A stretch of DNA of 64,000 nucleotides, taken from positions 1 through 64,000 of the IMG/VR virus record IMGVR_UViG_3300031616_000001; one strand, written 5' to 3'. Below, one piece after another: positions 1 through 64,000 of this stretch. This stretch comes from a virus. A program made the translations under genes and the position numbers. How positions within the stretch are numbered: position 1 is the first letter of the stretch; every line of letters starts with the position of its first letter. Below the pieces are notes generated by a model that was not told the origin of the DNA, made no database searches, and saw only the letters and a program-made list of their open reading frames with translations.

Positions 1-2574
1 CAGGCGCTGATCAGTACCGGCCAGGTCGGCCCGCAGGTGCTCGAGTCGGCCACGGCAGCCGCGGCAAAGTACGGCGAGGCCACGGGCAAGAGCGCCAAGG
101 AGGTCGCGGCGGACTACGCCGGCATGGGCCAGGACGTGGCCAAGTGGGCCGCCGAGCACAACCGCCAGCTGAACTTCATCAGCGCCGCGCAGTACGACCA
201 GATCAAGAGCCTGCAGGACCAGGGGCGCGCCGCCGATGCGCAGGCCATCGTCTACGACGCGCTGAACAAGCGCTTCACGACCCTCGACCAGAACCTTGGC
301 ACGATCGAGAAGACGCTCAAGGCCGTCAAGGGCGGCTGGAACTCGTTCTGGGATGCAGCCTTCGATGTCGGCCGCTCGGAGACGATCGAGGACAAGATCA
401 AGCGCGCCGAAGACGCGGCGGCCGCGCTCAGCAGGCGCCTGACCGATGGCCGTGCCGGCAACCCGGCGTTCTCGTCGGCGCCAGCGCTGCGCGCGCAAGA
501 CGACCCAGCCAATGATCCCGCCGAGCGCGCGCGCGTCGCGGGGCTGGCCGCTGGCAAGTCTGAAGAAGCCGTCGAACTTAAGCGCCTGAAGATCGCGCAG
601 GACAGCGCGGTGCTGCGCACCGCCGAGAACGCCGCCATCACGCAGCGCGTCATCGACGGCAAGGCCTTGGTCAAGCAGTACCAGGATGAGGCGAAGGGTG
701 TCACCGCCTACCAGAGCGAGCTCAAGAAGCTGCAGTCGCAATTCGCCGACGCCGAGCGCATCGGGAACCCGTACTCGCCTGAAGCCCAGGCCGAGGCCTT
801 GAAGGGCTTGAAGAAGAAGTTCACCGACAGCCAGGGCATCAACGAGAGCGATGCGCAGCGCAAGGCTCTGCTCGCGCAGGACCTGAAGTTCTCGAAGGAC
901 AACCTCGAGCAGCAGAAGGATCTGCTGCAGTTCAATCAGCAGGCGCTCGCGGCGATCTACGCTGGCGGCAATGTCTCGCTGCAGGCCTACTACGACGAGC
1001 GTCGCCAGATCACGGCGCGCGGCGTGCAGAATGAACTCGACGCGCTCGTCGACGAGCAGGCGCGGCTTGAGGTTGAACTCGAGAAGGGCGCCTTCAAGGA
1101 TCCCCACCAGAAGATCGAGTTGCAGACGCAGTTGAACGACACCGTGGCGAAGTCGGTCAAGGTTCAACGCGAGGCCGCGCAGGCCGCGACGCTGTCGTCG
1201 CTCGAGGAGGCCGCGGCGTTCAAGGCGCTCGGCGATCGCGTCCAGGACTATCGCGCCCAGCTGCTCCAACTCGAAGGCGACGAGGAAGGCGCCGCGCGCA
1301 TCCGCGCCGCGATCACCGAGCAGAACGCGAAACAGTTCGCGCGTCAATCCGGCGGCCAGATCACCGAGAACGACGTAGGGCGCCAGACGCGTGCGATCGC
1401 CGCGGCGAACCAACTCGCGGAGATCCAGCGCAAGCTCAGTGTGGCCACGTCCGAGGCGGCACGCGCCGAGGAGACGTTCACGCTGCGCTCTACACAGGCC
1501 GGCGACAACCTGATCGAGCGCGACACCGGCATCTACCAGCTACGCGCCGCGGCGCTGGTGCAACTCGGCGAACTCGCTGACAAGGCGCGTGAGCTGGCCG
1601 ACGCGTCGACGGACCCGAAGATCAAGACGTATGCCGAGGACCTGGCGCTGCAGTACGCCAAGGCGGCCGACGCCGTCGACCCGGCGATCACGCGGCTGCG
1701 CAGCGGCGCCGACGAGATGGCGTCGTCGTTCCGCGGCACCTTCGATTCGATCGCCAGTGGCGCGCTGACCGGCAACGACGCCATCAAGACGCTCGGCAAG
1801 ACCGTGCAGACCACGCTGACGAAGACCTTCATCAGCGAGCCGCTCGAGGCCGCGCTGAAAGGCGGCCTGCGCAAGCTTGTCGACGGCGATGGCATCGGTG
1901 CCTTCCTGCGACTCGGCACGCCGAGCGCGCAGGCGGGCGCCGGCATCGATGTGGCAGGCGCCGGCTACTCGCCGGCCAAGGATTCGCAGACGGCCAGCGA
2001 AGCCTTTGACGCGCTGCAAAGCAGTCTTGGCAGTGTCGTGAGCAGCACGGTCACGCAGACCACGGTGACGAACACCGCGACTTCGGCGCTGACGTCGATG
2101 ACGGCCGCCGCGCAGGCGGCGGCGTATGCGCTGCAGTTGATCGCTTCGCAGAGCGGGGGCGAAGCCGATCTCTTCAAGCAGATCGCCGGTGCGTCAGGAA
2201 GTGGCAGCGGTGTCAGCGACGTCGGTGGCGTCAACGCGGGCTATCCCGCCTACGGGTTGGCGAACGGCACGAACTACGTGCCCTACGACGGCTTCAAGGC
2301 GACGCTGCACAAAGGCGAGAGCGTGACGCCGGCGAAGTACAACCCGGCCGCCGGCGGCCGAGGCTCCTCGAGTGGCGGGGATCAGATCCAGATCGTCAAC
2401 AACGGCGCGCCGGTGAACGTGGAGAGTTCATCGACCACGACGGGTGCCGACGGCAGGCGGCTCAAGAAGATCGTGATCGGCGCCTTTCGTGACGACATCG
2501 GGACCGGCGGCCCGATGAGCCAGACGATGCAGAGCAAGTTCGGCGTGGCTCGTCGCAACCCGAAGCGCGGGTAG
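1..2574 (+). CDS. Tail tape measure protein (5' truncated by window edge)
   Basis: Long Ala/Gln-rich helical ORF, open from base 1; lambda-TMP-like N region (WNSFWDAAFDVGR) and C-terminal GLANGTNYVPYDG...LHKGESV motif; precedes tail-tip genes. Confidence 0.9.
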   Translation, partial: QALISTGQVGPQVLESATAAAAKYGEATGKSAKEVAADYAGMGQDVAKWAAEHNRQLNFISAAQYDQIKSLQDQGRAADAQAIVYDALNKRFTTLDQNLGTIEKTLKAVKGGWNSFWDAAFDVGRSETIEDKIKRAEDAAAALSRRLTDGRAGNPAFSSAPALRAQDDPANDPAERARVAGLAAGKSEEAVELKRLKIAQDSAVLRTAENAAITQRVIDGKALVKQYQDEAKGVTAYQSELKKLQSQFADAERIGNPYSPEAQAEALKGLKKKFTDSQGINESDAQRKALLAQDLKFSKDNLEQQKDLLQFNQQALAAIYAGGNVSLQAYYDERRQITARGVQNELDALVDEQARLEVELEKGAFKDPHQKIELQTQLNDTVAKSVKVQREAAQAATLSSLEEAAAFKALGDRVQDYRAQLLQLEGDEEGAARIRAAITEQNAKQFARQSGGQITENDVGRQTRAIAAANQLAEIQRKLSVATSEAARAEETFTLRSTQAGDNLIERDTGIYQLRAAALVQLGELADKARELADASTDPKIKTYAEDLALQYAKAADAVDPAITRLRSGADEMASSFRGTFDSIASGALTGNDAIKTLGKTVQTTLTKTFISEPLEAALKGGLRKLVDGDGIGAFLRLGTPSAQAGAGIDVAGAGYSPAKDSQTASEAFDALQSSLGSVVSSTVTQTTVTNTATSALTSMTAAAQAAAYALQLIASQSGGEADLFKQIAGASGSGSGVSDVGGVNAGYPAYGLANGTNYVPYDGFKATLHKGESVTPAKYNPAAGGRGSSSGGDQIQIVNNGAPVNVESSSTTTGADGRRLKKIVIGAFRDDIGTGGPMSQTMQSKFGVARRNPKRG

Positions 2575-2577
2575 GTT

Positions 2578-3162
2578 ATGAAGAATTCGGATGTGACGGC
2601 AGTGATTCTGTCCGCGTCGCTTCAGCGCGCGCGGCGCAGCATCGACGGCGTCCGAGTCCTGACGCATGTGGGCCGTTTTGGCGATGCCGCCGGCCTGCTC
2701 GATGCGCGCCTGGCCGCGCTGCAGCGCGTGGACACCGAGTGGTTCTTCTTCCTTGACGACGACGACGAACTGCCGCCCGACTACCTGCGCGTGCTCGATC
2801 TGTGCAAGACCGCCGGAACGCCGATCGCCTACACCGACGAGAAGATCGCTCACGAGAGCGGCGGCTTCATCGTTCGCAAGTCGAGCGACTATTCAGCGGA
2901 CAAGTTCATCGCGAACCGCATGCTGATCCACCACCTGGCGGTCTGCAGAACTGAGGCGGCACTCCGCGCGTCCAGCGTGATTCCGCGCGGGACGTACGCG
3001 GTCGAGAACCTGCTCTTCTTCGAAGTCGCGAAAGGTGGTGCCACCTACATCCCGGAAGTCGGCTACATCTGGCATCGGCGCAATACCGGCCTGAGCCGGC
3101 ACCCGTCGATCCTGATCGGCATGATTCAAAGCGCGACGTGGGCGCATAGGAATCGAACATGA
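2578..3162 (+). CDS. Glycosyltransferase family 2 (GT-A)-like protein
   Basis: VTAVIL N-terminal strand and ARLAALQRVDTEWFFFLDDDDEL (GT-A DxD motif). Confidence 0.75.
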   Translation: MKNSDVTAVILSASLQRARRSIDGVRVLTHVGRFGDAAGLLDARLAALQRVDTEWFFFLDDDDELPPDYLRVLDLCKTAGTPIAYTDEKIAHESGGFIVRKSSDYSADKFIANRMLIHHLAVCRTEAALRASSVIPRGTYAVENLLFFEVAKGGATYIPEVGYIWHRRNTGLSRHPSILIGMIQSATWAHRNRT

Positions 3163-4175
3163 GCTTCGCGCTCGGCTGGTACTACGGCAATCCGAGGCCG
3201 AAGTTCGAACCACCGGACGATCTCGGCAACTCCGCTAACTTTTCACCGTCGAACTCTGGGGCCCCCGGAGAGATCGACACGAGCCTCGCTGACTTCTATG
3301 CGGGCGTCGCCGACGTGACGACAGAGACGGTCGTGTGGAGTACGGAGTGGGTGCCTGTTGTTGCCGACCCAGCGCCGTTCATCAACTACCCGCTCGGAGA
3401 GAACGCAGGACCGATCCGCATTCACACGGGTCCCGATGACGACAACTACACCCTGTTCATCGGAACACTGAACTTGACGGCGACGGTGGACGGTGTTCCG
3501 CTGGATGGCCACTTGCGGATCGTGATGGCCGAGGGCGGCTCATACGGGAACTTCGCTTGGGACTTCGTCTCAGGAACCGGCGGCGGGTCGGGCAGCCCAT
3601 GCCTTCCGGAACTGCTGGCGCCAGCCGGAACTCCGGTGTTTCTGGAGAACGGGCATGCGCAGCAGCTGCGCTCGGTGTACCGCGATGTCGCGATGGGAAC
3701 CGGTCACATGCGGCGGATCCGGACGCGCACGATCGCGCCACGGACCGTGGCGGTTTCGTGGTTCGTCGATGCCAACAAGGTCCAGGCGATCGAAGCCTGG
3801 CACGAAGGCTCCTTGCGAGTTGGTGTCGAGCCATTCGCAGCGCGCATCGCGCGTATCGGCGGACGTGGTCTCACGTGGTGGCGGGCGACGTGGGTCGGGC
3901 CGCTGGTCTATACGCCGCTCAACTCCAAGCACTGGCGAGTCAACGGCGATCTCTTTCTGAGTTGCGGTGGCGGCCTCGAAGGTCCAGTGAGTACGAGCGC
4001 GCGAGTCGAGTTCGAAGTGGCGCTGCGCGCTACGGCGAGCGCGGTCATAACGGCATACGCGGCCGTCGAGTTCGTTGCCGAACTCAAGCAACAGTTCGTC
4101 GGCCCGACCTTGCGTGGGACGTCCTCCGGCGAACTCCGAACCACTACCAGCGGGGAGACCCGCATCACGCGGTGA
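3159..4175 (+). CDS. Minor tail protein with a distal-tail (gpM/Dit-like) domain
   Basis: Central segment MGTGHMRRIRTRT...VAVSW...WRVNGDL resembles distal tail proteins; position after TMP; C-terminal RxTxxGExRxT repeats. Confidence 0.6.
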   Translation: MSFALGWYYGNPRPKFEPPDDLGNSANFSPSNSGAPGEIDTSLADFYAGVADVTTETVVWSTEWVPVVADPAPFINYPLGENAGPIRIHTGPDDDNYTLFIGTLNLTATVDGVPLDGHLRIVMAEGGSYGNFAWDFVSGTGGGSGSPCLPELLAPAGTPVFLENGHAQQLRSVYRDVAMGTGHMRRIRTRTIAPRTVAVSWFVDANKVQAIEAWHEGSLRVGVEPFAARIARIGGRGLTWWRATWVGPLVYTPLNSKHWRVNGDLFLSCGGGLEGPVSTSARVEFEVALRATASAVITAYAAVEFVAELKQQFVGPTLRGTSSGELRTTTSGETRITR

Positions 4176-4182
4176 GCATCAC

Positions 4183-4740
4183 ATGAGCTTGACGATTGGA
4201 GATCTCACGCCGGCGGCACTGCCGCTCGCGCGTAGCACGCTCTTCGAGATTGAAATTCCGGGGTCGCCAGGTGGGTCTGCCCGAGTGCCGCTTGCGCCCG
4301 GCATCTTCCCGGATCCGGATGGCGAGGAAGGCAAATCGCTTGTCGTCGACGAGAACGGCGATTTCGCATGGGAGTTCCAGCCCTTCTCCGAGCGGATTCC
4401 GCTGTCGGATCTGACGACATCCCTGACCGCGGGAACCTCCGTCGGCTACTGGCGGCCGCCGTTCGACGCTGTCGATGTCAAGGTCCGCGCATCGCTGCTC
4501 GTCGCGTCATCTGGTGGCGACGTCGTAGTCGACATGAACAAGAACGGCGCCACGATGCTCAACGCGAAGCTGGCGGTTCACCAGGGTGACGTGTCCAGCG
4601 TGTCTGGATCGCCGACGTCGCCGTCGTACCTGCTGACCACGTGGAACGAAGACGATCTGATCGCCTTCGACATCGACTCCGCCGGCACCGGCGCCAAAGG
4701 CCTCATCGTCACCGTCACCGGCAAGCGGGCGTCCCTGTGA
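4183..4740 (+). CDS. Virion/tail fibre-associated protein
   Basis: N-terminal TIGDLTPA anchor-like motif; C-terminal beta domain ending FDIDSAGTGAKGLIVTV, as seen in phage structural proteins. Confidence 0.55.
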   Translation: MSLTIGDLTPAALPLARSTLFEIEIPGSPGGSARVPLAPGIFPDPDGEEGKSLVVDENGDFAWEFQPFSERIPLSDLTTSLTAGTSVGYWRPPFDAVDVKVRASLLVASSGGDVVVDMNKNGATMLNAKLAVHQGDVSSVSGSPTSPSYLLTTWNEDDLIAFDIDSAGTGAKGLIVTVTGKRASL

Positions 4741-4759
4741 TGCAGCGCCTGATCTGACC

Positions 4760-5155
4760 ATGGCCGACCTTCTTGTGTACCCGACGAATCTGCCGGGGCC
4801 GAGAACCGCGCCTTTCTCACCGATAGAGCGTCGCATGCTATCGAGTCTGCCTGGCCCTCGCCAGTTGCGACCGATGCAGCGCGATCGCCACGCGATCCAG
4901 GACCTGGACTTCATCTACACGCACGACGAGCTCGCGGTCTTCACGACGTGGCTGGAGACACCGCTCGTCCTGGCCGGCGCATGGTTCACCGCGATGTGGG
5001 CACAACCCCAGGGCGGACCGGGAGTGCGGCGCTTCGTTGGTCAGCCGAGTTACCCGGTCTATTTCCCCAGCGTCGGATGGAACGTGCGCGCGTCGGTGGA
5101 AGTGCGTGGCTCAGGCCTCACCGAGATCTACGGCAGCGGTGGCGCTGGCGGATAG
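4760..5155 (+). CDS. Distal tail protein (gpM-like)
   Basis: YPTNLPGP...GPRQLR...LAGAWF...RRFVG...WNVRASVEV pattern; synteny. Confidence 0.65.
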   Translation: MADLLVYPTNLPGPRTAPFSPIERRMLSSLPGPRQLRPMQRDRHAIQDLDFIYTHDELAVFTTWLETPLVLAGAWFTAMWAQPQGGPGVRRFVGQPSYPVYFPSVGWNVRASVEVRGSGLTEIYGSGGAGG

Positions 5156-5180
5156 CCGGCACGAACGTACTGAACGAAAA

Positions 5181-5726
5181 ATGCCAACGTACCAACCAGC
5201 AGAACGCGGCGCCCAGCTCAGCTGGGAGCTCCTCGAGGGCGTCGTGACTGTGCCCCTGGAAAGAGCACTGCTGAGCGCCTTCGAGATCTATCACCCGTTG
5301 AGCGGGCGACATCGATACGTCGCCGACGAGCAGAATCTTTTGGCAACGATCGAGCCAGGCGCCCCAGCCGATGCGAATGAAGAGGTGCTGTGGGAAGCGT
5401 TGCCGGTCACAGTCGGCAAGCCCGAGCAGAGCGCCGCTGCAGCGTCTCCGAACGTCTCGCTGAGCCTTGACAACGTCGCCGGCCTCATGGCCAAAGAGAT
5501 GGACAAGACGCGCGGTTCACTTGATCCGTGGGTCGTGACCGAGCGCCTATATGCATCTGACGACACCGGCGGTCCCGCCGTGCTGCCGCCGACCGTCATG
5601 TACATCAGCAACGTCCGGCTGCAAGACGCCGCCGTCGTCATCACGGCCAGCTATGGCGAGCCGGCGAACGTCGACGTGCCGAAGACAACCTTCAATCGGT
5701 TCGAGTACCCGGGCCTGATGAAATGA
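5181..5726 (+). CDS. Tail hub protein (DUF1833/gpL-like)
   Basis: FEIYHP...LSLDNV...ERLYASDD...FNRFEYPGL motifs; synteny. Confidence 0.75.
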   Translation: MPTYQPAERGAQLSWELLEGVVTVPLERALLSAFEIYHPLSGRHRYVADEQNLLATIEPGAPADANEEVLWEALPVTVGKPEQSAAAASPNVSLSLDNVAGLMAKEMDKTRGSLDPWVVTERLYASDDTGGPAVLPPTVMYISNVRLQDAAVVITASYGEPANVDVPKTTFNRFEYPGLMK

Positions 5727-6148
5727 CCTCTGTGACATTGCATTGGGCTGCTGCCTACGTCGGCAAGCCCTGGCGGAGCGCTGCCTGCGGCCCGCTCGCC
5801 TACTACTGCTGGGGTCTAGTACAACGACTCTGCCAGATTCGCCTGGCCGCACGGATGCCGGATCTGGTCATCGGTGACGACAACCAAGCGGCCATCATGG
5901 AGGCCGTCCGCGACCTCGGGTGGTCTCGGGTAGACGGCGAGCCGCGAGAGGACGACATCATCCTCGCGCGTCGACGCGACGGTGCCCGTCATTGCGGCTA
6001 TATAGTTCACGATGGCCGCCGCCTTGGCGTTCTCCATGCTGACGGTCACATGAGTTCGAGCGGCCCCGTTGGGGCCGTCGTCTTCCAGACCGTCGCCGAG
6101 TTCACGAGCGGCGGCTACAGCGATCTCGAATTCTGGAGGCGCGCTTGA
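5723..6148 (+). CDS. NlpC/P60-family tail assembly protein (gpK-like)
   Basis: YVGKPW...YYCWGLV...HCGY...VLHA catalytic Cys/His pattern. Confidence 0.8.
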   Translation: MTSVTLHWAAAYVGKPWRSAACGPLAYYCWGLVQRLCQIRLAARMPDLVIGDDNQAAIMEAVRDLGWSRVDGEPREDDIILARRRDGARHCGYIVHDGRRLGVLHADGHMSSSGPVGAVVFQTVAEFTSGGYSDLEFWRRA

Positions 6149-9111
6149 GCGCGCGCGTGTTCGGCCTGCAGCAGCCCGTGATGGGTGTGTCCCGCAACCC
6201 GCTGCTCGACCTGCGCGAGATCGACATGCACCCCGTGCCGGTCGGCGTATCGCTGGCCAGCTTGAAGCCAGAGGCAAAGGGGGCGTTGCGCTGCTATCGC
6301 AATGGCGAGCCGCTGTACCCCGTCACCGGCCGGCAGTTCAAGCACTACCAGCAGATGAATCGCAAAGGCCGCGCCGATGACGCGCGGCGCTATCTCGGCC
6401 GCGCGGCGCGGCGCGGCCTGAACTGGCAGAACGCCAAGACGCGACCCGGCGACATCGTCACTTGGCACGAGATCCCGCAGGACAAGGAAGACGGCCGCAC
6501 GTTGCTTCAAATCGCGGCGGTCATCGTATCGATCGCTTACCCGGCGTTCGCTCCGTATGCCGCGGCAGCGATGGTGGCGTTCAACATCTTCGTTCCGCCG
6601 ACCCAACGGAACCTGCAGCAGCTCGATGCCGCCAACGGTGTCTTCAGCACCAGCCTTGACGGCAATCAGGCTCGACTCGACCAGCCAATCTGGCGCAACT
6701 GCGGCCTCAACAAGATCACGCCGCCGTTCGCTGCGCAGCCCTACTACGAGTTTCTTCCATCCGGCAAGAAGGACGGCGAAGGCCGCGACATCGACGCCGA
6801 CCAGTACTACTTCGTCGTCTTCGCGGTTGGCATGGGCAGGAACGATCCGCGTCGCGTACTGATCGGGAAGACGCCGGCCACTCACTTCCAGGACATCCTC
6901 GAAAGCAACTATCTAAAACCCGGTGAGCAGCCGCATCGCGCGCTGTGCAACGTCACGACCTCGACGGAAGTCGCTGGCCTCGAGATGGAGAGCGACGGTC
7001 GGTATATCGGCGGCTACGTTGCATCGCAGCCACGACGCAAGGCTGTGAGGATCGGTATCGACATGGCCGCGACCCAGGGCCTCGGCACAACAGAAACCGT
7101 TGGCGAAGACGCAGGTCAGCCCAAGCCGATCACGATCAGCTGGCGCATCGAAGCGCGCGAGATCGACAACTATGCGCGGCCTTTGACAACATGGGTTGTG
7201 CTAGGCGACGAAGAGCGCACAGGCAACACCAACACGCCACAACGCTGGACGTCGACATACACGTTGACGACGCCGGCACGCGTCGAAGTGCGAGCCGTGC
7301 GCACCGACATCAAGGACACGAATCCCAACACGCGCAACGCGCTGCAATGGATTGGGCTACGCGCATATCTCCAGGATGGCGCGCCGCTGCAGCAGCACTG
7401 CGCGCACTACGAGATCGTGATGCGCGCAAGCGAGCAACTCAGCGGCCAGGCGCAGCGCGACTTCGCCATCATCAACCAGGGCTATGCGCGGACATGGCAT
7501 CCGGACACCGGGTGGTCGTGCTTTGGCGGCGAATACGACAGCTACACGGCGACACGCAACCCGGCCTGGTATCTCGCCGACTTGTGGACCGATCCAAACT
7601 GGGGCGAAGGCCTGCCCGACGAGCGCATCGACCTGCAAGGCCTGTACGAATGGTCGCTGGTGTGCGATGCCCGGCAGGACCGCTTCGACTACACCTTCGA
7701 CAAGTCGATGAATGCCTGGGACGCGGCGCAACTGATCGCGCGCGCCGGCCGCGCGCGCTGCTTCCGTCGCTTCGGCATCAACACGATTGCGCGTGACGAT
7801 CTGCAGACGCTGCCGAAGACCGCGTTCTCGCCGCGCAACACGCTGCCCGGCACCATGGCTTGCGATGAAACCACGCCGGGTCTGAACGTCTCCGACGGCT
7901 ACGTCATCGAGTTCAAGAGCAACGTCTCGTGGGACGTCGACACCGTCGATTGCCCTTGCCCTGGATTCACGGTGAGAGACCCCGGTGACCCGCGCCACGA
8001 CCCCGCGCTACCCATCATGTCGCGGCCGATCTTTGACCGGATCGACGGCATTCAAGGCGCTATTCACGCCGAGCGTGAGGGATTGTTCCAGGCAGCCGCG
8101 ATGATGCTGCGCACGCGCACCGTGAGTTGCACGACGACGATGGAGGGCATGGTCCTGGCCTACATGGACCCGCTGCGATGGCAGCCCGAGGTCGGCGGTT
8201 TCGGTCAGAGCGGCGACGTCACCTTCTGGAACCCAGAGACTTTGGTCATGGGTCTATCGGAACCCGCCGACTTCGCCGGCAGCGGCTCGAGCTTTTTGAC
8301 ACTCATGCGTGACGACGGCAGCCTCACCGATGCCGTCGAAGTCACGCCGGGCCTGACGACACGTGAGGTCCAACTGCCGTCAGCGCCTGACTTCGAAATC
8401 ATCCTCGACGACGGCACGCGCGACCGTCCGAAGTTCTTTCTTGGCCATCTCGACCAGATGGCGCGCATCACGTCAATCGCTGACGGCGGCAAGAGCGACG
8501 CGGATGACGGTGAAGAGGGCGCGCAGCTCTTTGAGATCACGGGATTCATTGACGACGAGCGCGTGCACACGGCGGACCTGCACCTGCTGCCTGGGCCCGG
8601 TGAGATCCAGGATCCCGTCGACGACGGTGACGACGCCGGCGGCGGTGACGGCGGCGGCGATACCCTCATCCTCATCAGGCTCACGGCTCACGAGCTCGTC
8701 GACGGCCAGGCGATCGGCGGCGGCGGCATCAAGGTCGAGTTCACGATGCGCAACAACGGGACGATGTCGATCACGCAGGTGCGGAACGACGAGCCCGACA
8801 CGCATGACGTCGTCTCCGAGTGGGCGCTGGTACCGGTCGAGGTGACAGACGCCGCTCGCTTCGAAGTCATGGTCGCGCCGCCGGCCTGGGCGAATCCATC
8901 CGTCTTCGGCTCCGCCATCAACACATGGCTGAGCCTCGACACCGAGCGGTCTTGGTACTGCAACGGCACCAATGGCGGCGGCGAGGGCGTCGTCGGAGTG
9001 GACGGCGTGCGCATCCCGCTGCAGGTGACGATCCGCGAGATCGCCACCGGTGCCGTTCAAGAGTCGCAAACCTTTGGCATGACGGTCTGGGCGAGTGGCA
9101 TTGGCTTCTGA
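6145..9111 (+). CDS. Tail tip / host-specificity protein (gpI+gpJ-like)
   Basis: 988 aa; NQARLDQPI, ATRNPAWYLAD, RIDLQGL, RFDYTFD, IARAGRA motifs typical of gpJ/TipJ. Confidence 0.85.
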   Translation: MSARVFGLQQPVMGVSRNPLLDLREIDMHPVPVGVSLASLKPEAKGALRCYRNGEPLYPVTGRQFKHYQQMNRKGRADDARRYLGRAARRGLNWQNAKTRPGDIVTWHEIPQDKEDGRTLLQIAAVIVSIAYPAFAPYAAAAMVAFNIFVPPTQRNLQQLDAANGVFSTSLDGNQARLDQPIWRNCGLNKITPPFAAQPYYEFLPSGKKDGEGRDIDADQYYFVVFAVGMGRNDPRRVLIGKTPATHFQDILESNYLKPGEQPHRALCNVTTSTEVAGLEMESDGRYIGGYVASQPRRKAVRIGIDMAATQGLGTTETVGEDAGQPKPITISWRIEAREIDNYARPLTTWVVLGDEERTGNTNTPQRWTSTYTLTTPARVEVRAVRTDIKDTNPNTRNALQWIGLRAYLQDGAPLQQHCAHYEIVMRASEQLSGQAQRDFAIINQGYARTWHPDTGWSCFGGEYDSYTATRNPAWYLADLWTDPNWGEGLPDERIDLQGLYEWSLVCDARQDRFDYTFDKSMNAWDAAQLIARAGRARCFRRFGINTIARDDLQTLPKTAFSPRNTLPGTMACDETTPGLNVSDGYVIEFKSNVSWDVDTVDCPCPGFTVRDPGDPRHDPALPIMSRPIFDRIDGIQGAIHAEREGLFQAAAMMLRTRTVSCTTTMEGMVLAYMDPLRWQPEVGGFGQSGDVTFWNPETLVMGLSEPADFAGSGSSFLTLMRDDGSLTDAVEVTPGLTTREVQLPSAPDFEIILDDGTRDRPKFFLGHLDQMARITSIADGGKSDADDGEEGAQLFEITGFIDDERVHTADLHLLPGPGEIQDPVDDGDDAGGGDGGGDTLILIRLTAHELVDGQAIGGGGIKVEFTMRNNGTMSITQVRNDEPDTHDVVSEWALVPVEVTDAARFEVMVAPPAWANPSVFGSAINTWLSLDTERSWYCNGTNGGGEGVVGVDGVRIPLQVTIREIATGAVQESQTFGMTVWASGIGF

Positions 9112-9148
9112 AGCCAATAGTCATTGCGCTGGAGATTGAGGAAATCAC

Positions 9149-10039
9149 ATGAGTCTGTTCACTGATATCGGCGAGAACAACCTCGCAGATTTCCTCCGCG
9201 GCCAAGGCCTCACTCTACCCAGCAGCTGGTACGTGGCTCCGCTGAGTGAGGCGATCGACGGCTCCACTACCGAGGTGGTCGGAACCGGCATCGAGAGATT
9301 CGAGATGGCTCGCAGCCTGCCGAACTGGAGCGGAACTCAGGGCGCCGGTACGACGTTGGCTAGCAACGGCACCAGCCACCGAAGCAGCAACAACGTGCTG
9401 ATCGACATGGGCACTGCGGCTTCGGCCGTCGGCACCGTGACACATGTCGGGTTCTTCGACGACAGCGGGGCAGGCGACTGCTGGTTCGTCGCCGCGCTCG
9501 GCGCGCCTGTCGTGACTGGTGCGGACGTTGACATTCAGATCGCTGTCGGCCAGTTGGTCTTCGAGCTGGGTCTGGTGAACGGCATGTCCGACTACCTCTG
9601 CAACAAGCTGATTGACAAGATCTTACGCGGCGCCACGTATGACTATCCGACCACGGTGTGGCAGGCCGCCTTCACCGCGGCACCGTCAAATGTTGGTGGC
9701 GGCACAGAGGTTGGCGGTGGCGTCGGCTACGCGCGCCTCGATCTCGAGTCGAGCCTGGACGCGCTGAGCGGAACGCAGGGGGCCGGCACTACGTCGGCCA
9801 GCGATGGCAGTTCGGGGCGCATCAGCAACAACGCAGTGCGCGCTTTCGCAAATCCCACAGGTCCATGGGGAGACATTGGCTGGACCGGCTTCTACGATGC
9901 GAGTTCGGGAGGCAACCTCCTCTGGCAACGCGCGCTCGGCCAGTATGTAAGCGGTACGTATACGCCGATGGTCAAGTCAATCGTCGTTGGCGTGCCGCTG
10001 ACGTTCGCTGCCGATGCTCTCGGTTTCACGGTGGCCTGA
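9149..10039 (+). CDS. Virion protein with two tandem copies of a tail-fibre-associated beta domain
   Basis: Internal duplication: ENNLADFLRG...SGTQGAGTT...SNN...GFFD versus CNKLIDKILRG...SGTQGAGTT...SNN...GFYDA. Confidence 0.65.
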   Translation: MSLFTDIGENNLADFLRGQGLTLPSSWYVAPLSEAIDGSTTEVVGTGIERFEMARSLPNWSGTQGAGTTLASNGTSHRSSNNVLIDMGTAASAVGTVTHVGFFDDSGAGDCWFVAALGAPVVTGADVDIQIAVGQLVFELGLVNGMSDYLCNKLIDKILRGATYDYPTTVWQAAFTAAPSNVGGGTEVGGGVGYARLDLESSLDALSGTQGAGTTSASDGSSGRISNNAVRAFANPTGPWGDIGWTGFYDASSGGNLLWQRALGQYVSGTYTPMVKSIVVGVPLTFAADALGFTVA

Positions 10040-10041
10040 CC

Positions 10042-10494
10042 ATGAAGCGCCAAGTCACCGATCGCCTGTTCTTGACGGGTCTGTCGTTCCTCGCTGTCGG
10101 TGTCGCGTACTTCGAGCCGTCGAGTCTCAGCTACATCATGCTGCGCATCGGAGGATTCTGGGCGCGGCTTTGCATGCTCACGCTGTTCGCGCTCAGCGTG
10201 ATCGCGCTGCTCGACACCGTCGTCAACGACATCCTACCGCAGCGATTCACGCTGCGACGAACGCTCGGACGACGCCGTGGAATTTGGATGGCCATTGCCA
10301 TTACCTACGGCGGCATGGCGTTCGTGATCGTCAAGTACGGGTCAGGCTTTTGGATTGCCGCCGTCTTCTTCTGGTACGCGGCCCGGTGTGCTGCCATTGC
10401 GTTCCTGGATCTCTTCTACGAATACAAGCCGGTGATCTTGGATCCGTCGACTTCGATCAACCCAACCATTCCGGCGGCACTCGGCGATGAGTAA
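10042..10494 (+). CDS. Membrane protein (~4 TM), holin/antiholin candidate
   Basis: Four hydrophobic segments; first gene of the lysis region. Confidence 0.5.
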   Translation: MKRQVTDRLFLTGLSFLAVGVAYFEPSSLSYIMLRIGGFWARLCMLTLFALSVIALLDTVVNDILPQRFTLRRTLGRRRGIWMAIAITYGGMAFVIVKYGSGFWIAAVFFWYAARCAAIAFLDLFYEYKPVILDPSTSINPTIPAALGDE

Positions 10495-10987
10495 GAAGCA
10501 CAAGGCCAAGTTCTTCCTCCGATCCGACGCCGTCGCAATGATCAGGACGCTCGTCTTGTTGCTATGGCCGATCACCGCGCTTGCCGCTGCGCAGAGTCTC
10601 GGCGCCACGTTGAGCGGCGTCACGTTCGCCGACTGGTTTTCGTTGCTGACGCTGTCGTTTGTCAGCGGACTGGTAGCTCTCCTGCATCGCGTTCGCAAGA
10701 GCCTTGAGGCCGCGGCGCGCGTCTCCACTGGCGAGGTCGTCGACATGTCGGATCGGCAGTTGATCCCGTGGTGGCTCTTCGCTCTATGCCATATGGCTGG
10801 CGCCATGTTTATCGGAGTGCTCGCCTTCTTCGTATGCGAATGGCTCGACTTCAACAGTCACCTTGAAGCGCTGTGCATCGCTCTCGCCAGCTGGAGCGGG
10901 GCAAAGCTCGCGGATCGCTGGGCCGATGCATTCAGCGATGGATTGGCGGCGCGCGTTGGCGCCGTGTTCGGAAAACAAAACCCCTAG
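10487..10987 (+). CDS. Putative holin (multi-TM)
   Basis: Hydrophobic helices, SFVSGLVALL and IALASWSG motifs; lysis-region position. Confidence 0.6.
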   Translation: MSKKHKAKFFLRSDAVAMIRTLVLLLWPITALAAAQSLGATLSGVTFADWFSLLTLSFVSGLVALLHRVRKSLEAAARVSTGEVVDMSDRQLIPWWLFALCHMAGAMFIGVLAFFVCEWLDFNSHLEALCIALASWSGAKLADRWADAFSDGLAARVGAVFGKQNP

Positions 10988-10997
10988 AGGACCACTC

Positions 10998-13130
10998 ATG
11001 AAGCACCTGCTATTGACTCTGCTGCTTGCCGCCGGCACGGCGGCCGCGGACACAACCGTCGCGCCGCTGCCGACGGGCACGTGGACGCTGATGCGTAGCG
11101 CGACCAACGTGCAGACCGGCTACGCGACCAAGGAGGCTTGCTGGGCTGCTGCCGAAGTCGACGCTGAAGCGAGGAAGATCGTGGCAAAGGTGAACTATCG
11201 GTGCCGCACCGATCTGATCTTCGCCGTCACATACAAGGCTCCGACGATCCCGCCACAGCCGGCGGCGGAAACGCAGACCGTCGCGTGCACGTCGCCGCTA
11301 GTCGGCAGCTGGACGCAGGTCCGCACCTACTTCCTGTCGAACGGCAAGTGGGTCGCCGGCGACTGGACGCCAAGCGCGGCGCCCGCCGGCGCCTGCGTGA
11401 CACCGGTTCCGCCGAAGCCCGCTGACGACACGCAGACCGTCGCCTGCCCGAGCGGCACGACCGGCTCGTGGTCGCAGACGCGCACCTACAGCCTGGTGAG
11501 CAACGCATGGGTTGCCGGCGCGTGGACTCCCGCCGCGGCTCCGTCCGGCGCTTGCACCGCAGTGGTGGCTCAGACCTGGGCGAAGATGGCCAGCGAGGGC
11601 GGATCGTTCAACGTTGCCACGGCCTCGAGCGTGCGCTTCGGCGCCGGCTCGGCGTGGATCACGAAGACGCTCTCGGGCACCGTGCAGTGCACGAACACAT
11701 TCTTCGGCTCTGACCCCGCGGTCAATGTCGTCAAGGAATGCGACCAGCTCGGCGGCGTGTCGCCGACTCCTGTAGATCCGCCGGTTGATCCGACGCCGAC
11801 TCCGCTGCCCGATCCGATCCCCGGGCCGGTCAACGGCTTGCAGGTGAACCGCACGAGCTGCACCGCGCCTTGCGCTGTCCTGTTCGATGCCACCGCGATG
11901 GGCGACTTCCGCGCGACGTACAGCTTCGACTTCGGTGATCCGAACTCCGGCGCGTGGGCGATCAGCGGCAAGTCGAAGAACACGGAACTTGGCGGCCCGA
12001 TCGCGGCGCACGTCTACATGGTGCCAGGCGCGTTCAAGCCTGTGGTCAACGGCGTGTCCGTGACCATCACGGTGGCCGACGCCAACGTGACGTACGCCGG
12101 CACGAAGACCGTGTGCGTGAGCCCGGCCAAGGACTACACGGACTGCCCGGCGGGTGCCGCGCAAGTCACCGCCCTTCCGGCGCTGCCGTGGGCTGGCAAG
12201 CGCGTGCTGCTGCACACCGGCGAGAAGTTCGGCGACATCCAGCTGCTCGACGGCAACATCGGCGTGCAGGTTGGAAGCTACGGATCCGGCGCGAAGCCCG
12301 TCGTGGCCTCGGTCGGCATCGGCAACTGGCGTCCGACCACGACGGCCTTCCCGTCCGATGTGACGGTGATGGACCTGAACGTCTCGAACCAGATCTCGCA
12401 GAGCCTCGGCAACCGCGTGTTGATCCTGCGCAACGACGTGCACCTGACGCCGAACAGCGGCGGCATTCCGCTGTCGATCGGCGAGGTCGACTACTGGTAC
12501 CGAGGCGACCCGTACCGCACCGTCCCGCAGAGCGCGTTCTACAACGCGCACCAGATCTTCCTCGTCGAAAACAACGCGCTTGGCACCGACACCGCCACAG
12601 GCGTTGCTGGATTCTGGGGCGAGGGCTCGCGCATCGCGATGCTGGGCAACCGCTTCGGCAAGTACCAGATGCACAGCGCGCGCTTCAGCGGTCTGAACAA
12701 GGGCGTGATCTCGCACAACGAACTGCAGGGCATCAGCGCCGACGGCATCCGCCTGGCGCTCAAGCTGCATTCGAATGGCGTGCTGCCGTACTCCGACACG
12801 TTGATCGCCGATAGCTCGGGACGCGGCACCTGGGCGTCGAGCCAGATCGTGATCGGCAACAACCTGTTCGGCAACGCAGCGGACAACAACGCGTGGACGG
12901 TCGAGGTCGGTCCGCAGAACAACACGGTGGGCGAGGGCGTCGAAGACGTCGTCGTCGAGAACAACCGGTTCGCGCGCGGCAAGAACACGTCGAGGGACTT
13001 CGTCTACGTCGGCCGCCGCATCACGACGCGCGGCAACACCGTGGTCGGCGGCGGCGCGATCTCCACGGGTACCGACACGAACACCGAACTGCCGGCGTCG
13101 TGGATGGGCCCGAACTACATCGGCAACTGA
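10998..13130 (+). CDS. Secreted multidomain protein: signal peptide, Cys/Trp repeats, PKD-like domain, parallel beta-helix
   Basis: MKHLLLTLLLAAGTAAA signal peptide; duplicated QTVAC..GSW.Q.RTY...W..G.WTP repeat; FDFGDP...AAHVY..PG PKD motif; repeated N-rich beta-helix coils. Confidence 0.7.
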   Translation: MKHLLLTLLLAAGTAAADTTVAPLPTGTWTLMRSATNVQTGYATKEACWAAAEVDAEARKIVAKVNYRCRTDLIFAVTYKAPTIPPQPAAETQTVACTSPLVGSWTQVRTYFLSNGKWVAGDWTPSAAPAGACVTPVPPKPADDTQTVACPSGTTGSWSQTRTYSLVSNAWVAGAWTPAAAPSGACTAVVAQTWAKMASEGGSFNVATASSVRFGAGSAWITKTLSGTVQCTNTFFGSDPAVNVVKECDQLGGVSPTPVDPPVDPTPTPLPDPIPGPVNGLQVNRTSCTAPCAVLFDATAMGDFRATYSFDFGDPNSGAWAISGKSKNTELGGPIAAHVYMVPGAFKPVVNGVSVTITVADANVTYAGTKTVCVSPAKDYTDCPAGAAQVTALPALPWAGKRVLLHTGEKFGDIQLLDGNIGVQVGSYGSGAKPVVASVGIGNWRPTTTAFPSDVTVMDLNVSNQISQSLGNRVLILRNDVHLTPNSGGIPLSIGEVDYWYRGDPYRTVPQSAFYNAHQIFLVENNALGTDTATGVAGFWGEGSRIAMLGNRFGKYQMHSARFSGLNKGVISHNELQGISADGIRLALKLHSNGVLPYSDTLIADSSGRGTWASSQIVIGNNLFGNAADNNAWTVEVGPQNNTVGEGVEDVVVENNRFARGKNTSRDFVYVGRRITTRGNTVVGGGAISTGTDTNTELPASWMGPNYIGN

Positions 13131-13141
13131 GGAAGCGCGTC

Positions 13142-13501
13142 ATGGAACTGCCAAAAATCACGGTCCCCAAGGCCTTCATGCAAGGGCTGATCGCGCTCCT
13201 GCTGATTGCCAACTTCACGTTCATGCTGGTGGCGCCGTCGGTGCTGCCCGGATACAAGCCACCTGGCGATGCGCTGACGCAGACCCTCGTCAACCTGGTG
13301 ATCCTCGCCGTCGGCTACTACCTCGGGAGCTCGCAGGGTTCGGCGCGCAAGGATGAGCTCAATGCCCAGCAGCAGGACAAGGCAATCACCGCACTGGCCT
13401 CGACTCCGCCGCCGGATCCGCCGCCGATCGCCCCCGCGCCTGCACCTGCACCTGCTGTGGATGTGGCGCCAACCACTGTCGAAGTGGTGGCAACGAAATG
13501 A
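13142..13501 (+). CDS. Holin (2 TM)
   Basis: Two TM helices then GYYLGSSQGSARKDE; stop overlaps the endolysin start (ATGA). Confidence 0.7.
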   Translation: MELPKITVPKAFMQGLIALLLIANFTFMLVAPSVLPGYKPPGDALTQTLVNLVILAVGYYLGSSQGSARKDELNAQQQDKAITALASTPPPDPPPIAPAPAPAPAVDVAPTTVEVVATK

Positions 13502-14118
13502 TCACATCCGCGCAGTGGTTGCACGTACTGACCAGCTGTACCGTTCGCTTCACCACCGCGGTGCAATGGGCGAAGATCTTCGAGGCGCGCGTGCAACCCG
13601 TGTCGTTCAACCTGGGCGCGCGCGAGCTCGACGATTTCGTCGGCCAGGTTCTCCATGAGACGCAGCTGCTCGAGCACCTCGAGGAGAACTTGAACTACAG
13701 CGCGAAGCGATTGACCGAGGTCTGGCCCGAGCGCTTCCCGACGATCGCCGATGCCATGCCGTATGCGTACAACCCCGAGGCCTTGGCCAACAAGACTTAC
13801 GGTGGCCGCCTCGGTAACACGCAGCCCGGCGACGGCGCGCGCTACATCGGCCGCGGCATCCCGATGATCACGGGTCGCGACAACTATGCGCTGCTCGAGA
13901 CGCTCACCGGGCTTCCGCTGTTGCAGCACCCCGAGTTGCTGGCCAGCCCAGACGGGGCCATGCGCTGCGGCGTGCTTTGGTGGGAGAAGCGGATCCCGGA
14001 CAGCGCGATCGACAGCGTCGAGAAGGTCACGAAGGCCGTGCAGGGCAAGCAACTCGGCCTGCTTGATCGCAAGAAGCTCACCGAACTGGCAGGCCGATCG
14101 CTCGGCGCGCTGGGCTGA
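13498..14118 (+). CDS. Endolysin, glycoside hydrolase family 19
   Basis: FVGQVLHET, EENLNYSA, ANKTYGGRLGN, DGARYIGRG..MITGRDNY motifs. Confidence 0.9.
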   Translation: MITSAQWLHVLTSCTVRFTTAVQWAKIFEARVQPVSFNLGARELDDFVGQVLHETQLLEHLEENLNYSAKRLTEVWPERFPTIADAMPYAYNPEALANKTYGGRLGNTQPGDGARYIGRGIPMITGRDNYALLETLTGLPLLQHPELLASPDGAMRCGVLWWEKRIPDSAIDSVEKVTKAVQGKQLGLLDRKKLTELAGRSLGALG

Positions 14119-14120
14119 TC

Positions 14121-14510
14121 GTGGGCCAGCTGAGCGCCGTCCTTCGCAACGCGGAGGACGGCATGCTGCTGTTCTGGTGCCCGGGCTGCGACGGCGCGCA
14201 CGGCATCAAACACGGCGCCGGCGCTGGGCCGCGTTGGACATGGAACGGCGACGCCGACAAGCCGACTTTCAGGCCATCGATTCTGGTGCGCTATGAGTAC
14301 CTGAGCGAGGCGGCGTGCTTGCGCAACTTCGCCTTCTACGCCGAGCACGGGCGCTACATGACGCACGAGGAACTGCCATTCGACGTGCATGAGGTATGCC
14401 ATTCCTATGTCACAGACGGCCGCATCCGGTTTCTCCAAGACTGCACGCACGCGCTCGCCGACAAGACCGTGGACCTTCCGCCCTGGCGCGAGGCAACCGA
14501 AGATTTCTGA
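14121..14510 (+). CDS. DUF6527-like protein
   Basis: FWCPGC..AH...WTWNG...PTFRPSIL...CHSYVTDGRIRFL.DCTH motif. Confidence 0.7.
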   Translation: MGQLSAVLRNAEDGMLLFWCPGCDGAHGIKHGAGAGPRWTWNGDADKPTFRPSILVRYEYLSEAACLRNFAFYAEHGRYMTHEELPFDVHEVCHSYVTDGRIRFLQDCTHALADKTVDLPPWREATEDF

Positions 14511-14521
14511 GCGAGGCAATC

Positions 14522-14710
14522 ATGGCCATCTTCAGGCATTCCGACGGCAGCTACAGACGCTATCCGCCGGCCGCAGTCCCGCCGGCGACGAAGATCGCTG
14601 ACGATGAGTACGAGAACCCGGCGCATTGGCGGCCAGCGCCTGGCGCGCGGCCCGGCATCGAGATTCACCGCGACGGCAAGACGATGCGCAATCGTCCCGG
14701 TGGTTCGTAG
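14522..14710 (+). CDS. Small hypothetical protein
   Basis: GAGG RBS upstream; fills the gap before the tRNA cluster. Confidence 0.4.
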   Translation: MAIFRHSDGSYRRYPPAAVPPATKIADDEYENPAHWRPAPGARPGIEIHRDGKTMRNRPGGS

Positions 14711-14711
14711 G

Positions 14712-14786
14712 TGGCGGGCCCCGAGAGATTCGAACTCCCGTCGCACGGTTTTGGAGACCGGCATCGTTCCGCTAGACCAGAGGCCC
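14712..14786 (-). tRNA. tRNA-Trp(CCA)
   Basis: Cloverleaf; anticodon loop CTCCAAA; GTTCGAAT T-loop; encoded CCA end. Confidence 0.9.
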
Positions 14787-14794
14787 CAATGAAG

Positions 14795-14871
14795 TGGTAG
14801 CGAGCATTCGATTCGAACGAATGACCTACGGGTTATCTGCCCGGCGCTCTAACCGACTGAGCTAGCCCGCT
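14795..14871 (-). tRNA. tRNA-Ile(GAT) with non-canonical A33
   Basis: TAGCTCAGTCGGTTAGAGC D-arm; stem CCGGG/CCCGT with loop CAGATAA; TTCGAAT; CCA end. Confidence 0.8.
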
Positions 14872-14880
14872 GCGCTGTAC

Positions 14881-14956
14881 TGGCAAGGGCGGCACGATTC
14901 GAACGTGCGACACGCGGGATCAAAACCCGCTGCTCTACCAACTGAGCTACGCCCCA
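14881..14956 (-). tRNA. tRNA-Gln(TTG)
   Basis: Anticodon arm GCGGG-TTTTGAT-CCCGC; TTCGAAT; GCCA end; U1:U72 mismatch. Confidence 0.85.
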
Positions 14957-15066
14957 GAAGATTCACTGTCGCCAGGTGACGACGATCTGAATTCGGGCGG
15001 TCAGGTGGGAGCGGGTCATGATGCGCGCAATTATGCAGCAAGTTTGCAGCGAGGTAAGTGCACTGC

Positions 15067-15143
15067 TGGTGCGCCCGCAGGGATTCGAACCCCGAACCTA
15101 CCGCCTAGAAAACGGCTGCTCTGATCCGTTGAGCTACGGGCGC
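15067..15143 (-). tRNA. tRNA-Arg(TCT)
   Basis: GCGCCCG acceptor stem; arm GCCGT-TTTCTAG-GCGGT; GGTTCGAATCC; CCA end. Confidence 0.9.
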
Positions 15144-15148
15144 ATGTG

Positions 15149-15223
15149 TGGTGCCGCGTCGAGGAATCGGACCCCGGACCAACGAGTTACAAGGACGCTG
15201 CTCTACCACTGAGCTAACGCGGC
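15149..15223 (-). tRNA. tRNA-Thr(TGT), atypical or possibly degenerate
   Basis: Loop CTTGTAA, but the anticodon stem GCGTC/CTCGT has two mismatches and the T-loop reads GTCCGAT instead of GTTCGA. Confidence 0.65.
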
Positions 15224-15230
15224 GAGATGG

Positions 15231-15306
15231 TGGCTGGCAAGACAGGGCTCGAACCTGTGACCAATCCCTTAACAGGGGAACGCTCTACCGACTGAGCTAC
15301 ATGCCA
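15231..15306 (-). tRNA. tRNA-Asn(GTT)
   Basis: Arm TTCCC-CTGTTAA-GGGAT; GGTTCGAGCC; GCCA end. Confidence 0.9.
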
Positions 15307-15429
15307 ACGGGCATGCGGTCAATTTCGCCTGGACGGCGTTCGGGCAGGTGCGGCCGACGCGCGCGTGTCCGTGGATCTGGTGATCCGGGTATCGCTGCGT
15401 GTGATGTCGGCCCTTTGCATGGTGCCGCG

Positions 15430-15458
15430 ATTCTAGTTCGCCGCGCTCCCTGATTCAA
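15430..15458 (-). promoter_or_regulatory. Sigma70-type promoter for the tRNA cluster
   Basis: TTGAAT-N17-TAGAAT on the minus strand, ~125 nt upstream of tRNA-Asn. Confidence 0.65.
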
Positions 15459-15573
15459 CTTCCTCGTGACCGGCCTGCTCGTGAGAGCCAGCGCCAGCGC
15501 GCCGCCGCGCGCGTCGTTTCAAGCAGTCGACGCGCGGCCGTTCAAGTTCCCCAACCGCCCGAAAGGCAATTCC

Positions 15574-15936
15574 ATGAAGCACTTCCGCTTTTCCATTCAA
15601 CTCGCGTTCTTCGCATTGGTCGCCGCCATCGTCGTCGGTTGCGCCGCGCTCGGTGCGCCGACGCCCGACACGTTCAACCAGAAGCTCGCCGTCGGCGTGG
15701 CCAGCGTCACCGAGGCGCGCAACACCGCGACCACTCTCCTGCAGGCCGGAAAGATCAGCGTCGCCGACGCCCAGAACATCCAGGCCCAAGCTGACGTTGC
15801 CCGTGAGGGCTTGAACGTCGCGCGCGGCATGTCGGCTACCGACCTCACCACAGCCAACACGCGCCTGGAGGTCGCGTCCGCCGCGCTCCGGGCCTTGCAG
15901 GCCTACCTCGTCACCAAGCAAGGAGGTGTGAAATGA
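15574..15936 (+). CDS. Lipoprotein (spanin-like candidate)
   Basis: Basic N-terminus, hydrophobic stretch and VVGC lipobox; Ala-rich helical body. Confidence 0.65.
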   Translation: MKHFRFSIQLAFFALVAAIVVGCAALGAPTPDTFNQKLAVGVASVTEARNTATTLLQAGKISVADAQNIQAQADVAREGLNVARGMSATDLTTANTRLEVASAALRALQAYLVTKQGGVK

Positions 15937-16139
15937 ACAACGCCCTCATCCTCGTCAGCCTGCTTCTCCAGTACAGCGATAAAATCGCCGCCGTCTCGAA
16001 GCTCCTCACCGCCGCGCACAGCGAAGGCCGCGACGTCACCGACGCCGAGCTCGACACGCTGTTCGCCGGCGACGACGCCGCGCGCGCCGCGCTGCAGGCC
16101 GCGATCGACGCCGGCAAGGCCGCGCCGCCGGCGCCGTGA
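15933..16139 (+). CDS. Small hypothetical protein coupled to the lipoprotein gene
   Basis: AGGAGG RBS; ATGA overlap. Confidence 0.65.
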   Translation: MNNALILVSLLLQYSDKIAAVSKLLTAAHSEGRDVTDAELDTLFAGDDAARAALQAAIDAGKAAPPAP

Positions 16140-16390
16140 GCGCCAGGCTCAAGGTCGAGATCTTCGCCGCCAAGAACGGCCAGTGGGCGTTCCGTGTGAT
16201 CCGCGGCGCGCGCATCATCCTCGGCCCCGTCGAGACCTATGCGCTGCGCGGCGGTGCGCGGCGCGCCGTGCGCGCGCTGGCCGCCATCAGCACGGACGCG
16301 TCGAGTTCGAGCTGGGTGAGCCCGCTTCAGGCCGCCTGCCTCCTGGGCCTGGAAGACGAGCAGCGAGCGTGGGACGCCCGCCGGCGTTGA
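16136..16390 (+). CDS. DUF1508/YegP-like protein
   Basis: KVEIFAAKNGQWAFRV...IIL...ETY....A.RAV pattern. Confidence 0.55.
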   Translation: MSARLKVEIFAAKNGQWAFRVIRGARIILGPVETYALRGGARRAVRALAAISTDASSSSWVSPLQAACLLGLEDEQRAWDARRR

Positions 16391-16401
16391 TCTGATCGAC
16401 C

Positions 16402-16426
16402 TGGCCGGCCCGCAATGGGCCGGCCA
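16402..16426. terminator. Perfect GC-rich hairpin between convergent genes
   Basis: TGGCCGGCCC-GCAAT-GGGCCGGCCA (10 bp stem); no clear U-tract. Confidence 0.5.
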
Positions 16427-16434
16427 CTTGCCCG

Positions 16435-16728
16435 TCAGGGCTTCCGCTGCGGCCGGGGCAGTTGCGCCCCGGTGCGCAGTCGCTCGGTCCAGGCGTGGAT
16501 CTCGACAAGTCCGTCTTGGCTCACCCATAGCGCGCGTCCCCTCCCGGGCGCTCGAAAGCCGAGCAGGCGAACCTCGTCTGGCGTCTTCGCGCCGTCAATC
16601 GCCGTCGCCTCGATCGACGTGATTGCCCGCTCCCTGGACACCAGGAAACCGTAGCCGGTATGGATGGTGTCGCCGTCGAATCGAAACATGAACTCGTGCG
16701 GCAAAGGCTCGCGCGTCGGATAGGTCAT
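16435..16728 (-). CDS. Hypothetical protein
   Basis: ATGA-coupled to the upstream ORF; AAGGAG RBS. Confidence 0.5.
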   Translation of the reverse strand: MTYPTREPLPHEFMFRFDGDTIHTGYGFLVSRERAITSIEATAIDGAKTPDEVRLLGFRAPGRGRALWVSQDGLVEIHAWTERLRTGAQLPRPQRKP

Positions 16729-16943
16729 TTCTCTCCTTCTGGCGCCGCGCCATCGAACGGACGTTCGACGCTGCCGGCACCCGAGAAGTCGATGAAGCCG
16801 TACGGCTTCCCATTCTCGTCGGCGATGAACAGATTGCCGATCTGATTGACACACACCTGTGTGCCTTCCGGCAGCTGTAGCAGCAGCTCCGCCAGCCGCC
16901 TCGGTTCCAGCCACTTCAGGCCGGTAGTAGGATCCAGATTCAT
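16725..16943 (-). CDS. Hypothetical protein
   Basis: GGAGG RBS; 72 aa. Confidence 0.55.
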   Translation of the reverse strand: MNLDPTTGLKWLEPRRLAELLLQLPEGTQVCVNQIGNLFIADENGKPYGFIDFSGAGSVERPFDGAAPEGEK

Positions 16944-16975
16944 GCCCTTGTCCTCCTGTTTGCGGAGGCAGCAGG

Positions 16976-17168
16976 ATTCACACGTTTCTCACATGCGGTC
17001 CCGCGGCTCCACGTGGAACACAGGGGCAAAGCGACGAAGTTGGATTCGGGGTTCGAAACCCTCACCGCCCACCATCAAATTGCCCCGCCTTACCGGGCGT
17101 CAGACGCAAAACAGCCGTCAGCGACCCGTCCCAAACCCGGCTACGAATTCACATCTTTCTCACATGCG
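16976..17168. other. attP: attP: tRNA 3'-end core (17049-17074) flanked by arm-type direct repeats
   Basis: GGGTTCGAAACCCTCACCGCCCACCA (T-arm, acceptor strand, CCA); 22-bp repeats ATTCACAcgTTTCTCACATGCG (16976-16997) and ATTCACAtcTTTCTCACATGCG (17147-17168); adjacent to the integrase 3' end. Confidence 0.8.
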
Positions 17169-18337
17169 ACCGTAGTCCAGAGCCGAGATCCTCCGTATCG
17201 CCGGGCCGGCCGGTCGAATCCGAGCTTCTCGCCTTCGCTGATCCAGCGCCCGTACGTGCGGGTCACCATCTCGATGTTCTTGTGGCCCAGCAGGTTCGAG
17301 ATGTGGGCCGGGTTCTCGCCCTGGCTCAGCAGGTTCGAAGCAAATGTGTGCCGCAGCTGGTACGGGCTCCGGTACGCGATTCCCGTGCCCTTGTGCGCCT
17401 TTCGCCAGACCTCGGCCAGGCGCCTGTCGTCCCAAGCGCCGTCGTCGCGCGTGCCACGCGGGTTCACTGAGACGCGGTCGCCGGCGAGCAGCGTGTGCGC
17501 GCGCAAGAGATCGATGGCCTCGCGCGCCGCCGGCAGCAGAAGGATCGTGCGCACGCCCGCCGGGGTCTTCGGCCGCGCCTTGTCTTCGCCCGCTGTCGTC
17601 GTCTCCTGGATGTGGATGGTGCTCGCCTCGAGGTCGACGCGCGTCCATCGCAGGCCGATCAGCTCGCCGGTTCGCAGGCCGGTATAGGCCCACAGTTGGA
17701 AGGCGAAGCGCTCGGGCTCGGCGACGTTGGAAAGAAGCTTGACCACCTCCGACTCGCCATAGGGCTGCGCGTCGTAGCCCGTCGACCGCTGTGCCACGGG
17801 GAGCAAGGGCGCGATCTTCAGGCCGAGCAGCGGGTTGCCTTTGATGATCTCGTCGCCGACGGCCTCGTTCAGGACGGCGCGCAGCGGCAGCAACAGGTTG
17901 TTGATCCGCTTCAGGCTGCAGGTCTGCTTGTTGACCCAATCGCGGATGTCGCTTCGCTTCAGTTCGGTGATGCGCTTGTGGCCGAAGGCTGGCACCAGGA
18001 CATTGTCGATCGCCGTCTTGGTCCCGGCGAACGTCGACGGCTCGAACGTCCGCTTGACGCGGTCACGGTAGGCCTCGAGCAAGTCCTTGAGCAGCGCCGT
18101 CTTGCCGACGCCGTGCCCGAAGACGGCGGCGCGCTTTGACATCGGGAATTCCCTGGCGTAGTCGAACTGGGTCTTTTCGATCATCGTGAGGATTGCCGCG
18201 CGCCGGCGCTCGCACCACGCTTCGTTCGCCTTGCTGTGCTCGAGGTCGACCACCTCGCGGCACTGCACGCCCATGAAGCTGAAGGCGATCTGGTAGATCT
18301 GCTTCGTCTTGCGCGTGATCGGCGTGACTCCAATCAC
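17141..18337 (-). CDS. int: Tyrosine integrase with N-terminal arm-binding domain
   Basis: YTGLRTGE (R), PKT (K), YQLRHTFAS, LLGHKN..MV.RTY catalytic motifs; GTG start overlaps the xis stop. Confidence 0.95.
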   Translation of the reverse strand: MIGVTPITRKTKQIYQIAFSFMGVQCREVVDLEHSKANEAWCERRRAAILTMIEKTQFDYAREFPMSKRAAVFGHGVGKTALLKDLLEAYRDRVKRTFEPSTFAGTKTAIDNVLVPAFGHKRITELKRSDIRDWVNKQTCSLKRINNLLLPLRAVLNEAVGDEIIKGNPLLGLKIAPLLPVAQRSTGYDAQPYGESEVVKLLSNVAEPERFAFQLWAYTGLRTGELIGLRWTRVDLEASTIHIQETTTAGEDKARPKTPAGVRTILLLPAAREAIDLLRAHTLLAGDRVSVNPRGTRDDGAWDDRRLAEVWRKAHKGTGIAYRSPYQLRHTFASNLLSQGENPAHISNLLGHKNIEMVTRTYGRWISEGEKLGFDRPARRYGGSRLWTTVACEKDVNS

Positions 18338-18543
18338 TTTCCGTTTCCGTGCTGGAGCGTTGGCTTTACCCCCGCCGCCCAGTCGTCCACCGCTCGTTCG
18401 TTGATCCATAGATCCTTGGCGCCTTCCGGCTTTCTGGCATGCACGCCCTTCAACCAGTACCCGCGGCGGAGACGCGAGTCGACGGCCTCGGCCGTCTCGC
18501 CGGTGCGTCGCAGGTACTCTGGCAAAGGGACCCAATCAGCCAT
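18334..18543 (-). CDS. xis: Excisionase
   Basis: 69 aa directly upstream of int; WVPLPEY...GET.EAV..R...G.W..GVH...LWIN...VDDW. Confidence 0.8.
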   Translation of the reverse strand: MADWVPLPEYLRRTGETAEAVDSRLRRGYWLKGVHARKPEGAKDLWINERAVDDWAAGVKPTLQHGNGK

Positions 18544-18555
18544 GAGTCTATGGAG

Positions 18556-19143
18556 TCAAGGTTTAGTAATGCTTGCGGTGTCGGCCAAAGCAGCGGCCTC
18601 GCGGCGGCCACGCTCTGCCATGTTCATGGATTCGACGACGCGGAAGCTGTCCCACATTCGAAGGCTGGCCAGGCGCGCGATGTCGGCCACGCTGCCGGCG
18701 CCGATCGGCTTGGCTTCGGGGTTCGCCTTTGCCCGCCGGATGAGCTCGACGACGAACTGGTCTGGATCGCGCACGGTGCCCAGCAGGATCACACCGCTCG
18801 CCGGCGACGCCAGCGCATCGATGAGCTCGGGCTTCCAGATGGCTCGCGGCATGGCCACGTAGTGCTTCCACACCTTCGGCGGCCAGTCGCGGTGCACAGG
18901 ATCCGGCCGCGTCTCGCCAACGCGCCACGAGGCCGTGCGCTTCCACCATTTGTCCTTGCGTGCGTCGGCCTTCAGATCGGCCCGCGAGATCTTCACCTCG
19001 ACGTCGACCAGCATGAGTTTCTCGGTGACGACGAGCAGGTCGCACTCGTGACCCGTCCACGTGCAGTTCGGCACGACGACGAGGCCGCGCTTGAATGTCT
19101 GTCGCGCGAGCGCCGCGCCGATCGTGCCTTCAGTCCAGGCCAT
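18556..19143 (-). CDS. PD-(D/E)XK nuclease (MmcB-like)
   Basis: HECDLLVV...DVEVKISRADLKAD..KDK. Confidence 0.7.
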   Translation of the reverse strand: MAWTEGTIGAALARQTFKRGLVVVPNCTWTGHECDLLVVTEKLMLVDVEVKISRADLKADARKDKWWKRTASWRVGETRPDPVHRDWPPKVWKHYVAMPRAIWKPELIDALASPASGVILLGTVRDPDQFVVELIRRAKANPEAKPIGAGSVADIARLASLRMWDSFRVVESMNMAERGRREAAALADTASITKP

Positions 19144-19296
19144 GGGCTTTGATCCATTCAATCCGATCGATATTGGCCTGCAGCGCGATCCGTGCGAGCT
19201 TCGTGGCGCGATGTGCATGCCAGATCGACATGCTCGCGCACACGATCACGAGGACGTCCAGGCCGATCGCGACGCACGTCACGATCATTGATACGC

Positions 19297-20671
19297 TCAA
19301 GACTGCCTCCTGTTCACGAATACGACCGGCGGCATGTCAGCCCGCATCTGCGAGATCTCGCGCGCGATGCGGCTGGGCTTGCGCACGGGCTCGCCGGTCT
19401 TCGGGTTGATGCGCACGCGCACCTCCTTCAGCGTCTTGCCGCAGTTCTGGCAGACGCCGCCCTTGAGGCCACCGCAGTGGTCGCTCCACCGGTGATACGG
19501 GATCAGGTTGGTGTTGTAGCGTGCAGTCCAGACGCTCGGCTCGCTTCCGACCTCGCAGCGCAGCGTCTCGTAGACCGTCGTCGCGTGGACGGTGTCGGCC
19601 AGGTTCTTGTGGTCGTAGGACATCATCCTGGATCCAAGTGCAAATAGGTCTTCTCGCTGGCCTTGTTGTCAGCGCTCATCGTCGAGTGACTGCGCATAAC
19701 CCAGCCGCCCGTCTGCGGCACCGCTTTGATGACGGTCAAGCCATCAACAACGGCGTAGTCACTGAAAACGTCGACGACGACTTCCATCTCGTTAGGGTGC
19801 TCGTTGAGCAGTTTCTTCAAATCTCCGACGTTCATCAGAACAACTCCGGTTCGTTGTCGCGCCGCTCCGCGAGGTGCGTCGGGCACAGATGCTTGTCGTG
19901 CTCGATCTCATGCGCGTGATCGACGCACAGCGGCGCGTCGCAGGTGCTGCCATCCAGCAGCACGTGGTCGCATAGGACCGAGCTAATCGCGCAACACCGC
20001 ATGGTCGCACCGATGGCCGGCGAGCCGCGCGGAATGCGCGCGCAGCACGGTGCCGGCGCGGGACGCTTCGCGGTGTTCGTCATCTTGAGGTGCATGAAGC
20101 CCGAGCCGTGACGGTAGGTCGGCATCTCATTGAACTCCGCCGACGCCGCAAACGTACTGCGCGCCGCGGCACACGTGCGTCATGCTCGCGCGCTGCTCAT
20201 CGGTGATCGTCGACATCGTCAGCAGCTTGAAGTCGATGTCTGTGAACGGCGGCTCGAAGCCGCGGATGCGAATCGTCCCCGGCGGCGGCCATTGAATGCC
20301 GAGCTCACTGCATCGCAGTCGCTTCTTACCGCCGCTCGGGAGAACGAAGATCAGGAAGTCGTCTTCGAATGTCATCGGGAGCCCTTCTTTGATGCAGCGA
20401 AGGCTGCCTGCAGGTCAGGCATCGTCGCGAGCGCGCGAGCCGCAACGGGGTCGTGGCCGGTGGCCTTCCGCACGGCATGACGCATCGGCTCGTGATCGAA
20501 CTCACTGTCGGCCAGCGCGGCTTCGAGCAGCGCGACCTGCTTGTTGTCGATCACGGCGCACGCGCAACAGATGAAGACGCGCTGGCCGGCCGCGGTCAGG
20601 CGTACGCGCCGGCCAGCCACGTCACGCGGCTGATCGCAGGAGAAGCACAGGAACCTCACGAGGCGGTCCAT
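19297..20671 (-). other. Cluster of small hypothetical genes, several with Cys/His Zn-finger-like motifs (19297-19626, 19623-19835, 19835-20125, 20127-20375, 20372-20671)
   Basis: Tightly coupled minus-strand ORFs with overlapping start/stop codons and CxxC motifs. Confidence 0.55.
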
Positions 20672-21198
20672 GGCTGAAGCTTCGCGGTCTTCGGAATCTT
20701 GTGCTTGCCGCGAGCGAGCGGATGCATGGGGTGACCGTTCTGGCATGCGCCGAGCCGGTACACGGGCTTGCCTTCGGCGGCCGCAGCGCGGATCAACTCG
20801 TCGACTCGCAGGTACCAGTTCTCAGCGCGCCATCCCATCGAGCCCCACCCGGTCAGGATGGCGCTGCACGAAGCGAGCTCAGTCTCGACGACGTCGAAGT
20901 TGTCGCGCATCGCCTGGTCCGATTCCGGCGTCGGCGTGCTGCTGTTGATGGCTTTCAGGAACTCGAATACTCGCGCCGTCGTAGAACTGCGAAGCGGGCA
21001 CAGATTGACCACGGTGATGCCGCCGTAGCCGTTGTGGCTGGCGATGTGCGTGAGCAGCGTGACGGTCTTGTCGTTGACGGCGTGGTCGGCGTCCGATGGA
21101 TTGAACATGACAACCAGCAGCATCGGCCGATCGTCCCATACGCGCGTGAGCGTCCAGCGGAAGCGACCGCAGTCGGAGATGGTCGCGGTCATCTTCAT
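20656..21198 (-). CDS. DUF1643 family protein
   Basis: ISDCGRFRWTLTRVW...VMFNPSDAD...VVNL...WG...GHPMHPL. Confidence 0.85.
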   Translation of the reverse strand: MKMTATISDCGRFRWTLTRVWDDRPMLLVVMFNPSDADHAVNDKTVTLLTHIASHNGYGGITVVNLCPLRSSTTARVFEFLKAINSSTPTPESDQAMRDNFDVVETELASCSAILTGWGSMGWRAENWYLRVDELIRAAAAEGKPVYRLGACQNGHPMHPLARGKHKIPKTAKLQPWTAS

Positions 21199-21448
21199 TT
21201 CGACTTCGCCTTCCGGAAGACCTTCAGCGTGATCGTGACCGTGGTGTGGCCGGTTGGCGCGATCCTGTCGAAAGCGCCGTACGGCGGCGACGTCTGGATT
21301 TTGGCGGTGTCGTGATCCTGCGCGATGTCGACCTGCCGGATCTCGCTGCGGCGATCGTCGAGCACGTCCTGAATCGTCTTCATTGCGAGCCGCGCGCCGC
21401 CGCGGATCTCGCGGTTCGTGGCCTTGTGCAATAGCTTGTAGTGGCCCA

Positions 21449-21724
21449 TCAGAGAGCCGCCTGCTTGATGCGATTCCACGCCTGACGCGCGGTGATCTTG
21501 TACGTGATGCCAACCATCTGCGCGCGCACGAACATCGCGCGATCGACCGCGGTGACGGGCGCGCGATCCGCGGGGAAGCTGGTCGACCGCTTGACGCCGT
21601 CGGCCCACCAGCTCACGTCGACGAAAAGTCGAGGCATGCCGGTGCGCGTGCGGCGCGCGCGCAGTCGGATGCCTGGGATGCCGCTGGTGTTGGTGCGGCG
21701 GAGCTCGTTGACGACGCGACTCAC
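21449..21724 (-). CDS. AP2-like DNA-binding domain protein
   Basis: RRTNTSGIPGI...VSW..DG.KRS.SF motif. Confidence 0.55.
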   Translation of the reverse strand: MSRVVNELRRTNTSGIPGIRLRARRTRTGMPRLFVDVSWWADGVKRSTSFPADRAPVTAVDRAMFVRAQMVGITYKITARQAWNRIKQAAL

Positions 21725-22410
21725 GGTTGAATCTCCTTGAATGAAACTGCCCAGATCCATGGATTAGTCTTGTGCGACGCCGCGCCGTTGATCGAGTCCC
21801 AAAGCGTCTGATAGCTGGTTCGCGGCTTGATGCATAGACCGGACGGATCCATGTAGTCGCGCCAGCCTTCATCGATCGGCTCGATGCCTTCGGCGATCGC
21901 ATCGGCGTCGCTGATGCTGTTGAGTCGCTCGATGCGCACATCGGTAATTTCGAGCAGGATGCGGCTGGCCCAGCGCGGCATGTGGATCGCCGGCCGCCAG
22001 GTGATGGGGCCGTGCAACCAACTCGCGCGGTAGAGGCAATAGTTTGGGTGCCTGAAGCGCTCAGGGATCAGATCCAGCGGCGCGCCCTTGCAGCCGTAGA
22101 ACTGCGTCGCCGGCCACGTGCCATCGACGGGTGCATCGAACTGGTGGGTCTCTCGCACCCATAGCCTGTCGCCCTCGAGGCCATATGGGCTGCGCAGCGG
22201 CTTCGAGCGATCCTCCCAGCAGCTGCCGGCACCGCGCGAGAACAAACTCCAGGTCTCGCCAAAGCGTTGCACCGACAGCCCGGTGAACGACAGATTCAGG
22301 CCGGGGTCCGTCTTGAACTTCGCCACGCGACGCGTCTGCGTCTTCGGACTTGTCTCGCGTCGCAGCGCCGTGATCATCGGCGCGCTGAAGATAATGCCTC
22401 TCTCCTTCAC
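21721..22410 (-). CDS. Conserved phage protein (ASCH/PUA-like)
   Basis: KERGIIFSAPM...KTQTRR...GDRLWVRET...W.PAIHMPRWASRILLEIT.VRIERL..IS..DA.AEG...NPWIW. Confidence 0.8.
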   Translation of the reverse strand: MKERGIIFSAPMITALRRETSPKTQTRRVAKFKTDPGLNLSFTGLSVQRFGETWSLFSRGAGSCWEDRSKPLRSPYGLEGDRLWVRETHQFDAPVDGTWPATQFYGCKGAPLDLIPERFRHPNYCLYRASWLHGPITWRPAIHMPRWASRILLEITDVRIERLNSISDADAIAEGIEPIDEGWRDYMDPSGLCIKPRTSYQTLWDSINGAASHKTNPWIWAVSFKEIQP

Positions 22411-25400
22411 ACCGAACTCCCAACTGGCGCAGGCTTCGGCGCCGCTGGATCTCGGTCGTCGTCATCGTCCCCAGGAAGCGGGCCAGGCCATGCAGTAAGG
22501 ATGCCGTGGCCCTTCACGATGCACGGCGGATTCAGCGGACACCCCGAGCAATCAAGGTCCACAACCATTTTGCAAGGAATGGTTCGGCGGCAGTGGGTGC
22601 AGTCGAAGGGCTCCGTGTGCAGATGATGGAGGGCTTGGGCGATTGCGAGCTCGTCGGGGGTCATGGTGTCTCTCCTAGCGTCCCTGCCCTGGGGCTTAAT
22701 GCGAGAGCAGCGCGAACCATTGCTCGGAGGTTTTCTCGGGTCCCTGACCCGAGGTGTTGTGCGATCAATGAATCGACAAGCTCCGGGCTCGCCTCCCGCC
22801 CATCCGTCGCTACCTCTAGGCCGCGGCGGGGGTTAAGAGCGGAAGCAAATCCAGCTATCAGTTCAGCCGCCGCATGACGTGCGATCTTGTGACCCTGCCG
22901 AAATGCCTGGCCTGGGTTGTCGCCGTTGGACAACCAAGGTGGACTCCGTAGATTCATGATCCTGTTGTGCAGCCCATCCACCGCGGCCACTGCAATAGCA
23001 GGGGTGGCGCGGAACAGAGGCTCGCTGTAGAACTTGATGCTGCCGCCCTGAACGCGAAACGCATCCTCGCTGGCCCATGTCAGGGTGTAGGGCTTGCCGT
23101 CAGGATAAAACCACGCAAGTGCGAACGGCGCCTCGCTCGGCTGTTCTCCTGGCCCAGCCGCGATGTGGTAGCGGTTGTCAACAAGAGCCTTCGGGATCGT
23201 CACGCTCACGCCGGGCGTCTTGATCGGTTGGACCGCAGCGCATAGCAGTTTGAACCGTGCGTACTCAAGCGCCGGCAGCGCGAAGTCCCGCAGCGCCATG
23301 CCTTGGTGACGCAGGTCCATCTCGGATGACATGAGGCAGTGGCTGGCGGCTTCGCAAAAGTCGTCGTCGTTTTCGATGCGTACCGGGCTCGGCTCTGTGG
23401 GTTCTCCTGCTCCAGTAGGAGGGGCGTCCAGTTCCATCAACGCTTTCTTGATGAGCCGTGCCGCGTATCCGGCGTTGTGCCACTGTGGAACGCCGTCAAC
23501 CACTTCCTGCGCAGCTTCTAGGGCTTTGCGCACGATGCTCGGCTGGGCCACTGCTACTGCTGGGGTTGGATTGGGGGTCATGGGTGTTGGTCCTGGTTAT
23601 TTGCTCGGAGCATCAGTCATGCCCTCATGCCCCAATGCACCTTGACCACGCTCGACTTTGTCAGCACGATCCCGGCGTCATCGAGCATCACCTTCGTGGG
23701 CAGCGCGCGACCGTGCAGCACCTTGCTCACGAATGGCGAACTGACGCCCCAAGCCTCGGCAGCGGTCTTCTGCAAGGCGTACTTGCGGCGGATGTGCAGC
23801 AACAGCGTCTCGCACAAGCTCGGCACCATGCCCTCGTGCTCACCACTCTCGGGCTTCGGGCCAGGGAAGGCGCGTGGCGTGCGAAGGTCGGCAGCTCTCA
23901 TCCGTTGTACTCCGGCAGTTGATCGATCAGCCACTGGATTGCGGCTTCGTCGTTGTCGTCGGGCATCCGCGCGCTCGCGTCGATGCCGGTCTCGCCGCGC
24001 TGCCATTCGAGGAACTTGGCGAGTGCGGGCGAAGTGATCGAATCTCGCGCCGCCCAATACAACTCCACCTTCAACGAGTTAGGAACATCGTGGTCCTTCC
24101 AAACTGGTAGGTTGATGATGGTGTCGTTGTCCATGTCAGTCCCTTTGTTGAATGCGGCATGAAGACGTGCCGCTGCGTCGTTGTTGATTTGGTCGTGGTC
24201 ATTCATTTGGGTTTACTCCACGTATCTATTACAGCCACTGCGGCGCCGGTGGCAGACGCGGCTTCGGCTCCGACCGATTCGTAGGATCCTTTGTTGGCAT
24301 GGTTCCTTCTAAGCTCATGGCTTGCCACCCCTCGACGCATCAGACCCAAGCGGCAGCGTGGTGGACGCAGCATCAACAGGATGAGCAGAACCATCGTTCT
24401 CTTCTCCCTGTTCCCGCAGGAGTTGGGCGGCGTACAGCGCACGCACCTCATACATTCGCTGCCCTTGATAGGCGAACTCACGCAACGCTGCAACGCGCTG
24501 CTCAAGCGTCTGGATGCGCGACCACGGCTTGACTTCTTCCCAGCTATTTAGGCCGTTCACATGTCGGTACTGCCAAAGCACCGGCTCCTGTTCTGCCGCA
24601 GCAAGGGTGCGGACCTCTGCCTCTATGGAGCTTCGCCCCATCAACTCCAGGCTGCGTTCGCTCGGTGGCTTTCGTGCATCGAGCGTGCTGTCAAGCCTGC
24701 CTGTTCCAACTTTGGTGATCAGGTCGGCAGCCGCAATCGTTCCGATGTCAAGAAGTTTTCTGTAGCGCAGAGCGTCTTCCGTCAGCAGGGCCGGCGCCTT
24801 GGGGCTCATGCTGCGTGCTCCGTGGCTTTGATGGCGGGGCATGATGGCTGCTCGCACCACTCGCCGTCGTCTCGGCGATCGGCATGCGTGCACTGTGCGA
24901 CGCCAGCATTGATCTTGATGCCCTCGTAGCACGGGCACAGTTCGCGCGCAGCCGCGAAGACTTGTTCGTCCTGCGGCATCGACAACCCGGCGGGGCGCAA
25001 TTGGCGGGCCATCTTGGTGCCAGAATTGGCGCAACCTGTGCACCCACCGCCGCCGCAATCCCGGTGGTCGATCAGGATTCGTGGCGTGTGCTGCGCACGC
25101 ACCTTGGTACTCATGCTGCGCTTCCGGTTGATTGGTTCACGAAACCGGAGTCAAGTAGGACCGTGTCGGCGGCACCGCGTGACTTGATGTTGAGGGTTTC
25201 GCTGGCGCCGTGACATACGCCGTGGTCGATGAAGCCCGCAGCGATGACTTCGCTCTCGCGCAGCTTTCTGCACCAGTCGCGCGACGTGCCAAAGCGGATG
25301 GCCTCAAGCGCTTCGGCCATGCGGTCATGGTCGACAGTGCGCGGGAATACGAAGACGACTTCCTCCCCATCAAGGACTGTGACGAGGTACTTCATCGGGC

Positions 25401-28400
25401 GCTCCCAGCGAGGCTTGGGTGAGATTCGAGCCCGATCTGATAGGCCGCCATCGCGAACTTGAACAGCGGCACGACCGCCGGCGCGTTGTCCTCGCCGCGC
25501 CACCAGCCGCAGAGCGCATCGAAGTAGCCAGGCAGGCCGGCGTTTTCACCGGCCCGTTGAACGATGGCGAGTTGCTGTTCCGTGGTCGGACCCGAGGCGG
25601 AGAACTTCAAGCGGCCTTGCTCGTCTCGCCAGATCTGATCGGTCGCGGCGCGCTTTGCCACCTGAAGCGCGGCCAGCCTTGCGTACTTCTCCTCGGTCGT
25701 ATGGCCGTCCCACTGACCGGCGTACGGCGGCAGGCCGTCGAAGAGGTAGGCCTGCGAGTCATGAAAGTGCCAAGAGCACTGGCCGGTTGGCACGTCAACG
25801 TACACGACTCCGTGCCAGTCTTCAGACCAGCCTTCGATTGCCGTGCGCGCGATGCCTGACGGAAAGGCCTTGGCCAGCGCTGCGACGACCTGATTGCGCT
25901 CGAGGTAGGCGGCGTCATTGCGCCGTTCCATGGCGTCGACCAGGTCGAAGTTCGGCGCCTCGCCGAGCGGCGGCTTCCAGAGTTCGCCGCCTTCGAACGT
26001 GTAGCCGAGGCGTTGGAGCGTCGCCGCCGCCGACATTGAACGCTGGCACTGCGCGCGCCACACTCCCAAGAGAGCCTCGGCGTCGGCCAGCGTCTTCTCA
26101 AGCCCGTGCTTGTCGAGGTAGTGGCCGCCGTCGCCGTGGATGCGCGCGAGCAGATTGCGCAGCATGCTGGACTCGCTGAGGTAGTCACGGTTGGAATTCG
26201 CGGAAGCTGCATCGTCCGCCGCGACTTCGTGATAGGACGGCATGCCGACCGGTGTAATCCGGGTGGCATCCACGGCAGTCCAATGCTTTGACATGGCTGT
26301 GGCCTGCGCTTGTGACACCCGCGATGGGTGCACTTCCTTGGGCTCATAGCCGCTGTCGTACGTCGCATCCATTGCGCGCTCGGCTTCCGCAGCAAGCCAG
26401 TCGCCGCTGACCGCTTTGCCAGCCATCGACACGCAGGCATTGCCGAACTTGAACATCGCGATGATGGATGCGTGTGGCCGGCCGTACGTGTCTGGGTTCA
26501 TGCCGCGGAAGTGCGAGACCAGGCTGTGCATCTGCGCCCAGCGCGTGGTGTCGTCGCGCGCGATGCACTCCGGCAGCAGGTTGAAGTCGTAGAGCAGGCT
26601 CTGCAGCAGTGGCACGGCGTTGATCAACGCGTAGGCGTCGCGGTCTTGCTCGAGCGTCGCCGGGTCCTTCGGGTCGTAGATCCCCGGGAGCCGCGGCGGC
26701 ATCGTGCGTACGACCGTGCAGCCGTCCGCACTCCTCGCCGGCCACACCGTGACGACCGGCCGGTGGTTGCCCATGGCGAGCGGCGGCAGAGGCTCGAGGT
26801 GGATGGTCAGGTTCAGCCCGAGCTCATGCGCGAGTCGGACCAGGTTGGCAGCCTGGACCTCGACGGTCAGGACGTGCTGTTCTGTGTTCATGTCGTCACC
26901 CAGTTGGAGCCCGGTATCGGGCGGAGTTGGATCTGCACCTCGCGGATCAGCTGCGGCACGGCGTTGCCAACCGTCGATGCATCGGTGTTCCTGATGGCGA
27001 CGTTGTCGACGTGCTGGCCGGTCGCGATCTCAAGCTCGGCGAGCACCGATGCGATGCGCAGCTGCGCGTATTCGACTGCGTTCATTGCGTGCCTTTCAGA
27101 GATCAGCTTCATCGAGCCACCACGCGACGAAGAACGTCAGCGGGCCCCTGCCGTCGGGACGCACGATCTGTCCGGCGATGATGGGATCGGCCGCGCGGTA
27201 TGCCGGTGCGATGCCGAGCGCATCGAAGATCTTCATGTGAAGCGCGCGGCCAACCTCTTCGATGATTTGCGGCTTCATCGCGCGGATCGGCAGATCGATG
27301 CCGTGTTGCCAGTTGCCGTTCTTGAACAGCGTGACCGTGTAGTCTTGCTTCGCGCTATTCGTGCGCTGCACAGTGCCGGCTTCGACGCGCGCAACCGCCG
27401 GGTTCTCGTAGCGGCCTTCGCCTACGGGCAGAGAGACAGGCTTCATCTCTTGCTGCCATCGGCTATCGCTCACGTTGTCCGGCGTGCTGACGCGATTGGT
27501 CCGGATGGCGAACAGCTGAATGTCGAACGGCGGGATGATGTAGTAGCCGGCCTCGAGTGCCGCCTTCACCTTCTCGTAGAACTTGACGCGTCGGTTCGCC
27601 TTCGCTGCGATGGCCTCGACAGGCCGCGTGCGGAGGCCGGCCTTCTGCAGTGCCAGAAACGTTTCCTTCGCGTTCGCAAGGTCTCCATTGGCGTCGGCCA
27701 GCTTGGCGCTGATCCAGCCGATCGTGGTGGCTTGGGCCTCTTGCATCTGCTGGGGGTTCACTGCGATGATTGCATTCATTGCGATCTCCTCTTGGATTCG
27801 TCGACGAGCGCGTCGACACGGTTCATTAGGTCGGTGCGCAGCTTCAACGTCTTGAAGTGGCCAGCCTCCGAAGTTCGAAGAACCTTACCGGCTGCGATTT
27901 CCGCGAGTAGCGCCTCGGCCGCGTCGACCCGCTCCTGCATCTCGCAGGCGAACTCGACGATGAGACTGCTGTGCGTGGCCAGCACCTTGCCGATCTCCTC
28001 CAGCGTGCGGGCGTTGAAGGCCTCGGCGTGCTGACGGGCGAATTCGCGGCGATCAGTCATGCTCTCCGCCTTCCGAGTCCGCTCCGGCGCGCGGCGGGAA
28101 CGGCCATGCTGCGCGCGGGTTCAACTTCGGGCTCACGCGGCCGCGCTGCGCGATAGAGCCGGCCGGCTCATCGTCTTCCGACTGCAGTTCATCGAAGCGC
28201 TGCAGCGCGAGATCACGATCGGCAAAGCAGAACCGCGTCGACCAGCCGAATCGCGTCACGCCGAGCACGACGGCTCGCGTGGTGAAGAGCTCGATCACGG
28301 CGGCTACTGATCCGTCGGGCAGCACCCGCGCTGCGATGTAGCCGTTCTCCTCGCTGAGGAGCCAGGCGACCAGCTCATCGAGTTGCTGGCAGTCAGCCAT

Positions 28401-28842
28401 GGCGCGCCTCGGTGTAGCCCGTGATCGCCATGTCCGGGCCGTGGCCGTCCTGGTAGATCGAATTGACGAGCGACTGCATCGTGTCCGCCTGCTCGAGGCG
28501 CTCCGGCGCGACCAGTTTGACGCGGGCGATCGCGATCTCCGTGGCGCGCGCCAGCGTCATCGAGATCCACATGCGCTGGCCGTGATGCGGCTTGTGGTCG
28601 GGCACACACCAGTCGGACCCGAAGGCATCGTGAAGTAGATCCGGCCGACCGCAGCTCGGGCAAGCCGTACCGAAGGGCGTCACGCCGTCGCGGCTGTTCC
28701 AGATCACCTCGCGGTGCGCGCAGGATCGGCACACGTAGAGCATTAGGGCGAATGCCTCGACGTGCTGGTAGCCGCGCAGTTCTGCTGCCTTGCGCGCCGG
28801 CATGCCGGGTTGCGAGGAATAGGCTGACAGAAAGCCACTCAC
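22407..28842 (-). other. Run of hypothetical early genes (22407-22664, 22661-23581, 23898-24206, 24315-24809, 24806-25114, 25111-25395, 25392-26891, 26888-27112, 27096-27779, 27776-28060, 28053-28400, 28393-28842)
   Basis: Consecutive, mostly overlapping minus-strand ORFs; no function recognised. Confidence 0.55.
23617..23901 (-). CDS. HTH (XRE-like) DNA-binding protein
   Basis: QKTAAEAWGVSSPFVSKVLHGRALPT. Confidence 0.6.
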   Translation of the reverse strand: MRAADLRTPRAFPGPKPESGEHEGMVPSLCETLLLHIRRKYALQKTAAEAWGVSSPFVSKVLHGRALPTKVMLDDAGIVLTKSSVVKVHWGMRA

Positions 28843-29864
28843 GATTGAACCTCCGGGTACTGGTCGTGCAGCACGCCGTCGAGATGACGACCGGCCTTTT
28901 TCTTTCCGACGTGGACGACAGTGGAGCCGTCAGAGAACTGGTGCATCGGACTCGTCGCGCTGCCCATGAACGCAGCGGCGTCATCGTCGAGCCAGTTGCC
29001 GTTCTGCTTGTGAAGGTGCGCGGTTCCGTGCTTTGCGCATTGATCGCGCAGGGATCTGAACCAGGCCGTCTTCGAAGGTCGAGCGCCGACACCACTCTCG
29101 CCACCCGTCACGACCCAGTCGATCTTCGGCACGTCGTACTGCCCGACCTTCGTCGAACGCTTGCCTTCGAGCGCGTTGTCGCAATAGGTCCAGTCGCTGT
29201 CGCGGTCGTCGGGTTGGTCTCGCGATGCCGATGTCGGGCTGCTCCGCATCAGCTCGTCAAGCCTGATCTCGCCGAGTAACGGCTCAGCGCTGACCCAGCG
29301 CACGGCGGCTGGCGTGTCCTGCAGATGCGGGACACGCTCCTCGGCCGTCGCCTGGTCCTCGGCGCTGACGCCCATCCACATGTTGGGCAGCGGCCACTGC
29401 GTGAGAGCCTCTATCGGATTGCCGCCGAGCGCGAGGATCTGTTTCTCGATCGGTCCGTAGTCGGCGGCGAAGCGCTTCATATAGTCGCGCATCCGCGCTG
29501 AGCGCTTCGTCAAGACCTGGAATGTGTGCTGCGGCGCCATGGCCATGACGGCAAAGACCTTGTCGATCCACTCGTCGGGTACGCCTTCATAGAACAGATC
29601 GCCGTGGGCGACGACAAAGATCAGCCTGCCGCGTTTCCACGTCAACGGCTGGCGCAACCACGGCTCGTTGAAGCGGACCTCGCCGTTCCAGACTGGCCCG
29701 GCAGCGCTCGGCTGAGTCAGACCGGCCCGCGACGGATGATGTTGAAGACGGGTGCCGGCCAACCTCATCGCATAGCAATTCGTGCAGCCCTTTGTCTTCA
29801 CCTTGCAGCCGGTGATGACGTTCCAAGTAGCATCGCTCCACTCGATCTGTGTCGAATCAGCCAT
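28839..29864 (-). CDS. Phage Gp37/Gp68 (DUF5131) radical-SAM-like protein
   Basis: TQIEWSDATWNVITGCKVKTKGCTNCYA (CX6CX2C); HTFQVLTKR; WVSAEPLLG; IDWVVTGGESG; HKQNG. Confidence 0.9.
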   Translation of the reverse strand: MADSTQIEWSDATWNVITGCKVKTKGCTNCYAMRLAGTRLQHHPSRAGLTQPSAAGPVWNGEVRFNEPWLRQPLTWKRGRLIFVVAHGDLFYEGVPDEWIDKVFAVMAMAPQHTFQVLTKRSARMRDYMKRFAADYGPIEKQILALGGNPIEALTQWPLPNMWMGVSAEDQATAEERVPHLQDTPAAVRWVSAEPLLGEIRLDELMRSSPTSASRDQPDDRDSDWTYCDNALEGKRSTKVGQYDVPKIDWVVTGGESGVGARPSKTAWFRSLRDQCAKHGTAHLHKQNGNWLDDDAAAFMGSATSPMHQFSDGSTVVHVGKKKAGRHLDGVLHDQYPEVQS

Positions 29865-30439
29865 CGAACTTCTCCTTGCCGCTCGCCATCTGCTGGAGCG
29901 GACTGGGGTGAGCACCTGGTGGCGCGATAGCGAGGCGCGCCTCGAGGCCGTCGATGCTCATGGCCGCGCCACCGGCCAGCGAGCCAGCTGGCAGGCCGAG
30001 GAACTGAAACTTGGCATAGCACATGCCGCAGCGGATGCGCACGTCGGCAGTGAAGCCGCCGGTGTCGGTCAAACGCGTGACATCGACGCTGGCCTCGAAC
30101 CTCGGGTGCTCGCAGCTGCTACTCATGGTTTGGCCTCGATGAACCCAGGGATGCGCCGCAGCGTCTCGACCGTCACGCCCTCGTGCTTGAGCGCTAGCCC
30201 GGATTCGCGGATGTAGCCGACGCCGGTCTCGAGGTCGCGCAGGTGCGGCGCCACATCGAGATCGACGCGAATCTCCATCCACGTCGCCACTTCGAACTCG
30301 AGCTTCGAATACGGCAGACCCTGGCCGGGAACGCCCATCAATGGCAGCACGACCAGGCGCTGTTTGAGCAGCGCCTCTGGGACGGGGACCGTGCCGAGAA
30401 CCTTGGTTGCCTGACAACAGCACCTGACCTCCATGCGCT

Positions 30440-31036
30440 TCACGTCGGACCTCCGATCAGCTGCTGCTCGCGCCATGCATCGCTCTCGGCGACGGGCTCG
30501 CCCTTGTCGTCGTAGACGGCAAGCAGCGCGCGGGCCCGGTGGTTCAGGTCAGCCGAATAGTTCAGGCCGAGGAGTTCCTTCTCGACGGCCAGCAGCTTCT
30601 CGTCGACGATGGCCTCAACGGCGTTCTCACCGTCGTCGGCGCGCGTGACACGGCCGCGCCAGCGCAGCAGGCGCTTGCGCTTCGTCGTGAGTGCCCGGAC
30701 CTTTTGATTGATGTTCTCCAGCCCCGTGGCAATGCGAATGTCGATCGCCATCGGCAGGTGCATCGCGAAGCTGTCGATGGCCTCGTCCATGAGCACGCGC
30801 AGCAGGCCGGCGGCTTCGATCTCCGCCTGGACTTCGCTGTGCGTGTCGCCGACGTCGTACATGGCGCGCTTGACGGGATCGCTGAGGCAGTCGTAGGCCT
30901 CCTGGATCTCGCGCATCTTCTCGTCGCTGCCGCCGTTGCGATCGGGATGCGCTGACATCGCCTTGCTGCGATAGGCGCGCTTGACGGCGTCGAAGTCGGC
31001 ATCGCGGGCGACGCCAAGGAGTTCGTAGTACGTCAT
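30440..31036 (-). CDS. DnaJ (J-domain) protein
   Basis: TYYELLGV...KRAYR..AM..HPDRNGG...IQEAY..LSDP.KR..YD. Confidence 0.9.
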   Translation of the reverse strand: MTYYELLGVARDADFDAVKRAYRSKAMSAHPDRNGGSDEKMREIQEAYDCLSDPVKRAMYDVGDTHSEVQAEIEAAGLLRVLMDEAIDSFAMHLPMAIDIRIATGLENINQKVRALTTKRKRLLRWRGRVTRADDGENAVEAIVDEKLLAVEKELLGLNYSADLNHRARALLAVYDDKGEPVAESDAWREQQLIGGPT

Positions 31037-31743
31037 ACGCCGGCCTCCGGGCGCCAAGATGGGTGCTGGTTGGCGCGCGCCCAGTAGAGGCGCTCGTCGG
31101 CGCGCATCATCTGCAGGTGCGCGGCGATTTCGTCCGAAGGAACCATCGCACCGGCCCACGAGCCAGCATAGTGAGCTACTGGATGCATGCAGAGGGCACA
31201 GAGAATGCGCATCTGTCCTTTGACCTCGTGCAGCGCTACCGTAGGCTTGAGCCTGCGGAACATGTATGTGATGCCACTGCGCCGGCTCTTCTCGACGAAC
31301 GTTCCGGTCAGCAGGTATTGCTTGAACGCGCGATGCGTCATGAGCGTTCCGAGGAGTGCCAGCGCATTGCTCTCCTGCTCGACACCCCATGCCTCCGCGC
31401 AGCCCAGCGTGCGAAGGTCATAGCTCAAATGGTTGGCGCCGGGGAACATGGCGAATGTCACCTTGCCGCTGGGTGGTTCGATGACGACGATCTCGCAGCG
31501 CCGCCGCGTCGACCAGAAGCTGTTGCGCACCTTGATGTCTTCGCGGTCCGCGGTCTCCGCGGGCCGTTGCGCGCCGCCGCACATCGCCATCAGTTCCGCC
31601 GCCTTTGGATAGGTCGGCTCGACCACGAGCGTCTCGTCCTCTAGCGGCATGGGAATGCCGGACCACAAGCCGAGGTGCTCGGCAGCGCGGTGCAGACCGT
31701 TGCGCAGACTGGCGAAGTTGTCGTGACGCTCGAGCAGTTCCAC
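31033..31743 (-). CDS. Hypothetical protein with LCMHP motif
   Basis: GGAGG RBS with GTG start; follows the Gly-Gly-ending ORF. Confidence 0.6.
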   Translation of the reverse strand: MELLERHDNFASLRNGLHRAAEHLGLWSGIPMPLEDETLVVEPTYPKAAELMAMCGGAQRPAETADREDIKVRNSFWSTRRRCEIVVIEPPSGKVTFAMFPGANHLSYDLRTLGCAEAWGVEQESNALALLGTLMTHRAFKQYLLTGTFVEKSRRSGITYMFRRLKPTVALHEVKGQMRILCALCMHPVAHYAGSWAGAMVPSDEIAAHLQMMRADERLYWARANQHPSWRPEAGV

Positions 31744-31744
31744 C

Positions 31745-32185
31745 TTAGCCTCCCGCCGTACGTCCGACAGCGACGGCGCTGGTCTTCTCGGCGGCGACGC
31801 GCCGCTTTCCGACGCGCTTGCCTGGCGCTGCTGCAGGCGCTGCTGTTCCTTCTTCAACGCGCGCTTGCGCTTGGCCGTCTTCGGCATTGGTGTCCTCCTT
31901 GATGTCGGCACCGATCAGCGGATCGAAGTCGGCGATGATGTATTCGCAAGCGTCTTCGTCGAAGCCGAGCGCGCGCCTGTAGATCTTCTTGCCGTCGCCA
32001 TCGGTACCGGCTTCAACGAGCAAGGCGTAGCCTTGCCGAATCATTCCGGCGACTACCCGAGCCGCGCGAATGCGCTCTGCCGGATTGGACTTGTCGAAGC
32101 TGATCTTGATGTCGCCGGCTCCGACGCTGAGGATCCCGACGGAACCGGGTGCACCGGCGTATTGGATGGAGCGAGTCATGATCAA
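31745..32185 (-). CDS. Hypothetical protein ending in Gly-Gly
   Basis: 146 aa ORF; C-terminus AVAVGRTAGG*. Confidence 0.65.
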   Translation of the reverse strand: MIMTRSIQYAGAPGSVGILSVGAGDIKISFDKSNPAERIRAARVVAGMIRQGYALLVEAGTDGDGKKIYRRALGFDEDACEYIIADFDPLIGADIKEDTNAEDGQAQARVEEGTAAPAAAPGKRVGKRRVAAEKTSAVAVGRTAGG

Positions 32186-32469
32186 AAGTCCTCGTCGAGC
32201 GTCACAACAACCGAGCCGCGGATCTGGTGTGTCGTGCCGGGGTAGCAGTTCTTGAGATAGAGCTCCGTTGCCTTGGCGTTGACTGGCAAGTTCTTCGAAT
32301 GACCGAGGTCATCGACGAACATCACGATGCCGCGGCCGAGGTGCCGCAACTGCACGGTGTCCAGCGCGTCGGCGCCGATCAGCGCGCGGATCAGCGCGCG
32401 GATCGTGGTGGTGGATTGCGGGCCGTCGAGATTGGTCTCGGTGCCATCGCATCGGATCAGGCGGCGCAT
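32182..32469 (-). CDS. DUF3846-like protein
   Basis: MFVDDLG..KNLPVNAKAT.LY......I.GSVVV. Confidence 0.6.
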   Translation of the reverse strand: MRRLIRCDGTETNLDGPQSTTTIRALIRALIGADALDTVQLRHLGRGIVMFVDDLGHSKNLPVNAKATELYLKNCYPGTTHQIRGSVVVTLDEDF

Positions 32470-32629
32470 CACGACTGCACCTCCGACTCGTTCTCGGCGA
32501 CGACGATCTGCACGAGATCGACGGATATGCCGAGGGCCTGTGCGACCACGGCGCAGGCCTCGTCGTGATCGGAACCGCGCTTGACGGCGCGGGCGTAGGC
32601 GTCGAGCACCCGCTTGCGTTCGATGATCG

Positions 32630-33496
32630 TCATGACGTCGCCAGCACATGATCGCGTGCCACCTTGAAGCCGGCGGCATGCAGGTGGCCGCCACCGCCGT
32701 ACTCGACGGCGATCGCGCTGACGTCGATGCCATCGGGTGCCGAACGCAGGCCGAAGATGCGCGATTCAGCTGTGTCCCAGTACGTCGCCGCGAAAGGCCT
32801 GCCGACAGCCAACGTGCCGGCGGCATCGCTCACCATCGTGTAGGGCAGTGAAGCGACTGGCACGAAGTAGCCGCCGATCTGCATCTCGCGTGTGCAGACC
32901 TTCAGAAGCTCGGCGATGTCCTTGTGATGCTTGCGCTCGATCGCCGCGCCGGCCACGGTCATCTTCAGCAGCTCCGCCTGATCGGCAGACATGAGCCGAT
33001 CCCATTGGTCGAAGGTGTACTCGTAGCTGAAGACGTTGGCCTGGATCTCGCGGGTGTTCGGCAACTTGAAGCGCCATAGATCGCGGTCCTCGATGTGCCC
33101 AAGCAGTAGCGGTCGGTCCTCGCCAGGGAAAAGAAAGTCCCATGCGAGAGTTGCGCCACTGCGATCCAGATCGCAGTACCAGACCGCTTTGCGAGCCACC
33201 CCGTAGGCCATGGCATCGAACTCGTGCGGCTCGAAGACTGGACGCAGGTCTTCGATGGCGGTCTTGTGGTGGTCGATCAGCGTAACGCTGTTGGCCTGCT
33301 CCAGCATCCGAGCCACCACCGGCGCCTTGTAGCTGAAGTCCACCAAGTACACGTCGCGGCCGGTCACGTCGGGCGGGTCTTGCTGATACACGCCTGCCAC
33401 GTAGTCTGCGCCGGCGCGATACTTGCGCCAGAAGCACCAGGCGGCGCTGAAGCCATCTGCGCAATTGCCGTGGTAGATGATGAGAGGTCTGGTCAT
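32630..33496 (-). CDS. DHH/DHHA1 phosphoesterase
   Basis: YHGNCADG, VDFS, IDHHK, IEDRDLW and YGGGGHLHAAGF motifs. Confidence 0.9.
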   Translation of the reverse strand: MTRPLIIYHGNCADGFSAAWCFWRKYRAGADYVAGVYQQDPPDVTGRDVYLVDFSYKAPVVARMLEQANSVTLIDHHKTAIEDLRPVFEPHEFDAMAYGVARKAVWYCDLDRSGATLAWDFLFPGEDRPLLLGHIEDRDLWRFKLPNTREIQANVFSYEYTFDQWDRLMSADQAELLKMTVAGAAIERKHHKDIAELLKVCTREMQIGGYFVPVASLPYTMVSDAAGTLAVGRPFAATYWDTAESRIFGLRSAPDGIDVSAIAVEYGGGGHLHAAGFKVARDHVLATS

Positions 33497-33498
33497 GG

Positions 33499-36379
33499 TC
33501 AGTCGCTCGATGAGCTCGAAGATGAATCTGAGGAACTCGAATCTCTGCTCGACGAATTCGATTCGGGAGTGGTTGTCGGCGGATCGCTCGGCGTCGCCTT
33601 CGGCTCATCCCAGCTGTCGCTGGCCCCGCCGCCGGCGAACTGACCGCCGCCGCCCGAGCGGAACTCTTCAGGCGGCGGCGCCGGCTCGGCTACCGCGGCC
33701 GCCCCCATGAGTCCGAAGAGGCTCGCCGGCATCGAATCGTCGACGCGGCGATCGGTCACTGGCGGCGGGGCTGGCGGCTGACGGCTCGGAGGAGTCGTCC
33801 GCACGACGTCGCGCAGATACGGTGCCCGCGCCCACGGCCGATCGGGTTCGACGTACGCCGAGTGCGAGTGACGGCCGTATGGCCGTTTGAACTCGGCGGC
33901 ATAGTCGCGCTCCTGTCGGGTCGCGCGGAACGGATTCCACGGGAACGTGAAGAGCCGCTCGAACCAGGTGCGAGGCACCGTCTTGAAGATCTCTTCCATG
34001 TCAGCCTCCTGCAGCCTCGGCAGCGCGGTCGTCTCGCTCGATCTGGGCGATGAGCAGCGCCGCGGCGCGCACCAGGTCTTCGCGTCGCGTCTTCGGCTTG
34101 CACTCGGCGCGGTCCCATGGCCAGACGCCGCCGGCATAGGACTCGAGGATCCATTTGCGAGAGACATTGCTCTCATCGGGGATCGGCAGGAGTTCCGCCG
34201 CCGAGTGGATGGCGTAGTAGCTTGCGGCCAGCGCGAGCTCGCCGAGATCGTGCTCGTCGTCGTGGGCGGCGTCATAGCCTTCGCCGGCCACCTGGCGCTG
34301 GCGCTCGGCGATCACGTCGTCCTGGGCGCGGGTTTGTGTCATGCGCATGGTCTGGTCCTCAGTAGCTTGGTGCGGGGTTGGTGAGGCCCGACGTCGGCGC
34401 CCGCATGTGCAGGCGTTCGTCGAGCCAGATGTCGAGGATCTCGTCGGCCGGCCGGTAGGGCAGCAGCGCATCACGGCGCAACGCCTCCTCGTTGATCAGC
34501 GGTGGCATCTCTCGCGAGGTCATGACCTTCTCCTGGATCTGATGTGCGCGTGCGAGCGCTTGACCCGTGCCCGCAGCGTCAACTTGGAATTGATGAGCCA
34601 GTGCGACGACGGCAGATCGACACCGACCGCGCGGTAGGCGGTGGTGATGAGAGGGATCGCCTGCAAGCGCTTCGCCCGTTCGCCTACGACGGCCCGCAGC
34701 GTTCCGAAGTGCTCGTGGTTCGCCGCGAACTCGCGGAAGAACGGCCACGCCGGCGGCGTCCACCTGGCCACGATCTCGAGTGCCATGTCTTCCACCTGGA
34801 AGCAGATGAAGTGGAAGCGCCACTTGTCGAGACGGCCACCCTTCACCACGCCCGCGGAGGGGATGGTGATGGGGCGGGCGACATCGAGCAGCACGGTGGC
34901 CCCCGGTCAGATCTTCGAGCTGCGCGGCTTCTCGGCCGGCCCCTTGCGGCCGGCTGCAACTGCCTCCGGCGTCCATTCGAACTCGGGCCGTTCCATGACC
35001 GGCTTGTTGCTCGTCGTATCCAAGCGATTGACGTCGAACCAATGCGAGTCGAGTGGCTTGCCGTCCTTGTCGACACCTGGGTTCACGATCGCCTGAATGC
35101 AGCCGTAGAGATCGAAACCGATGGACGTCACAGTGCCCTTGAATCCGGTCACTCGGTCTTTGACGGGCATGCCGAGCATGTCCAGATGCTTCTTGAGATT
35201 CACCATGGTCTTCTCCTTTGGATGGATGAGGTCAGGTCAGTGCGTCGCTGCCGCGCCGTCGCCGGTGTTCTGTTCGATAAAGGCGTCGGTCGCAGCGCGG
35301 TGTGCATCGCTCTTCGTCTTGGTCTTCGCAGGCTTCTCGGGCTCGGCAGCCGGGCCGGTGCCGGGCGCACCGCTACCGGCAGCCGAGTCGATTGCGTCGT
35401 CTTCCAAGAGGCTCGGTGCGAGCAGCCGAATGAAGATGCTCTTCTTCTGGCTCGATCCCATCTTGCCGATGAAGCGCTCCGTGATATCCGCCGCTGACAG
35501 GATCGTGAAAGCGATGTCGACGAGACCGCCGTCATGGGGCGTGATATCGAAGTGCTTGACCTCGCAAAGCTGGACGATCATGTTCGACTCGCCGCCCGTC
35601 CCATAGTCCACGTGGAACGTGTAGCCGGTGAACTCGCGATCCCAGCGGATCGGATAGTGCAGATCCTTGAAACGAACGAATGCGAGGTCATTGGCCTCGA
35701 GTGCCATCTCGCCTTGTTCGCTCCCTTGGTCTGGGGTGGCCGAGAACAGGTGCTCGCGCAGGCTCTTGTGGAGCATGTCGAGGGCATGGTTCTTGGTGCG
35801 CCAACGGACCACAGTTCGCTGCGTAGTGACGAGAGCCTCGCCGTGCTTTTTCGAGTTGGTATCGAAGTCAACGCACAGAACTTCTGAGACGTCGGTGATT
35901 TCAAATTGGGGCATGGGTTGCTTTCGGTGTGGTGAAGGTACTTTGTAATGCTAAGTTACGCGGCGACTGGAATGGCATCAGAAGGGCTGGTCGTTGTCGA
36001 TCTCGCGATGCGACGTCAGGAGGCGATGCCGGTCCGCGTCGGGCAAGTTGTTGATGGCCTCCTTCACGCTGTACGGTTTCATGGGCTCGTGCTTAATGTC
36101 GAATGCCGCAACTTGCGCCGTGGCTTCGTCGCACCAGTTAATCGAGTAGATCGCCGCGGCACCGAAGGATCTGGTGTGTGCTGCGATCTCGCGGATGCTG
36201 ACCACGCGCTCACCATTCCTGAATTCGCTTTCGCGCACTGTCACGGCTGGCACGTCGACGCGAATGAACGCGGTGCCTCCGAAAGCCTGCTCGTTGATGG
36301 CGCCAGCGATACGGGCGTGGCCGAAGAGCTCGACGACCGCGTAGAGCTGAGGAGACTGAAAGTCGTCGATGGAAGGCAT
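33499..36379 (-). other. Hypothetical early genes (33499-33999, 34001-34348, 34359-34523, 34520-34894, 34907-35206, 35237-35914, 35978-36379)
   Basis: Consecutive minus-strand ORFs, several with clear RBS; functions not recognised. Confidence 0.55.
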
Positions 36380-36400
36380 TCTTTGGCTCCTGCGAGGATT

Positions 36401-36485
36401 GAAGAAAAAAGGGCGGCCTTGCGGCGCGATCGGGGAATGGGTTCAGGGAGGGAGGAGGTTGTCCCGATCGGCGCGCCCCGGAAAA
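36401..36485 (-). ncRNA. Putative structured RNA/terminator with a CCUCCUCCC loop
   Basis: Stem GCGCCGATCGGG/CCCGATCG-CGC enclosing ACAACCTCCTCCCTCCCTGAA, followed by TTTTTT. Confidence 0.4.
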
Positions 36486-36491
36486 TGGTTG

Positions 36492-37049
36492 CTAACTCGC
36501 TGGCGGCTTCGCCGGCAGTTCGACGAAATGGAACGGACCGGCCACGCCGGTGCTGAACGTCACGGCCGCATCCAGACCTGCCTGCAGACGTGCCATCGGA
36601 TCGGCGACGCCGCGCAGTGCGTGCATCGCGCCCATGGCGTAGCTTTCACCGCATCCGACGGCTGTGATGTCGTCGATGCACTCGGCGACCTGGAAGTCGC
36701 TGTGGATCGTGAACAGACTTCCGCGGAAGCCGACGATGAAGACACCGCCTTCATCGCGCCCGTTGACCGTCGTCGCGTATCCGCCGCTTTTCAGCGTTTC
36801 TCGGATGGCCGGCACCAGCGCCTTCACGGCGTACTCGAACGGCTGCTGACCTTCGACGATCGCCGGCGGCGACAGGTTGAACTGCAACAGCTGCAGCATC
36901 CTGAATGAAGACGTGCCTCCGATGATTAGGCCGCCGTTGAGGAACACCTTGCGGTCCTTGCGAATGCGCAGGTCCCAGCCGCCGACGCCGGCGCTGTCGG
37001 CACCGAGAATGATCTTGCCCTCGTGGGCGATACCGACGATGCAAGTCAT
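36492..37049 (-). CDS. HslV/proteasome-like Ntn-hydrolase
   Basis: MTCIVG (N-terminal Thr after Met removal), GADS, RKVF, AVGCGESYAMGAM, TGVAGPF. Confidence 0.75.
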   Translation of the reverse strand: MTCIVGIAHEGKIILGADSAGVGGWDLRIRKDRKVFLNGGLIIGGTSSFRMLQLLQFNLSPPAIVEGQQPFEYAVKALVPAIRETLKSGGYATTVNGRDEGGVFIVGFRGSLFTIHSDFQVAECIDDITAVGCGESYAMGAMHALRGVADPMARLQAGLDAAVTFSTGVAGPFHFVELPAKPPAS

Positions 37050-37429
37050 GCCGTGACTCCTCTGCGCGCGATCTCTTGTTTCAGCGCGTCTATCTCGGAC
37101 CCCGCGAACATGGTCTGCCGCACGGTGCCATCGTTCGCCGCGTACTCGGCTAGCATGCCGGGCACGAAGCCCCACGGCCGCGCAACTAAGTGGGAGGTGC
37201 AAAGCATTTCGATACCGAGGTACGTGAAGCGCATGCCGATGGCGACTGGCGGGTCGAACGCCATCAACGCAGCCACGGCTGCAGGCAGGGGAGTCACCGA
37301 CGGAGGCGGCACCGCGGATGCGGGTGCAGCCGTCCGGCGACGTTCGGCATTGCGCCCGTCGACGCGACCGCGGACGTAGATAAACACGAACGCGACGGCG
37401 ACGTAGAGGACTGCGGTTAGGCCGTCCAT
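37046..37429 (-). CDS. Membrane-anchored hypothetical protein
   Basis: N-terminal TM helix. Confidence 0.5.
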   Translation of the reverse strand: MDGLTAVLYVAVAFVFIYVRGRVDGRNAERRRTAAPASAVPPPSVTPLPAAVAALMAFDPPVAIGMRFTYLGIEMLCTSHLVARPWGFVPGMLAEYAANDGTVRQTMFAGSEIDALKQEIARRGVTA

Positions 37430-37431
37430 GA

Positions 37432-39549
37432 TCAGGCGTCCACGTCGTCGAAGACACTGCGCGTGCCGTCGGCGTTCATGAGGGTGCCGTCCTCGGCATA
37501 GAACTGGCCACCCGTCAGCGGAACAGCGCGCAGCGCTGACTTGAGCGCGGCCATCTCATCGTGCGGCACGATCCATGGCCCCGGCTTGCCGGCTCGCGGC
37601 TTCAGGGCTGCCGACTTCATGACGGCGGCGACCGCGGCCAGCAAGGTTCCCGCCGTCTCCAGGTACTTCTTCATGTCGTAGAAGACCTCTGGCGGCGCAT
37701 CAGCAGCGTGCAGCTCGCCGGTCTGCCGCAGATAGCCGATGTACCCCTCATCTGAAGTGATCGAGATCGCCTGCAGCTGATAGTCGCCGAAGTACCTCTT
37801 GCTGGGGACCGATCCTGGCTCGCCGGCATAGCCAAGCGCTTGGAATCCAAGAGAGAAAACGAAGTCTGGCGTCGGTGGCAAAGCCGACGTGCGGATCTCG
37901 AGCCAGCCGACAGGCTTGTTCTGATCGAAGCCGATCAGGATGGGCACGCGCGTGGTGTCCTCGTTGAGTACGACGGGCAGCGTGCCGTCGCCGGGGCCGC
38001 CGGGCAGCGCGTCGGCGGCATCGGTCAGCGCGCCGTGAACCGTTTGGTCGCTGCCCGTCGCCATGTCGACACCGATGACAATCGTCTCACCCTGGTGCAA
38101 TACGTCAGCCATTTCGGCCGGCACGTATCCGCTCGGCGTATCGGCCAGCGCCAGCGCGGCCTTGACGTCGGCCACCTGCTCAACCAGCGGCGGCGCATCG
38201 CGGCTCGCGACCAGCTCGGCCAGGTAGCTGCGCAGGCTGACCAGCGTCGCGTCCTTCACGGCCTGCGCCGAGCCCACGAGGATCCCGAAGTTGGCGTCGT
38301 CGATTAGCCAGGCCTCGGTCTCTGCGATGATCTTCTCGACGTCGTCGACGTTGGCACCGGTGTAGTAGGGGATGCGGCCGACGTGGGCGATGACCAGCTG
38401 CTGGCGAATGCCGTCGATCTGCTGCATGGCCATTTGCGTGCGCTCGGCTGCCGCGGCTTGCTCGTCGCGAAGGCGCCGGGTTTCGGCGTCGGCGGTCTTC
38501 TGGTCGGTCTCGCGCTGCAGGACGACCCTGTGGAAGTCGTGGAGCTCATGCAGCGCCTTGTCGCGCGCCTTGACAGCCACGGCCGCGAACTCGCCGAGCT
38601 CATCGCCGACGGCAACGTGTTCGATCAACGTGACCAGCTCCAGCAGGCCGGCGGCCGACGACGTGAAGGCTCGGCGCTGGATGCGGTCGATCTCGGCCAC
38701 CAGTTCGCTTGCGGCGTCGCTGCGCGCGCGGCGATCGTCGGCGGCCCGCTGCTCGGCTGCGCGCTGCGCGTCGGCGACCCGACGCTGCTCGACGTCGGCG
38801 GCCTCGCGCTGCCGGCGCTCCTCGGCCTCGCGGGTGATGCGCTCGGCGTTCTCGCGCTCGAGTTGCGCGAGGCGCAGGCGGTTCGCTTCGGCCTCGGCTT
38901 CACGCTGCTCGGAAGACTTTGCAATGCTAAGTAAATCGGCCAACTTCAGGAGCGTCTCGGCCTTTGCGTTGACGGCGTGCGGCTCGAACTCTTCGAAGTC
39001 CGCGCCGACGACGATGCGCGCAACCATGTCGATGCGCTCCTGGATCTGCGCCGACGTCATGCCTACCGCGCGCACGGCGACGTTGGTGATGTCGGCGATG
39101 CGATCGCGGTGGCCGGCCTGGCGTTCGGCCTCGGCGGCGTCGCGCTCTGCCTTCTCACGCACCCTGCGCTGCTCGTCTGCGGTGATCTGCTGGTCGGCCG
39201 AGTTGTAGATCTCCTCGGTGATGCCGACGAATCGTTCGGCCTCGCTCTCCAGCCTGATGATCTTCTCGGCGACGCTGGCCTTCAATTCACGCTTTTTGTC
39301 GGCACAGCGCTTCTCGATGGTCGTCATCGTGCGCTTGAGCATCTGCCGATCCTTGCGGGCGCGGTCGTTGCCTTTGATCGTCGTCAAGTCGTAGGCGATG
39401 CCCTTGAGCTTGAGCATCTCGTTCAGGCCGTGGATGAGGTCCTTGTATTCCTCGAGCTCTGTCGAGACAAGTGCGACCTCGGTGCCCGGCGTTTTGTCGT
39501 CGACGACATCAGGGCCTGCCGTGCCCGCGGATTCTTCATTTTCGCTCAT
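37432..39549 (-). CDS. Long coiled-coil phage protein (DUF1351-like N-terminus)
   Basis: YDLTTIKG...ARKDR..L motif; E/R/A-rich coiled coil; near the recombination genes. Confidence 0.6.
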   Translation of the reverse strand: MSENEESAGTAGPDVVDDKTPGTEVALVSTELEEYKDLIHGLNEMLKLKGIAYDLTTIKGNDRARKDRQMLKRTMTTIEKRCADKKRELKASVAEKIIRLESEAERFVGITEEIYNSADQQITADEQRRVREKAERDAAEAERQAGHRDRIADITNVAVRAVGMTSAQIQERIDMVARIVVGADFEEFEPHAVNAKAETLLKLADLLSIAKSSEQREAEAEANRLRLAQLERENAERITREAEERRQREAADVEQRRVADAQRAAEQRAADDRRARSDAASELVAEIDRIQRRAFTSSAAGLLELVTLIEHVAVGDELGEFAAVAVKARDKALHELHDFHRVVLQRETDQKTADAETRRLRDEQAAAAERTQMAMQQIDGIRQQLVIAHVGRIPYYTGANVDDVEKIIAETEAWLIDDANFGILVGSAQAVKDATLVSLRSYLAELVASRDAPPLVEQVADVKAALALADTPSGYVPAEMADVLHQGETIVIGVDMATGSDQTVHGALTDAADALPGGPGDGTLPVVLNEDTTRVPILIGFDQNKPVGWLEIRTSALPPTPDFVFSLGFQALGYAGEPGSVPSKRYFGDYQLQAISITSDEGYIGYLRQTGELHAADAPPEVFYDMKKYLETAGTLLAAVAAVMKSAALKPRAGKPGPWIVPHDEMAALKSALRAVPLTGGQFYAEDGTLMNADGTRSVFDDVDA

Positions 39550-39565
39550 GGTCACTCCGTTTGAA

Positions 39566-39802
39566 TCAAAGGTCTTGGTCGCGAGCGACGCGCATGCTCT
39601 GCCGATCGCGAGCCACGTCAGCCGCGCAATCCCTGTAGAGCAACTCGCTGCACGGCTTCGGATTCATGTTCTCGTAGCACCAGCACAGGTACTGCGGGTC
39701 CTTCTCGCCGATCTGTGATGGTGTGAGGCCGGGATACTTCCGGCTGCGCGCCATCGGCGCGTGGTCGAGGTCTTCGGCGACTGTCATTTCTAGTTCCATC
39801 AA
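39566..39802 (-). CDS. Small protein with an ExoX-C/DUF3820-like motif
   Basis: KYPG.....I...DPQYL.W. Confidence 0.5.
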   Translation of the reverse strand: MMELEMTVAEDLDHAPMARSRKYPGLTPSQIGEKDPQYLCWCYENMNPKPCSELLYRDCAADVARDRQSMRVARDQDL

Positions 39803-40284
39803 GAGGTAGGGATCTCGCGCTGCAGGCTGACCTGCTGCTTTGGCTTTGGCGGCTCGATCTCTTTCATCATGGCGGAAGCCTGTGAGAGAACGGCTGCACC
39901 AAGACGCATGACGTGCAACTGCTTGCTCTGCTCAATTTGCGTGAGCGTCTCGGCACGTACCATCGTCACACGCCGGATGCTCTTGCCTTGCTTGCGCGTG
40001 CCCTGCTTGAATCCCTTGATGTTCGTGTCCAGTCGCTCGACGCCAGTGAGCGCGCGAAAGCCGATCGTCGGAATTGCCGCGATCTCGATGTTGTGGCTGT
40101 TCAACATCTCTTTTCGCCAGGCGAGCGTGACGCACCGATAGCGGTTCGACTTCGGACTGAGCCCGATCACCGCCTCGATCTGCTCGTGCGTGAAGTCGGT
40201 GCCTTCTGCGATCTCTGGGAACGCAGTGCGCAGCTTCTTGACATCAGGGGCTGTTGGAACGCCCCCAAGAAACAACTTGCTCAT
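39799..40284 (-). CDS. Basic, possibly winged-helix protein; candidate accessory gene of the Cas7-like locus
   Basis: AAGGA RBS directly after repeat unit 4; FTHEQIEAVIG...GFRAL. Confidence 0.6.
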   Translation of the reverse strand: MSKLFLGGVPTAPDVKKLRTAFPEIAEGTDFTHEQIEAVIGLSPKSNRYRCVTLAWRKEMLNSHNIEIAAIPTIGFRALTGVERLDTNIKGFKQGTRKQGKSIRRVTMVRAETLTQIEQSKQLHVMRLGAAVLSQASAMMKEIEPPKPKQQVSLQREIPTS

Positions 40285-40300
40285 CTCGATTCCTTTCAAC

Positions 40301-40371
40301 TATGCGCGTAGCGCCCGTGCCCCGGCTTGCTCTGCAACGCCCGGCCACGCCTTGCCAGACCACAACAAGAC
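40301..40371 (-). repeat. (GGY-NN)n pentamer unit 4 plus terminal hairpin
   Basis: GTCTT GTTGT GGTCT GGCAA GGCGT GGCCG GGCGT TGCAG AGCAA GCCGG GGCAC GGGCG, then hairpin GCGC-TAC-GCGC. Confidence 0.85.
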
Positions 40372-40375
40372 GGGA

Positions 40376-41038
40376 TTAGATCTCTTGAACCTCTGCGGTG
40401 AACATCCCGAACGAGCCCGGCGTCGTGCTGCCAGGTCGCCAATCGCAGAGCCCCTTATATTCGCCGGAGAAGCTCACGATCTCCTGGAGAACTCGCTTAG
40501 TGATCTGCTTGTCCCAGACGCTGATCGTTCCGGTCGCTGACCATCGATCGAAGCGGGGACGAACGCGAATGTGTTTGCTCTTGCCGATCTTGGCGCGCTT
40601 CACGAACAGGCTGAAGCCCATCGCAGCACATGCCACCTTGTGCTCGGCGAAATCTTGGACCTTCATCAGGTCTGCAATCGGCGCCCATAGCAGCGGCTGA
40701 CCGTCGATCAGAAGCGGCCAGTGCATGTCATCGACACGCATGCCACTCTGGGTCTGAGCTTTGAAAGTCTTGTTGCCGCGTCCGCCTGGCACGGGGACCA
40801 TGGCGCCGCCTTCCATCAGGCACCGCATCAGGTTGTCGACCGGAACAGTCACGAACTGTTCATCCTGGTAGCAGCTGCCGAGCCAACGCCACGCCGGTGT
40901 TCTGTCATCGCCAGCCTTGCTCGACTTTTGATTGGCGGCATCATCCTTCCATGCCGACATCCTGTCCGCCCAGTCGATATCATCAGAGTGCATCAGTAGC
41001 GGCGTCTTGCCTGTGATGGTCACTGAGAATTTCTTCAT
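40376..41038 (-). CDS. Solitary Cas7/RAMP-like RNA-binding protein
   Basis: RAMP hallmarks: N-terminal strand FSVTITGKTPLLMH, VPVDNLMRCL (equivalent to iPgsslKG), HIRVRPRF..W, and C-terminal Gly-rich loop GEYKGLCDWRPGSTTPGSFGMF; AGGAGG RBS. Confidence 0.7.
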   Translation of the reverse strand: MKKFSVTITGKTPLLMHSDDIDWADRMSAWKDDAANQKSSKAGDDRTPAWRWLGSCYQDEQFVTVPVDNLMRCLMEGGAMVPVPGGRGNKTFKAQTQSGMRVDDMHWPLLIDGQPLLWAPIADLMKVQDFAEHKVACAAMGFSLFVKRAKIGKSKHIRVRPRFDRWSATGTISVWDKQITKRVLQEIVSFSGEYKGLCDWRPGSTTPGSFGMFTAEVQEI

Positions 41039-41060
41039 CGCTTCCTCCTAGAGTTGATCA

Positions 41061-41380
41061 ATGCGCATTGCGCCCTTGCCACACCACACCTTGCCCGGCC
41101 GTGCCCAGCCCGGGCGAGCCATGCCAAGCCTTGGCTGGAGTGGTGCATTCGCACCGGCAACCATCGCACGCGACGGAAGCCGCTGTGAACAGCCCTTGCC
41201 AAGCCTGACCGCGCCGCGCCCCGCCGTGCCGAGGCTTGCCATGCCATGTCAGGCCACGCCGCGCTAGTGCAACCGCACCGGGATAACGGCAGAACCGCCA
41301 ACCCGCTGCGTTCGCAGCCCCTGCCAGGCCGAGCCGTGCCTTGCACTGCCACGGCGTGCCATGCCGCGCCACACCGAGTG
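41061..41380 (-). repeat. Array of three (GGY-NN)n pentamer units separated by hairpins; candidate guide ncRNAs
   Basis: Phased 5-nt repeats at 41316-41375, 41191-41265 and 41071-41135, each ending GGCA(A/G)GGGC followed by a hairpin. Confidence 0.9.
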
Positions 41381-41396
41381 GCATCATGGAAGTAGT

Positions 41397-41945
41397 TCAA
41401 TGCGGGCTCCTGTGACGCGGCTTGGCCATATACCGAGCGCCTTCGCGCTCGCTCGGCTCGAACTCGAATGTCACGCCGTACTGCACGATCGCGTCGTCGA
41501 TGATCTGATCGGTCCAGATCGCGTACTTCTTCGGGCCCAGCGATTCGCTCGAGACATAGACCTTGTGCGGCGTGCGCTTCTTCGCCACGCGCCGCACGCC
41601 GGTCTTCTTGTCGACCACCTCGCCGCGGCGCATTTCCCAATGGAAGAGAAAGCGTTCGTTGTAGACGAGCTTCCACTGGTCGACGGGCCAGAGTTCAGTT
41701 TTTCCGGTCAGCTGACCCTTGCTGTCGAAGAGCGGAATGCGCACCTGATCGCTGATCTGCTTCAGCACGGCGCCGTGCAGAAACTTGCGCTGCTTGATCG
41801 TGATCGGATCCAGCGCCGGGCCCACCCGCAGCTCTACCTGTTCGCCGTTGTCGAGGAGGCATCGCGCATGAGTCATCGCAGCAATGAACTTCTCACGCGC
41901 TCCGGCTTCGGTCGCGATCACCACGAGGTAGATCTCGTCGTTCAT
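41397..41945 (-). CDS. NinB-like recombination protein
   Basis: TIKQRKFLHG.VL..IS.QV...WK......FL...SSESL...Y..W.DQI...A...GV.F. Confidence 0.6.
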   Translation of the reverse strand: MNDEIYLVVIATEAGAREKFIAAMTHARCLLDNGEQVELRVGPALDPITIKQRKFLHGAVLKQISDQVRIPLFDSKGQLTGKTELWPVDQWKLVYNERFLFHWEMRRGEVVDKKTGVRRVAKKRTPHKVYVSSESLGPKKYAIWTDQIIDDAIVQYGVTFEFEPSEREGARYMAKPRHRSPH

Positions 41946-42235
41946 TCGGCCAGCCTCCGCAGCACGTCGGCCAGCAGATCGAACTCACTGCCGACACCCA
42001 AGGCAAGCATGAGCGGTGGCTTTGCCAGATGCACGGACGCGCGCGTCCCGTTGTGATGCATCTCGCACAGCGGAATGGTGAGGAAGTCGTCGCGCGCAAT
42101 CCGGCCCTCGCGGATGTGGTGTACCTGTGCCCCCGCGTGGCCGTAGCCGAGGCGATGGCAAACGATGCATCCGATTTCAGCGACGCGACCCATGTGGCGC
42201 GAGGCTGCGGCGGTGGCGGCGATCTTGCGGCGCAT
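41942..42235 (-). CDS. Ref/DUF968-like HNH-type nuclease
   Basis: HMGRVAEIGCIVC...QVHHIR...TIPLCEMHH. Confidence 0.75.
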   Translation of the reverse strand: MRRKIAATAAASRHMGRVAEIGCIVCHRLGYGHAGAQVHHIREGRIARDDFLTIPLCEMHHNGTRASVHLAKPPLMLALGVGSEFDLLADVLRRLAE

Positions 42236-42236
42236 C

Positions 42237-43136
42237 TCAGGCCTCTACGCCGAACTTCTTCGCCGCGGCGATGCGCAGTGCGGCGCGATCGTCTTCAGGC
42301 ATGTGAGCGATGCCATCGAGCAGCAGGTCGACCTCGGCCTGGTTGCGGGCCGTCGTGATGCGCTTGAAGAGGCGTTCGAACTCCGTGGGCTTCACGGCGG
42401 ACGGCGCGAACGCTGCGCGAACCGTAAGCGGCGCCGGCAGCGTGCGCCTTGCGATCTTCTGCAGCTTGGCGGGCATGTCTTCGACGGCCGCGAAGGGCGC
42501 GCGCAGGATGCGCTCGTACTCGTCGACCATGGCCTTGAACTCCATGAGATCGCTCTCGAGCTTTTCGATGAAGTCGTCGTCGCGGTAGATCCGCTTGCGC
42601 CAGAGTTGCTTGCCGGCTGGCGCCAGGGCAGGGCAGTACAGGCAGAAGTCCATCCACTGCCGACGGCTGATCCACAGGCCGCCCTGCACTTGATCGATGA
42701 CCATTGACGTGTCGCCGGTCGTCCAGATCTTGCGAAGCTTCAGCGGTGCCAGGAAGCACTTGTACTCAGCAGATCCATCGTCTTCGATGACACCGTCGAG
42801 GCTGCCGCCGAAGACCTCGTCGTCGGTCATGATGAAGCCGACGCGCTGCACGAACAGACCGATGTCGATCTCGTGCTCGTGCCGCGCGTCAGGCTCGAGC
42901 TCATGCCCGCGAGTCATGTACCACGTCTCGTAGTTCTCATCGAGCGGCTCGCCGCTGATGCGCTCGATGGCAATGCGGAACGCTTCGTCCTTGGCATCGC
43001 TGCTGTACTCACCGGCTTCATCACCACGCTTCAGCCGGGCGGACTCGCGCATCAGATGGAAGTTGGAGCACGTCAGCTTGCCGACGCGCGCCTGCTTCCA
43101 TGGCTTGCTGCCCTGCTCGCAGAGAACTTCTTTCAC
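42237..43136 (-). CDS. YqaJ/lambda-exonuclease family recombination nuclease
   Basis: QGSKPW..AR.G.LT.S, G..LEP.AR, GSLDG, EYKC, QVQGGLW motifs. Confidence 0.9.
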   Translation of the reverse strand: MKEVLCEQGSKPWKQARVGKLTCSNFHLMRESARLKRGDEAGEYSSDAKDEAFRIAIERISGEPLDENYETWYMTRGHELEPDARHEHEIDIGLFVQRVGFIMTDDEVFGGSLDGVIEDDGSAEYKCFLAPLKLRKIWTTGDTSMVIDQVQGGLWISRRQWMDFCLYCPALAPAGKQLWRKRIYRDDDFIEKLESDLMEFKAMVDEYERILRAPFAAVEDMPAKLQKIARRTLPAPLTVRAAFAPSAVKPTEFERLFKRITTARNQAEVDLLLDGIAHMPEDDRAALRIAAAKKFGVEA

Positions 43137-44296
43137 TTGGCCGCGCCCTTGCCTTCAGCCGCCTTGATGTCGCGCACGAAGTCGTCGTCGACTTCGCCTG
43201 TGCCGGGATCGGCGGCCTGCGCAGCCGTCTGAGGCGGCGGTGCATCGGCGGTGGTAGCGGCGGCCGGCGCAGGTGCGGACGCCGGAGCGTTGTCGACGGT
43301 GCGCTCGCGGTCGACGGCGACGGCCTTGTCCTTCAGGCGCTGGTGCTCACCGGCGAGCAGCCGGCGATTCTCTTGGCCGGTGCCGGCGAAGAACTTCTGA
43401 TAGGCGGCGACGCCCTTGTCAGCAGCGGTCTCGGCTGCCTTCAGGAGCGCATCGGGAATCTTCGGTCCGACGTCGTCGACCGGGCCCATGTCGCGCGGCG
43501 CGTTCATCTCCTGCAGGTCGTCGACCGTGTGCACGCCGAGCATGCACTGCGGCGCGTACATGCGCTGCCAGAGCTTCTGCGCGAGATAGAAGATCTGCTG
43601 CTGCGGGTTGGTCGTCCACAGCGTCGAGTTGCGCGTCAGCGCCTGCGCCATCAGCACCTCGAGGTACCGCGGCTCCTTCTCACCGGTGAGCGTCGTCCAC
43701 ACCTTGATGCCGAGGCCGACCTCGTCGGCGGGCTTCCAACCGGGCACCTTGTACTTCGCCGGATGGCCGTGATCGTCCTGCTTCTTCTTGCTCTCGCGCT
43801 CTTCGAAGCGGCCGTTGATCTTCGTCCAGTCGCCGAAGTATTCGATGTGCAGCGCCTCCTTGATGGCGCCCATGTTCTTCATCACGGCGCCGATGACCTG
43901 CGACTCGTAGCCGAGCTTGCCATTGATCATGTGCGTCTTCTCCGCGAGGCCGTAGAAGTCCAGGCCCCATCGGTCGGCGCGCATGGCGATCGCCGTGCAG
44001 TCGGCGGCGTTGCCCTTCAGGTGTGCCGGCAGCGTGGCATTGCCCTTCGACACGAACGAGCCGAAGTCCATGTAGGCCTTCATGGCGGCGGCGTTCGTGA
44101 TCTGCGAGAGGCCGAGGCTGGAGTTCTCGGTCATCGCGACGAGCGCCTGCTCGACGCGGGCCATCAGCCGCACGCCATCCGCGGTTGTCGCCAGCTCCGT
44201 CGACGAGCGCAGGTCGCGCAGCAGTTCGGGGATGCCGCCGGCGCTCGGCGCGATGGTCGCGGTGCTGATCTCGGTGCTCGTGTCTTGCGTCGTCAT
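43133..44296 (-). CDS. recT: RecT-family single-strand annealing protein
   Basis: LPAHLKG..ADC.AI.M.A.RW.LD....A.KTH.INGKLGYE.Q...RNSTLW...P.QQ..YLA...W.R.YAP..MLGV. Confidence 0.85.
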   Translation of the reverse strand: MTTQDTSTEISTATIAPSAGGIPELLRDLRSSTELATTADGVRLMARVEQALVAMTENSSLGLSQITNAAAMKAYMDFGSFVSKGNATLPAHLKGNAADCTAIAMRADRWGLDFYGLAEKTHMINGKLGYESQVIGAVMKNMGAIKEALHIEYFGDWTKINGRFEERESKKKQDDHGHPAKYKVPGWKPADEVGLGIKVWTTLTGEKEPRYLEVLMAQALTRNSTLWTTNPQQQIFYLAQKLWQRMYAPQCMLGVHTVDDLQEMNAPRDMGPVDDVGPKIPDALLKAAETAADKGVAAYQKFFAGTGQENRRLLAGEHQRLKDKAVAVDRERTVDNAPASAPAPAAATTADAPPPQTAAQAADPGTGEVDDDFVRDIKAAEGKGAAK

Positions 44297-44327
44297 GTCG
44301 GTCTTTCTTCGGCGTTCGCCGTGGTGG

Positions 44328-46811
44328 TCAGATCTTCTCGAGGAGGGCGAGCTCGACGCGCAGCTCGGCCGCGCGCTTCTCGTGGTGCTTGATGCGCTGC
44401 GGCAGACCATCGAATTCGGCCTTGAGGTGCGCGGTGTCGGACTCGGCGCTGGCGATCAGCTTGCGCACGTAGATGGCCTTGAACCAGGCGACGGTCTTCG
44501 CGGCGCCGAGACGGATCAGGTCGCCGGCGACGAGGTGCGGCGCCGAGCGCGTTGGGGTCAAGACGGCGCTCATTGCGATCTCCCTGTTGCTTCGAGAAGC
44601 ACCGCGCGCATCTCCGTTTCCATCGCCAGGTCATCGCGGCGGTCGCCGCCGAGCGACTTGAAGTCGGGCTGATGCAGGCGCACCAGCGCGGCGACGGCGG
44701 CCCAGTGACAGGAGAAGGCGCCGATCACCTGCGGCTGCCGCATGTTGTTCGCGAGGATCACGCGCTTGCCCGACACGTAGGGCTGCGCTTCGCTGACGCC
44801 GCCGGGCTTCACGCGGTTTGCCTCGCCGTTCTGATGCGCGCGTCGCGGTTGGCGCAGATCACCATGTCGGACGCTTGACCGATCGTGGCGTCGATGGCCT
44901 GGCGGCGGCGCTCGGCATTGGCCTGAGCGGTCTTCAGGCCTTCGGCGCTTCGCGCGCCTGCCAGGTCGGCCTGACGCAGGCGTGATTCCTCGGCGCCCCA
45001 GGCCAGCATCGCGTCGGCGTCCATGTCGCGGTACATCACAGCCGAGACTCGTCCGCGGTGATGCAACGCGCGTCTGGGTCGTGTTGCGTGAAGAGTCCGC
45101 CGTCGACCACGATGACCGCTGCCGACGTCGGCGACTGAGGCGCGAAGGCCGCGCGGGCCGCACGCCTCAAGGCTTCGCAATGCTGATCCTGCGCGCTGGA
45201 ATCGGGGTCGCAGCACCCGCGCCCGTTGGGCATGGGCGTCGAAGAGCGGATGGCGTCGTCGGCGACGAACTGGATGAGGTTGTCCAGCGCGTCCTCGAAG
45301 GCTTCCTCGTGCGGGTTGACTGCCGGCGCCGGCGCGACGGGCAGACCACGTATATCGGCAGGTGTGTGCTGTGCTGTCATGACGTGGTCCCGGTTGCTTT
45401 GGCGATTGCGGCGCGAGCGGCCATCAAGCGCAAACGATCCTCATGGCGCTCCTGCTGCGTGGTGGGCGCACCAGCGCGGCAGTAGGCTTCGTCTAAACCC
45501 TGCAGCGCAGCCAGCAAATCAGGCGCGCCGGCTGCATCAAGTGCGGATTGCGCATCAGCGAGGTGCTCTTGCCCGTAGACCTTCCACGCGTCGTCGAAGT
45601 CAACGTTGCACTCATCTGCGGCTCGCTTGCACAAGGCTCGCGCTGCGGCGACAACCATCGGCGTGTGCTGCGCGTTCATGCGGCGCGCCCGGTAGCCGCG
45701 ACGATGTCAGCAGCCGTGAGCCGCCGGCATTGCCCGATGTGTCGCGGCGGACCCATGGAGTCGCCGTGGCCAGCCCAGCCCCAATACATGCAGGCGTTCG
45801 GGTTGATCTCGGCGATCTGCCGGCGCAGCGCGTTGACTTGCGCGACGCGCCCCAACTCGCTGCGAAGATTCGGCCACTCGGTGATGGCGTTGATCTTGCG
45901 CCAGGTCTCGGCAAACGAGCCGCCGCGGCAGACCGCGAGCAGTTCGCGCTGCAGGTCGTCAACGGTGCGCGGCACCGGCGGTTGCTCCGCGCTCACAGCC
46001 CGAACCCCAGCTTCCAGCAGGCTGACGCCGCCGCGGCGACGCCGATCGCGGCGATCCACATCCACGGGAACCAGGTCGGATCAGGCTCGGCCACGCGCGC
46101 CGGCGCCGGCCGCGATGCCGTGGCGCCGATGTGATGCACGACGGCCGTGTGGAACTCGACGAGCGGCGGCAGCGGCGTGCCGGGCACGGCCGGCCGCAAG
46201 ACGAGGCGTGCGCCGGCCTTCACGACAGATCTCCGCGCTTGACGAAGAGCACGAGCGCCGCGGCCGCCGCGATGCCACCGTTCCAGGCGCTGCCCACGGA
46301 CAGCGCCGCGACGAGGTTGCCGGCGCCGAGCGCGCCGAGCCAGATCCGGTAGGTCATGACTGCTCCTCGAAGTCGAGAGGGATGTCGCAGACGTCCTGTG
46401 TTTCCGCAGCTGGCGGCTCGCGCAGCACCAGCGCCAGCTCGGCGCGCACGCGGTCCTTTGCCACGGACTTGCGGAAGCTCTGGCTCACCGCGATGAGCCG
46501 CACCTGCGCGCCGGGATACAGAAAGGTGGGGGCGACGGTCACGACGCCGCCGGCTTGTTGCCTGCCGCCGGCGCAACGACATGCACCTGGTAGTCCGTGG
46601 GGGCGATGGAATTCCAGACGGCGAAGTCAGGATCCAGACGCTGCTGGGCTTCGCGCAGCGCCGCGCGTTCGGCGCGTCCCGCGCGGACGACGCGCATGTC
46701 TTCGCTGTAGTCGAAGGCCCAGTCGTGCGCCGTGAGTGCGGCGACGTAGGCCGCCTGCTGTTCATCGCTGACGGCCTGCCCGACGGGTACGCCCGGTGTG
46801 GTGTCTGTCAT
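44328..46811 (-). other. First pL-operon genes: about ten small hypothetical ORFs
   Basis: Mostly overlapping minus-strand ORFs 44328-44573, 44570-44812, 44809-45036, 45036-45380, 45377-45679, 45676-45996, 45993-46223, 46220-46357, 46354-46542, 46539-46811. Confidence 0.55.
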
Positions 46812-46853
46812 CTCGGTGTCCTCCGACACGTGATTTCGAATGGGTCTGAACGC

Positions 46854-46893
46854 ACTATAGCAGCGCAAAGCAAAAACGCAAGCATTGCTAAAT
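46854..46893 (-). promoter_or_regulatory. pL-like promoter with overlapping operator-like sites
   Basis: TTGCGT-N16-TATAGT with extended TG; CGCAAGCATTGCTAAAT palindrome overlaps the -35 element. Confidence 0.65.
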
Positions 46894-46947
46894 ATCATTC
46901 CGTGGAGAATCGGGGCCCCCGACGCCAATCCACCTGGGAGACGCTCC

Positions 46948-47511
46948 ATGAAAGCACTCGTCGCCATTGCAGTGTTGTCCGCGGCATCCGCGCACGCTCA
47001 GCTGGCTTTCAAAGGTCTGCCGCTCGGTGTCGATCGACAGCAGCTGACGCAGCAGTTCCCATCGCTGCGATGCCAACAGGTACCGCCGCAGTTCAGTCGC
47101 CTCGGCGAGCAGCGCTGCACCAGCGCACCGTGCAACAGCGATGCATGCAGGGCCTCAGAGAAGGCCCTGGGTTCTTACGGCGGCATGCCGGCATGGGACA
47201 CCGGCTTTTCAGTCGTCGGCGGCCGCGTGGCGGCTTTCGATCTCGTCGTCAACGCGACATCGTATGAGGCCGTGCGCGAGGCATTGCGCGAAGTCCATGG
47301 CGCCGGCGAAGAGCAGGTCGTCGCCATGCAGACGGCCGGCGGCGCGAAGGTCAACGCGAGGCTGTGGACGGTGAAGACCGCCGACGGCAAGATCTCTCTG
47401 TACGAACGCGCCGTGAACTACGACACGGGCCGGGTGCAGGCAGAGACCACGGCGTTCACGCGGTGGTTGGAGGCTGCTCCGGCTTCGCGAAAAAACGCAC
47501 GTGATTTATGA
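46948..47511 (+). CDS. Exported periplasmic protein (lysogen-expressed or superinfection-exclusion candidate)
   Basis: Signal peptide MKALVAIAVLSAASAHA; GGAG RBS; lies in the immunity region. Confidence 0.65.
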   Translation: MKALVAIAVLSAASAHAQLAFKGLPLGVDRQQLTQQFPSLRCQQVPPQFSRLGEQRCTSAPCNSDACRASEKALGSYGGMPAWDTGFSVVGGRVAAFDLVVNATSYEAVREALREVHGAGEEQVVAMQTAGGAKVNARLWTVKTADGKISLYERAVNYDTGRVQAETTAFTRWLEAAPASRKNARDL

Positions 47512-47644
47512 ACGTGCCTATACGGTGGTGGCGTGCATCACCAAAACGGGGCGCGTCATTGAGTCGGTGGATTCCCTCGAATTCCACCCTACCGATCGCA
47601 GCGACAAGCCGCTAAAGTGTTTCATTGAATTAAGGACGGTTTCA

Positions 47645-48127
47645 ATGAAGTACAGGTGGCAATACGACGCCGCATCGGCGACGGCAGAATTTCACGACGG
47701 CCTGTGTGTCGTCGACCTCCGCGGCCTCATGACGGCGGACGCGATCAGCGAGCTATCAGCGGACATTCAAAAGCACATGGTGACGCCGACGTATGTCGTC
47801 GTGTGCTGCTGGGACAAATCCGTGTTGGCGGTGGAGGTTGGCGACGGCGACAAACCCGGTGAAAACCCGATACGCGTGCCGGTCGTCAACGTCGTCAGCT
47901 CGGGAGAGCGCGACGCGTTCGAACGGCACGCCGACAACATGATCCGCTATGGCTTGCTGCGGATCACGACCTTGTCTTTGGACGCCGCTTTGGGCTGGGC
48001 GGCGCGGAAGGCGGTCGTCTCCGAGTGGAGCCAAGAGCTCCGCTTAACCGGACAGTTGCTCGCGCCGGTTTCACCAGCGCGGGCACGGGTCCGATCTCCA
48101 GGTCGGCGACACACCGCTCGACTTTAA
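47645..48127 (+). CDS. Hypothetical protein, possibly STAS/SpoIIAA-like
   Basis: AGGA RBS; VVDLRGLMT.DAI..L alpha/beta pattern; overlaps the repressor 3' end convergently. Confidence 0.45.
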   Translation: MKYRWQYDAASATAEFHDGLCVVDLRGLMTADAISELSADIQKHMVTPTYVVVCCWDKSVLAVEVGDGDKPGENPIRVPVVNVVSSGERDAFERHADNMIRYGLLRITTLSLDAALGWAARKAVVSEWSQELRLTGQLLAPVSPARARVRSPGRRHTARL

Positions 48128-48482
48128 GCCTGGCTTCGTCGCTGGGCAGGTTGTCGTAGGCCCACGCGATGTTCAGCGCTTCCGGTGTGTACGCGCGCCG
48201 CTGAAAATCCTCGCGGGTCGGCCCGGGGATCGACGGCAGGTGCATGCGGGATTCCTTTCGGGCATTGATCTTCGCGATGATGTCTTCGACGTCGAGTAGC
48301 AGGATCTCCTCGGTCGTCGTACGAAGGATCGCCGCGACCTTGGCCAGGTTCTCCTTTTCGATCGTGCTGAAGCGGAACCAGTTGGACACGGCGCCGCCCG
48401 AGACCTCCAGGCGATTCGCCACGTCTATGTTCCGCAAGCCAAAGTGTTTGAAGAGTGACTTGAGCTTCGGGCCGATGTCCAT
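47964..48482 (-). CDS. cI: CI-like repressor (XRE HTH, no S24 peptidase domain seen)
   Basis: IGPKLKSL.....LRNIDVANRLEVSGGAVSNWF...ENLAKVAAIL.TTTEEIL; divergent from cro. Confidence 0.75.
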   Translation of the reverse strand: MDIGPKLKSLFKHFGLRNIDVANRLEVSGGAVSNWFRFSTIEKENLAKVAAILRTTTEEILLLDVEDIIAKINARKESRMHLPSIPGPTREDFQRRAYTPEALNIAWAYDNLPSDEARLKVERCVADLEIGPVPALVKPARATVRLSGALGSTRRRPPSAPPSPKRRPKTRS

Positions 48483-48504
48483 CTCGGAATTCTTGCAGAC
48501 GCGT

Positions 48505-48545
48505 GCTAAGCAATGCTTGCGCTTGAAACTTTGTAATGCTAAAGT
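48505..48545 (+). promoter_or_regulatory. pR-like promoter with two operator palindromes
   Basis: TTGCGC-N17-TAAAGT; GCTAAGCAATGCTTGCG and ACTTTGTAATGCTAAAG. Confidence 0.7.
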
Positions 48546-48552
48546 CTCTGTG

Positions 48553-48894
48553 ATGGACTTGAACACTTGGTGCAACGCGGAATCCGGCAGAGCCTCGCGC
48601 CTGCAGGAATACTTGACTTCGGTATTGCGCACGTCAGACCCCGGCAAGGAGATCGCCGACGCGCAGTTCTGGCAGTGGCGTCGCGAGGACGGCGATCCGC
48701 GCAAGCGCCCCATCCCGGCAACCATGGCCCTCGCGATTGAGGAATTCACGAAGGGCGAGGTCATGCGCTGGGAAAGCCGGCCGAAGGACTGGTTCCTGTA
48801 CTGGCCCGAGCTGAAGAAATACAGCGGCGCGCCACCACTGCCGACGGTGAGTCCGGCGACGGCTGACGAAGCCGCGGCGCTCTCGAAGACCTGA
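48553..48894 (+). CDS. cro: Cro/YdaS-like regulator
   Basis: QW....RPIP...ALAIE..TKG.V.R.E.RP.DW..YWPEL, the betaproteobacterial Cro pattern. Confidence 0.75.
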   Translation: MDLNTWCNAESGRASRLQEYLTSVLRTSDPGKEIADAQFWQWRREDGDPRKRPIPATMALAIEEFTKGEVMRWESRPKDWFLYWPELKKYSGAPPLPTVSPATADEAAALSKT

Positions 48895-49234
48895 TGTGGC
48901 CGGGGCGATCTGGCAAGCATTGCTTCCAGATTTCTGACTGAGCCTATTCACAAACAACCTCCGTTCCTCATTGGTGAAACCGATGTTGACAAGGATACCC
49001 GGTGACATTAGCAATGCAAAGCACTGAATTTGGGGGGTGTGCTGGGCACGCGCATTGCATCGGCCAGATCGCATCTGCGGTCAGCAGGCCGGCGGCCGAC
49101 CGGTTGCACGAGGGGAAACCCCCTTCGGAGAAGGTCGCCAGGCCGCGCCGCGCGCGCGTACGGTTTACCGATTCGCGGCTCCGCGCTGTTACAAAAAACT
49201 TTGCGTTGCTGAAGTCCATCGGCGGTGGCCGTCG

Positions 49235-51010
49235 ATGATCGAGCCGCAGTTCATCCTCGCGCGGGCCGCCAAACTCGTCATCGATCTGTTCGCCGGCGGC
49301 GGCGGAGCCAGCACTGGCATTGAGCAGGCCATTGGCCGCCACGTCGACATCGCGATCAATCACGACCGCGTCGCCGTCGCCCAGCACCAGGCAAACCACC
49401 CGCAGACCCGTCACCTGGTCACCGACATCTGGGAGGTGGACCCGCTCAGGACCACCGAGGGTCGGCCCGTCGGGTTGCTGTGGGCGAGTCCGGACTGCCG
49501 TCACTTCAGTCCAGCCAAGGGCGGCGCGCCGGTCAGCGATCGCGTGCGCAGCCTAGCGTGGGTGGTGATCAAGTGGGCGACGCATTGCCGGCCCGATGTG
49601 ATCTGCCTCGAGAACATCCCCGAGTTCAAGAACTGGGGGCCGGTCATCGCCGGCCGGCCGTGCCCGGACCGCAAAGGCAAGACCTTCCGCCGCTGGCGCC
49701 TGCAGCTCGCGCGTCTCGGCTACGTCGTCGAGTTCCGCGAACTCCGCGCCTGCGACTACGACACGCCGACGATCCGCAAGCGGCTCTTCATGGTGGCGCG
49801 CTGCGACGGCCTGCCGATCGTCTGGCCGGAGGCGACGAACGGCCCCGGCCTGCGGCCGTTTCGCACGGCCGCCGAGTGCATCGACTTCAGCCTGCCGTGC
49901 CCGAGCATCTTCGAGCGCAAGAAGCCGCTGGCGGCGGCGACGCAGCGGCGCATCGCGCACGGCGTGAAGCGCTACGTCATCGACAATGCGAAGCCGTTCA
50001 TCGTGCCCGTGACGCACCCGCGCGACTCGCGCGTGCACAGTGTCGACGACCCGATGCGCACCGTCACCGCGGCGCCGCGCGGCGAGTTCGCACTCGCGGC
50101 GCCGACGATCGCCCGCATCGGCCAGACCGGCGGCAATGGCAAGTACGCGAACAGCGTCGAGGAGCCGCTGTCAACCATCACCACGAAGGCCGAGCACCTG
50201 CTGGTCGCGCCGGTGATCGTTGAAGCCGCGCACGGCGATGTTTCGCCGACCGGCGTCAAGCGCTGGGGCAAGGGCCACCGCTCGATCGAGGAGCCGGTGC
50301 CGACGATCACGGCCAGCGGCGGCAACACCGCGGTGGTCGCGTCGTTCCTGGCCAAGCACTACGGTGGCCACGAGACGCCGGGCACGCCGCTCGACAAGCC
50401 GATCAGCACGATCACGACGCAGGACCATCACCACCTGGTGGCAGCGCACATCACGAAGTTCCGCACGGACAGCGACGGCGTCGCCGCCGACGTCCCGATG
50501 CCGACTGTCACCGCCAACAGCCATGTCAAGCGCCCGGGCGGCGCGCCGCCGCTTGGCCTCGTGACATCGCATCTCGCGAAGCTGCGCGGCACCAGCAACA
50601 GCGCGGCGACCGACGAGCCATTGCACACCATCAGCGCCGGCGGCTGGCATCACGCCGAAGTCCGCGCCTTCCTGGCGGCGTACTACGGCACCGACCAGGA
50701 TCCGCGGCTCGAGGAGCCGTTGCATACGCTGACGACACGCGACCGTTTCGGCCTCGTCACCGTCAGCGGTATCGACTACGTCATCGTCGACATCGGCATG
50801 CGCATGCTCCAACCTCGCGAGTTGTACCTGGCGCAGGGTTTCGCGCCCGACTACATCATCGACTGGGGCATCGACCCGAAGACCGGTGACCGCATCACGC
50901 TGACAAAGACCGCGCAGGTTCGCCTGGTCGGCAATAGCGTCTGCCCGCCGCTGGCGCGCGCCATCGTCGCCGCGAACTACTCCGACGTCGAGATGCGGAG
51001 GGCGGCTTGA
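49235..51010 (+). CDS. DNA (cytosine-5) methyltransferase
   Basis: DLFAGGGG (motif I), ASPDC (IV), LENI.EF (VI), TIRKRLF (VIII), RML.PREL..AQGF, GNSVCP; repeated P+.TIT target-recognition modules. Confidence 0.95.
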   Translation: MIEPQFILARAAKLVIDLFAGGGGASTGIEQAIGRHVDIAINHDRVAVAQHQANHPQTRHLVTDIWEVDPLRTTEGRPVGLLWASPDCRHFSPAKGGAPVSDRVRSLAWVVIKWATHCRPDVICLENIPEFKNWGPVIAGRPCPDRKGKTFRRWRLQLARLGYVVEFRELRACDYDTPTIRKRLFMVARCDGLPIVWPEATNGPGLRPFRTAAECIDFSLPCPSIFERKKPLAAATQRRIAHGVKRYVIDNAKPFIVPVTHPRDSRVHSVDDPMRTVTAAPRGEFALAAPTIARIGQTGGNGKYANSVEEPLSTITTKAEHLLVAPVIVEAAHGDVSPTGVKRWGKGHRSIEEPVPTITASGGNTAVVASFLAKHYGGHETPGTPLDKPISTITTQDHHHLVAAHITKFRTDSDGVAADVPMPTVTANSHVKRPGGAPPLGLVTSHLAKLRGTSNSAATDEPLHTISAGGWHHAEVRAFLAAYYGTDQDPRLEEPLHTLTTRDRFGLVTVSGIDYVIVDIGMRMLQPRELYLAQGFAPDYIIDWGIDPKTGDRITLTKTAQVRLVGNSVCPPLARAIVAANYSDVEMRRAA

Positions 51011-51011
51011 G

Positions 51012-51254
51012 ATGACATACGGTCTGAAGCTGATCGACGGCCGTCTCGTGCTCGGCGCGCAATCCACAAGGGGCGGCTTCGTTCCGCAGGTCAGTGAGCT
51101 TCAGCCTGTTGGTCATTGGGTCGATGCCGAAGGCGGTCTGCGTGCCCAGTTCTGGCCAGGCCCGGGCTTGATCACGCGCTTCTTCGCGCGGCGCCGCGAC
51201 TATGTCTACGTGCACTACCCCAAGGAGCGGCGCGTACCGCCGATCATCGAATGA
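51012..51254 (+). CDS. Hypothetical protein
   Basis: Coupled ORF within the operon. Confidence 0.5.
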   Translation: MTYGLKLIDGRLVLGAQSTRGGFVPQVSELQPVGHWVDAEGGLRAQFWPGPGLITRFFARRRDYVYVHYPKERRVPPIIE

Positions 51255-51940
51255 ATCTGCCGAAGTTCATCACGTTCACCGGTGCCGATGAGCACACCAA
51301 CGTTCATGGCATGCTCGCCCTGGCCGCGCGCTACCCCATCGAGTGGGGCGTGCTGTTCTCGCCCAAGCGCCAGGGCACCGGACGCTATCCGCCGCTCGAG
51401 ACGGCGTGGAAGTTCCAGGCCTCCTCGCCGGCGCTGCGCCTGAGCGCACATCTATGCGGGCAGTACGCGACTGACACGATCGATGCAGGCGGCCTGCCGC
51501 TGTATCGCCAGGCCTTCGATCTGTCGCGTTTCATCAAGCAATGCCAGCGCGTGCAGATCAACACGACACGCTCGGATCTGAACGTCGGCGAGGTCTCGCA
51601 GTGGGGCGCAAGCATGGGCGTGCGCGTGATCTACCAATCCCGAGACGAGCATTGCTTCCCCGCCGACGATCGATGCGATTGGTTGTTCGACAACAGCGGC
51701 GGCCGCGGCGTGTCGCCCGGCGAGTGGCCGCGACCGGAGATCGGCTCACCTGCGATCCACGGCTATGCCGGTGGGCTGAACCAAGACAACGTTGCCCGCA
51801 ACGTCGAGTCGATCGAGTGGGAAGCCGGGGCGAACTACTGGATCGACATGGAGTCCGGTGTCCGCGACGCCGACGATCGCTTTGACCTGGCCAAGTGCGA
51901 GGCCATCTGCCGTGCGGTGTACGGGGAGGGCGCGCTGTGA
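51251..51940 (+). CDS. TrpF/PRAI-like TIM-barrel protein of phage type
   Basis: TFTGAD, EWGVL, SAHLCG, RVQIN, LFD.SGGRG, GYAGGL...NV, WIDMESGVR. Confidence 0.75.
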   Translation: MNLPKFITFTGADEHTNVHGMLALAARYPIEWGVLFSPKRQGTGRYPPLETAWKFQASSPALRLSAHLCGQYATDTIDAGGLPLYRQAFDLSRFIKQCQRVQINTTRSDLNVGEVSQWGASMGVRVIYQSRDEHCFPADDRCDWLFDNSGGRGVSPGEWPRPEIGSPAIHGYAGGLNQDNVARNVESIEWEAGANYWIDMESGVRDADDRFDLAKCEAICRAVYGEGAL

Positions 51941-52599
51941 TCGATGCCTGCTCGTGGGACGCGCCAGGCCGGGACCGCTATACGGGGTCGGTGCCGGCGG
52001 CCATCATTGCCTTCGGCCTGCCGCTGGCCACCCAATCCAAGCTGATCGCGGCCTTCGAAGCCCGCGAGTTCGTCGACGCCGTCGTCATCGACCGCGATGC
52101 CATCCGCGGCCGCACCTTCGACTATGCACCGGAGATCTCCGCGATGCACTTCGGCAGCCGCGGGCGGATCTGCGGGACGGTGACGCGCACCGGCTGGAGC
52201 GCTGAGCACGTCGAGACGGCGCTGGTGCTGTGCGCCGACGGCGAGTGCATCGCCTGGCCGGCGGTGTGCGGCAACGTCTTCAGGCTCGCGCGGCGCGAGC
52301 GCGCCGAGAAGCTCGCCGGGCCGCCGGCCGCGGTCCCCGAGACGCCGGGCGATGCCGTGGCCCCGCCCGAGCCGCCTCCTGTTCTCACGCTGACGTCGGC
52401 GCCCGTGCCGCTGGCTGGGCCCGCATATCCGCCGTCGGGCTACGGCGGCCCGCCGGACATCTTCTTTGGGCCGTGCTGCGCGACGCCAGGGGCTCCCGGG
52501 CTTCCGCCGATCACTCCGGCCATCCCGGAGCCGTCGACCTGGGCGCTGTTGATCGCCGGCGGCGCGGCGTTCCTCCTGGCGAGGAGACGGCGGGCGTGA
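51937..52599 (+). CDS. MHFG-family PEP-CTERM protein
   Basis: CSWD.PG, AMHFG...C..V.R..W, P.VC.NV; C-terminal IPEPSTWALLIAGGAAFLLARRRR. Confidence 0.85.
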   Translation: MIDACSWDAPGRDRYTGSVPAAIIAFGLPLATQSKLIAAFEAREFVDAVVIDRDAIRGRTFDYAPEISAMHFGSRGRICGTVTRTGWSAEHVETALVLCADGECIAWPAVCGNVFRLARRERAEKLAGPPAAVPETPGDAVAPPEPPPVLTLTSAPVPLAGPAYPPSGYGGPPDIFFGPCCATPGAPGLPPITPAIPEPSTWALLIAGGAAFLLARRRRA

Positions 52600-55214
52600 A
52601 ATCGTACGAGCAGTTCCTTCGCGACAAGGTGCGCCTCGCCCCTGATGAGGGGTTCGACGTTGCCCTGGACGAGGTGAATCCGCTGCTGAAGATGCACCAG
52701 CGCCTTATGGTGGTCTGGGCAATCCGCGGCGGGCGGCGCGCGATCTTCGCGGCCTTCGGTCTCGGCAAGAGCGTCATCCAACTCGAGATCGTCCGCCTGA
52801 TCCTTGCGCGCATCACCGGCCTCGGCCTGATTGTGATCCCGCTGGGCGTCCTGCAGGAGTTCAAGCGCGACGCCGCCATGCTCGGCATCGTCGTCAAATT
52901 CATCCGCGACATCGAAGACGCGCACGGCGCCGACATCTACCTGACGAACTACGAGACCGTCCGCGACGGCAAACTCGACCCGCAGCGGTTCGCCGTGGCC
53001 AGCCTGGATGAGGCCGCCGTCCTGCGCGGCTTCGGCGGCACCAAGACATTCCGCGAGTTCATGCGCACGTTCGCCGGCGACGGCAAGACGTTGAACGACA
53101 GGACGATCACGGACGGCGTGCGGTATCGCTTCGTGGCGACGGCGTGCCCGAGCCCGAACGAGTACATCGAGTTGCTGGCGTACGCCGCCTACCTCGGCAT
53201 CATGGACGTGTCGGCGGCGAAGACCAGGTTCTTCAAGCGCGACAGCACGAAGGCCGACAAGCTGACGCTGCACGCGCACAAGGAGCGCGAGTTCTGGTTG
53301 TGGGTGTCGTCGTGGGCGATCTTCGTTCAGAAGCCGAGCGACCTCGGCTGCTCGGACGACGGCTACGAACTACCGCCAATGGACGTGCGCTGGCACGAGG
53401 TGGCCAGCGACGTCGCCACCATCGGCCACGAGCCCTGGGGCCAGGCCAAGATGTTCGTCAGCGCCGCCATTGGCGTCGTCGACGCCAGCCGCGAGAAGCG
53501 CGAGAGTCTGCCGCTTCGCATGGCCAAGATGATGGAACTGCGCGCGGAGGATCCGCATGCCCATCGCATCCTCTGGCACGACCTCGAGCGCGAGCGCGAC
53601 GCCATCGAGCGCGCCATCCCGACGGCGGTCAGCGTCTACGGTTCGCAGGACCTGGATGAACGCGAGCAGGCCGTCGTGGACTTCAGCGACGGCCGGTTCC
53701 AGGAGCTCGCCGCGAAGCCCGTGATCGCCGGCAGCGGCTGCAACTTTCAGCGGCACTGCAGCTGGGCAATCTTCCTCGGCATCGGCTTCAAGTTCAGCGA
53801 TTTCATCCAGGCGATTCACCGTATCCAGCGTTTCCTGCAGACGCGGCCGGTGCGCATCGACCTGATCTACACGGAAGCCGAGCGCGAGGTTCGCAGGCAG
53901 CTCGAGCGCAAATGGGAGCAGCACACCATCATGGTCGCCAAGATGACCGAGATCATTCGGGAGTTCGGACTCTCACAGGCCGCGATGGCGCAGTCGCTGA
54001 CGCGCGCCATGAACGTGGAACGCGTGGAAACCGCTGGTCGCAGCTACAAGCTCGTGAACAACGACAGCGTCGACGAGACGCGTCGCATGGCTACCGACAG
54101 CGTCGACCTGATCCTCACGTCGATTCCGTTCTCTTCGCAATACGAATACTCGCCGAGCTACCGCGACCTCGGTCACAGCGACAACAACAAGCACTTCTTC
54201 GAGCACATGGACTTCATCACGCCGAACCTGCTGCGCGTGCTGAAGCCCGGCCGCATCGCGGCGATCCACGTGAAGGATCGCATCGTGCCCAAGGGCATGA
54301 CCGGCCTCGGCTTTCAGACGGCCTACCGATTCCACAGCAAGGTTGCCGACCACTACGAGAAGCACGGCTTCGCCTACCTCGGCATGAAGACGATCGTCAC
54401 CGACGTCGTGCGCGAGAACAACCAGACCTATCGCCTGGGTTGGACGGAGCAGTGCAAGGACGGCACGAAGATGGGCGTCGGCATGCCCGAGTACCTGCTG
54501 CTGTTCCGCAAGCCCGTGACGGACACCGCCGACGGCTACGCCGATACGCCGGTGGTCAAAGCCAAGCCGCTGTGCCTCGACGGCGACGACGACGTGCCGT
54601 TTGACCGCGATCTTCCGATCAAGCCGAACAGCGGCTACTCGCGATCGCGGTGGCAGATCGATGCCCACGGCTTCACGCGGTCATCGGGTGACGGTCTGCT
54701 GCTGCCAGAGGACCTGGCCGGCATGACGCACGCCGAGATGTTCCAGCTGTTCAAACGGCGATCGCTCGAGACCGTCTACAACTTCGAGAACCACGTGCGA
54801 CTCTGCGAGCACCTCGAAGCCGCCGGCAAGCTGCCGGTGACCTTCATGTTGCTGCAGCCGCAGAGCTGGAGCGATGAGGTGTGGACCGACATCACGCGGA
54901 TGCTCACGCTCAACGGCGCGCAGTCCGCGAAGGGCAAGGAGATGCATCTTTGCCCGATGCAGTTCGATCTCGCCGATCGCGCGATCGAGCAATGGTCCAT
55001 GCCTGGCGAGGTGGTGTTCGATCCATTCGCCGGCCTCGGAACCGTCCCGTACCGCGCCGTCCAGAAGGGCCGCTTCGGCCTGGGCTGCGAACTGAGCCCG
55101 TCGTACTACCTCGACAGCCACACCTACTGCCGCGCGGCCGAGCTCGAGCTGAGCATGCCGAGCCTCTTCGATGCCGAAGAGATCGGCGAGACAGCCGACT
55201 CTGCCGCGTCTTGA
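52596..55214 (+). CDS. SNF2-like helicase fused to an N6/N4 DNA methyltransferase
   Basis: FGLGKS (Walker A), LDEA, TACPSPN, QAIHRIQRF; MTase SIPF, H.CPMQ, DPFAGLGT motifs. Confidence 0.9.
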   Translation: MKSYEQFLRDKVRLAPDEGFDVALDEVNPLLKMHQRLMVVWAIRGGRRAIFAAFGLGKSVIQLEIVRLILARITGLGLIVIPLGVLQEFKRDAAMLGIVVKFIRDIEDAHGADIYLTNYETVRDGKLDPQRFAVASLDEAAVLRGFGGTKTFREFMRTFAGDGKTLNDRTITDGVRYRFVATACPSPNEYIELLAYAAYLGIMDVSAAKTRFFKRDSTKADKLTLHAHKEREFWLWVSSWAIFVQKPSDLGCSDDGYELPPMDVRWHEVASDVATIGHEPWGQAKMFVSAAIGVVDASREKRESLPLRMAKMMELRAEDPHAHRILWHDLERERDAIERAIPTAVSVYGSQDLDEREQAVVDFSDGRFQELAAKPVIAGSGCNFQRHCSWAIFLGIGFKFSDFIQAIHRIQRFLQTRPVRIDLIYTEAEREVRRQLERKWEQHTIMVAKMTEIIREFGLSQAAMAQSLTRAMNVERVETAGRSYKLVNNDSVDETRRMATDSVDLILTSIPFSSQYEYSPSYRDLGHSDNNKHFFEHMDFITPNLLRVLKPGRIAAIHVKDRIVPKGMTGLGFQTAYRFHSKVADHYEKHGFAYLGMKTIVTDVVRENNQTYRLGWTEQCKDGTKMGVGMPEYLLLFRKPVTDTADGYADTPVVKAKPLCLDGDDDVPFDRDLPIKPNSGYSRSRWQIDAHGFTRSSGDGLLLPEDLAGMTHAEMFQLFKRRSLETVYNFENHVRLCEHLEAAGKLPVTFMLLQPQSWSDEVWTDITRMLTLNGAQSAKGKEMHLCPMQFDLADRAIEQWSMPGEVVFDPFAGLGTVPYRAVQKGRFGLGCELSPSYYLDSHTYCRAAELELSMPSLFDAEEIGETADSAAS

Positions 55215-55479
55215 GGCTTAGTAATACTATGTCGCCGCCACCCATCACCTACCCGTCTGGGTTATTCACGGAGCTCATGCGCAGGCACGCGTGGCCCCCC
55301 GGCTTCGAGTCGCAGATCCAGATCCAGACGTTGAGCGACGTCGACCGCCGCGAGTCGGCGGCGCGCGGCCGCGAGACGCAGCTGTCCAACGGCTACACCG
55401 GCACCGTGTTCGGCATGAGCAGAAGCGCCGACGCTCAGGCCGCGGTGTCGAGGCCAAGGTTCAACGCGAGGTTGAGCCG

Positions 55480-56166
55480 ATGACAAAGCTCACCTACTCA
55501 GAACAGCTGAAGCATCCAAAGTGGCAACGCAAGCGTCTCGAGATCCTTGAGGCAGCTGACTGGAAATGCATACGCTGCAGTTCAGCGGAAAAGACGCTTC
55601 ATGTTCATCACCGGCAGTACATCGCTGGCAGGTTGCCGTGGGAGTATGCCGCCGACGATTTGCTCGCGCTTTGCGAGGACTGCCATGCGGGAGAGCATGG
55701 GAAAGAGTCGATTCCGAATCGCCGCGCAGTGACTCGTCGAGATCGAGCCCTCTGGCTGGGAATCGAGGTTGCTGATCCACGTGCTGTTCTCAGTCAAGTC
55801 GACTGGGAATTCCTGTGCAGGTTGCCGCCTCCGTACGGTTTCGCGTTTGTCCAGATCGACATTATTCAGCGAGGATTGGGCCCGCTGTCCAAGATTGAAC
55901 TCTTGGCTGAGATGAGGAAGAAACGTCCTCAAATTTCAGATGAGCCTGCTGTCCCGAATGTCCTCGACGTCGTTCAAGGCCTCATACAGGTACAGCCAGG
56001 GGTCGACGTCGGTCGCGATCTGGCGCTCGCCGTGAAATGGCTCATGCGGGACGAGGTTAACGATCAACTCCGAGCATTGATCTCCGTTGGCGAGACAGCG
56101 AGGGGCGGTGAGCTGAGAGACCTCGTTGCTCGCCAGCGCCTTCTGAACCAGGAGTTGGCGCCGTGA
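55480..56166 (+). CDS. HNH endonuclease domain protein
   Basis: YSEQLKHPKWQRKRLEIL....WKC..C......LHVHH..Y.....WEY....L.ALC..CH. Confidence 0.85.
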   Translation: MTKLTYSEQLKHPKWQRKRLEILEAADWKCIRCSSAEKTLHVHHRQYIAGRLPWEYAADDLLALCEDCHAGEHGKESIPNRRAVTRRDRALWLGIEVADPRAVLSQVDWEFLCRLPPPYGFAFVQIDIIQRGLGPLSKIELLAEMRKKRPQISDEPAVPNVLDVVQGLIQVQPGVDVGRDLALAVKWLMRDEVNDQLRALISVGETARGGELRDLVARQRLLNQELAP

Positions 56167-57155
56167 GCAAGACGGTCGAGACCTGGATGCCCTGGTACAT
56201 CGACAAGTACCTCGGTGACACGACCAACCTGACGACCGAGCAGCACGGCGCGTACTGCCTTCTGCTGATGAGTATGTGGAAGAAGCAAGGGCTCCTGCCA
56301 AACGACGACAAGCAACTCGCGCCGATAGCAAAGCTGTCATTGGGAAAGTGGCGCTCGTACCGACCAGTGCTCATCCAGTTCTTTCGAGTGTCCGAAGACG
56401 GCAGATTCATCAGTCAGAAGCGCGTCAGCAAGGAGTTGACTCGGGCGCTTGCGATCTCAGATGAGCGGTCTAAGGCGGGCAAGGAGGGTGCAGCCAGGAA
56501 GCGCGTGATTCAGGAAGAGAGGTCAGCATTTGAACTAGCAAACGGTATAGCAACCGCGGTAGCAAATGCTTCAGCAAATGCTAAGCAAAACGCAACACCT
56601 ATACCGAAGACACCTTCGCTTCGCTCAGGTTCCGAAGCTATCGCTTCGGTTGCTGTGACAGCTGCGCCGTCACCGCCGAAGCGTCGAAAGGCAAAGGCTG
56701 AAGTCGACCCTGAACCTCCGACAAACGCCACGTGGGAGGCCTATAGCGAGGCATACCGCAGGCGGTATCGCATCGCCCCATTGCGAAATGGCAAGGTCAA
56801 CAAGCTATTGCTGAACTTCCTGGGGCTCGTGCCAGCCGAACATGGGCCTGCAATCGCTGCGTTCTACGTCGGACACCAGCAGAACCTCTATGTCAACGCG
56901 AAGCATGCGGTGGAGCTTCTATTCCGCGACGCAGAGCGGCTGTACGCCGATTGGATGACAAACAGCGCGGCGGGCGTGCAGCAAATTCACGGCACCGAGA
57001 CGGCCAACCATCGCCAGCTGCGCGAGATGCACGCGGCCCTCAGTGGCAATCGAGTCGCGTCGGCAACCGCTCCGGCCCCCCCAGCGCAGCGCTCGATTGA
57101 TCTCAAACAAGCGCAGGAGGTGCTTGATGTCATCCCTACCGATCTACTCCGTTGA
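56163..57155 (+). CDS. Replication initiator (YdaU/DUF1376 family)
   Basis: WMPWYI..YLGDT..LT.EQHGAY.LLL..MW...G.LPNDD..LA.IA; internal iterons. Confidence 0.85.
   Translation: MSKTVETWMPWYIDKYLGDTTNLTTEQHGAYCLLLMSMWKKQGLLPNDDKQLAPIAKLSLGKWRSYRPVLIQFFRVSEDGRFISQKRVSKELTRALAISDERSKAGKEGAARKRVIQEERSAFELANGIATAVANASANAKQNATPIPKTPSLRSGSEAIASVAVTAAPSPPKRRKAKAEVDPEPPTNATWEAYSEAYRRRYRIAPLRNGKVNKLLLNFLGLVPAEHGPAIAAFYVGHQQNLYVNAKHAVELLFRDAERLYADWMTNSAAGVQQIHGTETANHRQLREMHAALSGNRVASATAPAPPAQRSIDLKQAQEVLDVIPTDLLR
56524..56595 (+). repeat. Putative replication origin iterons
   Basis: AGCA cores at 56525, 56537, 56549, 56561, 56573 and 56584 (12-bp period, last 11) in an AT-richer stretch inside the initiator gene. 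Confidence 0.6.
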
Positions 57156-57657
57156 GGAGATCATGTCGCGTCTGAGCGTGGCCTACGGCAGTGCTTGGGC
57201 ACAGATGTGGCTCGGCCTTGACCCAGCCGAAGTGAAGGCGCAGTGGGCGGATGCGCTCGGCCCGTACCTCAACAAGCCCGAGAAAATCCATCACGCGTTG
57301 GCCCACTTGCCAGTCGACAGGCCACCGAACTCGCTTCAGTTCAAGGTCATCTGCATGAACGCGCCGGAGACGGAACCGGATCCGGTTCCGCAGTTGCCCG
57401 GGATGCCGGAGCGCAAGGCAGACATCTCACGGCTGCGCGCGGCGTTCCTGCGCTTCAAGGAACTCCGCAAAGAGATGCTGAAGAAGCCCAAGGAGTGGGC
57501 GTACCGGCTTCAGGAGCGCGAGCGGCGCGGCGAGCGGCTGACAGCCTTCGAGCAGCAGGCCTGGCGCGATACGCTGGCCAAGGTCGAAGACAAGCACGTC
57601 GGTGGTCATCACACGCCGATCGCCAACGAAGACCTGCCGCCAGGGATGCGGCGATGA
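57127..57657 (+). CDS. Replication protein P-like / helicase loader candidate
   Basis: Follows the initiator; L...YG..W...W.G......W...L...LP...PPN..QFK.IC. Confidence 0.55.
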   Translation: MSSLPIYSVEEIMSRLSVAYGSAWAQMWLGLDPAEVKAQWADALGPYLNKPEKIHHALAHLPVDRPPNSLQFKVICMNAPETEPDPVPQLPGMPERKADISRLRAAFLRFKELRKEMLKKPKEWAYRLQERERRGERLTAFEQQAWRDTLAKVEDKHVGGHHTPIANEDLPPGMRR

Positions 57658-59451
57658 GCTACGAAGCCTGGGGCGAACCCGATGGCCGCCCGTACCCGAC
57701 GGCGGCGGCGAGGCGCATCCGCGTGCGCGTCGAAGAGGGCGACTTCCGAGGATTCAACGGCCGCACGCCGTGCGCACCCGACGAGCCGACGCGACAGTGT
57801 TCGATCTGCGCGCGGCACCGGCCGGCCCTGGCGCGCGTCGTCGATCGCGACACCGTGCTGATCGACGCCACGACGGTGACGCCGCCCGGGCTGCGCTGCC
57901 CAATGTTTGCACGGCGCGACCAATGAGCCCGGAACAGATGGACCACATCCGCCAGGCGGCGCGCGACATCCTCGATGCCGCCGAGTTCGGCTGGTGGTAT
58001 GCCGGCGGTCAGATCGATGCACACAAAGTGGCATGGGCGCAGTGGATCCTGTGGCACGCCCCCAAAGTCTGGCCGGAGCTGATCACGGCGAACGAGTGCT
58101 TCACGGAGATCGTGCTGTGAGCAGCGGCCTGCACGCGCATTCGCGCGAACTCAAGTACGCCGTCCAGGGCCCGGGGCTGAGCTGCGAGGGCCGGTTGTGC
58201 AGCCGCTGCCACAGGCCGTCGCGCAGCACCGGCGGCGGAACCATCGACGGGCGCTGGTACTGCGCGAAGTGCAAACCAAAGAGAGGCAACGACATGGCGA
58301 AGACGAGCGACTGGACAACCCGAGTGCACGAGCACCTCTTGAAGACCAGGACGGGCATGACGCCGGCGATGGTCATCACGATGTTCGGCAAGCCGCCGGG
58401 TACGAGCGCCGCCGGCAAGGTGCTGAGCGCGGCGTCGCAGCACGGATGGTTTCGCCGCGAACAGCGCGAAGCCGAGGGCGACACCGTGCGTGTCACGACG
58501 CCCATCTATTTCGCCGTCGACCGCGCGAATGCCACGCCGACGCGCCGCGGGCCGGAGCCCGAGAGCTACTTCTACGGGGTCAAGCGCGTGCGGTCAGTCT
58601 TCGAACTCTGGAGCACGCTATGACGCACACGCCACGACCGGGAAGCATTGGCGAGCGGTCCATCAAGTATCTCGGCGAACACGGCCGGCAGACGATGCGC
58701 GATCTCGCCGACGGCATCGACGCCGAGCTCGGCTCGATGAGCGCATCGCTGAATCTCTGCTTGCAGCACGGCTTGCTTGTCCGCGAAGAAGCCGACGGCA
58801 AGATCTTCATCGGCGTACCCAAGCCGCCGGCCGTCGTCGCGTCGATTATGCGGCCGAACGGCGTCGAGGTCGGTAATCGGAAGGCTGAACCTCGCGACGG
58901 CGTTGCTGTCGCGGAGGAAGCCGAGTCTGCGGAGGCGATCGTCGTGAGCAACGGCCACTATCAGAATGGCGTTCGCGAAGAATCGTTTGTCGTCGACGAC
59001 AAGAGGACCGTGACGGTCCGCCGGCCCGACGAGTCGGCAGCGGATTCCTCGACCGAGACGCCGACGTCGATCATCGAAGAGCTCGCGCCGAGCAGGCCGA
59101 TGCGCGTCGATGCGCCGGCGCCGCGTCACTTCGCCGTCGGCATCTTCACCGATGGCCGCTTTGTCATCGAAGTCGGCGATCGCGGCGAGACGCTGACCCG
59201 CGATGAAACCGAAACGCTGTGGAAGTTCGTGCACGGCATCGAAAGGCCATTCGATGAACAGGCCTGACTCGTCGCTGGATCTCGTGCTGGCCGTCTCCTT
59301 GTGCATCGGCGTCTGCCTGATCGCCGTGATCCTTGGGCTCGTCGCTACCGGTCTGATGCTCGCCGTCGCCGCGCTCGTCCTGTGGATAGTGCGCATGGCC
59401 TGGTTCCTCGTGACCGTGCTGTGGGAGATGTGGGGAATCTGGCCGTGGTAA
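57654..59451 (+). other. Hypothetical genes (57654-57926, 57923-58120, 58117-58623, 58620-59267, 59254-59451)
   Basis: Coupled plus-strand ORFs; 58620-59267 has a winged-HTH-like N-terminus and 59254-59451 is a membrane protein. Confidence 0.5.
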
Positions 59452-59930
59452 TGCCGATTGCGTTCCGCATCCTGGGGCAGCCATGCTCAAAGGCGAACTC
59501 GCGGCAGATCGTGACGATCGGCGGCAAGCCGAAGTCGATCAAGTCGAAGGAGGCTCTGGCGTATGAGTCCGATGCACTGCGGCAAATTCCGACATGGGCG
59601 CGTCAAATGATCGACGTCCCGGTTCGAGTGACGCTGCGAATTTTCTACGCCTCTGAGCTTCCAGATCTCGATGAATCGATCGTGCTGGACGTCATGCAGG
59701 CGCGCTACAAGAAGTATGGAGAGAAGCGCGTTCTGATCCAGTCCGGTGTCTATGTCAACGATCGTCTCGTCCGCGAGAAGCATGTCTTCCATGGCGTGGA
59801 CAGATCGAATCCACGAGCCGAGATCAGCGTCGAACCGCTTCATCCGGTGCAAGCCGACATGCTTGCACCGGACATCGGAACGATGCTGAACCCAATCAGC
59901 GACGAGCACCCCGATGGCCTCCCGTTCTGA
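59451..59930 (+). CDS. RusA-like Holliday junction resolvase
   Basis: I.GQPCSKANSR, PDLDESIVLD, Y.NDR.VREKH.F...D..NPRAEI.V. Confidence 0.8.
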   Translation: MPIAFRILGQPCSKANSRQIVTIGGKPKSIKSKEALAYESDALRQIPTWARQMIDVPVRVTLRIFYASELPDLDESIVLDVMQARYKKYGEKRVLIQSGVYVNDRLVREKHVFHGVDRSNPRAEISVEPLHPVQADMLAPDIGTMLNPISDEHPDGLPF

Positions 59931-61702
59931 GCACGCCAATCTCATGGCCTGGCAATGCAATCAGCAGCTGGGCTGTCTCCAAATGCATGCCGCTGTTCGT
60001 GCGCGGAACATGACGGCTGGCGGCGCGGCGGAGATCTATCAGACCATGGTCGAGATCCCGCTGCTCGTCACCATGCGCGTCTTCGCGCTGTCGTGCGGCG
60101 ACGCCGTCAATGAGATGCCAGACACACCGGAGGCTGCGTGATCGAATTCCCGAAGGATCTGATCCTCCGCAACATCGGCGGCAGCGACGATGCGCTGGCC
60201 GTGTCGATTCAAGACGAGATGAATCGCCGCATTGGCGGTGAACTGAAGATTGACATGGGATTCGCAGCTGTCTCGAACGGTGCGGCGAGCACGTCGACCG
60301 CGCGGATCCCGACGGTGGCCAGCATGAAGAAGACGTTGGCCGAGATCGACGAGTTCTTCAGCCGCGCCGCGTCGCCAGCCCCTCAGATGCTGGCGCCGCC
60401 GCCGATGTCGCAAGCCGAAATCGGCCAGCTGATCGGTGTGCGCATGCACATCATGTCAGAGGCCATGCTGCCGCGTGATCCGGTGCGCGTGCACAAACGT
60501 CAGCGCTGGGATCGCTCCGGCAAGTACCACCTGCGCATCCAGAAGAAATGGAACAAGCGCTTCGGTGTCGTCGTTCGCGAAGTCGCCTATGTCAGCGACG
60601 CCGGAAAGACTCTTTACATCACACAGGCGGCGTTCGATCGCCTGCAGAAGGAACTCGCCTGATGGACTCGACGACGACATATCCAACGGTGGCCGCCGTG
60701 ATAGCCGCCGACTTCGAGACGTTGAGCGGGTGGGCCGACAAGCTGCCGCCGCCGCAGACCGACGTGGAACGCACGGTAGTGCGCCGCATCAAGGCGCGAC
60801 AACACGAGATGGCTTCGAGCGAGTTGCGCAGGAAAGCACCTGACATTGCCGACACGATCAACTCGGTCTCCGACATGGTCGAGAAGCTGACAGGCAAGAA
60901 GTTCCCGAGGTTCTGATCATGAGCATCAAGGAAGTTGTGCGGATGGAGATTGCGATTGCCTTCTGGGCGTGCGTGATCTGCTCGACCGTCTGGTCCACCC
61001 AGTTTGGCGTCAACCCCATCGCCGCGTTCTGGTGCCCAGCGTGGATGGTCGCGGCCGCGGTCCTCGCTGTGTCTCGAGTCATTGTGGCATTCATGAAATG
61101 AAATCGCCGCCGCAGTACGAAGACCCGGACGCCGCGACGTCGATCGCGCTGTTCAAGGCGCGCACGCCGCAGGCCAACGCAGATGGCTCGTTGATGGGAG
61201 GCGCGCGCATCCTCAATTTTCAGACGGGATGGGCGATGCCGGTGTTGGTCGTCAACGCCTCGTCGTCGCACTGGTTCCGGCGTCTCGGCAACGACTGGGC
61301 GGAAGCGCTCTGCGGGATCCAGGCGCCGCTCGAGCTGGTCCACGGACCTGGCAACTACCCGCGCTGCGGCAACTGCATCAAGACGATGTCGCGGCTGATC
61401 CGACAGGGTGCGATGTGAGCCGCAACAACAGCCCGATCCCGACGGCCGATCGCCAGGACTTCCTCGCCGCGATGACAGCTATCGACGCGGAATGCGAAGG
61501 CCTTGCCGAAAGCTACTGGCTGATGCTCGATGCCGCCGAGGAGTTCATGGTGTCCCGACGCTACCAGCGCGGCGATCCGCTGGCGGCCTTGAAGCAGTAC
61601 CGACGAATGAAGGCAGAAGCTTTAGCCAACGCCGAGAGATTCCCTGGCGTCGACATCGACGCCGTTCACCGCAACCAAAGACCGAAGACGAAAGGATCCT
61701 GA
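59914..61702 (+). other. nin-like region of small hypothetical genes (59914-60141, 60138-60662, 60662-60916, 60919-61101, 61098-61418, 61415-61702)
   Basis: Coupled plus-strand ORFs. Confidence 0.5.
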
Positions 61703-61704
61703 CC

Positions 61705-61953
61705 ATGGAAACAACGGAAGACCGCGTGAAGCGCATCGTGAGCCATCACCTCGGCGTGCCCGCTGAGACGCTCAACGCCGCCGCCGACATCGTGAAGGAT
61801 CTCGGCGCCGAGTCCTTAGACCGCGTCGAGATCGTGATGTGCGTCGAAGACGAGTTCGGCATCGAGATCTCCGACGAGGACGCCGAGCCGTTCCGGTCGA
61901 TCGCCGACATCTGCGCACATGTCGACAAGCACAAGTCGGCCGCCGCGGTCTGA
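61705..61953 (+). CDS. Acyl carrier protein (AcpP-like)
   Basis: EDRVKRIV..HLGV......DLGAESLDRVEIVMCVEDEFGIEISDEDAE; AAGGA RBS. Confidence 0.9.
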   Translation: METTEDRVKRIVSHHLGVPAETLNAAADIVKDLGAESLDRVEIVMCVEDEFGIEISDEDAEPFRSIADICAHVDKHKSAAAV

Positions 61954-62110
61954 CTGGACCTGCCATGACCTTGATCGTATGTCCTCGAGGTCGCGGCAAG
62001 TGGAACCACATTCGCTTGGTGATCGACGGGCCGTTTGATCTTTTCACGTTCGCGGTCGGAGAGAAGCTAGATCTCGGCGGCAGATGCTTTTGGATTATTG
62101 AGGTGCTCAA

Positions 62111-62653
62111 TTGATTGATTCGCGTGATCTGCCAGAAGAGTGGCGACCGATTGCTGGATTAGAAGGCTTCTATTCCGTTAGCAGTTGGGGACGGGTTCGC
62201 GCCGAGTGCCGACAAGTGTCGGGAAAGCTAGGAAGCATTCGAACCCTGCCACAACGCATCATGGCTACGTCTTCTATTGACAGCAGTGGCTATCCGCACC
62301 TCAGCTTGTCCAGAGACCGGAAGAGGGTATTTCGGAAGGTTCACATCCTTGTCGCGCATGCCTTCAATGGACCGCGGCCGACAGGACTCCAGGTCGCGCA
62401 CAACGATGGAATTCCGGTCCATGCGCATGCTTCGAATCTTCGATACGACACGCCGGTTGGCAATCAAGCAGATCGTCTCATCCATGGAACCGCACCCCAT
62501 GGCAACGCTACGAATCGTGCGAGGCTAGAAGCGGCACAGATAGAGGCGATCCGCAGAGACCCGCGATCAGAGCGAAAGATCGCAGCGGAACTGGGCGTAA
62601 ACCACAGCACGATTGGTGCAGTGAAGAGGGGGACATCATGGTTCTACATCTGA
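62111..62653 (+). CDS. NUMOD4-HNH homing endonuclease
   Basis: EEWRPIAG.EG.YSVSS.GRVR; VHILVA.AF.G.RP....V.H.DG.......NLRY.T...N; lower GC than flanks. Confidence 0.9.
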   Translation: MIDSRDLPEEWRPIAGLEGFYSVSSWGRVRAECRQVSGKLGSIRTLPQRIMATSSIDSSGYPHLSLSRDRKRVFRKVHILVAHAFNGPRPTGLQVAHNDGIPVHAHASNLRYDTPVGNQADRLIHGTAPHGNATNRARLEAAQIEAIRRDPRSERKIAAELGVNHSTIGAVKRGTSWFYI

Positions 62654-63332
62654 AAGCTGCTGCCATCGCTAGTCCGACATTGTTGAAGCGCACAGTGCGC
62701 CCAATGGAACATAGGCGTGTTGCTCTTCGAGCCTTCACTGCACTTGCCGAAATCTGCAATGGAACGGCGAGAACGGAAGAGATCATTGATCTATGCGATT
62801 CGATCAATGTTGTCGAAGCGCTTGTGACCATTGGCAAGTGCGACGATGATTCGGCTCCCGAGCACATTCTCAAAGCGATGGACGGCGTCCGCGTGGCGGT
62901 CAAGTGTCCGTCCGGAATGATGCGCATGGGTCAGGCTTCGACGTTCTCGATGCGTCACATCGTGACCCTGCATGACTTGGCTGTGGGCCGGCTAAGTCAG
63001 GGCACATTGTTCGAGGCATGGCAACTGGTGATGGACAAGATCGCCGATCCAGCGGCCAACGAATCTACTGGTCTCTTCGTGGTCCACGCGTGACGTGCGC
63101 GCATTGCATCGCTGCTTCCGCGGATCCTCACCACGGGCGGTCGAACGCCGGATGCCGGGGCTGCCAAGCGCGGCGCCTCGCACTGTCTCCGCATGCATTC
63201 GCCGCGCTGGCCGGCGCGCCGGAGCAGCTGCAGGCGGACATCGCGGAGATCTGGGGGGACGACTACAAGGCGGGCCGCGCCGAGGTTTGGAAGTGGATCG
63301 AGTTGATGCGCCAGAAACCGGGTAGCGGATAG
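62638..63332 (+). other. Two hypothetical genes (62638-63093, 63090-63332)
   Basis: Coupled ORFs; the second has two CxxC motifs. Confidence 0.5.
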
Positions 63333-63335
63333 CGA

Positions 63336-63370
63336 AGCGCCCCGCGACAGATGAACTGTCGCAGGGCGCT
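63336..63370 (+). terminator. Strong hairpin upstream of the last gene
   Basis: AGCGCCCcGCGACAG-ATGAA-CTGTCGCaGGGCGCT; no U-tract. Confidence 0.4.
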
Positions 63371-63421
63371 GGTCTGACGTGAAAAGCGAGGTGAGATGCG
63401 CATTCTACGTTGGAGACAAAG

Positions 63422-64000
63422 ATGAACCTCGGCGACAACACAGACCCGGTCTTCAAGACCGTGGGGCAGGCCTTGTACTTGGCATACGTGATGGAGGTGA
63501 CTCCGGCGTCGACGCCGAGCCCGACGGAGACGCTCATCAGAGACTTGATGAAGCAGCGCTACGGCGAGGCGCCGGTGCCGCAGGCCGAGCGCAGCATCAA
63601 CATGGGTGGCATGAACCCGCAGGAACTGCGCGCGCAATGCGCGCTGATCCGCGCGAGCGTTGCCGATCACCTAGCCGGCCAGGAGCGCGACACGATCTGC
63701 TCGCGCTTCGGCCACCAGATGACGCGAGCCGTGGGCGTGCGCAATCTTCGCGATCACTACGGCAGCCTGTGCAACACCCAGCACCAGGAAGCCGTGCTCG
63801 GATTGATCTGGGCGATATACGCGCCCGGGATTCGGCAGTTCCCCGGTGAGAATCCGCGCGCCTTCAATCTGCGGCGCAAGAAGCGCGAGAACGAATGGTC
63901 GGTACGTGGCATGGAGCGCGTCTACGGCATCGGCCGAAGCGTACTGCGGCGCGATCAGGACATGCTGCGCAAGCTGCTTAACGCCGTCGAGATGCAGGCG
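63422..64000 (+). CDS. Late-gene regulator (Q-position protein), 3' truncated
   Basis: GGAG RBS; open to the window end; F....QAL..AY...GG....E.RAQCA.IR..V and C-terminal HTH-like WSVRGMERVYGIGRS; end of the early rightward region. Confidence 0.55.
   Translation, partial: MNLGDNTDPVFKTVGQALYLAYVMEVTPASTPSPTETLIRDLMKQRYGEAPVPQAERSINMGGMNPQELRAQCALIRASVADHLAGQERDTICSRFGHQMTRAVGVRNLRDHYGSLCNTQHQEAVLGLIWAIYAPGIRQFPGENPRAFNLRRKKRENEWSVRGMERVYGIGRSVLRRDQDMLRKLLNAVEMQA

Follow-up and report, generated by a model that had tools for sequence, protein, structure and literature searches.

The question raised by this locus is whether a RAMP-type gene and the tracts of GGYNN pentamers that flank it, carried together by a phage, form an RNA-guided system separate from CRISPR-Cas. 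The window analysed here is the first 64,000 nt of IMG/VR record IMGVR_UViG_3300031616_000001. The complete record, found in a root metagenome, spans 118,179 nt at 64% GC, has direct terminal repeats, is estimated to be a 100% complete virus and encodes a tape measure, tail proteins and an integrase. Two sequencing runs are listed as containing this DNA, both of DNA and neither of RNA; the sole near-complete one carries the label 'root metagenome' and may itself be the source. The record's cassette at 39799-41375 on the minus strand has, on a single strand throughout, vipr preceded by three vrRNA genes and followed by a fourth, and then a vap1-like gene (Table 1). We conclude, with a probability of roughly 0.92, that the cassette of this complete 118-kb phage is a VIPR (Viral Interference Programmable Repeat) system. 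VIPR has been published in three preprints of 2026 (10.64898/2026.04.26.720920, 10.64898/2026.04.26.720927, 10.64898/2026.10.15.759431), which describe a type II VIPR in Escherichia phage SUSP1 comprising Vipr (YP_009199429.1), vap1 and four vrRNAs. The cassette is therefore already known in kind, a further natural example of these systems and not a new one.

The sequence-only reading had pointed to a likeness to 'VIPR', and this link is borne out, since the published mechanism is identical and the reference Vipr resembles the ORF in sequence, fold class and contact residues. By analogy with SUSP1, the activity put forward in that reading, in which a RAMP protein would polymerise along GGY-NN RNA with the NN dinucleotides as a non-contiguous guide, would be the same as the published one. 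It had also placed the cassette beside NinB in an early recombination operon; the operon stands (RecT, YqaJ exonuclease, a Ref-like nuclease and a NinB-like gene), whereas the NinB assignment has only a weak match behind it (phrog_72, E=0.0057).

Table 1. Features of the putative VIPR cassette, in order of transcription direction (window coordinates; MFE, minimum free energy; z, against shuffles)
Feature	Coordinates	Strand	Description
vrRNA 1 guide tract	41321..41375	-	11 GGYNN pentamers, 9 true GGY; 7/9 in-phase GGY
vrRNA 1 tail/spacer	41261..41320	-	GGG, 5-6 bp hairpin (GCTGC/GCAGC), more hairpins, final GTGC-loop-GCAC stem; MFE -32.7 kcal/mol, z -2.86
vrRNA 2 guide tract	41196..41260	-	13 pentamers, 11 true GGY; 8/9 in phase
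vrRNA 2 tail/spacer	41131..41195	-	Plan as in vrRNA 1 tail; MFE -30.3 kcal/mol, z -2.69
vrRNA 3 guide tract	41076..41130	-	11 pentamers, 10 true GGY; 8/9 in phase
vrRNA 3 short tail	41039..41075	-	GGG + 4-bp hairpin, then directly the AGGAGG ribosome-binding site of vipr; z 0.46
vipr	40376..41038	-	220-aa minimal RAMP (Cas7-like) protein
vrRNA 4 guide tract, between vipr and vap	40317..40361	-	9 pentamers, 6 true GGY, three consecutive degenerate units; 6/9 in phase
vrRNA 4 short tail	40285..40316	-	GGG + 4-bp hairpin, then the ribosome-binding site of vap; z -0.20
vap	39799..40284	-	Accessory protein; 161 aa from the ATG at 40284

The protein was identified by sequence and by fold. Its translation contains the motifs FSVTITGKTPLLMH, VPVDNLMRCL and GLCDWRPGSTTPGSFGMF, and a phmmer search aligned residues 1-214, over the full length, with residues 1-186 of PDB chain 36pp_D, 'SUSP1 Vipr protein' (E=1.8e-9). 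A tblastn search matched 122 phage records, SUSP1 itself among them, where the matching CDS (E=1e-11, 27% identity) was YP_009199429.1, the accession given for Vipr in 10.64898/2026.10.15.759431. Relatives are numerous: 1828 proteins at E<=0.001 among 90% clusters, falling to 780 representatives at 50% identity. The Cas7/RAMP-like character first read from the letters held up in structure prediction, where an AF2 model (pLDDT 81) gave 12 Foldseek matches at E<=0.001, every one in Csm or type VII complexes, with modest TM-scores of 0.37-0.46. The residues of SUSP1 Vipr reported from cryo-EM to grip G1, G2 and Y3 (H17, R138, D177, W178 and R179; 10.64898/2026.04.26.720927) align to H17, R160, D199, W200 and R201 of the cassette protein, each of them invariant in all 31 sequences of the alignment (A1). 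Pfam, NCBIfam and PADLOC returned no Cas-family match for either Vipr or the vap protein and held no model for the Vipr clade.

To locate guide tracts, every 45-nt frame on both strands was scored for the number of in-phase GGY triplets among its nine pentamers. Only four clusters reached at least 6/9, all on the minus strand around vipr, with maxima of 7, 8, 8 and 6; the plus strand of the window never rose above 4/9, and the remainder of the 118,179-nt record held no further tract. Twenty mononucleotide shuffles of the window gave maxima of 4-6, with 6 reached in two of them and 7 in none. The arrangement noticed at the outset, three tracts upstream of the gene and one downstream, is thus confirmed, in phase, and the four are the sole tracts in 118 kb. 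The vrRNA definition in 10.64898/2026.04.26.720920 asks for at least four tandem YNNGG/GGYNN units; here four tracts of 9-13 units flank vipr on its own strand. Taken alone, vrRNA 4 (6/9) does not exceed chance, and it was accepted because of its position, strand and tail and because a tract lies just past the vipr stop codon in 52 of 76 homologue loci. It is possible that vrRNA 3 starts one unit earlier, with a degenerate pentamer formed by the final 5 nt of the vrRNA 2 tail. Tandem Repeats Finder was blind to the pentamer tracts, and the single Rfam match lay on the plus strand at chance level (E=0.96). Coding potential was considered for the tracts and rejected, the 5-nt period being incompatible with codons and the overlapping ORFs being GC-rich artefacts.

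The same architecture recurs at homologous loci, a check that the earlier reading had asked for. A same-strand tract lies no more than 700 nt from vipr in 73 of 76 full-length homologue loci, and the near-gene tracts number 228 on the same strand against 0 on the opposite one. Among 229 unique tracts of the clade the median length is 13 units (9-16 units in 151), and 2853 of 3140 units begin with GGC or GGT. Across these loci the tracts end in GGCAA-GGG followed by a short covarying hairpin: GGG stands directly after the tract in 186 of 284 clade tracts, and a hairpin with a stem of 4 bp or longer begins 2-4 nt past the last unit in 150 of 219 unique tails, compared with 43 +/- 5 (maximum 57) in 200 shuffles. 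The hairpins use 33 different stem arms. All four units of the cassette carry the GGG and hairpin. Since the tails of vrRNAs 3 and 4 fold with energies no better than shuffles, it is covariation across loci, not energy, that supports the vrRNA 3 hairpin. Tails also fall into three position-specific classes (distal, middle and proximal), whose order is preserved across Viprs that are only 62% identical. At both vipr and vap, a vrRNA directly precedes the gene, with a few bases between its 4-bp tail hairpin and the ribosome-binding site.

Guide turnover was followed in a sample of 25 of the 83 loci, drawn from a sister clade whose Vipr is ~62% identical to that of the cassette. Here, 73 pairs of Viprs were at least 95% identical, and the guide set was identical in only seven of these pairs. 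One pair of loci (L015 and L018, Viprs 99.1% identical) had no guide in common and all four tails in common. Within this sister clade, guides therefore turn over between near-identical Viprs while tails remain unchanged; the nearest relatives of the window's own Vipr are 90-76% identical to it.

Targets were sought by pairing the NN dinucleotides with DNA under different skips. With a 1-nt skip, vrRNAs 1-4 had no match of at least 80% in the phage's own 118 kb (best 15/22, 17/26, 15/22 and 14/18, or 68%, 65%, 68% and 78%), and over skips of 0-3 only skip-3 self-matches, which are the guide genes themselves, rose above shuffled-order controls. The same four guides gave no 1-nt-skip match of at least 80%, and nothing above controls, in 85 loci (476,905 nt). 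Likewise, 179 clade guides yielded zero matches at 80% or more to the 118-kb phage at skip 1. Searched against all DNA scanned, 170 clade guides produced two such matches at skip 1, against three at skip 0 and four at skip 2; over both searches (170-179 clade guides), skip 1 showed no excess over skips 0 and 2. The absence of a self-target under the 1-nt-skip rule is shared with the published VIPR systems, which 10.64898/2026.04.26.720920 describes as lacking self-targets.

These null results could also be read as signs of decay, the cassette being a VIPR-derived remnant, degenerate or domesticated, that no longer guides anything and whose tracts persist only as structured operon spacers. The run of three degenerate units in vrRNA 4, with its 6/9 GGY, and the one or two degenerate units in each of vrRNAs 1-3 would fit such a history, as would the missing match in the phage genome and the 85 loci and a scan of the minus strand from 39500 to 42300 that found no sigma-70-like promoter or intrinsic terminator. 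However, the Vipr ORF is intact and retains all five GGY-contact residues, the vap ORF is intact as well, and vrRNAs 1-3 still hold 9-11 true GGY units. Internal degeneracy is frequent in vrRNAs according to 10.64898/2026.04.26.720920, and the lack of a target says no more than that little DNA was scanned. We consider decay very unlikely.

The gene beside vipr bears on what the system would bind. The sequence-only reading had called the RAMP gene solitary, and this part of it falls: by tblastn, a vap homologue adjoins vipr in 74 of 83 loci. None of the 83 has the NinB-like, the Ref-like, the 78-aa or the 707-aa neighbour. A profile comparison with hhalign aligned vap with the SUSP1 gene adjoining vipr at a probability of 94.6% (E=6.4e-8, 120 columns), and we took the latter to be vap1 because 'vipr-vap1' is given as a 1,114-bp segment in SUSP1 (10.64898/2026.10.15.759431). 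On this one profile comparison, vap is a putative remote homologue of SUSP1 vap1; BLASTP found nothing significant between vap and either SUSP1 vap1 or the gene downstream of vipr in Pseudomonas phage LESphi2. The model of vap (pLDDT 90.4) runs H-E-H-H-E-E and then two long helices, a predicted winged helix followed by a helical pair. Foldseek returned no match to it at E<=0.001 (best E=8.3e-3), and the weak matches were mostly winged-helix DNA-binding domains. By sequence no solved relative was found, the sole row being a chance-level hit to chain VopV (E=2.2), and no Pfam family was assigned, with three single-member chance matches among 32 aligned homologues. Since vap1 homology and the arrayed vrRNA architecture both fit, we infer that the cassette is probably type II-like, type II being the type of SUSP1 and P. 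fulva.

A second alternative keeps the filament and changes its target: the Vipr-like protein would act on RNA, as type III Csm3/Cmr4 backbones do, or would skip a number of bases other than one, this clade differing from SUSP1. The solved folds closest to the Vipr model are indeed the RNA-targeting Csm3, Cmr4 and type VII Cas7. In addition, K33, reported in SUSP1 as the backbone contact at the skipped base (10.64898/2026.04.26.720927), aligns to D33, a position where 27 of 31 sequences have D, in a stretch that is poorly aligned and modelled at pLDDT ~55, near an almost invariant K31; and two insertions relative to SUSP1 Vipr lie at about residues 82-90 and 131-143. Against this, SUSP1 has the same residues in its GGY pocket and the same 5-nt repeat unit, a GGY/NN or related consensus is reported for all seven VIPR types in 10.64898/2026.04.26.720920, and vap, the putative vap1 homologue, is predicted to be a winged-helix protein that binds DNA. 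We regard a different target or skip as highly improbable.

That the tracts are DNA-level elements, such as protein-binding iterons or REP-like repeats, functionally unlinked to the neighbouring RAMP gene is close to untenable: nothing specific speaks for it, and against it stand the strict same-strand linkage to vipr (73/76 loci, no opposite-strand tracts), the compensatory changes in the tail hairpin, the turnover of NN while GGY and tails stay constant, and the description of the GGYNN tracts of SUSP1 as RNAs bound by Vipr (10.64898/2026.04.26.720920).

A remnant of CRISPR-Cas was also considered and rejected, no array, cas1 or cas2 having been found. Cas1 (PF01867) and Cas2 (PF09827) had no match in the 118-kb record, the control genomes being positive, and Tandem Repeats Finder found no CRISPR-like array in the window. 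The earlier statement that cas genes and an array were lacking is thus upheld in part, for Cas1 and Cas2 over the whole record and for the array over the window.

Read as a VIPR system, the cassette would work as follows, each step being carried over from SUSP1. The tracts would be transcribed and then cut to RNAs of roughly 70-125 nt, each a guide tract with its 3′ tail. One Vipr protomer would occupy each pentamer, building a helical filament in which flipped-out GGY bases would be held by H17, R160, D199, W200 and R201. The NN dinucleotides would be left free to pair with double-stranded DNA of the form NNx repeated, one base being skipped per unit, and binding would silence transcription of a competing mobile element, with the winged-helix Vap assisting. 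That the tracts are transcribed, processed and bound, which skip rule this clade follows and what it targets are what we infer from SUSP1 homology only. Sequence analysis itself establishes the anatomy, the protein homology, fold class and contact residues, the co-occurrence of protein, tract and vap, the tail covariation and the guide turnover. One further idea is speculative and rather unlikely: the guide RNAs of the clade might be parts of an early polycistronic message instead of genes in their own right, such that Vipr assembly or cutting at the vrRNA 3′ end would couple maturation to vipr and vap translation in an autoregulatory loop, and the three tail classes could then act as separate signals for processing or loading.

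VIPR, a class of programmable DNA binders guided by RNA, has been described only recently and is proposed to predate CRISPR. The understanding of its mechanism is unchanged by the cassette, a clean natural example that points to a very large uncharacterised clade. This clade is found in soil and freshwater; 71 related loci occur in IMG/VR, where the viral or proviral context fits VIPR. A search of IMG/VR for sister phages without the cassette, using the NinB-like protein and RecT as queries, found no relative. The hairpin tails of the clade are simpler than those of SUSP1, and a guide separates vipr from vap; the clade might offer compact variants for engineering, and it could supply data from which the rules of tails and processing are learned.

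Among known systems, the backbone of class 1 CRISPR-Cas (the Cas7 family, with Csm3, Cmr4 and type VII Cas7) belongs to a system with an array and Cas1/Cas2, which the cassette is without. As given in 10.64898/2026.04.26.720920, the VIPR step is 5 nt, with three bases sequestered and two presented, whereas the class 1 Cas7 step is 6 nt with one flipped base. Pseudomonas phage LESphi2 (OQ594955.1) offers a full-length tblastn match to Vipr (E=1e-8, 27.9% identity) in the early region of a temperate phage, by cI/cro, with a 163-aa gene directly downstream; its GGY pocket retains H17, R, D and R, with Y in place of W200, and it is presumably related to the clade of P. fulva prophages in 10.64898/2026.04.26.720920. 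SUSP1 differs from the cassette in several respects. The two Viprs are 27% identical and are set apart by the insertions and by K33; one vrRNA separates vipr from vap here, whereas 2 nt do so in SUSP1; and the host, unlike SUSP1, is a 118-kb phage of 64% GC with terminal repeats and an integrase. The SUSP1 tail is a pseudoknot, whereas vrRNAs 3 and 4 have predicted simple hairpins and vrRNAs 1 and 2 predicted multi-hairpin spacers. The two systems are nevertheless alike in being phage-borne without cas genes (Cas1/Cas2 searched here) or a CRISPR array, in joining a vap1-type partner gene to vipr, in flanking the protein genes on either side with GGYNN tracts, 9-13 units long and ending in a 3′ tail, and in encoding a minimal RAMP protein with identical GGY-contact residues.

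Every 45-nt frame of the window was scored on both strands for the number of in-phase GGY triplets out of nine. Scores of at least 6/9 were found solely at four minus-strand sites (the vrRNA guide tracts vr1–vr4), where GGC or GGT recurs at a fixed pentamer phase in non-coding stretches; the plus strand reached a maximum of 4/9, and a scan of the remaining record found no further GGY tract in the second half of the genome. Because the top score in 20 shuffles of the window was 6, reached in two of them, vr1–vr3 exceed chance by far; vr4 (6/9) taken alone lies within chance, and the case for it comes from its context. The sequence-only reading had described phased GGY pentamer tracts on both sides of the 220-aa ORF (vipr), which the all-frame scan and the shuffles bear out. 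Tandem Repeats Finder (default settings) reported nothing at the pentamer tracts, and no Rfam 15 family covers them (both for window 41061–41380); thus standard annotation pipelines would miss vrRNA genes.

Features of the cassette and of the recombination genes upstream of it, in window coordinates
Feature	Position	Strand	Pentamer units
RecT	43133-44410	-	
YqaJ-type exonuclease	42237-43136	-	
Ref-like RecA-dependent nuclease	41942-42235	-	
NinB-like ORF, weak match	41397-41945	-	
Non-coding stretch, 358 nt	between NinB-like ORF and 220-aa ORF	-	
vr1	41321-41375	-	11
vr2	41196-41260	-	13
vr3	41076-41130	-	11
vipr, 220-aa ORF	40376-41038	-	
Gap, 76 nt	between 220-aa and 161-aa ORFs	-	
vr4	40317-40361	-	9
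vap, 161-aa ORF	39799-40284	-	
78-aa ORF, then 707-aa coiled-coil ORF	after 161-aa ORF	-	

The 220-aa ORF matches no family in Pfam, NCBIfam or PADLOC, and in PHROGs only phrog_4652, 'unknown function'. Its sequence match in the PDB is the chain 'SUSP1 Vipr protein' (full length, E=1.8e-9), and tblastn located the same gene in Escherichia phage SUSP1 and 121 other phage records, each below 60% identity. The SUSP1 Vipr residues that hold GGY, as given in the cryo-EM preprint (bioRxiv 10.64898/2026.04.26.720927), are H17, R138, D177, W178 and R179; these align with H17, R160, D199, W200 and R201 of the window Vipr, and none of the five varies among the 31 relatives. SUSP1 K33, which contacts the skipped target base, corresponds to D33 at a point where the alignment is uncertain. 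A Y3 pocket residue named T175 in that preprint is V175 in the GenBank SUSP1 CDS (L084:2501-3088), which reflects either an error of numbering or typing, or a different construct.

The Vipr family comprises 1828 proteins at E<=0.001 (90% clusters), the top relative being 90% identical, and 780 representatives at 50% identity. Homologue loci were taken from genomes (12) and from IMG/VR (71), the former mostly metagenome-assembled and assigned to Burkholderiales, Steroidobacteraceae, Acidobacteriota, Nitrospira and others. The expectation that homologues are flanked by 5-nt-periodic GGY tracts was checked and held: among 76 loci with a full-length Vipr match, 73 carry a same-strand tract at most 700 nt from the gene (tracts lie only upstream in 21, only downstream in 16 and to both sides in 36), and none carries one on the opposite strand. 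Tracts at homologue loci have a median length of 13 units, with GGC or GGT in 91% of units. Tracts are missing from three full-length loci: L064, L079 and the short contig L006. The vipr–vap gap of L064 (3658-4250) contains degenerate five-base repeats, mostly ..GG, with recurring tail-like hairpins, and these may represent the alternative NNNGG-type consensus given in the discovery preprint (bioRxiv 10.64898/2026.04.26.720920). The sole opposite-strand tract in the fetched loci (L012:277-351, 9/9 GGY) lies just upstream of a 24-residue N-terminal Vipr match, on a contig with this partial match only; it may be a vrRNA that has been rearranged or stands alone. Array size is highly variable across the clade; second long arrays occur past vap, about 1.3-2 kb downstream of vipr, in L010, L043, L072 and L078, for example at L072:4372-5031 (seven tracts) and L043:4668-5083 (four).

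Guide turnover was analysed within a sister clade, in 25 of the 83 loci, picked for near-identical appearance. Vipr is at least 95% identical in 73 pairs among them, just 7 of which have an identical guide set; L015 and L018, with Vipr 99.1% identical, have no guide in common but carry the same four tails. The discovery preprint (10.64898/2026.04.26.720920) describes this combination of constant GGY and tail with hypervariable NN.

Each run ends in GGCA(A/G/C), followed by GGG and a short hairpin whose stem varies among units. The hairpin is present in 150 of 219 unique tails of homologue loci, against 43 +/- 5 in shuffles, and this excess, spread over 33 different stem arms, indicates compensatory change. 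An upstream tract is present in 57 of the 76 homologue loci, and in 43 of these no more than 45 nt separate the last pentamer from the start of vipr (median 35 nt; window 37 nt); guide tail and ribosome-binding site are therefore routinely neighbours. By position, the tails have distal CTGCG/CGCAG, middle CTGT/ACAG and proximal GCGC/GCGC stems, and their order at window 41039-41320 and 40285-40316 is that of the upstream arrays of the sister-clade loci L015-L030 (Vipr ~62% identical). Distal and middle tails are multi-hairpin spacers of 60-65 nt (folding z about -2.8), and gene-adjoining tails measure 32-37 nt and directly abut the ribosome-binding site.

A homologue of the 161-aa ORF adjoins vipr in 74 of the 83 loci, the YqaJ exonuclease is the only other recurring neighbour (17/83), and the NinB-like, Ref-like, 78-aa and 707-aa neighbours appear in none of the 83; the mobile unit is thus vipr, the 161-aa gene and the tracts. 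BLASTP found no similarity between the 161-aa protein and the SUSP1 gene directly after vipr; profile comparison with hhalign matched the two at a probability of 94.6% (E=6.4e-8). Assigning this SUSP1 gene as vap1 fits a third preprint (bioRxiv 10.64898/2026.10.15.759431), in which 'vipr-vap1' is a contiguous stretch of 1,114 bp. The predicted model of the 161-aa protein (pLDDT 90) runs helix, strand, helix, helix, strand, strand and then two long helices, and gave weak Foldseek matches only, chiefly to winged-helix DNA-binding domains; type II vap proteins are predicted DNA binders according to the discovery preprint (10.64898/2026.04.26.720920).

The cassette lies in a minus-strand operon of phage recombination genes. 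The virus record that holds it is 118,179 nt long, has direct terminal repeats and is estimated to be complete; its genes include those for a tape measure, tail proteins and an integrase. The integrase is tyrosine-type (window 17141-18535(-), phrog_1, E=1.9e-54), and its presence together with terminal repeats in one 118-kb genome is notable. The window also encodes a large DNA methyltransferase (49037-51010(+), phrog_116, E=6e-93). A helicase of 994 aa (52230-55214(+), phrog_16, E=1.8e-113) has weaker matches to DNA-methyltransferase families as well. ORF 36492-37457(-), which follows closely downstream of the 707-aa coiled-coil ORF, contains MTCIVGIAHEGKIILGADSAGVGG, a stretch suggestive of an N-terminal-nucleophile, proteasome/HslV-type peptidase.

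By homology with the systems in the discovery and cryo-EM preprints (10.64898/2026.04.26.720920; 10.64898/2026.04.26.720927), each pentamer would be bound by one Vipr protomer, with G, G and Y sequestered between two adjacent protomers. The two N bases would pair with double-stranded DNA, each third base being skipped, and binding would repress transcription of competing phages or satellites, an effect that vap1 would strengthen. A signal scan of the minus strand (39500-42300) found no promoter-like or terminator-like sites belonging to the tracts themselves, so processing of the operon transcript is the probable source of the guide RNAs. No natural target was found in the DNA scanned (own genome and fetched homologue loci).

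CRISPR-Cas identity was rejected, as the window lacks an array and the record lacks cas1 and cas2. The cassette is a VIPR (Viral Interference Programmable Repeat) system, with the defining features present, the K33 contact and natural targets aside, and with expression predicted. The proposal of an RNA-guided RAMP protein, likened to VIPR, was upheld by the SUSP1 Vipr match, the GGY-contact residues and the tracts. VIPR as a kind is already in print, and the cassette is a further member. Its vap1 homologue and its arrays to both sides make type II the closest match; a formal type call would need the published tree. Like the systems in the discovery preprint (10.64898/2026.04.26.720920), it has no self-target in the phage's own genome under 1-nt-skip pairing. 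The window Vipr is 27% identical to that of SUSP1 and has two insertions relative to it. Unlike SUSP1, the cassette places a guide between vipr and vap, its tails are hairpins rather than a pseudoknot, and it has three tail classes whose positional order matches that of the clade with 62% identical Vipr.

Follow-up and report, generated by a model that had tools for sequence, protein, structure and literature searches.

Within the stretch of viral DNA analyzed here, four minus-strand tracts of GGY-NN pentamers, each of 9–13 units, lie at positions 40317–41375, and they raise the question of what the variable dinucleotides between the fixed triplets encode and by which molecule they are read. 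The stretch, hereafter the window, comprises the first 64 kb of a virus record of 118,179 bp with terminal repeats. A preliminary description, drawn from the letters of this DNA, had proposed that the variable dinucleotides form four distinct strings that can be searched for as gapped targets. We conclude that the region from 39799 to 41375, on the minus strand, is very probably a VIPR (Viral Interference Programmable Repeat) locus of a 118-kb tailed phage, in which the order on that strand is three guide-RNA genes, vipr, a fourth guide-RNA gene, and vap. As such, the locus is a further example of a known system and not a new system.

VIPR is a CRISPR-related, RNA-guided silencer of DNA, first described in 2026 preprints (10.64898/2026.04.26.720920). 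According to the discovery preprint, each system combines Vipr, a RAMP protein encoded by phages, with the accessory gene vap and with vrRNAs made of 9–16 YNNGG repeats and a conserved tail. Pairing of the NN dinucleotides with double-stranded DNA leaves out one target base in each unit, most often the wobble base of a codon; satellites, prophages, and other phages serve as the natural targets, and SUSP1 is the reference phage (10.64898/2026.04.26.720920). Satellite-encoded decoy guides and solo vrRNAs are further reported in the available portion of a later preprint (10.64898/2026.10.15.759431). The preliminary description, in which the dinucleotides were taken to carry information and one base to be skipped per unit with tolerance of wobble changes, had thus arrived at the published VIPR mechanism, which was shown by experiment in other members and is supported by homology at the locus examined here.

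The four tracts have 9 to 13 units each, and all four strings differ. The first, U1 (vrRNA1), spans 41321–41375 on the minus strand and contains 11 GGY-NN units with the dinucleotides GT GC AT AC GT AG AA AC TC CT AG. The second, U2 (vrRNA2; 41196–41260, minus strand), contains 13 units reading GT CT AT AT AA TC AC GG GC GC CA TT AA, and the third, U3 (vrRNA3; 41076–41130, minus strand), 11 units reading TT AT TC CG TG AC CG AA GT GT AA. The fourth, U4 (vrRNA4; 40317–40361, minus strand), lies between vipr and vap and contains nine units reading CT AA GT CG GT AG AA GG AC. Three of the nine units of U4 depart from GGY, and U1–U3 have one or two off-consensus units each. The pattern (GGYNN)5GGY, with at most two mismatches, is matched 30 times, always on the minus strand and always within 40329–41375, versus a mean of 0.53 (sd 0.88, largest 5) in 100 dinucleotide-preserving shuffles. 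A pattern scan of the entire 118,179-bp genome returned 18 matches on the reverse strand and none on the forward strand, all in the window; an array scan of that genome found these four arrays and no solo arrays. Sequence and array scan alike bear out the four tracts and four distinct strings of the preliminary description.

The variable positions stand apart from their surroundings in composition. In the core strings given above, 39 of 88 bases are G or C (44%), compared to 64.7% for the genome, and the claim that the dinucleotides are more AT-rich than the genome holds equally for the strings as originally delimited (48/104, or 46% G+C). Compared with approximately 700 arrays of other loci, the four guides have at most four consecutive NN units in common with any of them, which is the level expected by chance, and they are unique to this phage. 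As RNA, the tracts fold no more stably than shuffled sequences (z of −1.2 and −0.2).

All four tracts share a common ending, in which a last unit of the form GGCA(A/G/C) is followed by GGG, and the third G of this terminal GGG opens a hairpin with a 4–5-bp stem and a 3–4-nt loop. On the minus strand, the 3′ tail of vrRNA1 (41305–41320) comprises GG and then a hairpin with a 5-bp stem and a 4-nt loop; that of vrRNA2 (41182–41195) has a 4-bp stem and a 4-nt loop after its GG; and those of vrRNA3 (41063–41075) and vrRNA4 (40304–40316) each have GG followed by a 4-bp stem and a 3-nt loop. The tail of vrRNA3 ends 24 nt before the ATG of vipr, with an AGGAGG ribosome-binding site in between, and that of vrRNA4 ends 19 nt before the ATG of vap. 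The boundaries of the originally proposed strings, the core units of which stand, need adjusting at both ends. Their final dinucleotides (CT, CT, CG, and CG) belong to GGGCT or GGGCG, the start of the tail hairpin, and their first entries in U2 (GC), U3 (AA), and U4 (TT GT) come from units that have no GGY triplet and are uncertain. The tail and units lacking GGY account for four to seven of the listed dinucleotides.

The tail hairpin is a property of the clade as well as of this phage. Among 250 distinct tails collected from the clade, 170 begin with GGG, and 159 of those 170 fold into a hairpin with a stem of 4 bp or longer, versus a mean of 21.6 and a maximum of 36 in shuffled tails. These hairpins use 30 different stem pairs, which indicates covariation. 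Additional hairpins are present in the intervals between U1, U2, and U3, including a CCGGTGC-loop-GCACC element that recurs 5′ of arrays in relatives, and further hairpins lie downstream of the vrRNA1 tail as far as the next tract.

The tracts occupy the noncoding intervals of a compact block of genes. The 358-bp gap between an open reading frame (ORF) of 182 codons' worth of protein (182 aa; 41397–41945) and the 220-aa ORF (40376–41038) holds U1, U2, and U3, and U4 sits between the 220-aa ORF and the next one (39799–40284). The neighbors of the locus are recombination genes, assigned by family search and located upstream on the same strand, namely, those for RecT (43133–44410), a YqaJ-type exonuclease (42237–43136), and a Ref-like nuclease (41942–42235). 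Elsewhere the window encodes tail genes, DNA methyltransferases, a helicase, and an integrase next to six clustered tRNA genes; with this gene content, the phage looks large, temperate, and tailed. The six tRNAs are the only matches to Rfam in the window at gathering thresholds. No DNA match was found among GenBank phages, and a tail-protein search of 401 genomes gave identities of 35% or less.

The 220-aa protein encoded at 40376–41038 on the minus strand is assigned as Vipr, a Cas7-like RAMP protein, by homology and by its predicted fold. SUSP1 Vipr matches it in BLASTP at an E value of 3e-19, with 27% identity over residues 1–217 of 220, and phiSUSP1 is among the tblastn matches listed for the protein. 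PHROGs is the only library with a family for it (phrog_4652, function unknown); neither this protein nor the product of the next gene matched an entry in Pfam, NCBIfam, or PADLOC. Approximately 1,800 homologues are found at E ≤ 1e-3, and the clade occurs in metagenomes from soil and water as well as in metagenome-assembled genomes of bacteria from many phyla.

The residues that would read the fixed triplet are retained in full. In SUSP1 Vipr, as described in the part of the structural preprint available to us, H17, D177, R138, and W178 contact the two guanines, and R179 lies in the pyrimidine pocket (10.64898/2026.04.26.720927). Alignment places SUSP1 H17, R138, D177, W178, and R179 at H17, R160, D199, W200, and R201 of the protein encoded here, and none of the five varies across 49 aligned homologues. 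Residues associated with the skipped base and the non-target strand fare unequally in the pairwise alignment: K88 and R39 of SUSP1 correspond to K93 and K38, and K33 and K82, which are less well kept, correspond to D32 and M80. The region equivalent to K33, R39, K82, and K88 is a low-confidence part of the structural model.

The AlphaFold model of the protein (pLDDT 84) predicts a Cas7-like fold, in which a strand hairpin at residues 143–163 carries R160. Among the 40 matches listed from a Foldseek search of the PDB, all are chains of CRISPR-Cas effector complexes, 21 of them at E ≤ 0.001; they come from type VII, type III Csm, and Cas7-11/Craspase assemblies, with a best E value of about 1e-4. 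An aligner independent of Foldseek likewise ranks Csm, Csm3, Cmr, and gRAMP chains at the top, with Z scores of 8.3–7.2, which are middling values that two RNase P protein subunits also reach. The predicted likeness to the Cas7 family that forms the backbone of Class 1 CRISPR-Cas complexes (Csm3, Cmr4, type VII Cas7, and Cas7-11) extends to an RRM core, a glycine-rich loop, and a thumb hairpin, and would include periodic binding of the guide with bases flipped out. In contrast to Class 1 systems, neither a repeat–spacer array nor cas genes were found beside the RAMP gene, and the tracts are pentamer repeats with a period of 5 nt and two pairing bases, as opposed to 6 nt and five for Cas7. A scan for tandem repeats across 38000–44000 found short arrays only and no CRISPR-like repeats, and PADLOC, with its cas models included, and NCBIfam gave no match for five neighboring proteins.

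The gene that follows on the minus strand is a candidate vap (vipr-accessory protein) gene (39799–40284) with a product of 161 aa, counted from its ATG at 40284; the ORF lister had placed the start at a TTG at 40299. A homologue of its product is found by tblastn in 74 of 85 Vipr loci, and the same search found no homologue of the 182-aa, 78-aa, or 707-aa neighbors across the 85 loci. Where the ORFs could be delimited, all 73 have the orientation of vipr, and most lie shortly after it. The likeness to SUSP1 vap1 is at the level of profiles: BLASTP of the candidate against vap1 gave nothing, and hhalign aligned the vap profile with vap1 over 88 columns at 93.8% probability and an E value of 1.8e-7. 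The model of the protein (pLDDT 90) has the helix–strand–helix–helix–strand–strand order of a winged helix, followed by a long helical hairpin, and its Foldseek matches are weak (best E value of 7e-3) and mostly to winged-helix DNA-binding domains. The homology to vap1 suggests that the locus is of type II.

Comparison with the type II VIPR loci of Escherichia phage SUSP1 and a Pseudomonas fulva prophage brings out a shared plan and several departures from it. In common with those systems, the locus is phage-borne and has no self-target, encodes a small Vipr RAMP with the same GG-contact residues and a vap1-like partner downstream, and carries several vrRNA genes of 9–13 GGY-NN units, on the vipr strand and on both sides of vipr, with GGG and a structured tail after each tract. 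In SUSP1, one GGT-NN array lies upstream of vipr and three lie downstream, and GGG closes each of them. Unlike SUSP1, from whose Vipr the protein has diverged to the identity given above, the present phage uses GGC as its triplet in place of GGT; it places three guides 5′ of vipr and one between vipr and vap, whereas SUSP1 places one upstream and three after vap; and its tail is a mini-hairpin of 13–16 nt, as opposed to a pseudoknot of approximately 40 nt in the SUSP1 clade.

The association of the arrays with vipr extends well beyond this phage and amounts to an exclusive tie. A scan of a viral collection with the single Vipr protein gave no match, and an alignment-based scan of the same collection yielded 71 viral loci with a Vipr homologue. 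GGY-NN arrays are present in 68 of these 71 loci; of the 256 arrays in total, all but one (255) share the strand of vipr, and all but two (254) lie within 1.5 kb of vipr, in loci most of which extend 10 kb to each side. A scan of the viral collection that was blind to protein, using six perfect GGCNN units, retrieved at least 139 loci. Among the 139 pattern-retrieved loci listed, many have several modules of 8–22 units with diverse NN, and 56 have a match to the Vipr profile, a fraction that becomes 42 of 68 for loci of at least 2.5 kb; the profile used represents one Vipr clade only.

A series of searches was directed at natural targets of the four guides, and none was found for any of them. 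Searches of the viral and metagenome collections used exact one-skip seeds of eight or nine units, with the remaining units scored. In the viral collection, the 8-unit one-skip seeds of U1, U2, U3, and U4 gave 5, 7, 3, and 5 matches, respectively, all of which proved to be at chance level on extension, and in the metagenome collection the 9-unit U2 seed gave 10 matches, likewise all at chance level on extension. Several of these metagenome matches encode one short peptide motif, which indicates that conserved protein motifs yield chance seed matches. With at most three mismatches allowed, the complete U2 pattern occurred in none of the 401 genomes of one bacterial order, which had been picked as that of the nearest chromosomal Vipr homologues. 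As a positive control, the 8-unit seed of the SUSP1 upstream guide gave 21 matches in the viral collection, the best of which (20/24) was not above chance. Since this control was not recovered, the negative target searches are weak and do not weigh against the code. The discovery preprint reports targets for about half of its guides, and these only in pangenomes of the right host (10.64898/2026.04.26.720920).

The preliminary description had further suggested that enrichment of hits at one gap size would support the code. A local target database of 1.36 Mb was assembled from the phage genome and the neighborhoods of the retrieved VIPR-bearing loci, with the arrays masked; these sequences are not likely targets. 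Against this database, 442 distinct guides at skips of 0–3 showed no excess over shuffles (five per guide), and the suggested enrichment is not seen in this database at any gap size. At a skip of one and a match of at least 0.85, for instance, 7 of 442 real guides scored versus 57 of 2,210 shuffled ones, and the sole 17/18 match in the database is what chance alone would yield. Within the genome of the phage itself, where inspection by eye had turned up no self-match, the best NN match is 62–78% at skips of 0–3, none reaches 80%, and all are within the range of 100 shuffles; the systems of the discovery preprint, in the portion available to us, likewise have no self-target (10.64898/2026.04.26.720920). 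Codon phase was assessed from the NN composition of 180 guides of the clade. Codon positions 1–2 describe this composition better than positions 2–3, positions 3–1, or the phase average by 204–552 log-likelihood units, and the position 1–2 model is no better than a uniform one, a result that is compatible with wobble skipping and is not evidence for it.

It might be asked whether the locus is a VIPR system in decay, with its proteins and some tracts intact and at least one guide, above all U4, eroded to the point of no longer loading or targeting. The three non-GGY units of U4, the off-consensus units of U1–U3, and target searches that came back empty for all guides would all fit such erosion. 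However, internal degeneracy of vrRNAs is frequent, according to the accessible part of the discovery preprint (10.64898/2026.04.26.720920), and the downstream guides of SUSP1 are more degenerate than any of U1–U4. Furthermore, vipr and vap are full-length open frames in which the invariant residues are kept, and U4 retains its GGG-hairpin tail. We therefore regard decay as improbable.

In the leader RNAs bound by TRAP, the trp RNA-binding attenuation protein, triplets recur with 2 nt between them, and a TRAP-like ring protein reading GGC with NN spacers was the first idea entertained for this locus; it was dropped because the neighboring gene is a Vipr homologue. On such a reading, the GGC triplets would be bound by a ring-shaped regulator, the NN would be spacers, and the translation of the genes after U3 and U4 would be controlled. 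The likeness lies in the period of 5 nt, the 9–13 repeats per module, the position of U3 and U4 19–24 nt 5′ of start codons, and tracts that fold no better than shuffles. Against this stand the adjoining conserved gene, which encodes a Cas7-like RAMP whose characterized homologue was shown to be guided by RNAs of this kind, and the searches of Pfam, PHROGs, NCBIfam, and PADLOC, which gave no TRAP-family name to the neighboring genes. No gene directly follows U1 or U2, and some arrays far exceed the size of a ring, the longest among the pattern-retrieved arrays listed having 140 units. The VIPR family also differs from TRAP in that its information resides in the spacers and not in the triplets. 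These observations make a TRAP-like regulator very unlikely. Finally, that the tracts act structurally in DNA or RNA as G-quadruplexes, for example in pausing or R-loop formation, is extremely improbable: the sequence (GGCNN)n does fit a two-tetrad G2-N3 motif, but the third-position pyrimidine and the strict register, both needless for a quadruplex loop, are kept, the arrays co-occur with vipr in nearly all of the viral loci (68/71), and the guanines are held singly by protein in the structures described in the available part of the preprint (10.64898/2026.04.26.720927).

With the locus read as VIPR, a mechanism can be sketched by analogy, in which we infer from homology that the RNAs are expressed and processed, that one base is skipped per dinucleotide, and that a target is repressed, and also what sort of target this is. 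A search for RNA sequencing runs that contain this DNA listed none. Each tract would be transcribed into a vrRNA of roughly 70–120 nt, as in SUSP1 and Pseudomonas fulva. A scan of the minus strand from 39500 to 42300 found no sigma-70-like promoter, which suggests that the vrRNAs may be processed from an early transcript. Vipr protomers would then polymerize on the vrRNA, one to a pentamer; each GGY would be flipped out and held by them, which would leave the NN exposed to pair with double-stranded DNA, with every third base skipped. The expected targets would be 26–38 bp long, of the form NNxNNx..., and mostly in codon register. Their binding would repress the transcription of a competing phage, satellite, or prophage, with the winged-helix Vap possibly assisting.

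A bolder extension of this reading, which we put forward tentatively and give only a small chance of being right, is that the GGC-type, hairpin-tailed clade constitutes a distinct VIPR subtype in which the guides occupy the leaders 5′ of vipr and vap. The vrRNAs would then be excised from the early mRNA and not made from promoters of their own, and the loading of Vipr onto the leaders would set the translation of vipr and vap. If this were true, the supply of guides and the supply of protein would be coupled, and the absence of exact-seed matches could mean that the targets are in the host or in unsampled elements and not in known phages.

VIPR represents a newly described way in which RNA reads DNA, and divergent members help to define what is essential to it. 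At 27% identity, the GG-contact residues, the GGG junction, and the vap1-like partner have been kept, and the mini-hairpin and the GGC triplet differ, such that the locus, itself compact, is a natural case in which to ask how much tail and how much protein are needed. The guide code is recoverable from sequence alone, and the locus supplies four guide strings from a root-associated temperate phage, the targets of which would show which elements are fought in soil communities.

Guides of the VIPR system seem to evolve through the gain or loss of whole units, to judge from the tract closest to vipr, the Cas7-like RAMP protein gene, compared between one group of related loci (L155-L166) and its sister group (L151-L154). 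While this vipr-proximal guide is identical among close relatives, the sister group has just five consecutive NN units of it in common, after which the differences span whole units. A small hairpin (CCGGTGC, a 3-nt loop and GCACC) lies upstream of the guide-RNA tracts U2 and U3 on the minus strand (41265-41290 and 41135-41165, respectively), and is found again before the arrays of the same related loci (L151-L166). It could be an element for 5′ processing, a 5′ handle, or else the end of the preceding guide's tail.

Array layouts differ strongly among other viral contigs (L022, 1461-2160; L015; L025; L046). Among the matches listed, one viral contig carries 140 GGCNN units in a single in-phase run, and in further contigs modules are linked via a 4-nt GGCA unit or set apart by TCA. 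The VIPR discovery preprint (bioRxiv 10.64898/2026.04.26.720920) mentions "staggered" arrays, and these divergent layouts may be examples of them.

The chance matches to the one-skip U2 pattern in metagenomes (L254-L263) repeatedly encode one short peptide, I/M-I/M-N/K-S-T-G-A-A-H/Q; codon-periodic patterns thus capture conserved protein motifs, which are a source of false targets.

At a distance of 8-14 kb, the VIPR locus is accompanied by genes for a large DNA methyltransferase (49037-51010, plus strand) and a helicase with methyltransferase-like parts (52230-55214, plus strand). A temperate lifestyle of this 118-kb phage is suggested by a gene for a tyrosine-type integrase (17141-18535, minus strand; phrog_1 match, E 1.9e-54) and a cluster of six tRNA genes (14715-15306, minus strand), with ~1.8 kb between the two. 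The host spread of this Vipr clade is very wide, as homologues with 40-64% identity are carried by metagenome-assembled genomes (L220-L233) labelled Rubrivivax, Steroidobacteraceae, Pseudorhodoferax, Vicinamibacterales, Nitrospira, Phycisphaerales, Saccharibacteria, and Planctomycetota.

What the first reader, a model, noticed from the sequence alone, without database searches (positions are those of the whole stretch)
41061..41380. Modular architecture of the upstream array: ~120-125 nt units of pentamer tract, conserved GGCARGGGC end and hairpins
Minus strand. Unit 1: GGTGT GGCGC GGCAT GGCAC GCCGT GGCAG TGCAA GGCAC GGCTC GGCCT GGCAG GGGCT. Unit 2: AGCGC GGCGT GGCCT GACAT GGCAT GGCAA GCCTC GGCAC GGCGG GGCGC GGCGC GGTCA GGCTT GGCAA GGGCT. 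Unit 3: GCCAA GGCTT GGCAT GGCTC GCCCG GGCTG GGCAC GGCCG GGCAA GGTGT GGTGT GGCAA GGGCG. Each tract ends in a small hairpin (GCTGCG-AA-CGCAGC, GCTGT-TC-ACAGC, GCGCA-A-TGCGC). Both inter-unit linkers then carry a larger hairpin and a GGTGC-N4-GCAC(T/C) hairpin. Each unit has an internal GCC variant 7-8 pentamers before its end. Conserved structure with different sequence argues for selection on RNA fold and processing into separate guides rather than microsatellite slippage, which would homogenise the NN positions.
Basis: partly seen in the sequence, partly recalled or inferred. Interest (0 to 1): 0.88.

Follow-up and report, generated by a model that had tools for sequence, protein, structure and literature searches.

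The report
Phage VIPR guide-RNA array
The five-letter repeat tracts are the guide-RNA genes of a VIPR system, a CRISPR-like RNA-guided DNA-silencing system of phages first described in 2026, so the feature is real but of an already known kind.

Summary
Three GGY-NN pentamer tracts (11, 14 and 12 repeats) lie on the minus strand at 41375-41076, and a fourth at 40371-40317. They are the only such runs in the 118-kb phage genome.

They flank a 220-aa gene homologous over its full length to the experimentally studied Vipr protein of Escherichia phage SUSP1. The gene has a Cas7/RAMP-like predicted fold and keeps the published GGY-contact residues.

Of 85 related loci, 80 carry such tracts on the vipr strand: 302 tracts against 3 on the other strand. 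The NN positions are near-random. 180 of 187 tract ends carry a covarying hairpin.

This matches VIPR systems as described in three 2026 bioRxiv preprints.

Not confirmed: the "GCC 7-8 pentamers before the end" rule. No convincing target was found and no RNA data exist.

This clade's tails are hairpins. I did not test for a SUSP1-type pseudoknot.

The scan has already noted VIPR-like loci on other DNA: 417 notes in at least 338 genomes.

Verdict: a new member of a known kind.

The parts
41321..41375 (-). vrRNA1 repeat tract: 11 GGY-NN pentamers
   Evidence: Read; run detected.
41266..41320 (-). vrRNA1 long tail: GG, then hairpin H1 (41318-41305), H2 (41304-41280) and H3 (41279-41266)
   Evidence: H1 and H2 covary in 28 tails. 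An H3-like hairpin is present in 21 of 28 tails.
41196..41265 (-). vrRNA2 repeat tract: 14 pentamers, the first degenerate
41142..41195 (-). vrRNA2 long tail: H1 (41193-41182), H2 (41181-41156), H3 (41155-41142)
41076..41135 (-). vrRNA3 repeat tract: 12 pentamers, the first degenerate
41062..41075 (-). vrRNA3 short tail: GG, a 4-bp hairpin (41073-41063), then A. The hairpin ends 24 nt before the vipr ATG, and the AGGAGG ribosome-binding site lies at 41049-41044.
   Evidence: The same arrangement, with the hairpin 12-47 nt before the vipr start, occurs in 51 of 82 related loci.
40376..41038 (-). vipr: a 220-aa Cas7/RAMP-like protein, a homologue of SUSP1 Vipr
40317..40371 (-). vrRNA4 repeat tract: 11 pentamers, the first two degenerate. 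It starts 4 nt after the vipr stop codon.
   Evidence: The GGCAC-GGGC end was found.
40303..40316 (-). vrRNA4 short tail: GG, a 4-bp hairpin (40314-40304), then A. It lies just upstream of the next gene's start.
   Evidence: It is one row of alignment A2.
39799..40284 (-). vap-like accessory gene: 161 aa from the ATG at 40284, possibly winged-helix
   Evidence: A homologue sits beside vipr in 74 of 85 related loci, while three other neighbours have none. Model pLDDT is 82. Only weak winged-helix matches were found, E >= 0.055.

Best explanation
The locus at 39799-41375 (minus strand) is a VIPR (Viral Interference Programmable Repeat) system of an uncultivated 118-kb phage. It holds four vrRNA genes, a vipr gene and a vap-like gene.

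By homology with the SUSP1 system, one Vipr protomer should bind each GGY-NN repeat and hold the GGY bases. [quoted passage not shown] Each repeat tract ends in GGCAR-GGG plus a covarying hairpin. I read that hairpin as the 3' handle or cap of the RNA.

- Units followed by another unit carry a roughly 55-nt tail of three hairpins.
- Units that abut a gene's ribosome-binding site carry only the first hairpin.

Shown here: the anatomy, the homology, conservation of the RNA-contact residues, the association across relatives, tail covariation and guide turnover.

Inferred: transcription, processing, filament formation and silencing at this locus. The targets are unknown.
For: **Protein**
- tblastn of the 220-aa protein hit 122 phage records, among them phiSUSP1 at 28495-29061 (E 1e-11, 99% coverage).
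- That gene is YP_009199429.1. It has one GGY tract upstream and, after the next gene, two tracts detected by my scan in the 530-nt gap. This fits the published layout of one upstream and three downstream.
- Pairwise BLASTP gave E 3e-19 at 27% identity.
- The AlphaFold model has pLDDT 86.
- All listed Foldseek PDB rows are CRISPR effector chains, best E 7.7e-5.
- The first 14 VIA-align rows are CRISPR-Cas chains, top Z 8.6 with rmsd 2.9 over 144 residues.
- SUSP1 residues H17, R138, D177, W178 and R179, which hold GGY, align with H17, R160, D199, W200 and R201 here. All five are invariant in 55 homologues.

**RNA**
- 80 of 85 related loci have tracts on the vipr strand, 302 tracts against 3 on the other strand.
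- 180 of 187 tract ends carry a hairpin, against a mean of 62 and a maximum of 79 in 200 shuffles.
- 11 of 15 pairs in the long tail show compensatory change.
- Guides are replaced in near-identical loci.
- No self-target was found, as the preprint also reports for its systems.
- A homologue of the accessory gene lies in 74 of 85 related loci.
Against: - There is no RNA evidence for this locus.
- No sigma-70-type promoter or intrinsic terminator was found on the minus strand in 39500-42300, so the transcript start is unknown.
- No convincing target was found. Exact core patterns gave one hit each for vrRNA1 and vrRNA4 in viral contigs. Both hits lie on contigs of 42-45% GC and both flanking NN fail.
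- vrRNA2 gave none in viral contigs, metagenomes or 401 genomes of one order.
- vrRNA3 gave three metagenome hits at 10 of 12 NN. About one is expected by chance, by my own estimate.
- The accessory protein has no sequence similarity to SUSP1 gp038 or to the LESphi2 neighbour.
- The tails are hairpins, whereas SUSP1 has a pseudoknot.
- The 85 loci are not independent. L007 and L077 are the same region, and L010-L021 are near-identical.
Confidence: 0.9

Rival explanations
1. The pentamer tracts act as DNA. They would be iteron-like binding sites for a replication, partition or regulatory protein of the phage, not RNA genes.
For: The 5-bp period equals half a helical turn. TRF also reports period 10. 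The tracts lie next to recombination genes.
Against: The tracts are strand-specific relative to vipr, 302 against 3. The flanking hairpins keep pairing through compensatory changes, which points to selection on RNA. The neighbouring protein has an RNA-binding RAMP fold with conserved GGY-contact residues. The SUSP1 units are transcribed and bound as RNA.
Confidence: 0.03
2. The units are VIPR-type RNAs, but those that abut ribosome-binding sites (units 3 and 4) serve mainly in cis. They would set or autoregulate translation of vipr and the accessory gene, or act as decoys, rather than guide the complex to foreign DNA.
For: The short-tail hairpin ends 24 nt before the vipr ATG here and 12-47 nt before it in 51 of 82 related loci. 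The gene-proximal guide is identical in 12 loci while the other slots vary. Decoy-type solo vrRNAs are reported (abstract).
Against: These units have the same repeat number and the same end as the others. Nothing links Vipr binding to translation. No self-match was found in the phage genome.
Confidence: 0.05
3. The tracts are slippage-prone microsatellite, or translated repeat sequence, without a function of their own.
For: Minus-strand open frames of 109 and 213 aa run through the tracts.
Against: The NN positions are not homogenised, with entropy near 2 bits. A 5-nt period cannot keep a reading frame. Related loci differ by whole guides of 10-14 repeats. The tracts are unique in the genome and always sit next to vipr.
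Confidence: 0.01

Closest known systems
VIPR system of Escherichia phage SUSP1 (type II; Vipr YP_009199429.1, vap1, four vrRNAs). Sources: bioRxiv 10.64898/2026.04.26.720920, 10.64898/2026.04.26.720927 and 10.64898/2026.10.15.759431.
   Same: - Homologous Vipr over its full length, with conserved GGY-contact residues.
- GGY-NN tracts within the published range of 9-16 repeats.
- Structured 3' tails.
- A two-gene module in a phage.
- Guides both upstream and downstream of vipr.
- No self-target.
   Different: - Only 27% protein identity.
- GGC-rich rather than GGT-rich repeats.
- Tails are one or three hairpins that start at the third G of GGG, where SUSP1 has a roughly 40-nt pseudoknot tail.
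- One guide lies between vipr and the accessory gene.
- The accessory protein is unrelated in sequence to SUSP1 gp038.
- The targets are unknown.
Vipr-homologue locus of Pseudomonas phage vB_Pae_LESphi2 (OQ594955.1, gene P21_9)
   Same: Three GGC-NN tracts lie upstream of the homologue. Two end in GGCAA-GGGCT followed by a hairpin and further hairpins, the same end and layout as units 1 and 2 here.
   Different: Protein identity is 27.9%. The residue aligned with W200 is Y. Whether this locus belongs to the published P. fulva clade was not checked.
Class 1 CRISPR-Cas Cas7 backbone filaments (Csm3, Cmr4, type VII Cas7)
   Same: The predicted fold is the best structural match. As published for Vipr, one protomer binds each RNA period and the thumb flips bases.
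   Different: There are no CRISPR repeats or spacers. The period is 5 nt with a gapped guide. I saw no cas-like gene among the eight neighbouring proteins scanned.

Membership tests
VIPR system | Vipr protein homologous to the characterised SUSP1 Vipr | tested here: met
   tblastn E 1e-11 at 99% coverage. The hit gene is YP_009199429.1, the accession named as Vipr in the third preprint. Pairwise E 3e-19.
VIPR system | RAMP fold (RRM core, G-loop, thumb) | tested here: met
   Model pLDDT 86. All listed Foldseek rows are CRISPR RAMP-bearing complexes. VIA-align rows 1-14 are CRISPR chains, Z 8.6-6.6. The G-loop and thumb were not inspected as such, only through aligned residues.
VIPR system | Residues that hold GGY (SUSP1 H17, R138, D177, W178, R179) | tested here: met
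   They align with H17, R160, D199, W200 and R201, all invariant in 55 homologues.
VIPR system | vrRNA genes of 9-16 GGY-NN repeats beside vipr on the same strand | tested here: met
   Tracts of 11, 14, 12 and 11 repeats.
VIPR system | Conserved GGY with hypervariable NN among relatives | tested here: met
   NN entropy of 1.94 and 2.0 bits in 239 unique arrays. Guides are swapped in near-identical loci. GGY conservation is partly forced by the detector.
VIPR system | Structurally conserved 3' tail after the last repeat | tested here: met
   Hairpin at 180 of 187 tract ends. Covariation. The shape differs from the SUSP1 pseudoknot. A pseudoknot was not tested.
VIPR system | Adjacent accessory (vap) gene | tested here: inconclusive
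   A conserved neighbour is present in 74 of 85 loci. There is no similarity to SUSP1 gp038. Winged-helix matches are weak, E >= 0.055. The vap1-6 families are defined in supplements I could not read.
VIPR system | vrRNAs expressed and bound by Vipr | not testable with these tools
   No RNA run is available to test this.
VIPR system | Natural targets that obey the 1-nt skip rule at 80% NN match or better | tested here: inconclusive
   Only chance-level hits at 9 of 11 and 10 of 12 NN. The searches needed exact cores, so targets with internal mismatches were out of reach.
VIPR type II (SUSP1 / P. fulva) | Position in the Vipr tree, vap1, and array layout as defined by the authors | not testable with these tools
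   The type definitions are in figures and data files that were not available. I only know that SUSP1 is type II.
CRISPR-Cas | Array of direct repeats of about 23-50 nt separated by unique spacers | tested here: not met
   TRF reports only periods 5 and 10 in 40300-41400.

The most novel reading that the evidence does not exclude
In this GC-rich environmental clade, the minimal element 'GG, a short covarying hairpin, then A' replaces the SUSP1 pseudoknot as the vrRNA 3' handle and marks the processing site. The whole array would then be cut out of the phage's polycistronic early transcript, because no promoter or terminator was found. Short-tailed guides placed 12-47 nt before the vipr and accessory-gene start codons would couple guide loading or cleavage to translation of those genes. 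That would be a built-in dosage control not reported for SUSP1.
Probability: 0.15. Interest if true: 0.5.

Novelty: new member of a known kind. Interest (0 to 1): 0.35.

Why it matters
The finding places a 2026-described RNA-guided system in a 118-kb GC-rich phage that probably comes from a root metagenome.

It also defines a large environmental clade of 1828 protein homologues at E <= 1e-5. In that clade the guide tails are simple covarying hairpins and the array layout is regular. This gives a compact, testable variant for studying how vrRNAs are processed and capped.

It does not change what is known about the mechanism. The biological targets of these four guides remain open.

Tried and rejected
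**Searches that gave nothing**
- Rfam found only six tRNAs at gathering score. In 40200-41500 it found only weak matches, E 0.96 or worse.
- blastn of 40300-41400 against the phage collection: no match.
- Pfam, NCBIfam and PADLOC: no family for the 220-aa or the 161-aa protein. PHROGs gave phrog_4652, function unknown, for the 220-aa protein only.
- The search for related loci with the single protein found no relative. The alignment-based scans did.

**Target search under the 1-nt skip rule**
- Own genome: best 15-18 of 22-28 bases.
- Viral contigs, exact cores of 9-10 NN: vrRNA1 gave 1 hit and vrRNA4 gave 1 hit. Both are 9 of 11 NN, on contigs of 45% and 42% GC, and both flanking NN fail. vrRNA2 and vrRNA3 gave 0.
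- vrRNA2, all 14 NN with up to 3 mismatches: 0 of 3 genomes and 0 of 401 genomes of the order of G001.
- Metagenomes: vrRNA2 core 0. vrRNA3 core gave 3 hits, each 10 of 12 NN.
  - Two hits are the same site in homologous ABC-transporter permease genes, with the skipped base at the wobble position.
  - The third lies in a low-GC, eukaryote-like ORF in another frame.
  - I rejected these as evidence. By my own rough estimate about one chance hit is expected, and the two homologous hits are not independent.

**Other checks**
- Host inference by tblastn of the RecT protein was uninformative.
- No RNA holder is listed for the stretch. Of the two runs listed, one holds it whole: a DNA run that may be the source sample.
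- Alignment A2 (118 tract ends) came out ungapped, with the 3' arms out of register. It was not used for counts.
- For A3 I hand-picked 28 long tails: 24 of the 52 tails listed that begin GGGCT, window:41137-41195, one more tail from L009 and two from LESphi2. The rest were left out.
- ARAGORN and Rfam found nothing in the LittleE tails.
- The supplements of all three preprints were not read (type lists, locus tables, target tables). They may already hold this clade, its tails or its type.

Full report
**What is there**

On the minus strand the window holds three tracts of GGY-NN pentamers: 41375-41321 (11 repeats), 41265-41196 (14) and 41135-41076 (12). Each tract is followed by GGG and a small hairpin. 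A fourth tract at 40371-40317 has 11 repeats, the first two degenerate, and lies 4 nt after the stop of the 220-aa ORF 40376-41038.

A scan for runs of at least five GGC-like pentamers found only these three runs. That held in the window and in the whole 118,179-base genome, and all three are on the minus strand. Thirty shuffles of the window gave a mean of 0.8 runs and none longer than 6. Rfam has no family for the region.

**What it is**

A literature search returned the bioRxiv preprint 10.64898/2026.04.26.720920. Of this paper I read:
- the abstract and outline;
- the Results in full;
- Methods parts 1-2 of 4;
- further passages found by term search.

It describes VIPR systems, which have three parts:
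- a RAMP-like Vipr protein;
- an accessory vap gene;
- vrRNAs of 9-16 YNNGG repeats with a conserved 3' tail.

Such systems are mostly in phages and prophages. They bind double-stranded DNA through the NN dinucleotides with one skipped base, and they silence competing elements.

Two companion preprints exist.
- 10.64898/2026.04.26.720927: I saw the abstract, section 5 and further passages. It reports a filament with one protomer per repeat and names the residues that hold GGY.
- 10.64898/2026.10.15.759431: I saw the abstract and passages. It reports satellite competition and solo vrRNAs.

**The protein**

- tblastn of the 220-aa protein hit 122 phage records. They include phiSUSP1 at 28495-29061, E 1e-11 at 99% coverage.
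- That gene is YP_009199429.1. It has one GGY tract upstream and, after the next gene, two tracts detected by my scan in a 530-nt gap. This fits the published layout of one upstream and three downstream.
- Pairwise BLASTP gives E 3e-19 at 27% identity over the full length.
- An AlphaFold model built from 55 homologues has pLDDT 86 and pTM 0.82.
- Foldseek against the PDB lists only CRISPR effector chains (Csm3, type VII Cas7, Cas7-11). The best E is 7.7e-5 with TM about 0.4-0.5.
- The Foldseek-independent search puts CRISPR chains in rows 1-14, top Z 8.6 with rmsd 2.9 over 144 aligned residues. At these Z values this supports a shared fold, no more.
- The SUSP1 residues reported to hold GGY are H17, R138, D177, W178 and R179. 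They align with H17, R160, D199, W200 and R201 here, and all five are invariant in the 55-sequence alignment.

**Relatives**

The protein has 1828 homologues at E <= 1e-5. I fetched 71 viral and 14 genomic related loci.

- 80 of the 85 have GGY-NN runs of at least 6 units on the vipr strand, 302 runs in all. Only 3 short runs lie on the other strand.
- The five without runs are L055, L070, L074, L080 and L086. Three of them have little flank or only a fragment of the gene.
- The loci are not independent. L007 and L077 are one region, and L010-L021 are near-identical. Arrays were therefore counted as unique sequences.
- In 239 unique arrays the NN positions have entropies of 1.94 and 2.0 bits. 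Conservation of GGY is partly forced by my detector.
- In 12 loci whose vipr genes are 95-100% identical, the gene-proximal guide is the same. The middle slot holds at least six different guides of 10-14 repeats. This is the behaviour expected of exchangeable guides.

**Tails**

- The commonest tract end in relatives is GGCAA-GGGC, in 56 of 239 arrays.
- Of 187 unique tract ends, 180 have a hairpin of at least 4 bp starting at the GGG, 159 of them at the third G. In 200 shuffles the mean was 62 and the maximum 79.
- There are 46 different 5' stem arms. The base after the hairpin is A in 123 cases and G in 52.
- For the long tails of units 1 and 2, RNAalifold on 28 hand-picked tails predicts H1 (5 bp) and H2 (10 bp). 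Eleven of the 15 pairs show compensatory changes.
- On that alignment 94.6% of cells pair, against 71.2% in shuffles (0 of 500 as high). The covariation score is 0.578 against 0.175 (0 of 500). Slid controls give 34-60% paired. The structure was derived from the same alignment, which favours it.
- The third hairpin, GGTGC-N4-GCAC in the window, is present in 21 of 28 tails. Shuffles gave a mean of 5.4 and a maximum of 11.
- Units 3 and 4 have only the first hairpin. In unit 3 it ends 24 nt before the vipr ATG. In 51 of 82 eligible related loci a tract-end hairpin lies 12-47 nt before the vipr start.

**Accessory gene and context**

- The next gene encodes 161 aa from the ATG at 40284. It has a homologue beside vipr in 74 of 85 related loci. 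The three other neighbours tested have none.
- Its model has pLDDT 82. It gives only weak Foldseek matches, all to winged-helix regulators, with E 0.055 or worse.
- It shows no similarity to SUSP1 gp038 or to the LESphi2 neighbour.
- Upstream lie RecT, a YqaJ-type exonuclease and a Ref-like nuclease.
- No sigma-70-type promoter or intrinsic terminator was found on the minus strand of 39500-42300. The array may therefore be part of the operon transcript. That is inference.

**Targets and expression**

- No self-match exists under the 1-nt skip rule.
- Exact-core scans of viral contigs, metagenomes and 401+3 genomes gave only chance-level hits. These searches could not see targets with internal mismatches.
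- No RNA data are available for the stretch.

**Verdict**

This is a real and well-supported VIPR locus, a new member of a kind described in 2026. Its tails are hairpins, in contrast to the SUSP1 pseudoknot. The same scan has noted VIPR-like loci in at least 338 other genomes.

I could not see the preprints' supplements. I therefore cannot say whether this clade, its type or its tail form is already listed there.

Noticed in passing
L003 (Mycobacterium phage LittleE, NC_042322.1) 2170-2440 and 3656-4010: A Vipr homologue (gp34) is flanked by five GGC-NN tracts. After a small hairpin, their tails contain a T-arm-like box (GGTTCGAGTCC type) enclosed by an acceptor-like stem, a tRNA-like minihelix that could recruit host RNase P or Z for processing. 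ARAGORN and Rfam do not call it. The held text of the first preprint has no occurrence of 'tRNA' or 'Mycobacteri'.
   Followed up: partly
window 41142-41320; L006, L009, L010 and L013 tails: RNAfold often prefers a long-range helix between the H1 and H3 regions, enclosing H2, over three separate hairpins. The H1 and H3 loops look complementary in some tails. An alternative fold or pseudoknot is therefore possible.
   Followed up: no
L091 9232-9260 and L092 3210-3238: The 10-NN core of vrRNA3 matches exactly one site in two homologous ABC-transporter permease genes of GC-rich metagenome contigs, with the skipped base at the wobble position. It fits chance expectation but could be rechecked with a mismatch-tolerant search.
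   Followed up: partly
L055 and L070: These two related loci have vipr and accessory-gene homologues and full flanks, but no GGY-NN run on the vipr strand by my criteria. They may use another repeat consensus.
   Followed up: no
L010-L021: Twelve near-identical loci keep the gene-proximal guide but differ in the middle and distal guides, including a pair of overlapping tracts in different registers. This resembles the 'staggered arrays' named in the preprint.
   Followed up: partly
window 14715-15306: Six tRNA genes lie in a row on the minus strand.
   Followed up: no
window 41942-44410: A recombination module lies just upstream of the VIPR locus: RecT (43133-44410), a YqaJ-type exonuclease (42237-43136) and a Ref-like RecA-dependent nuclease (41942-42235).
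   Followed up: no
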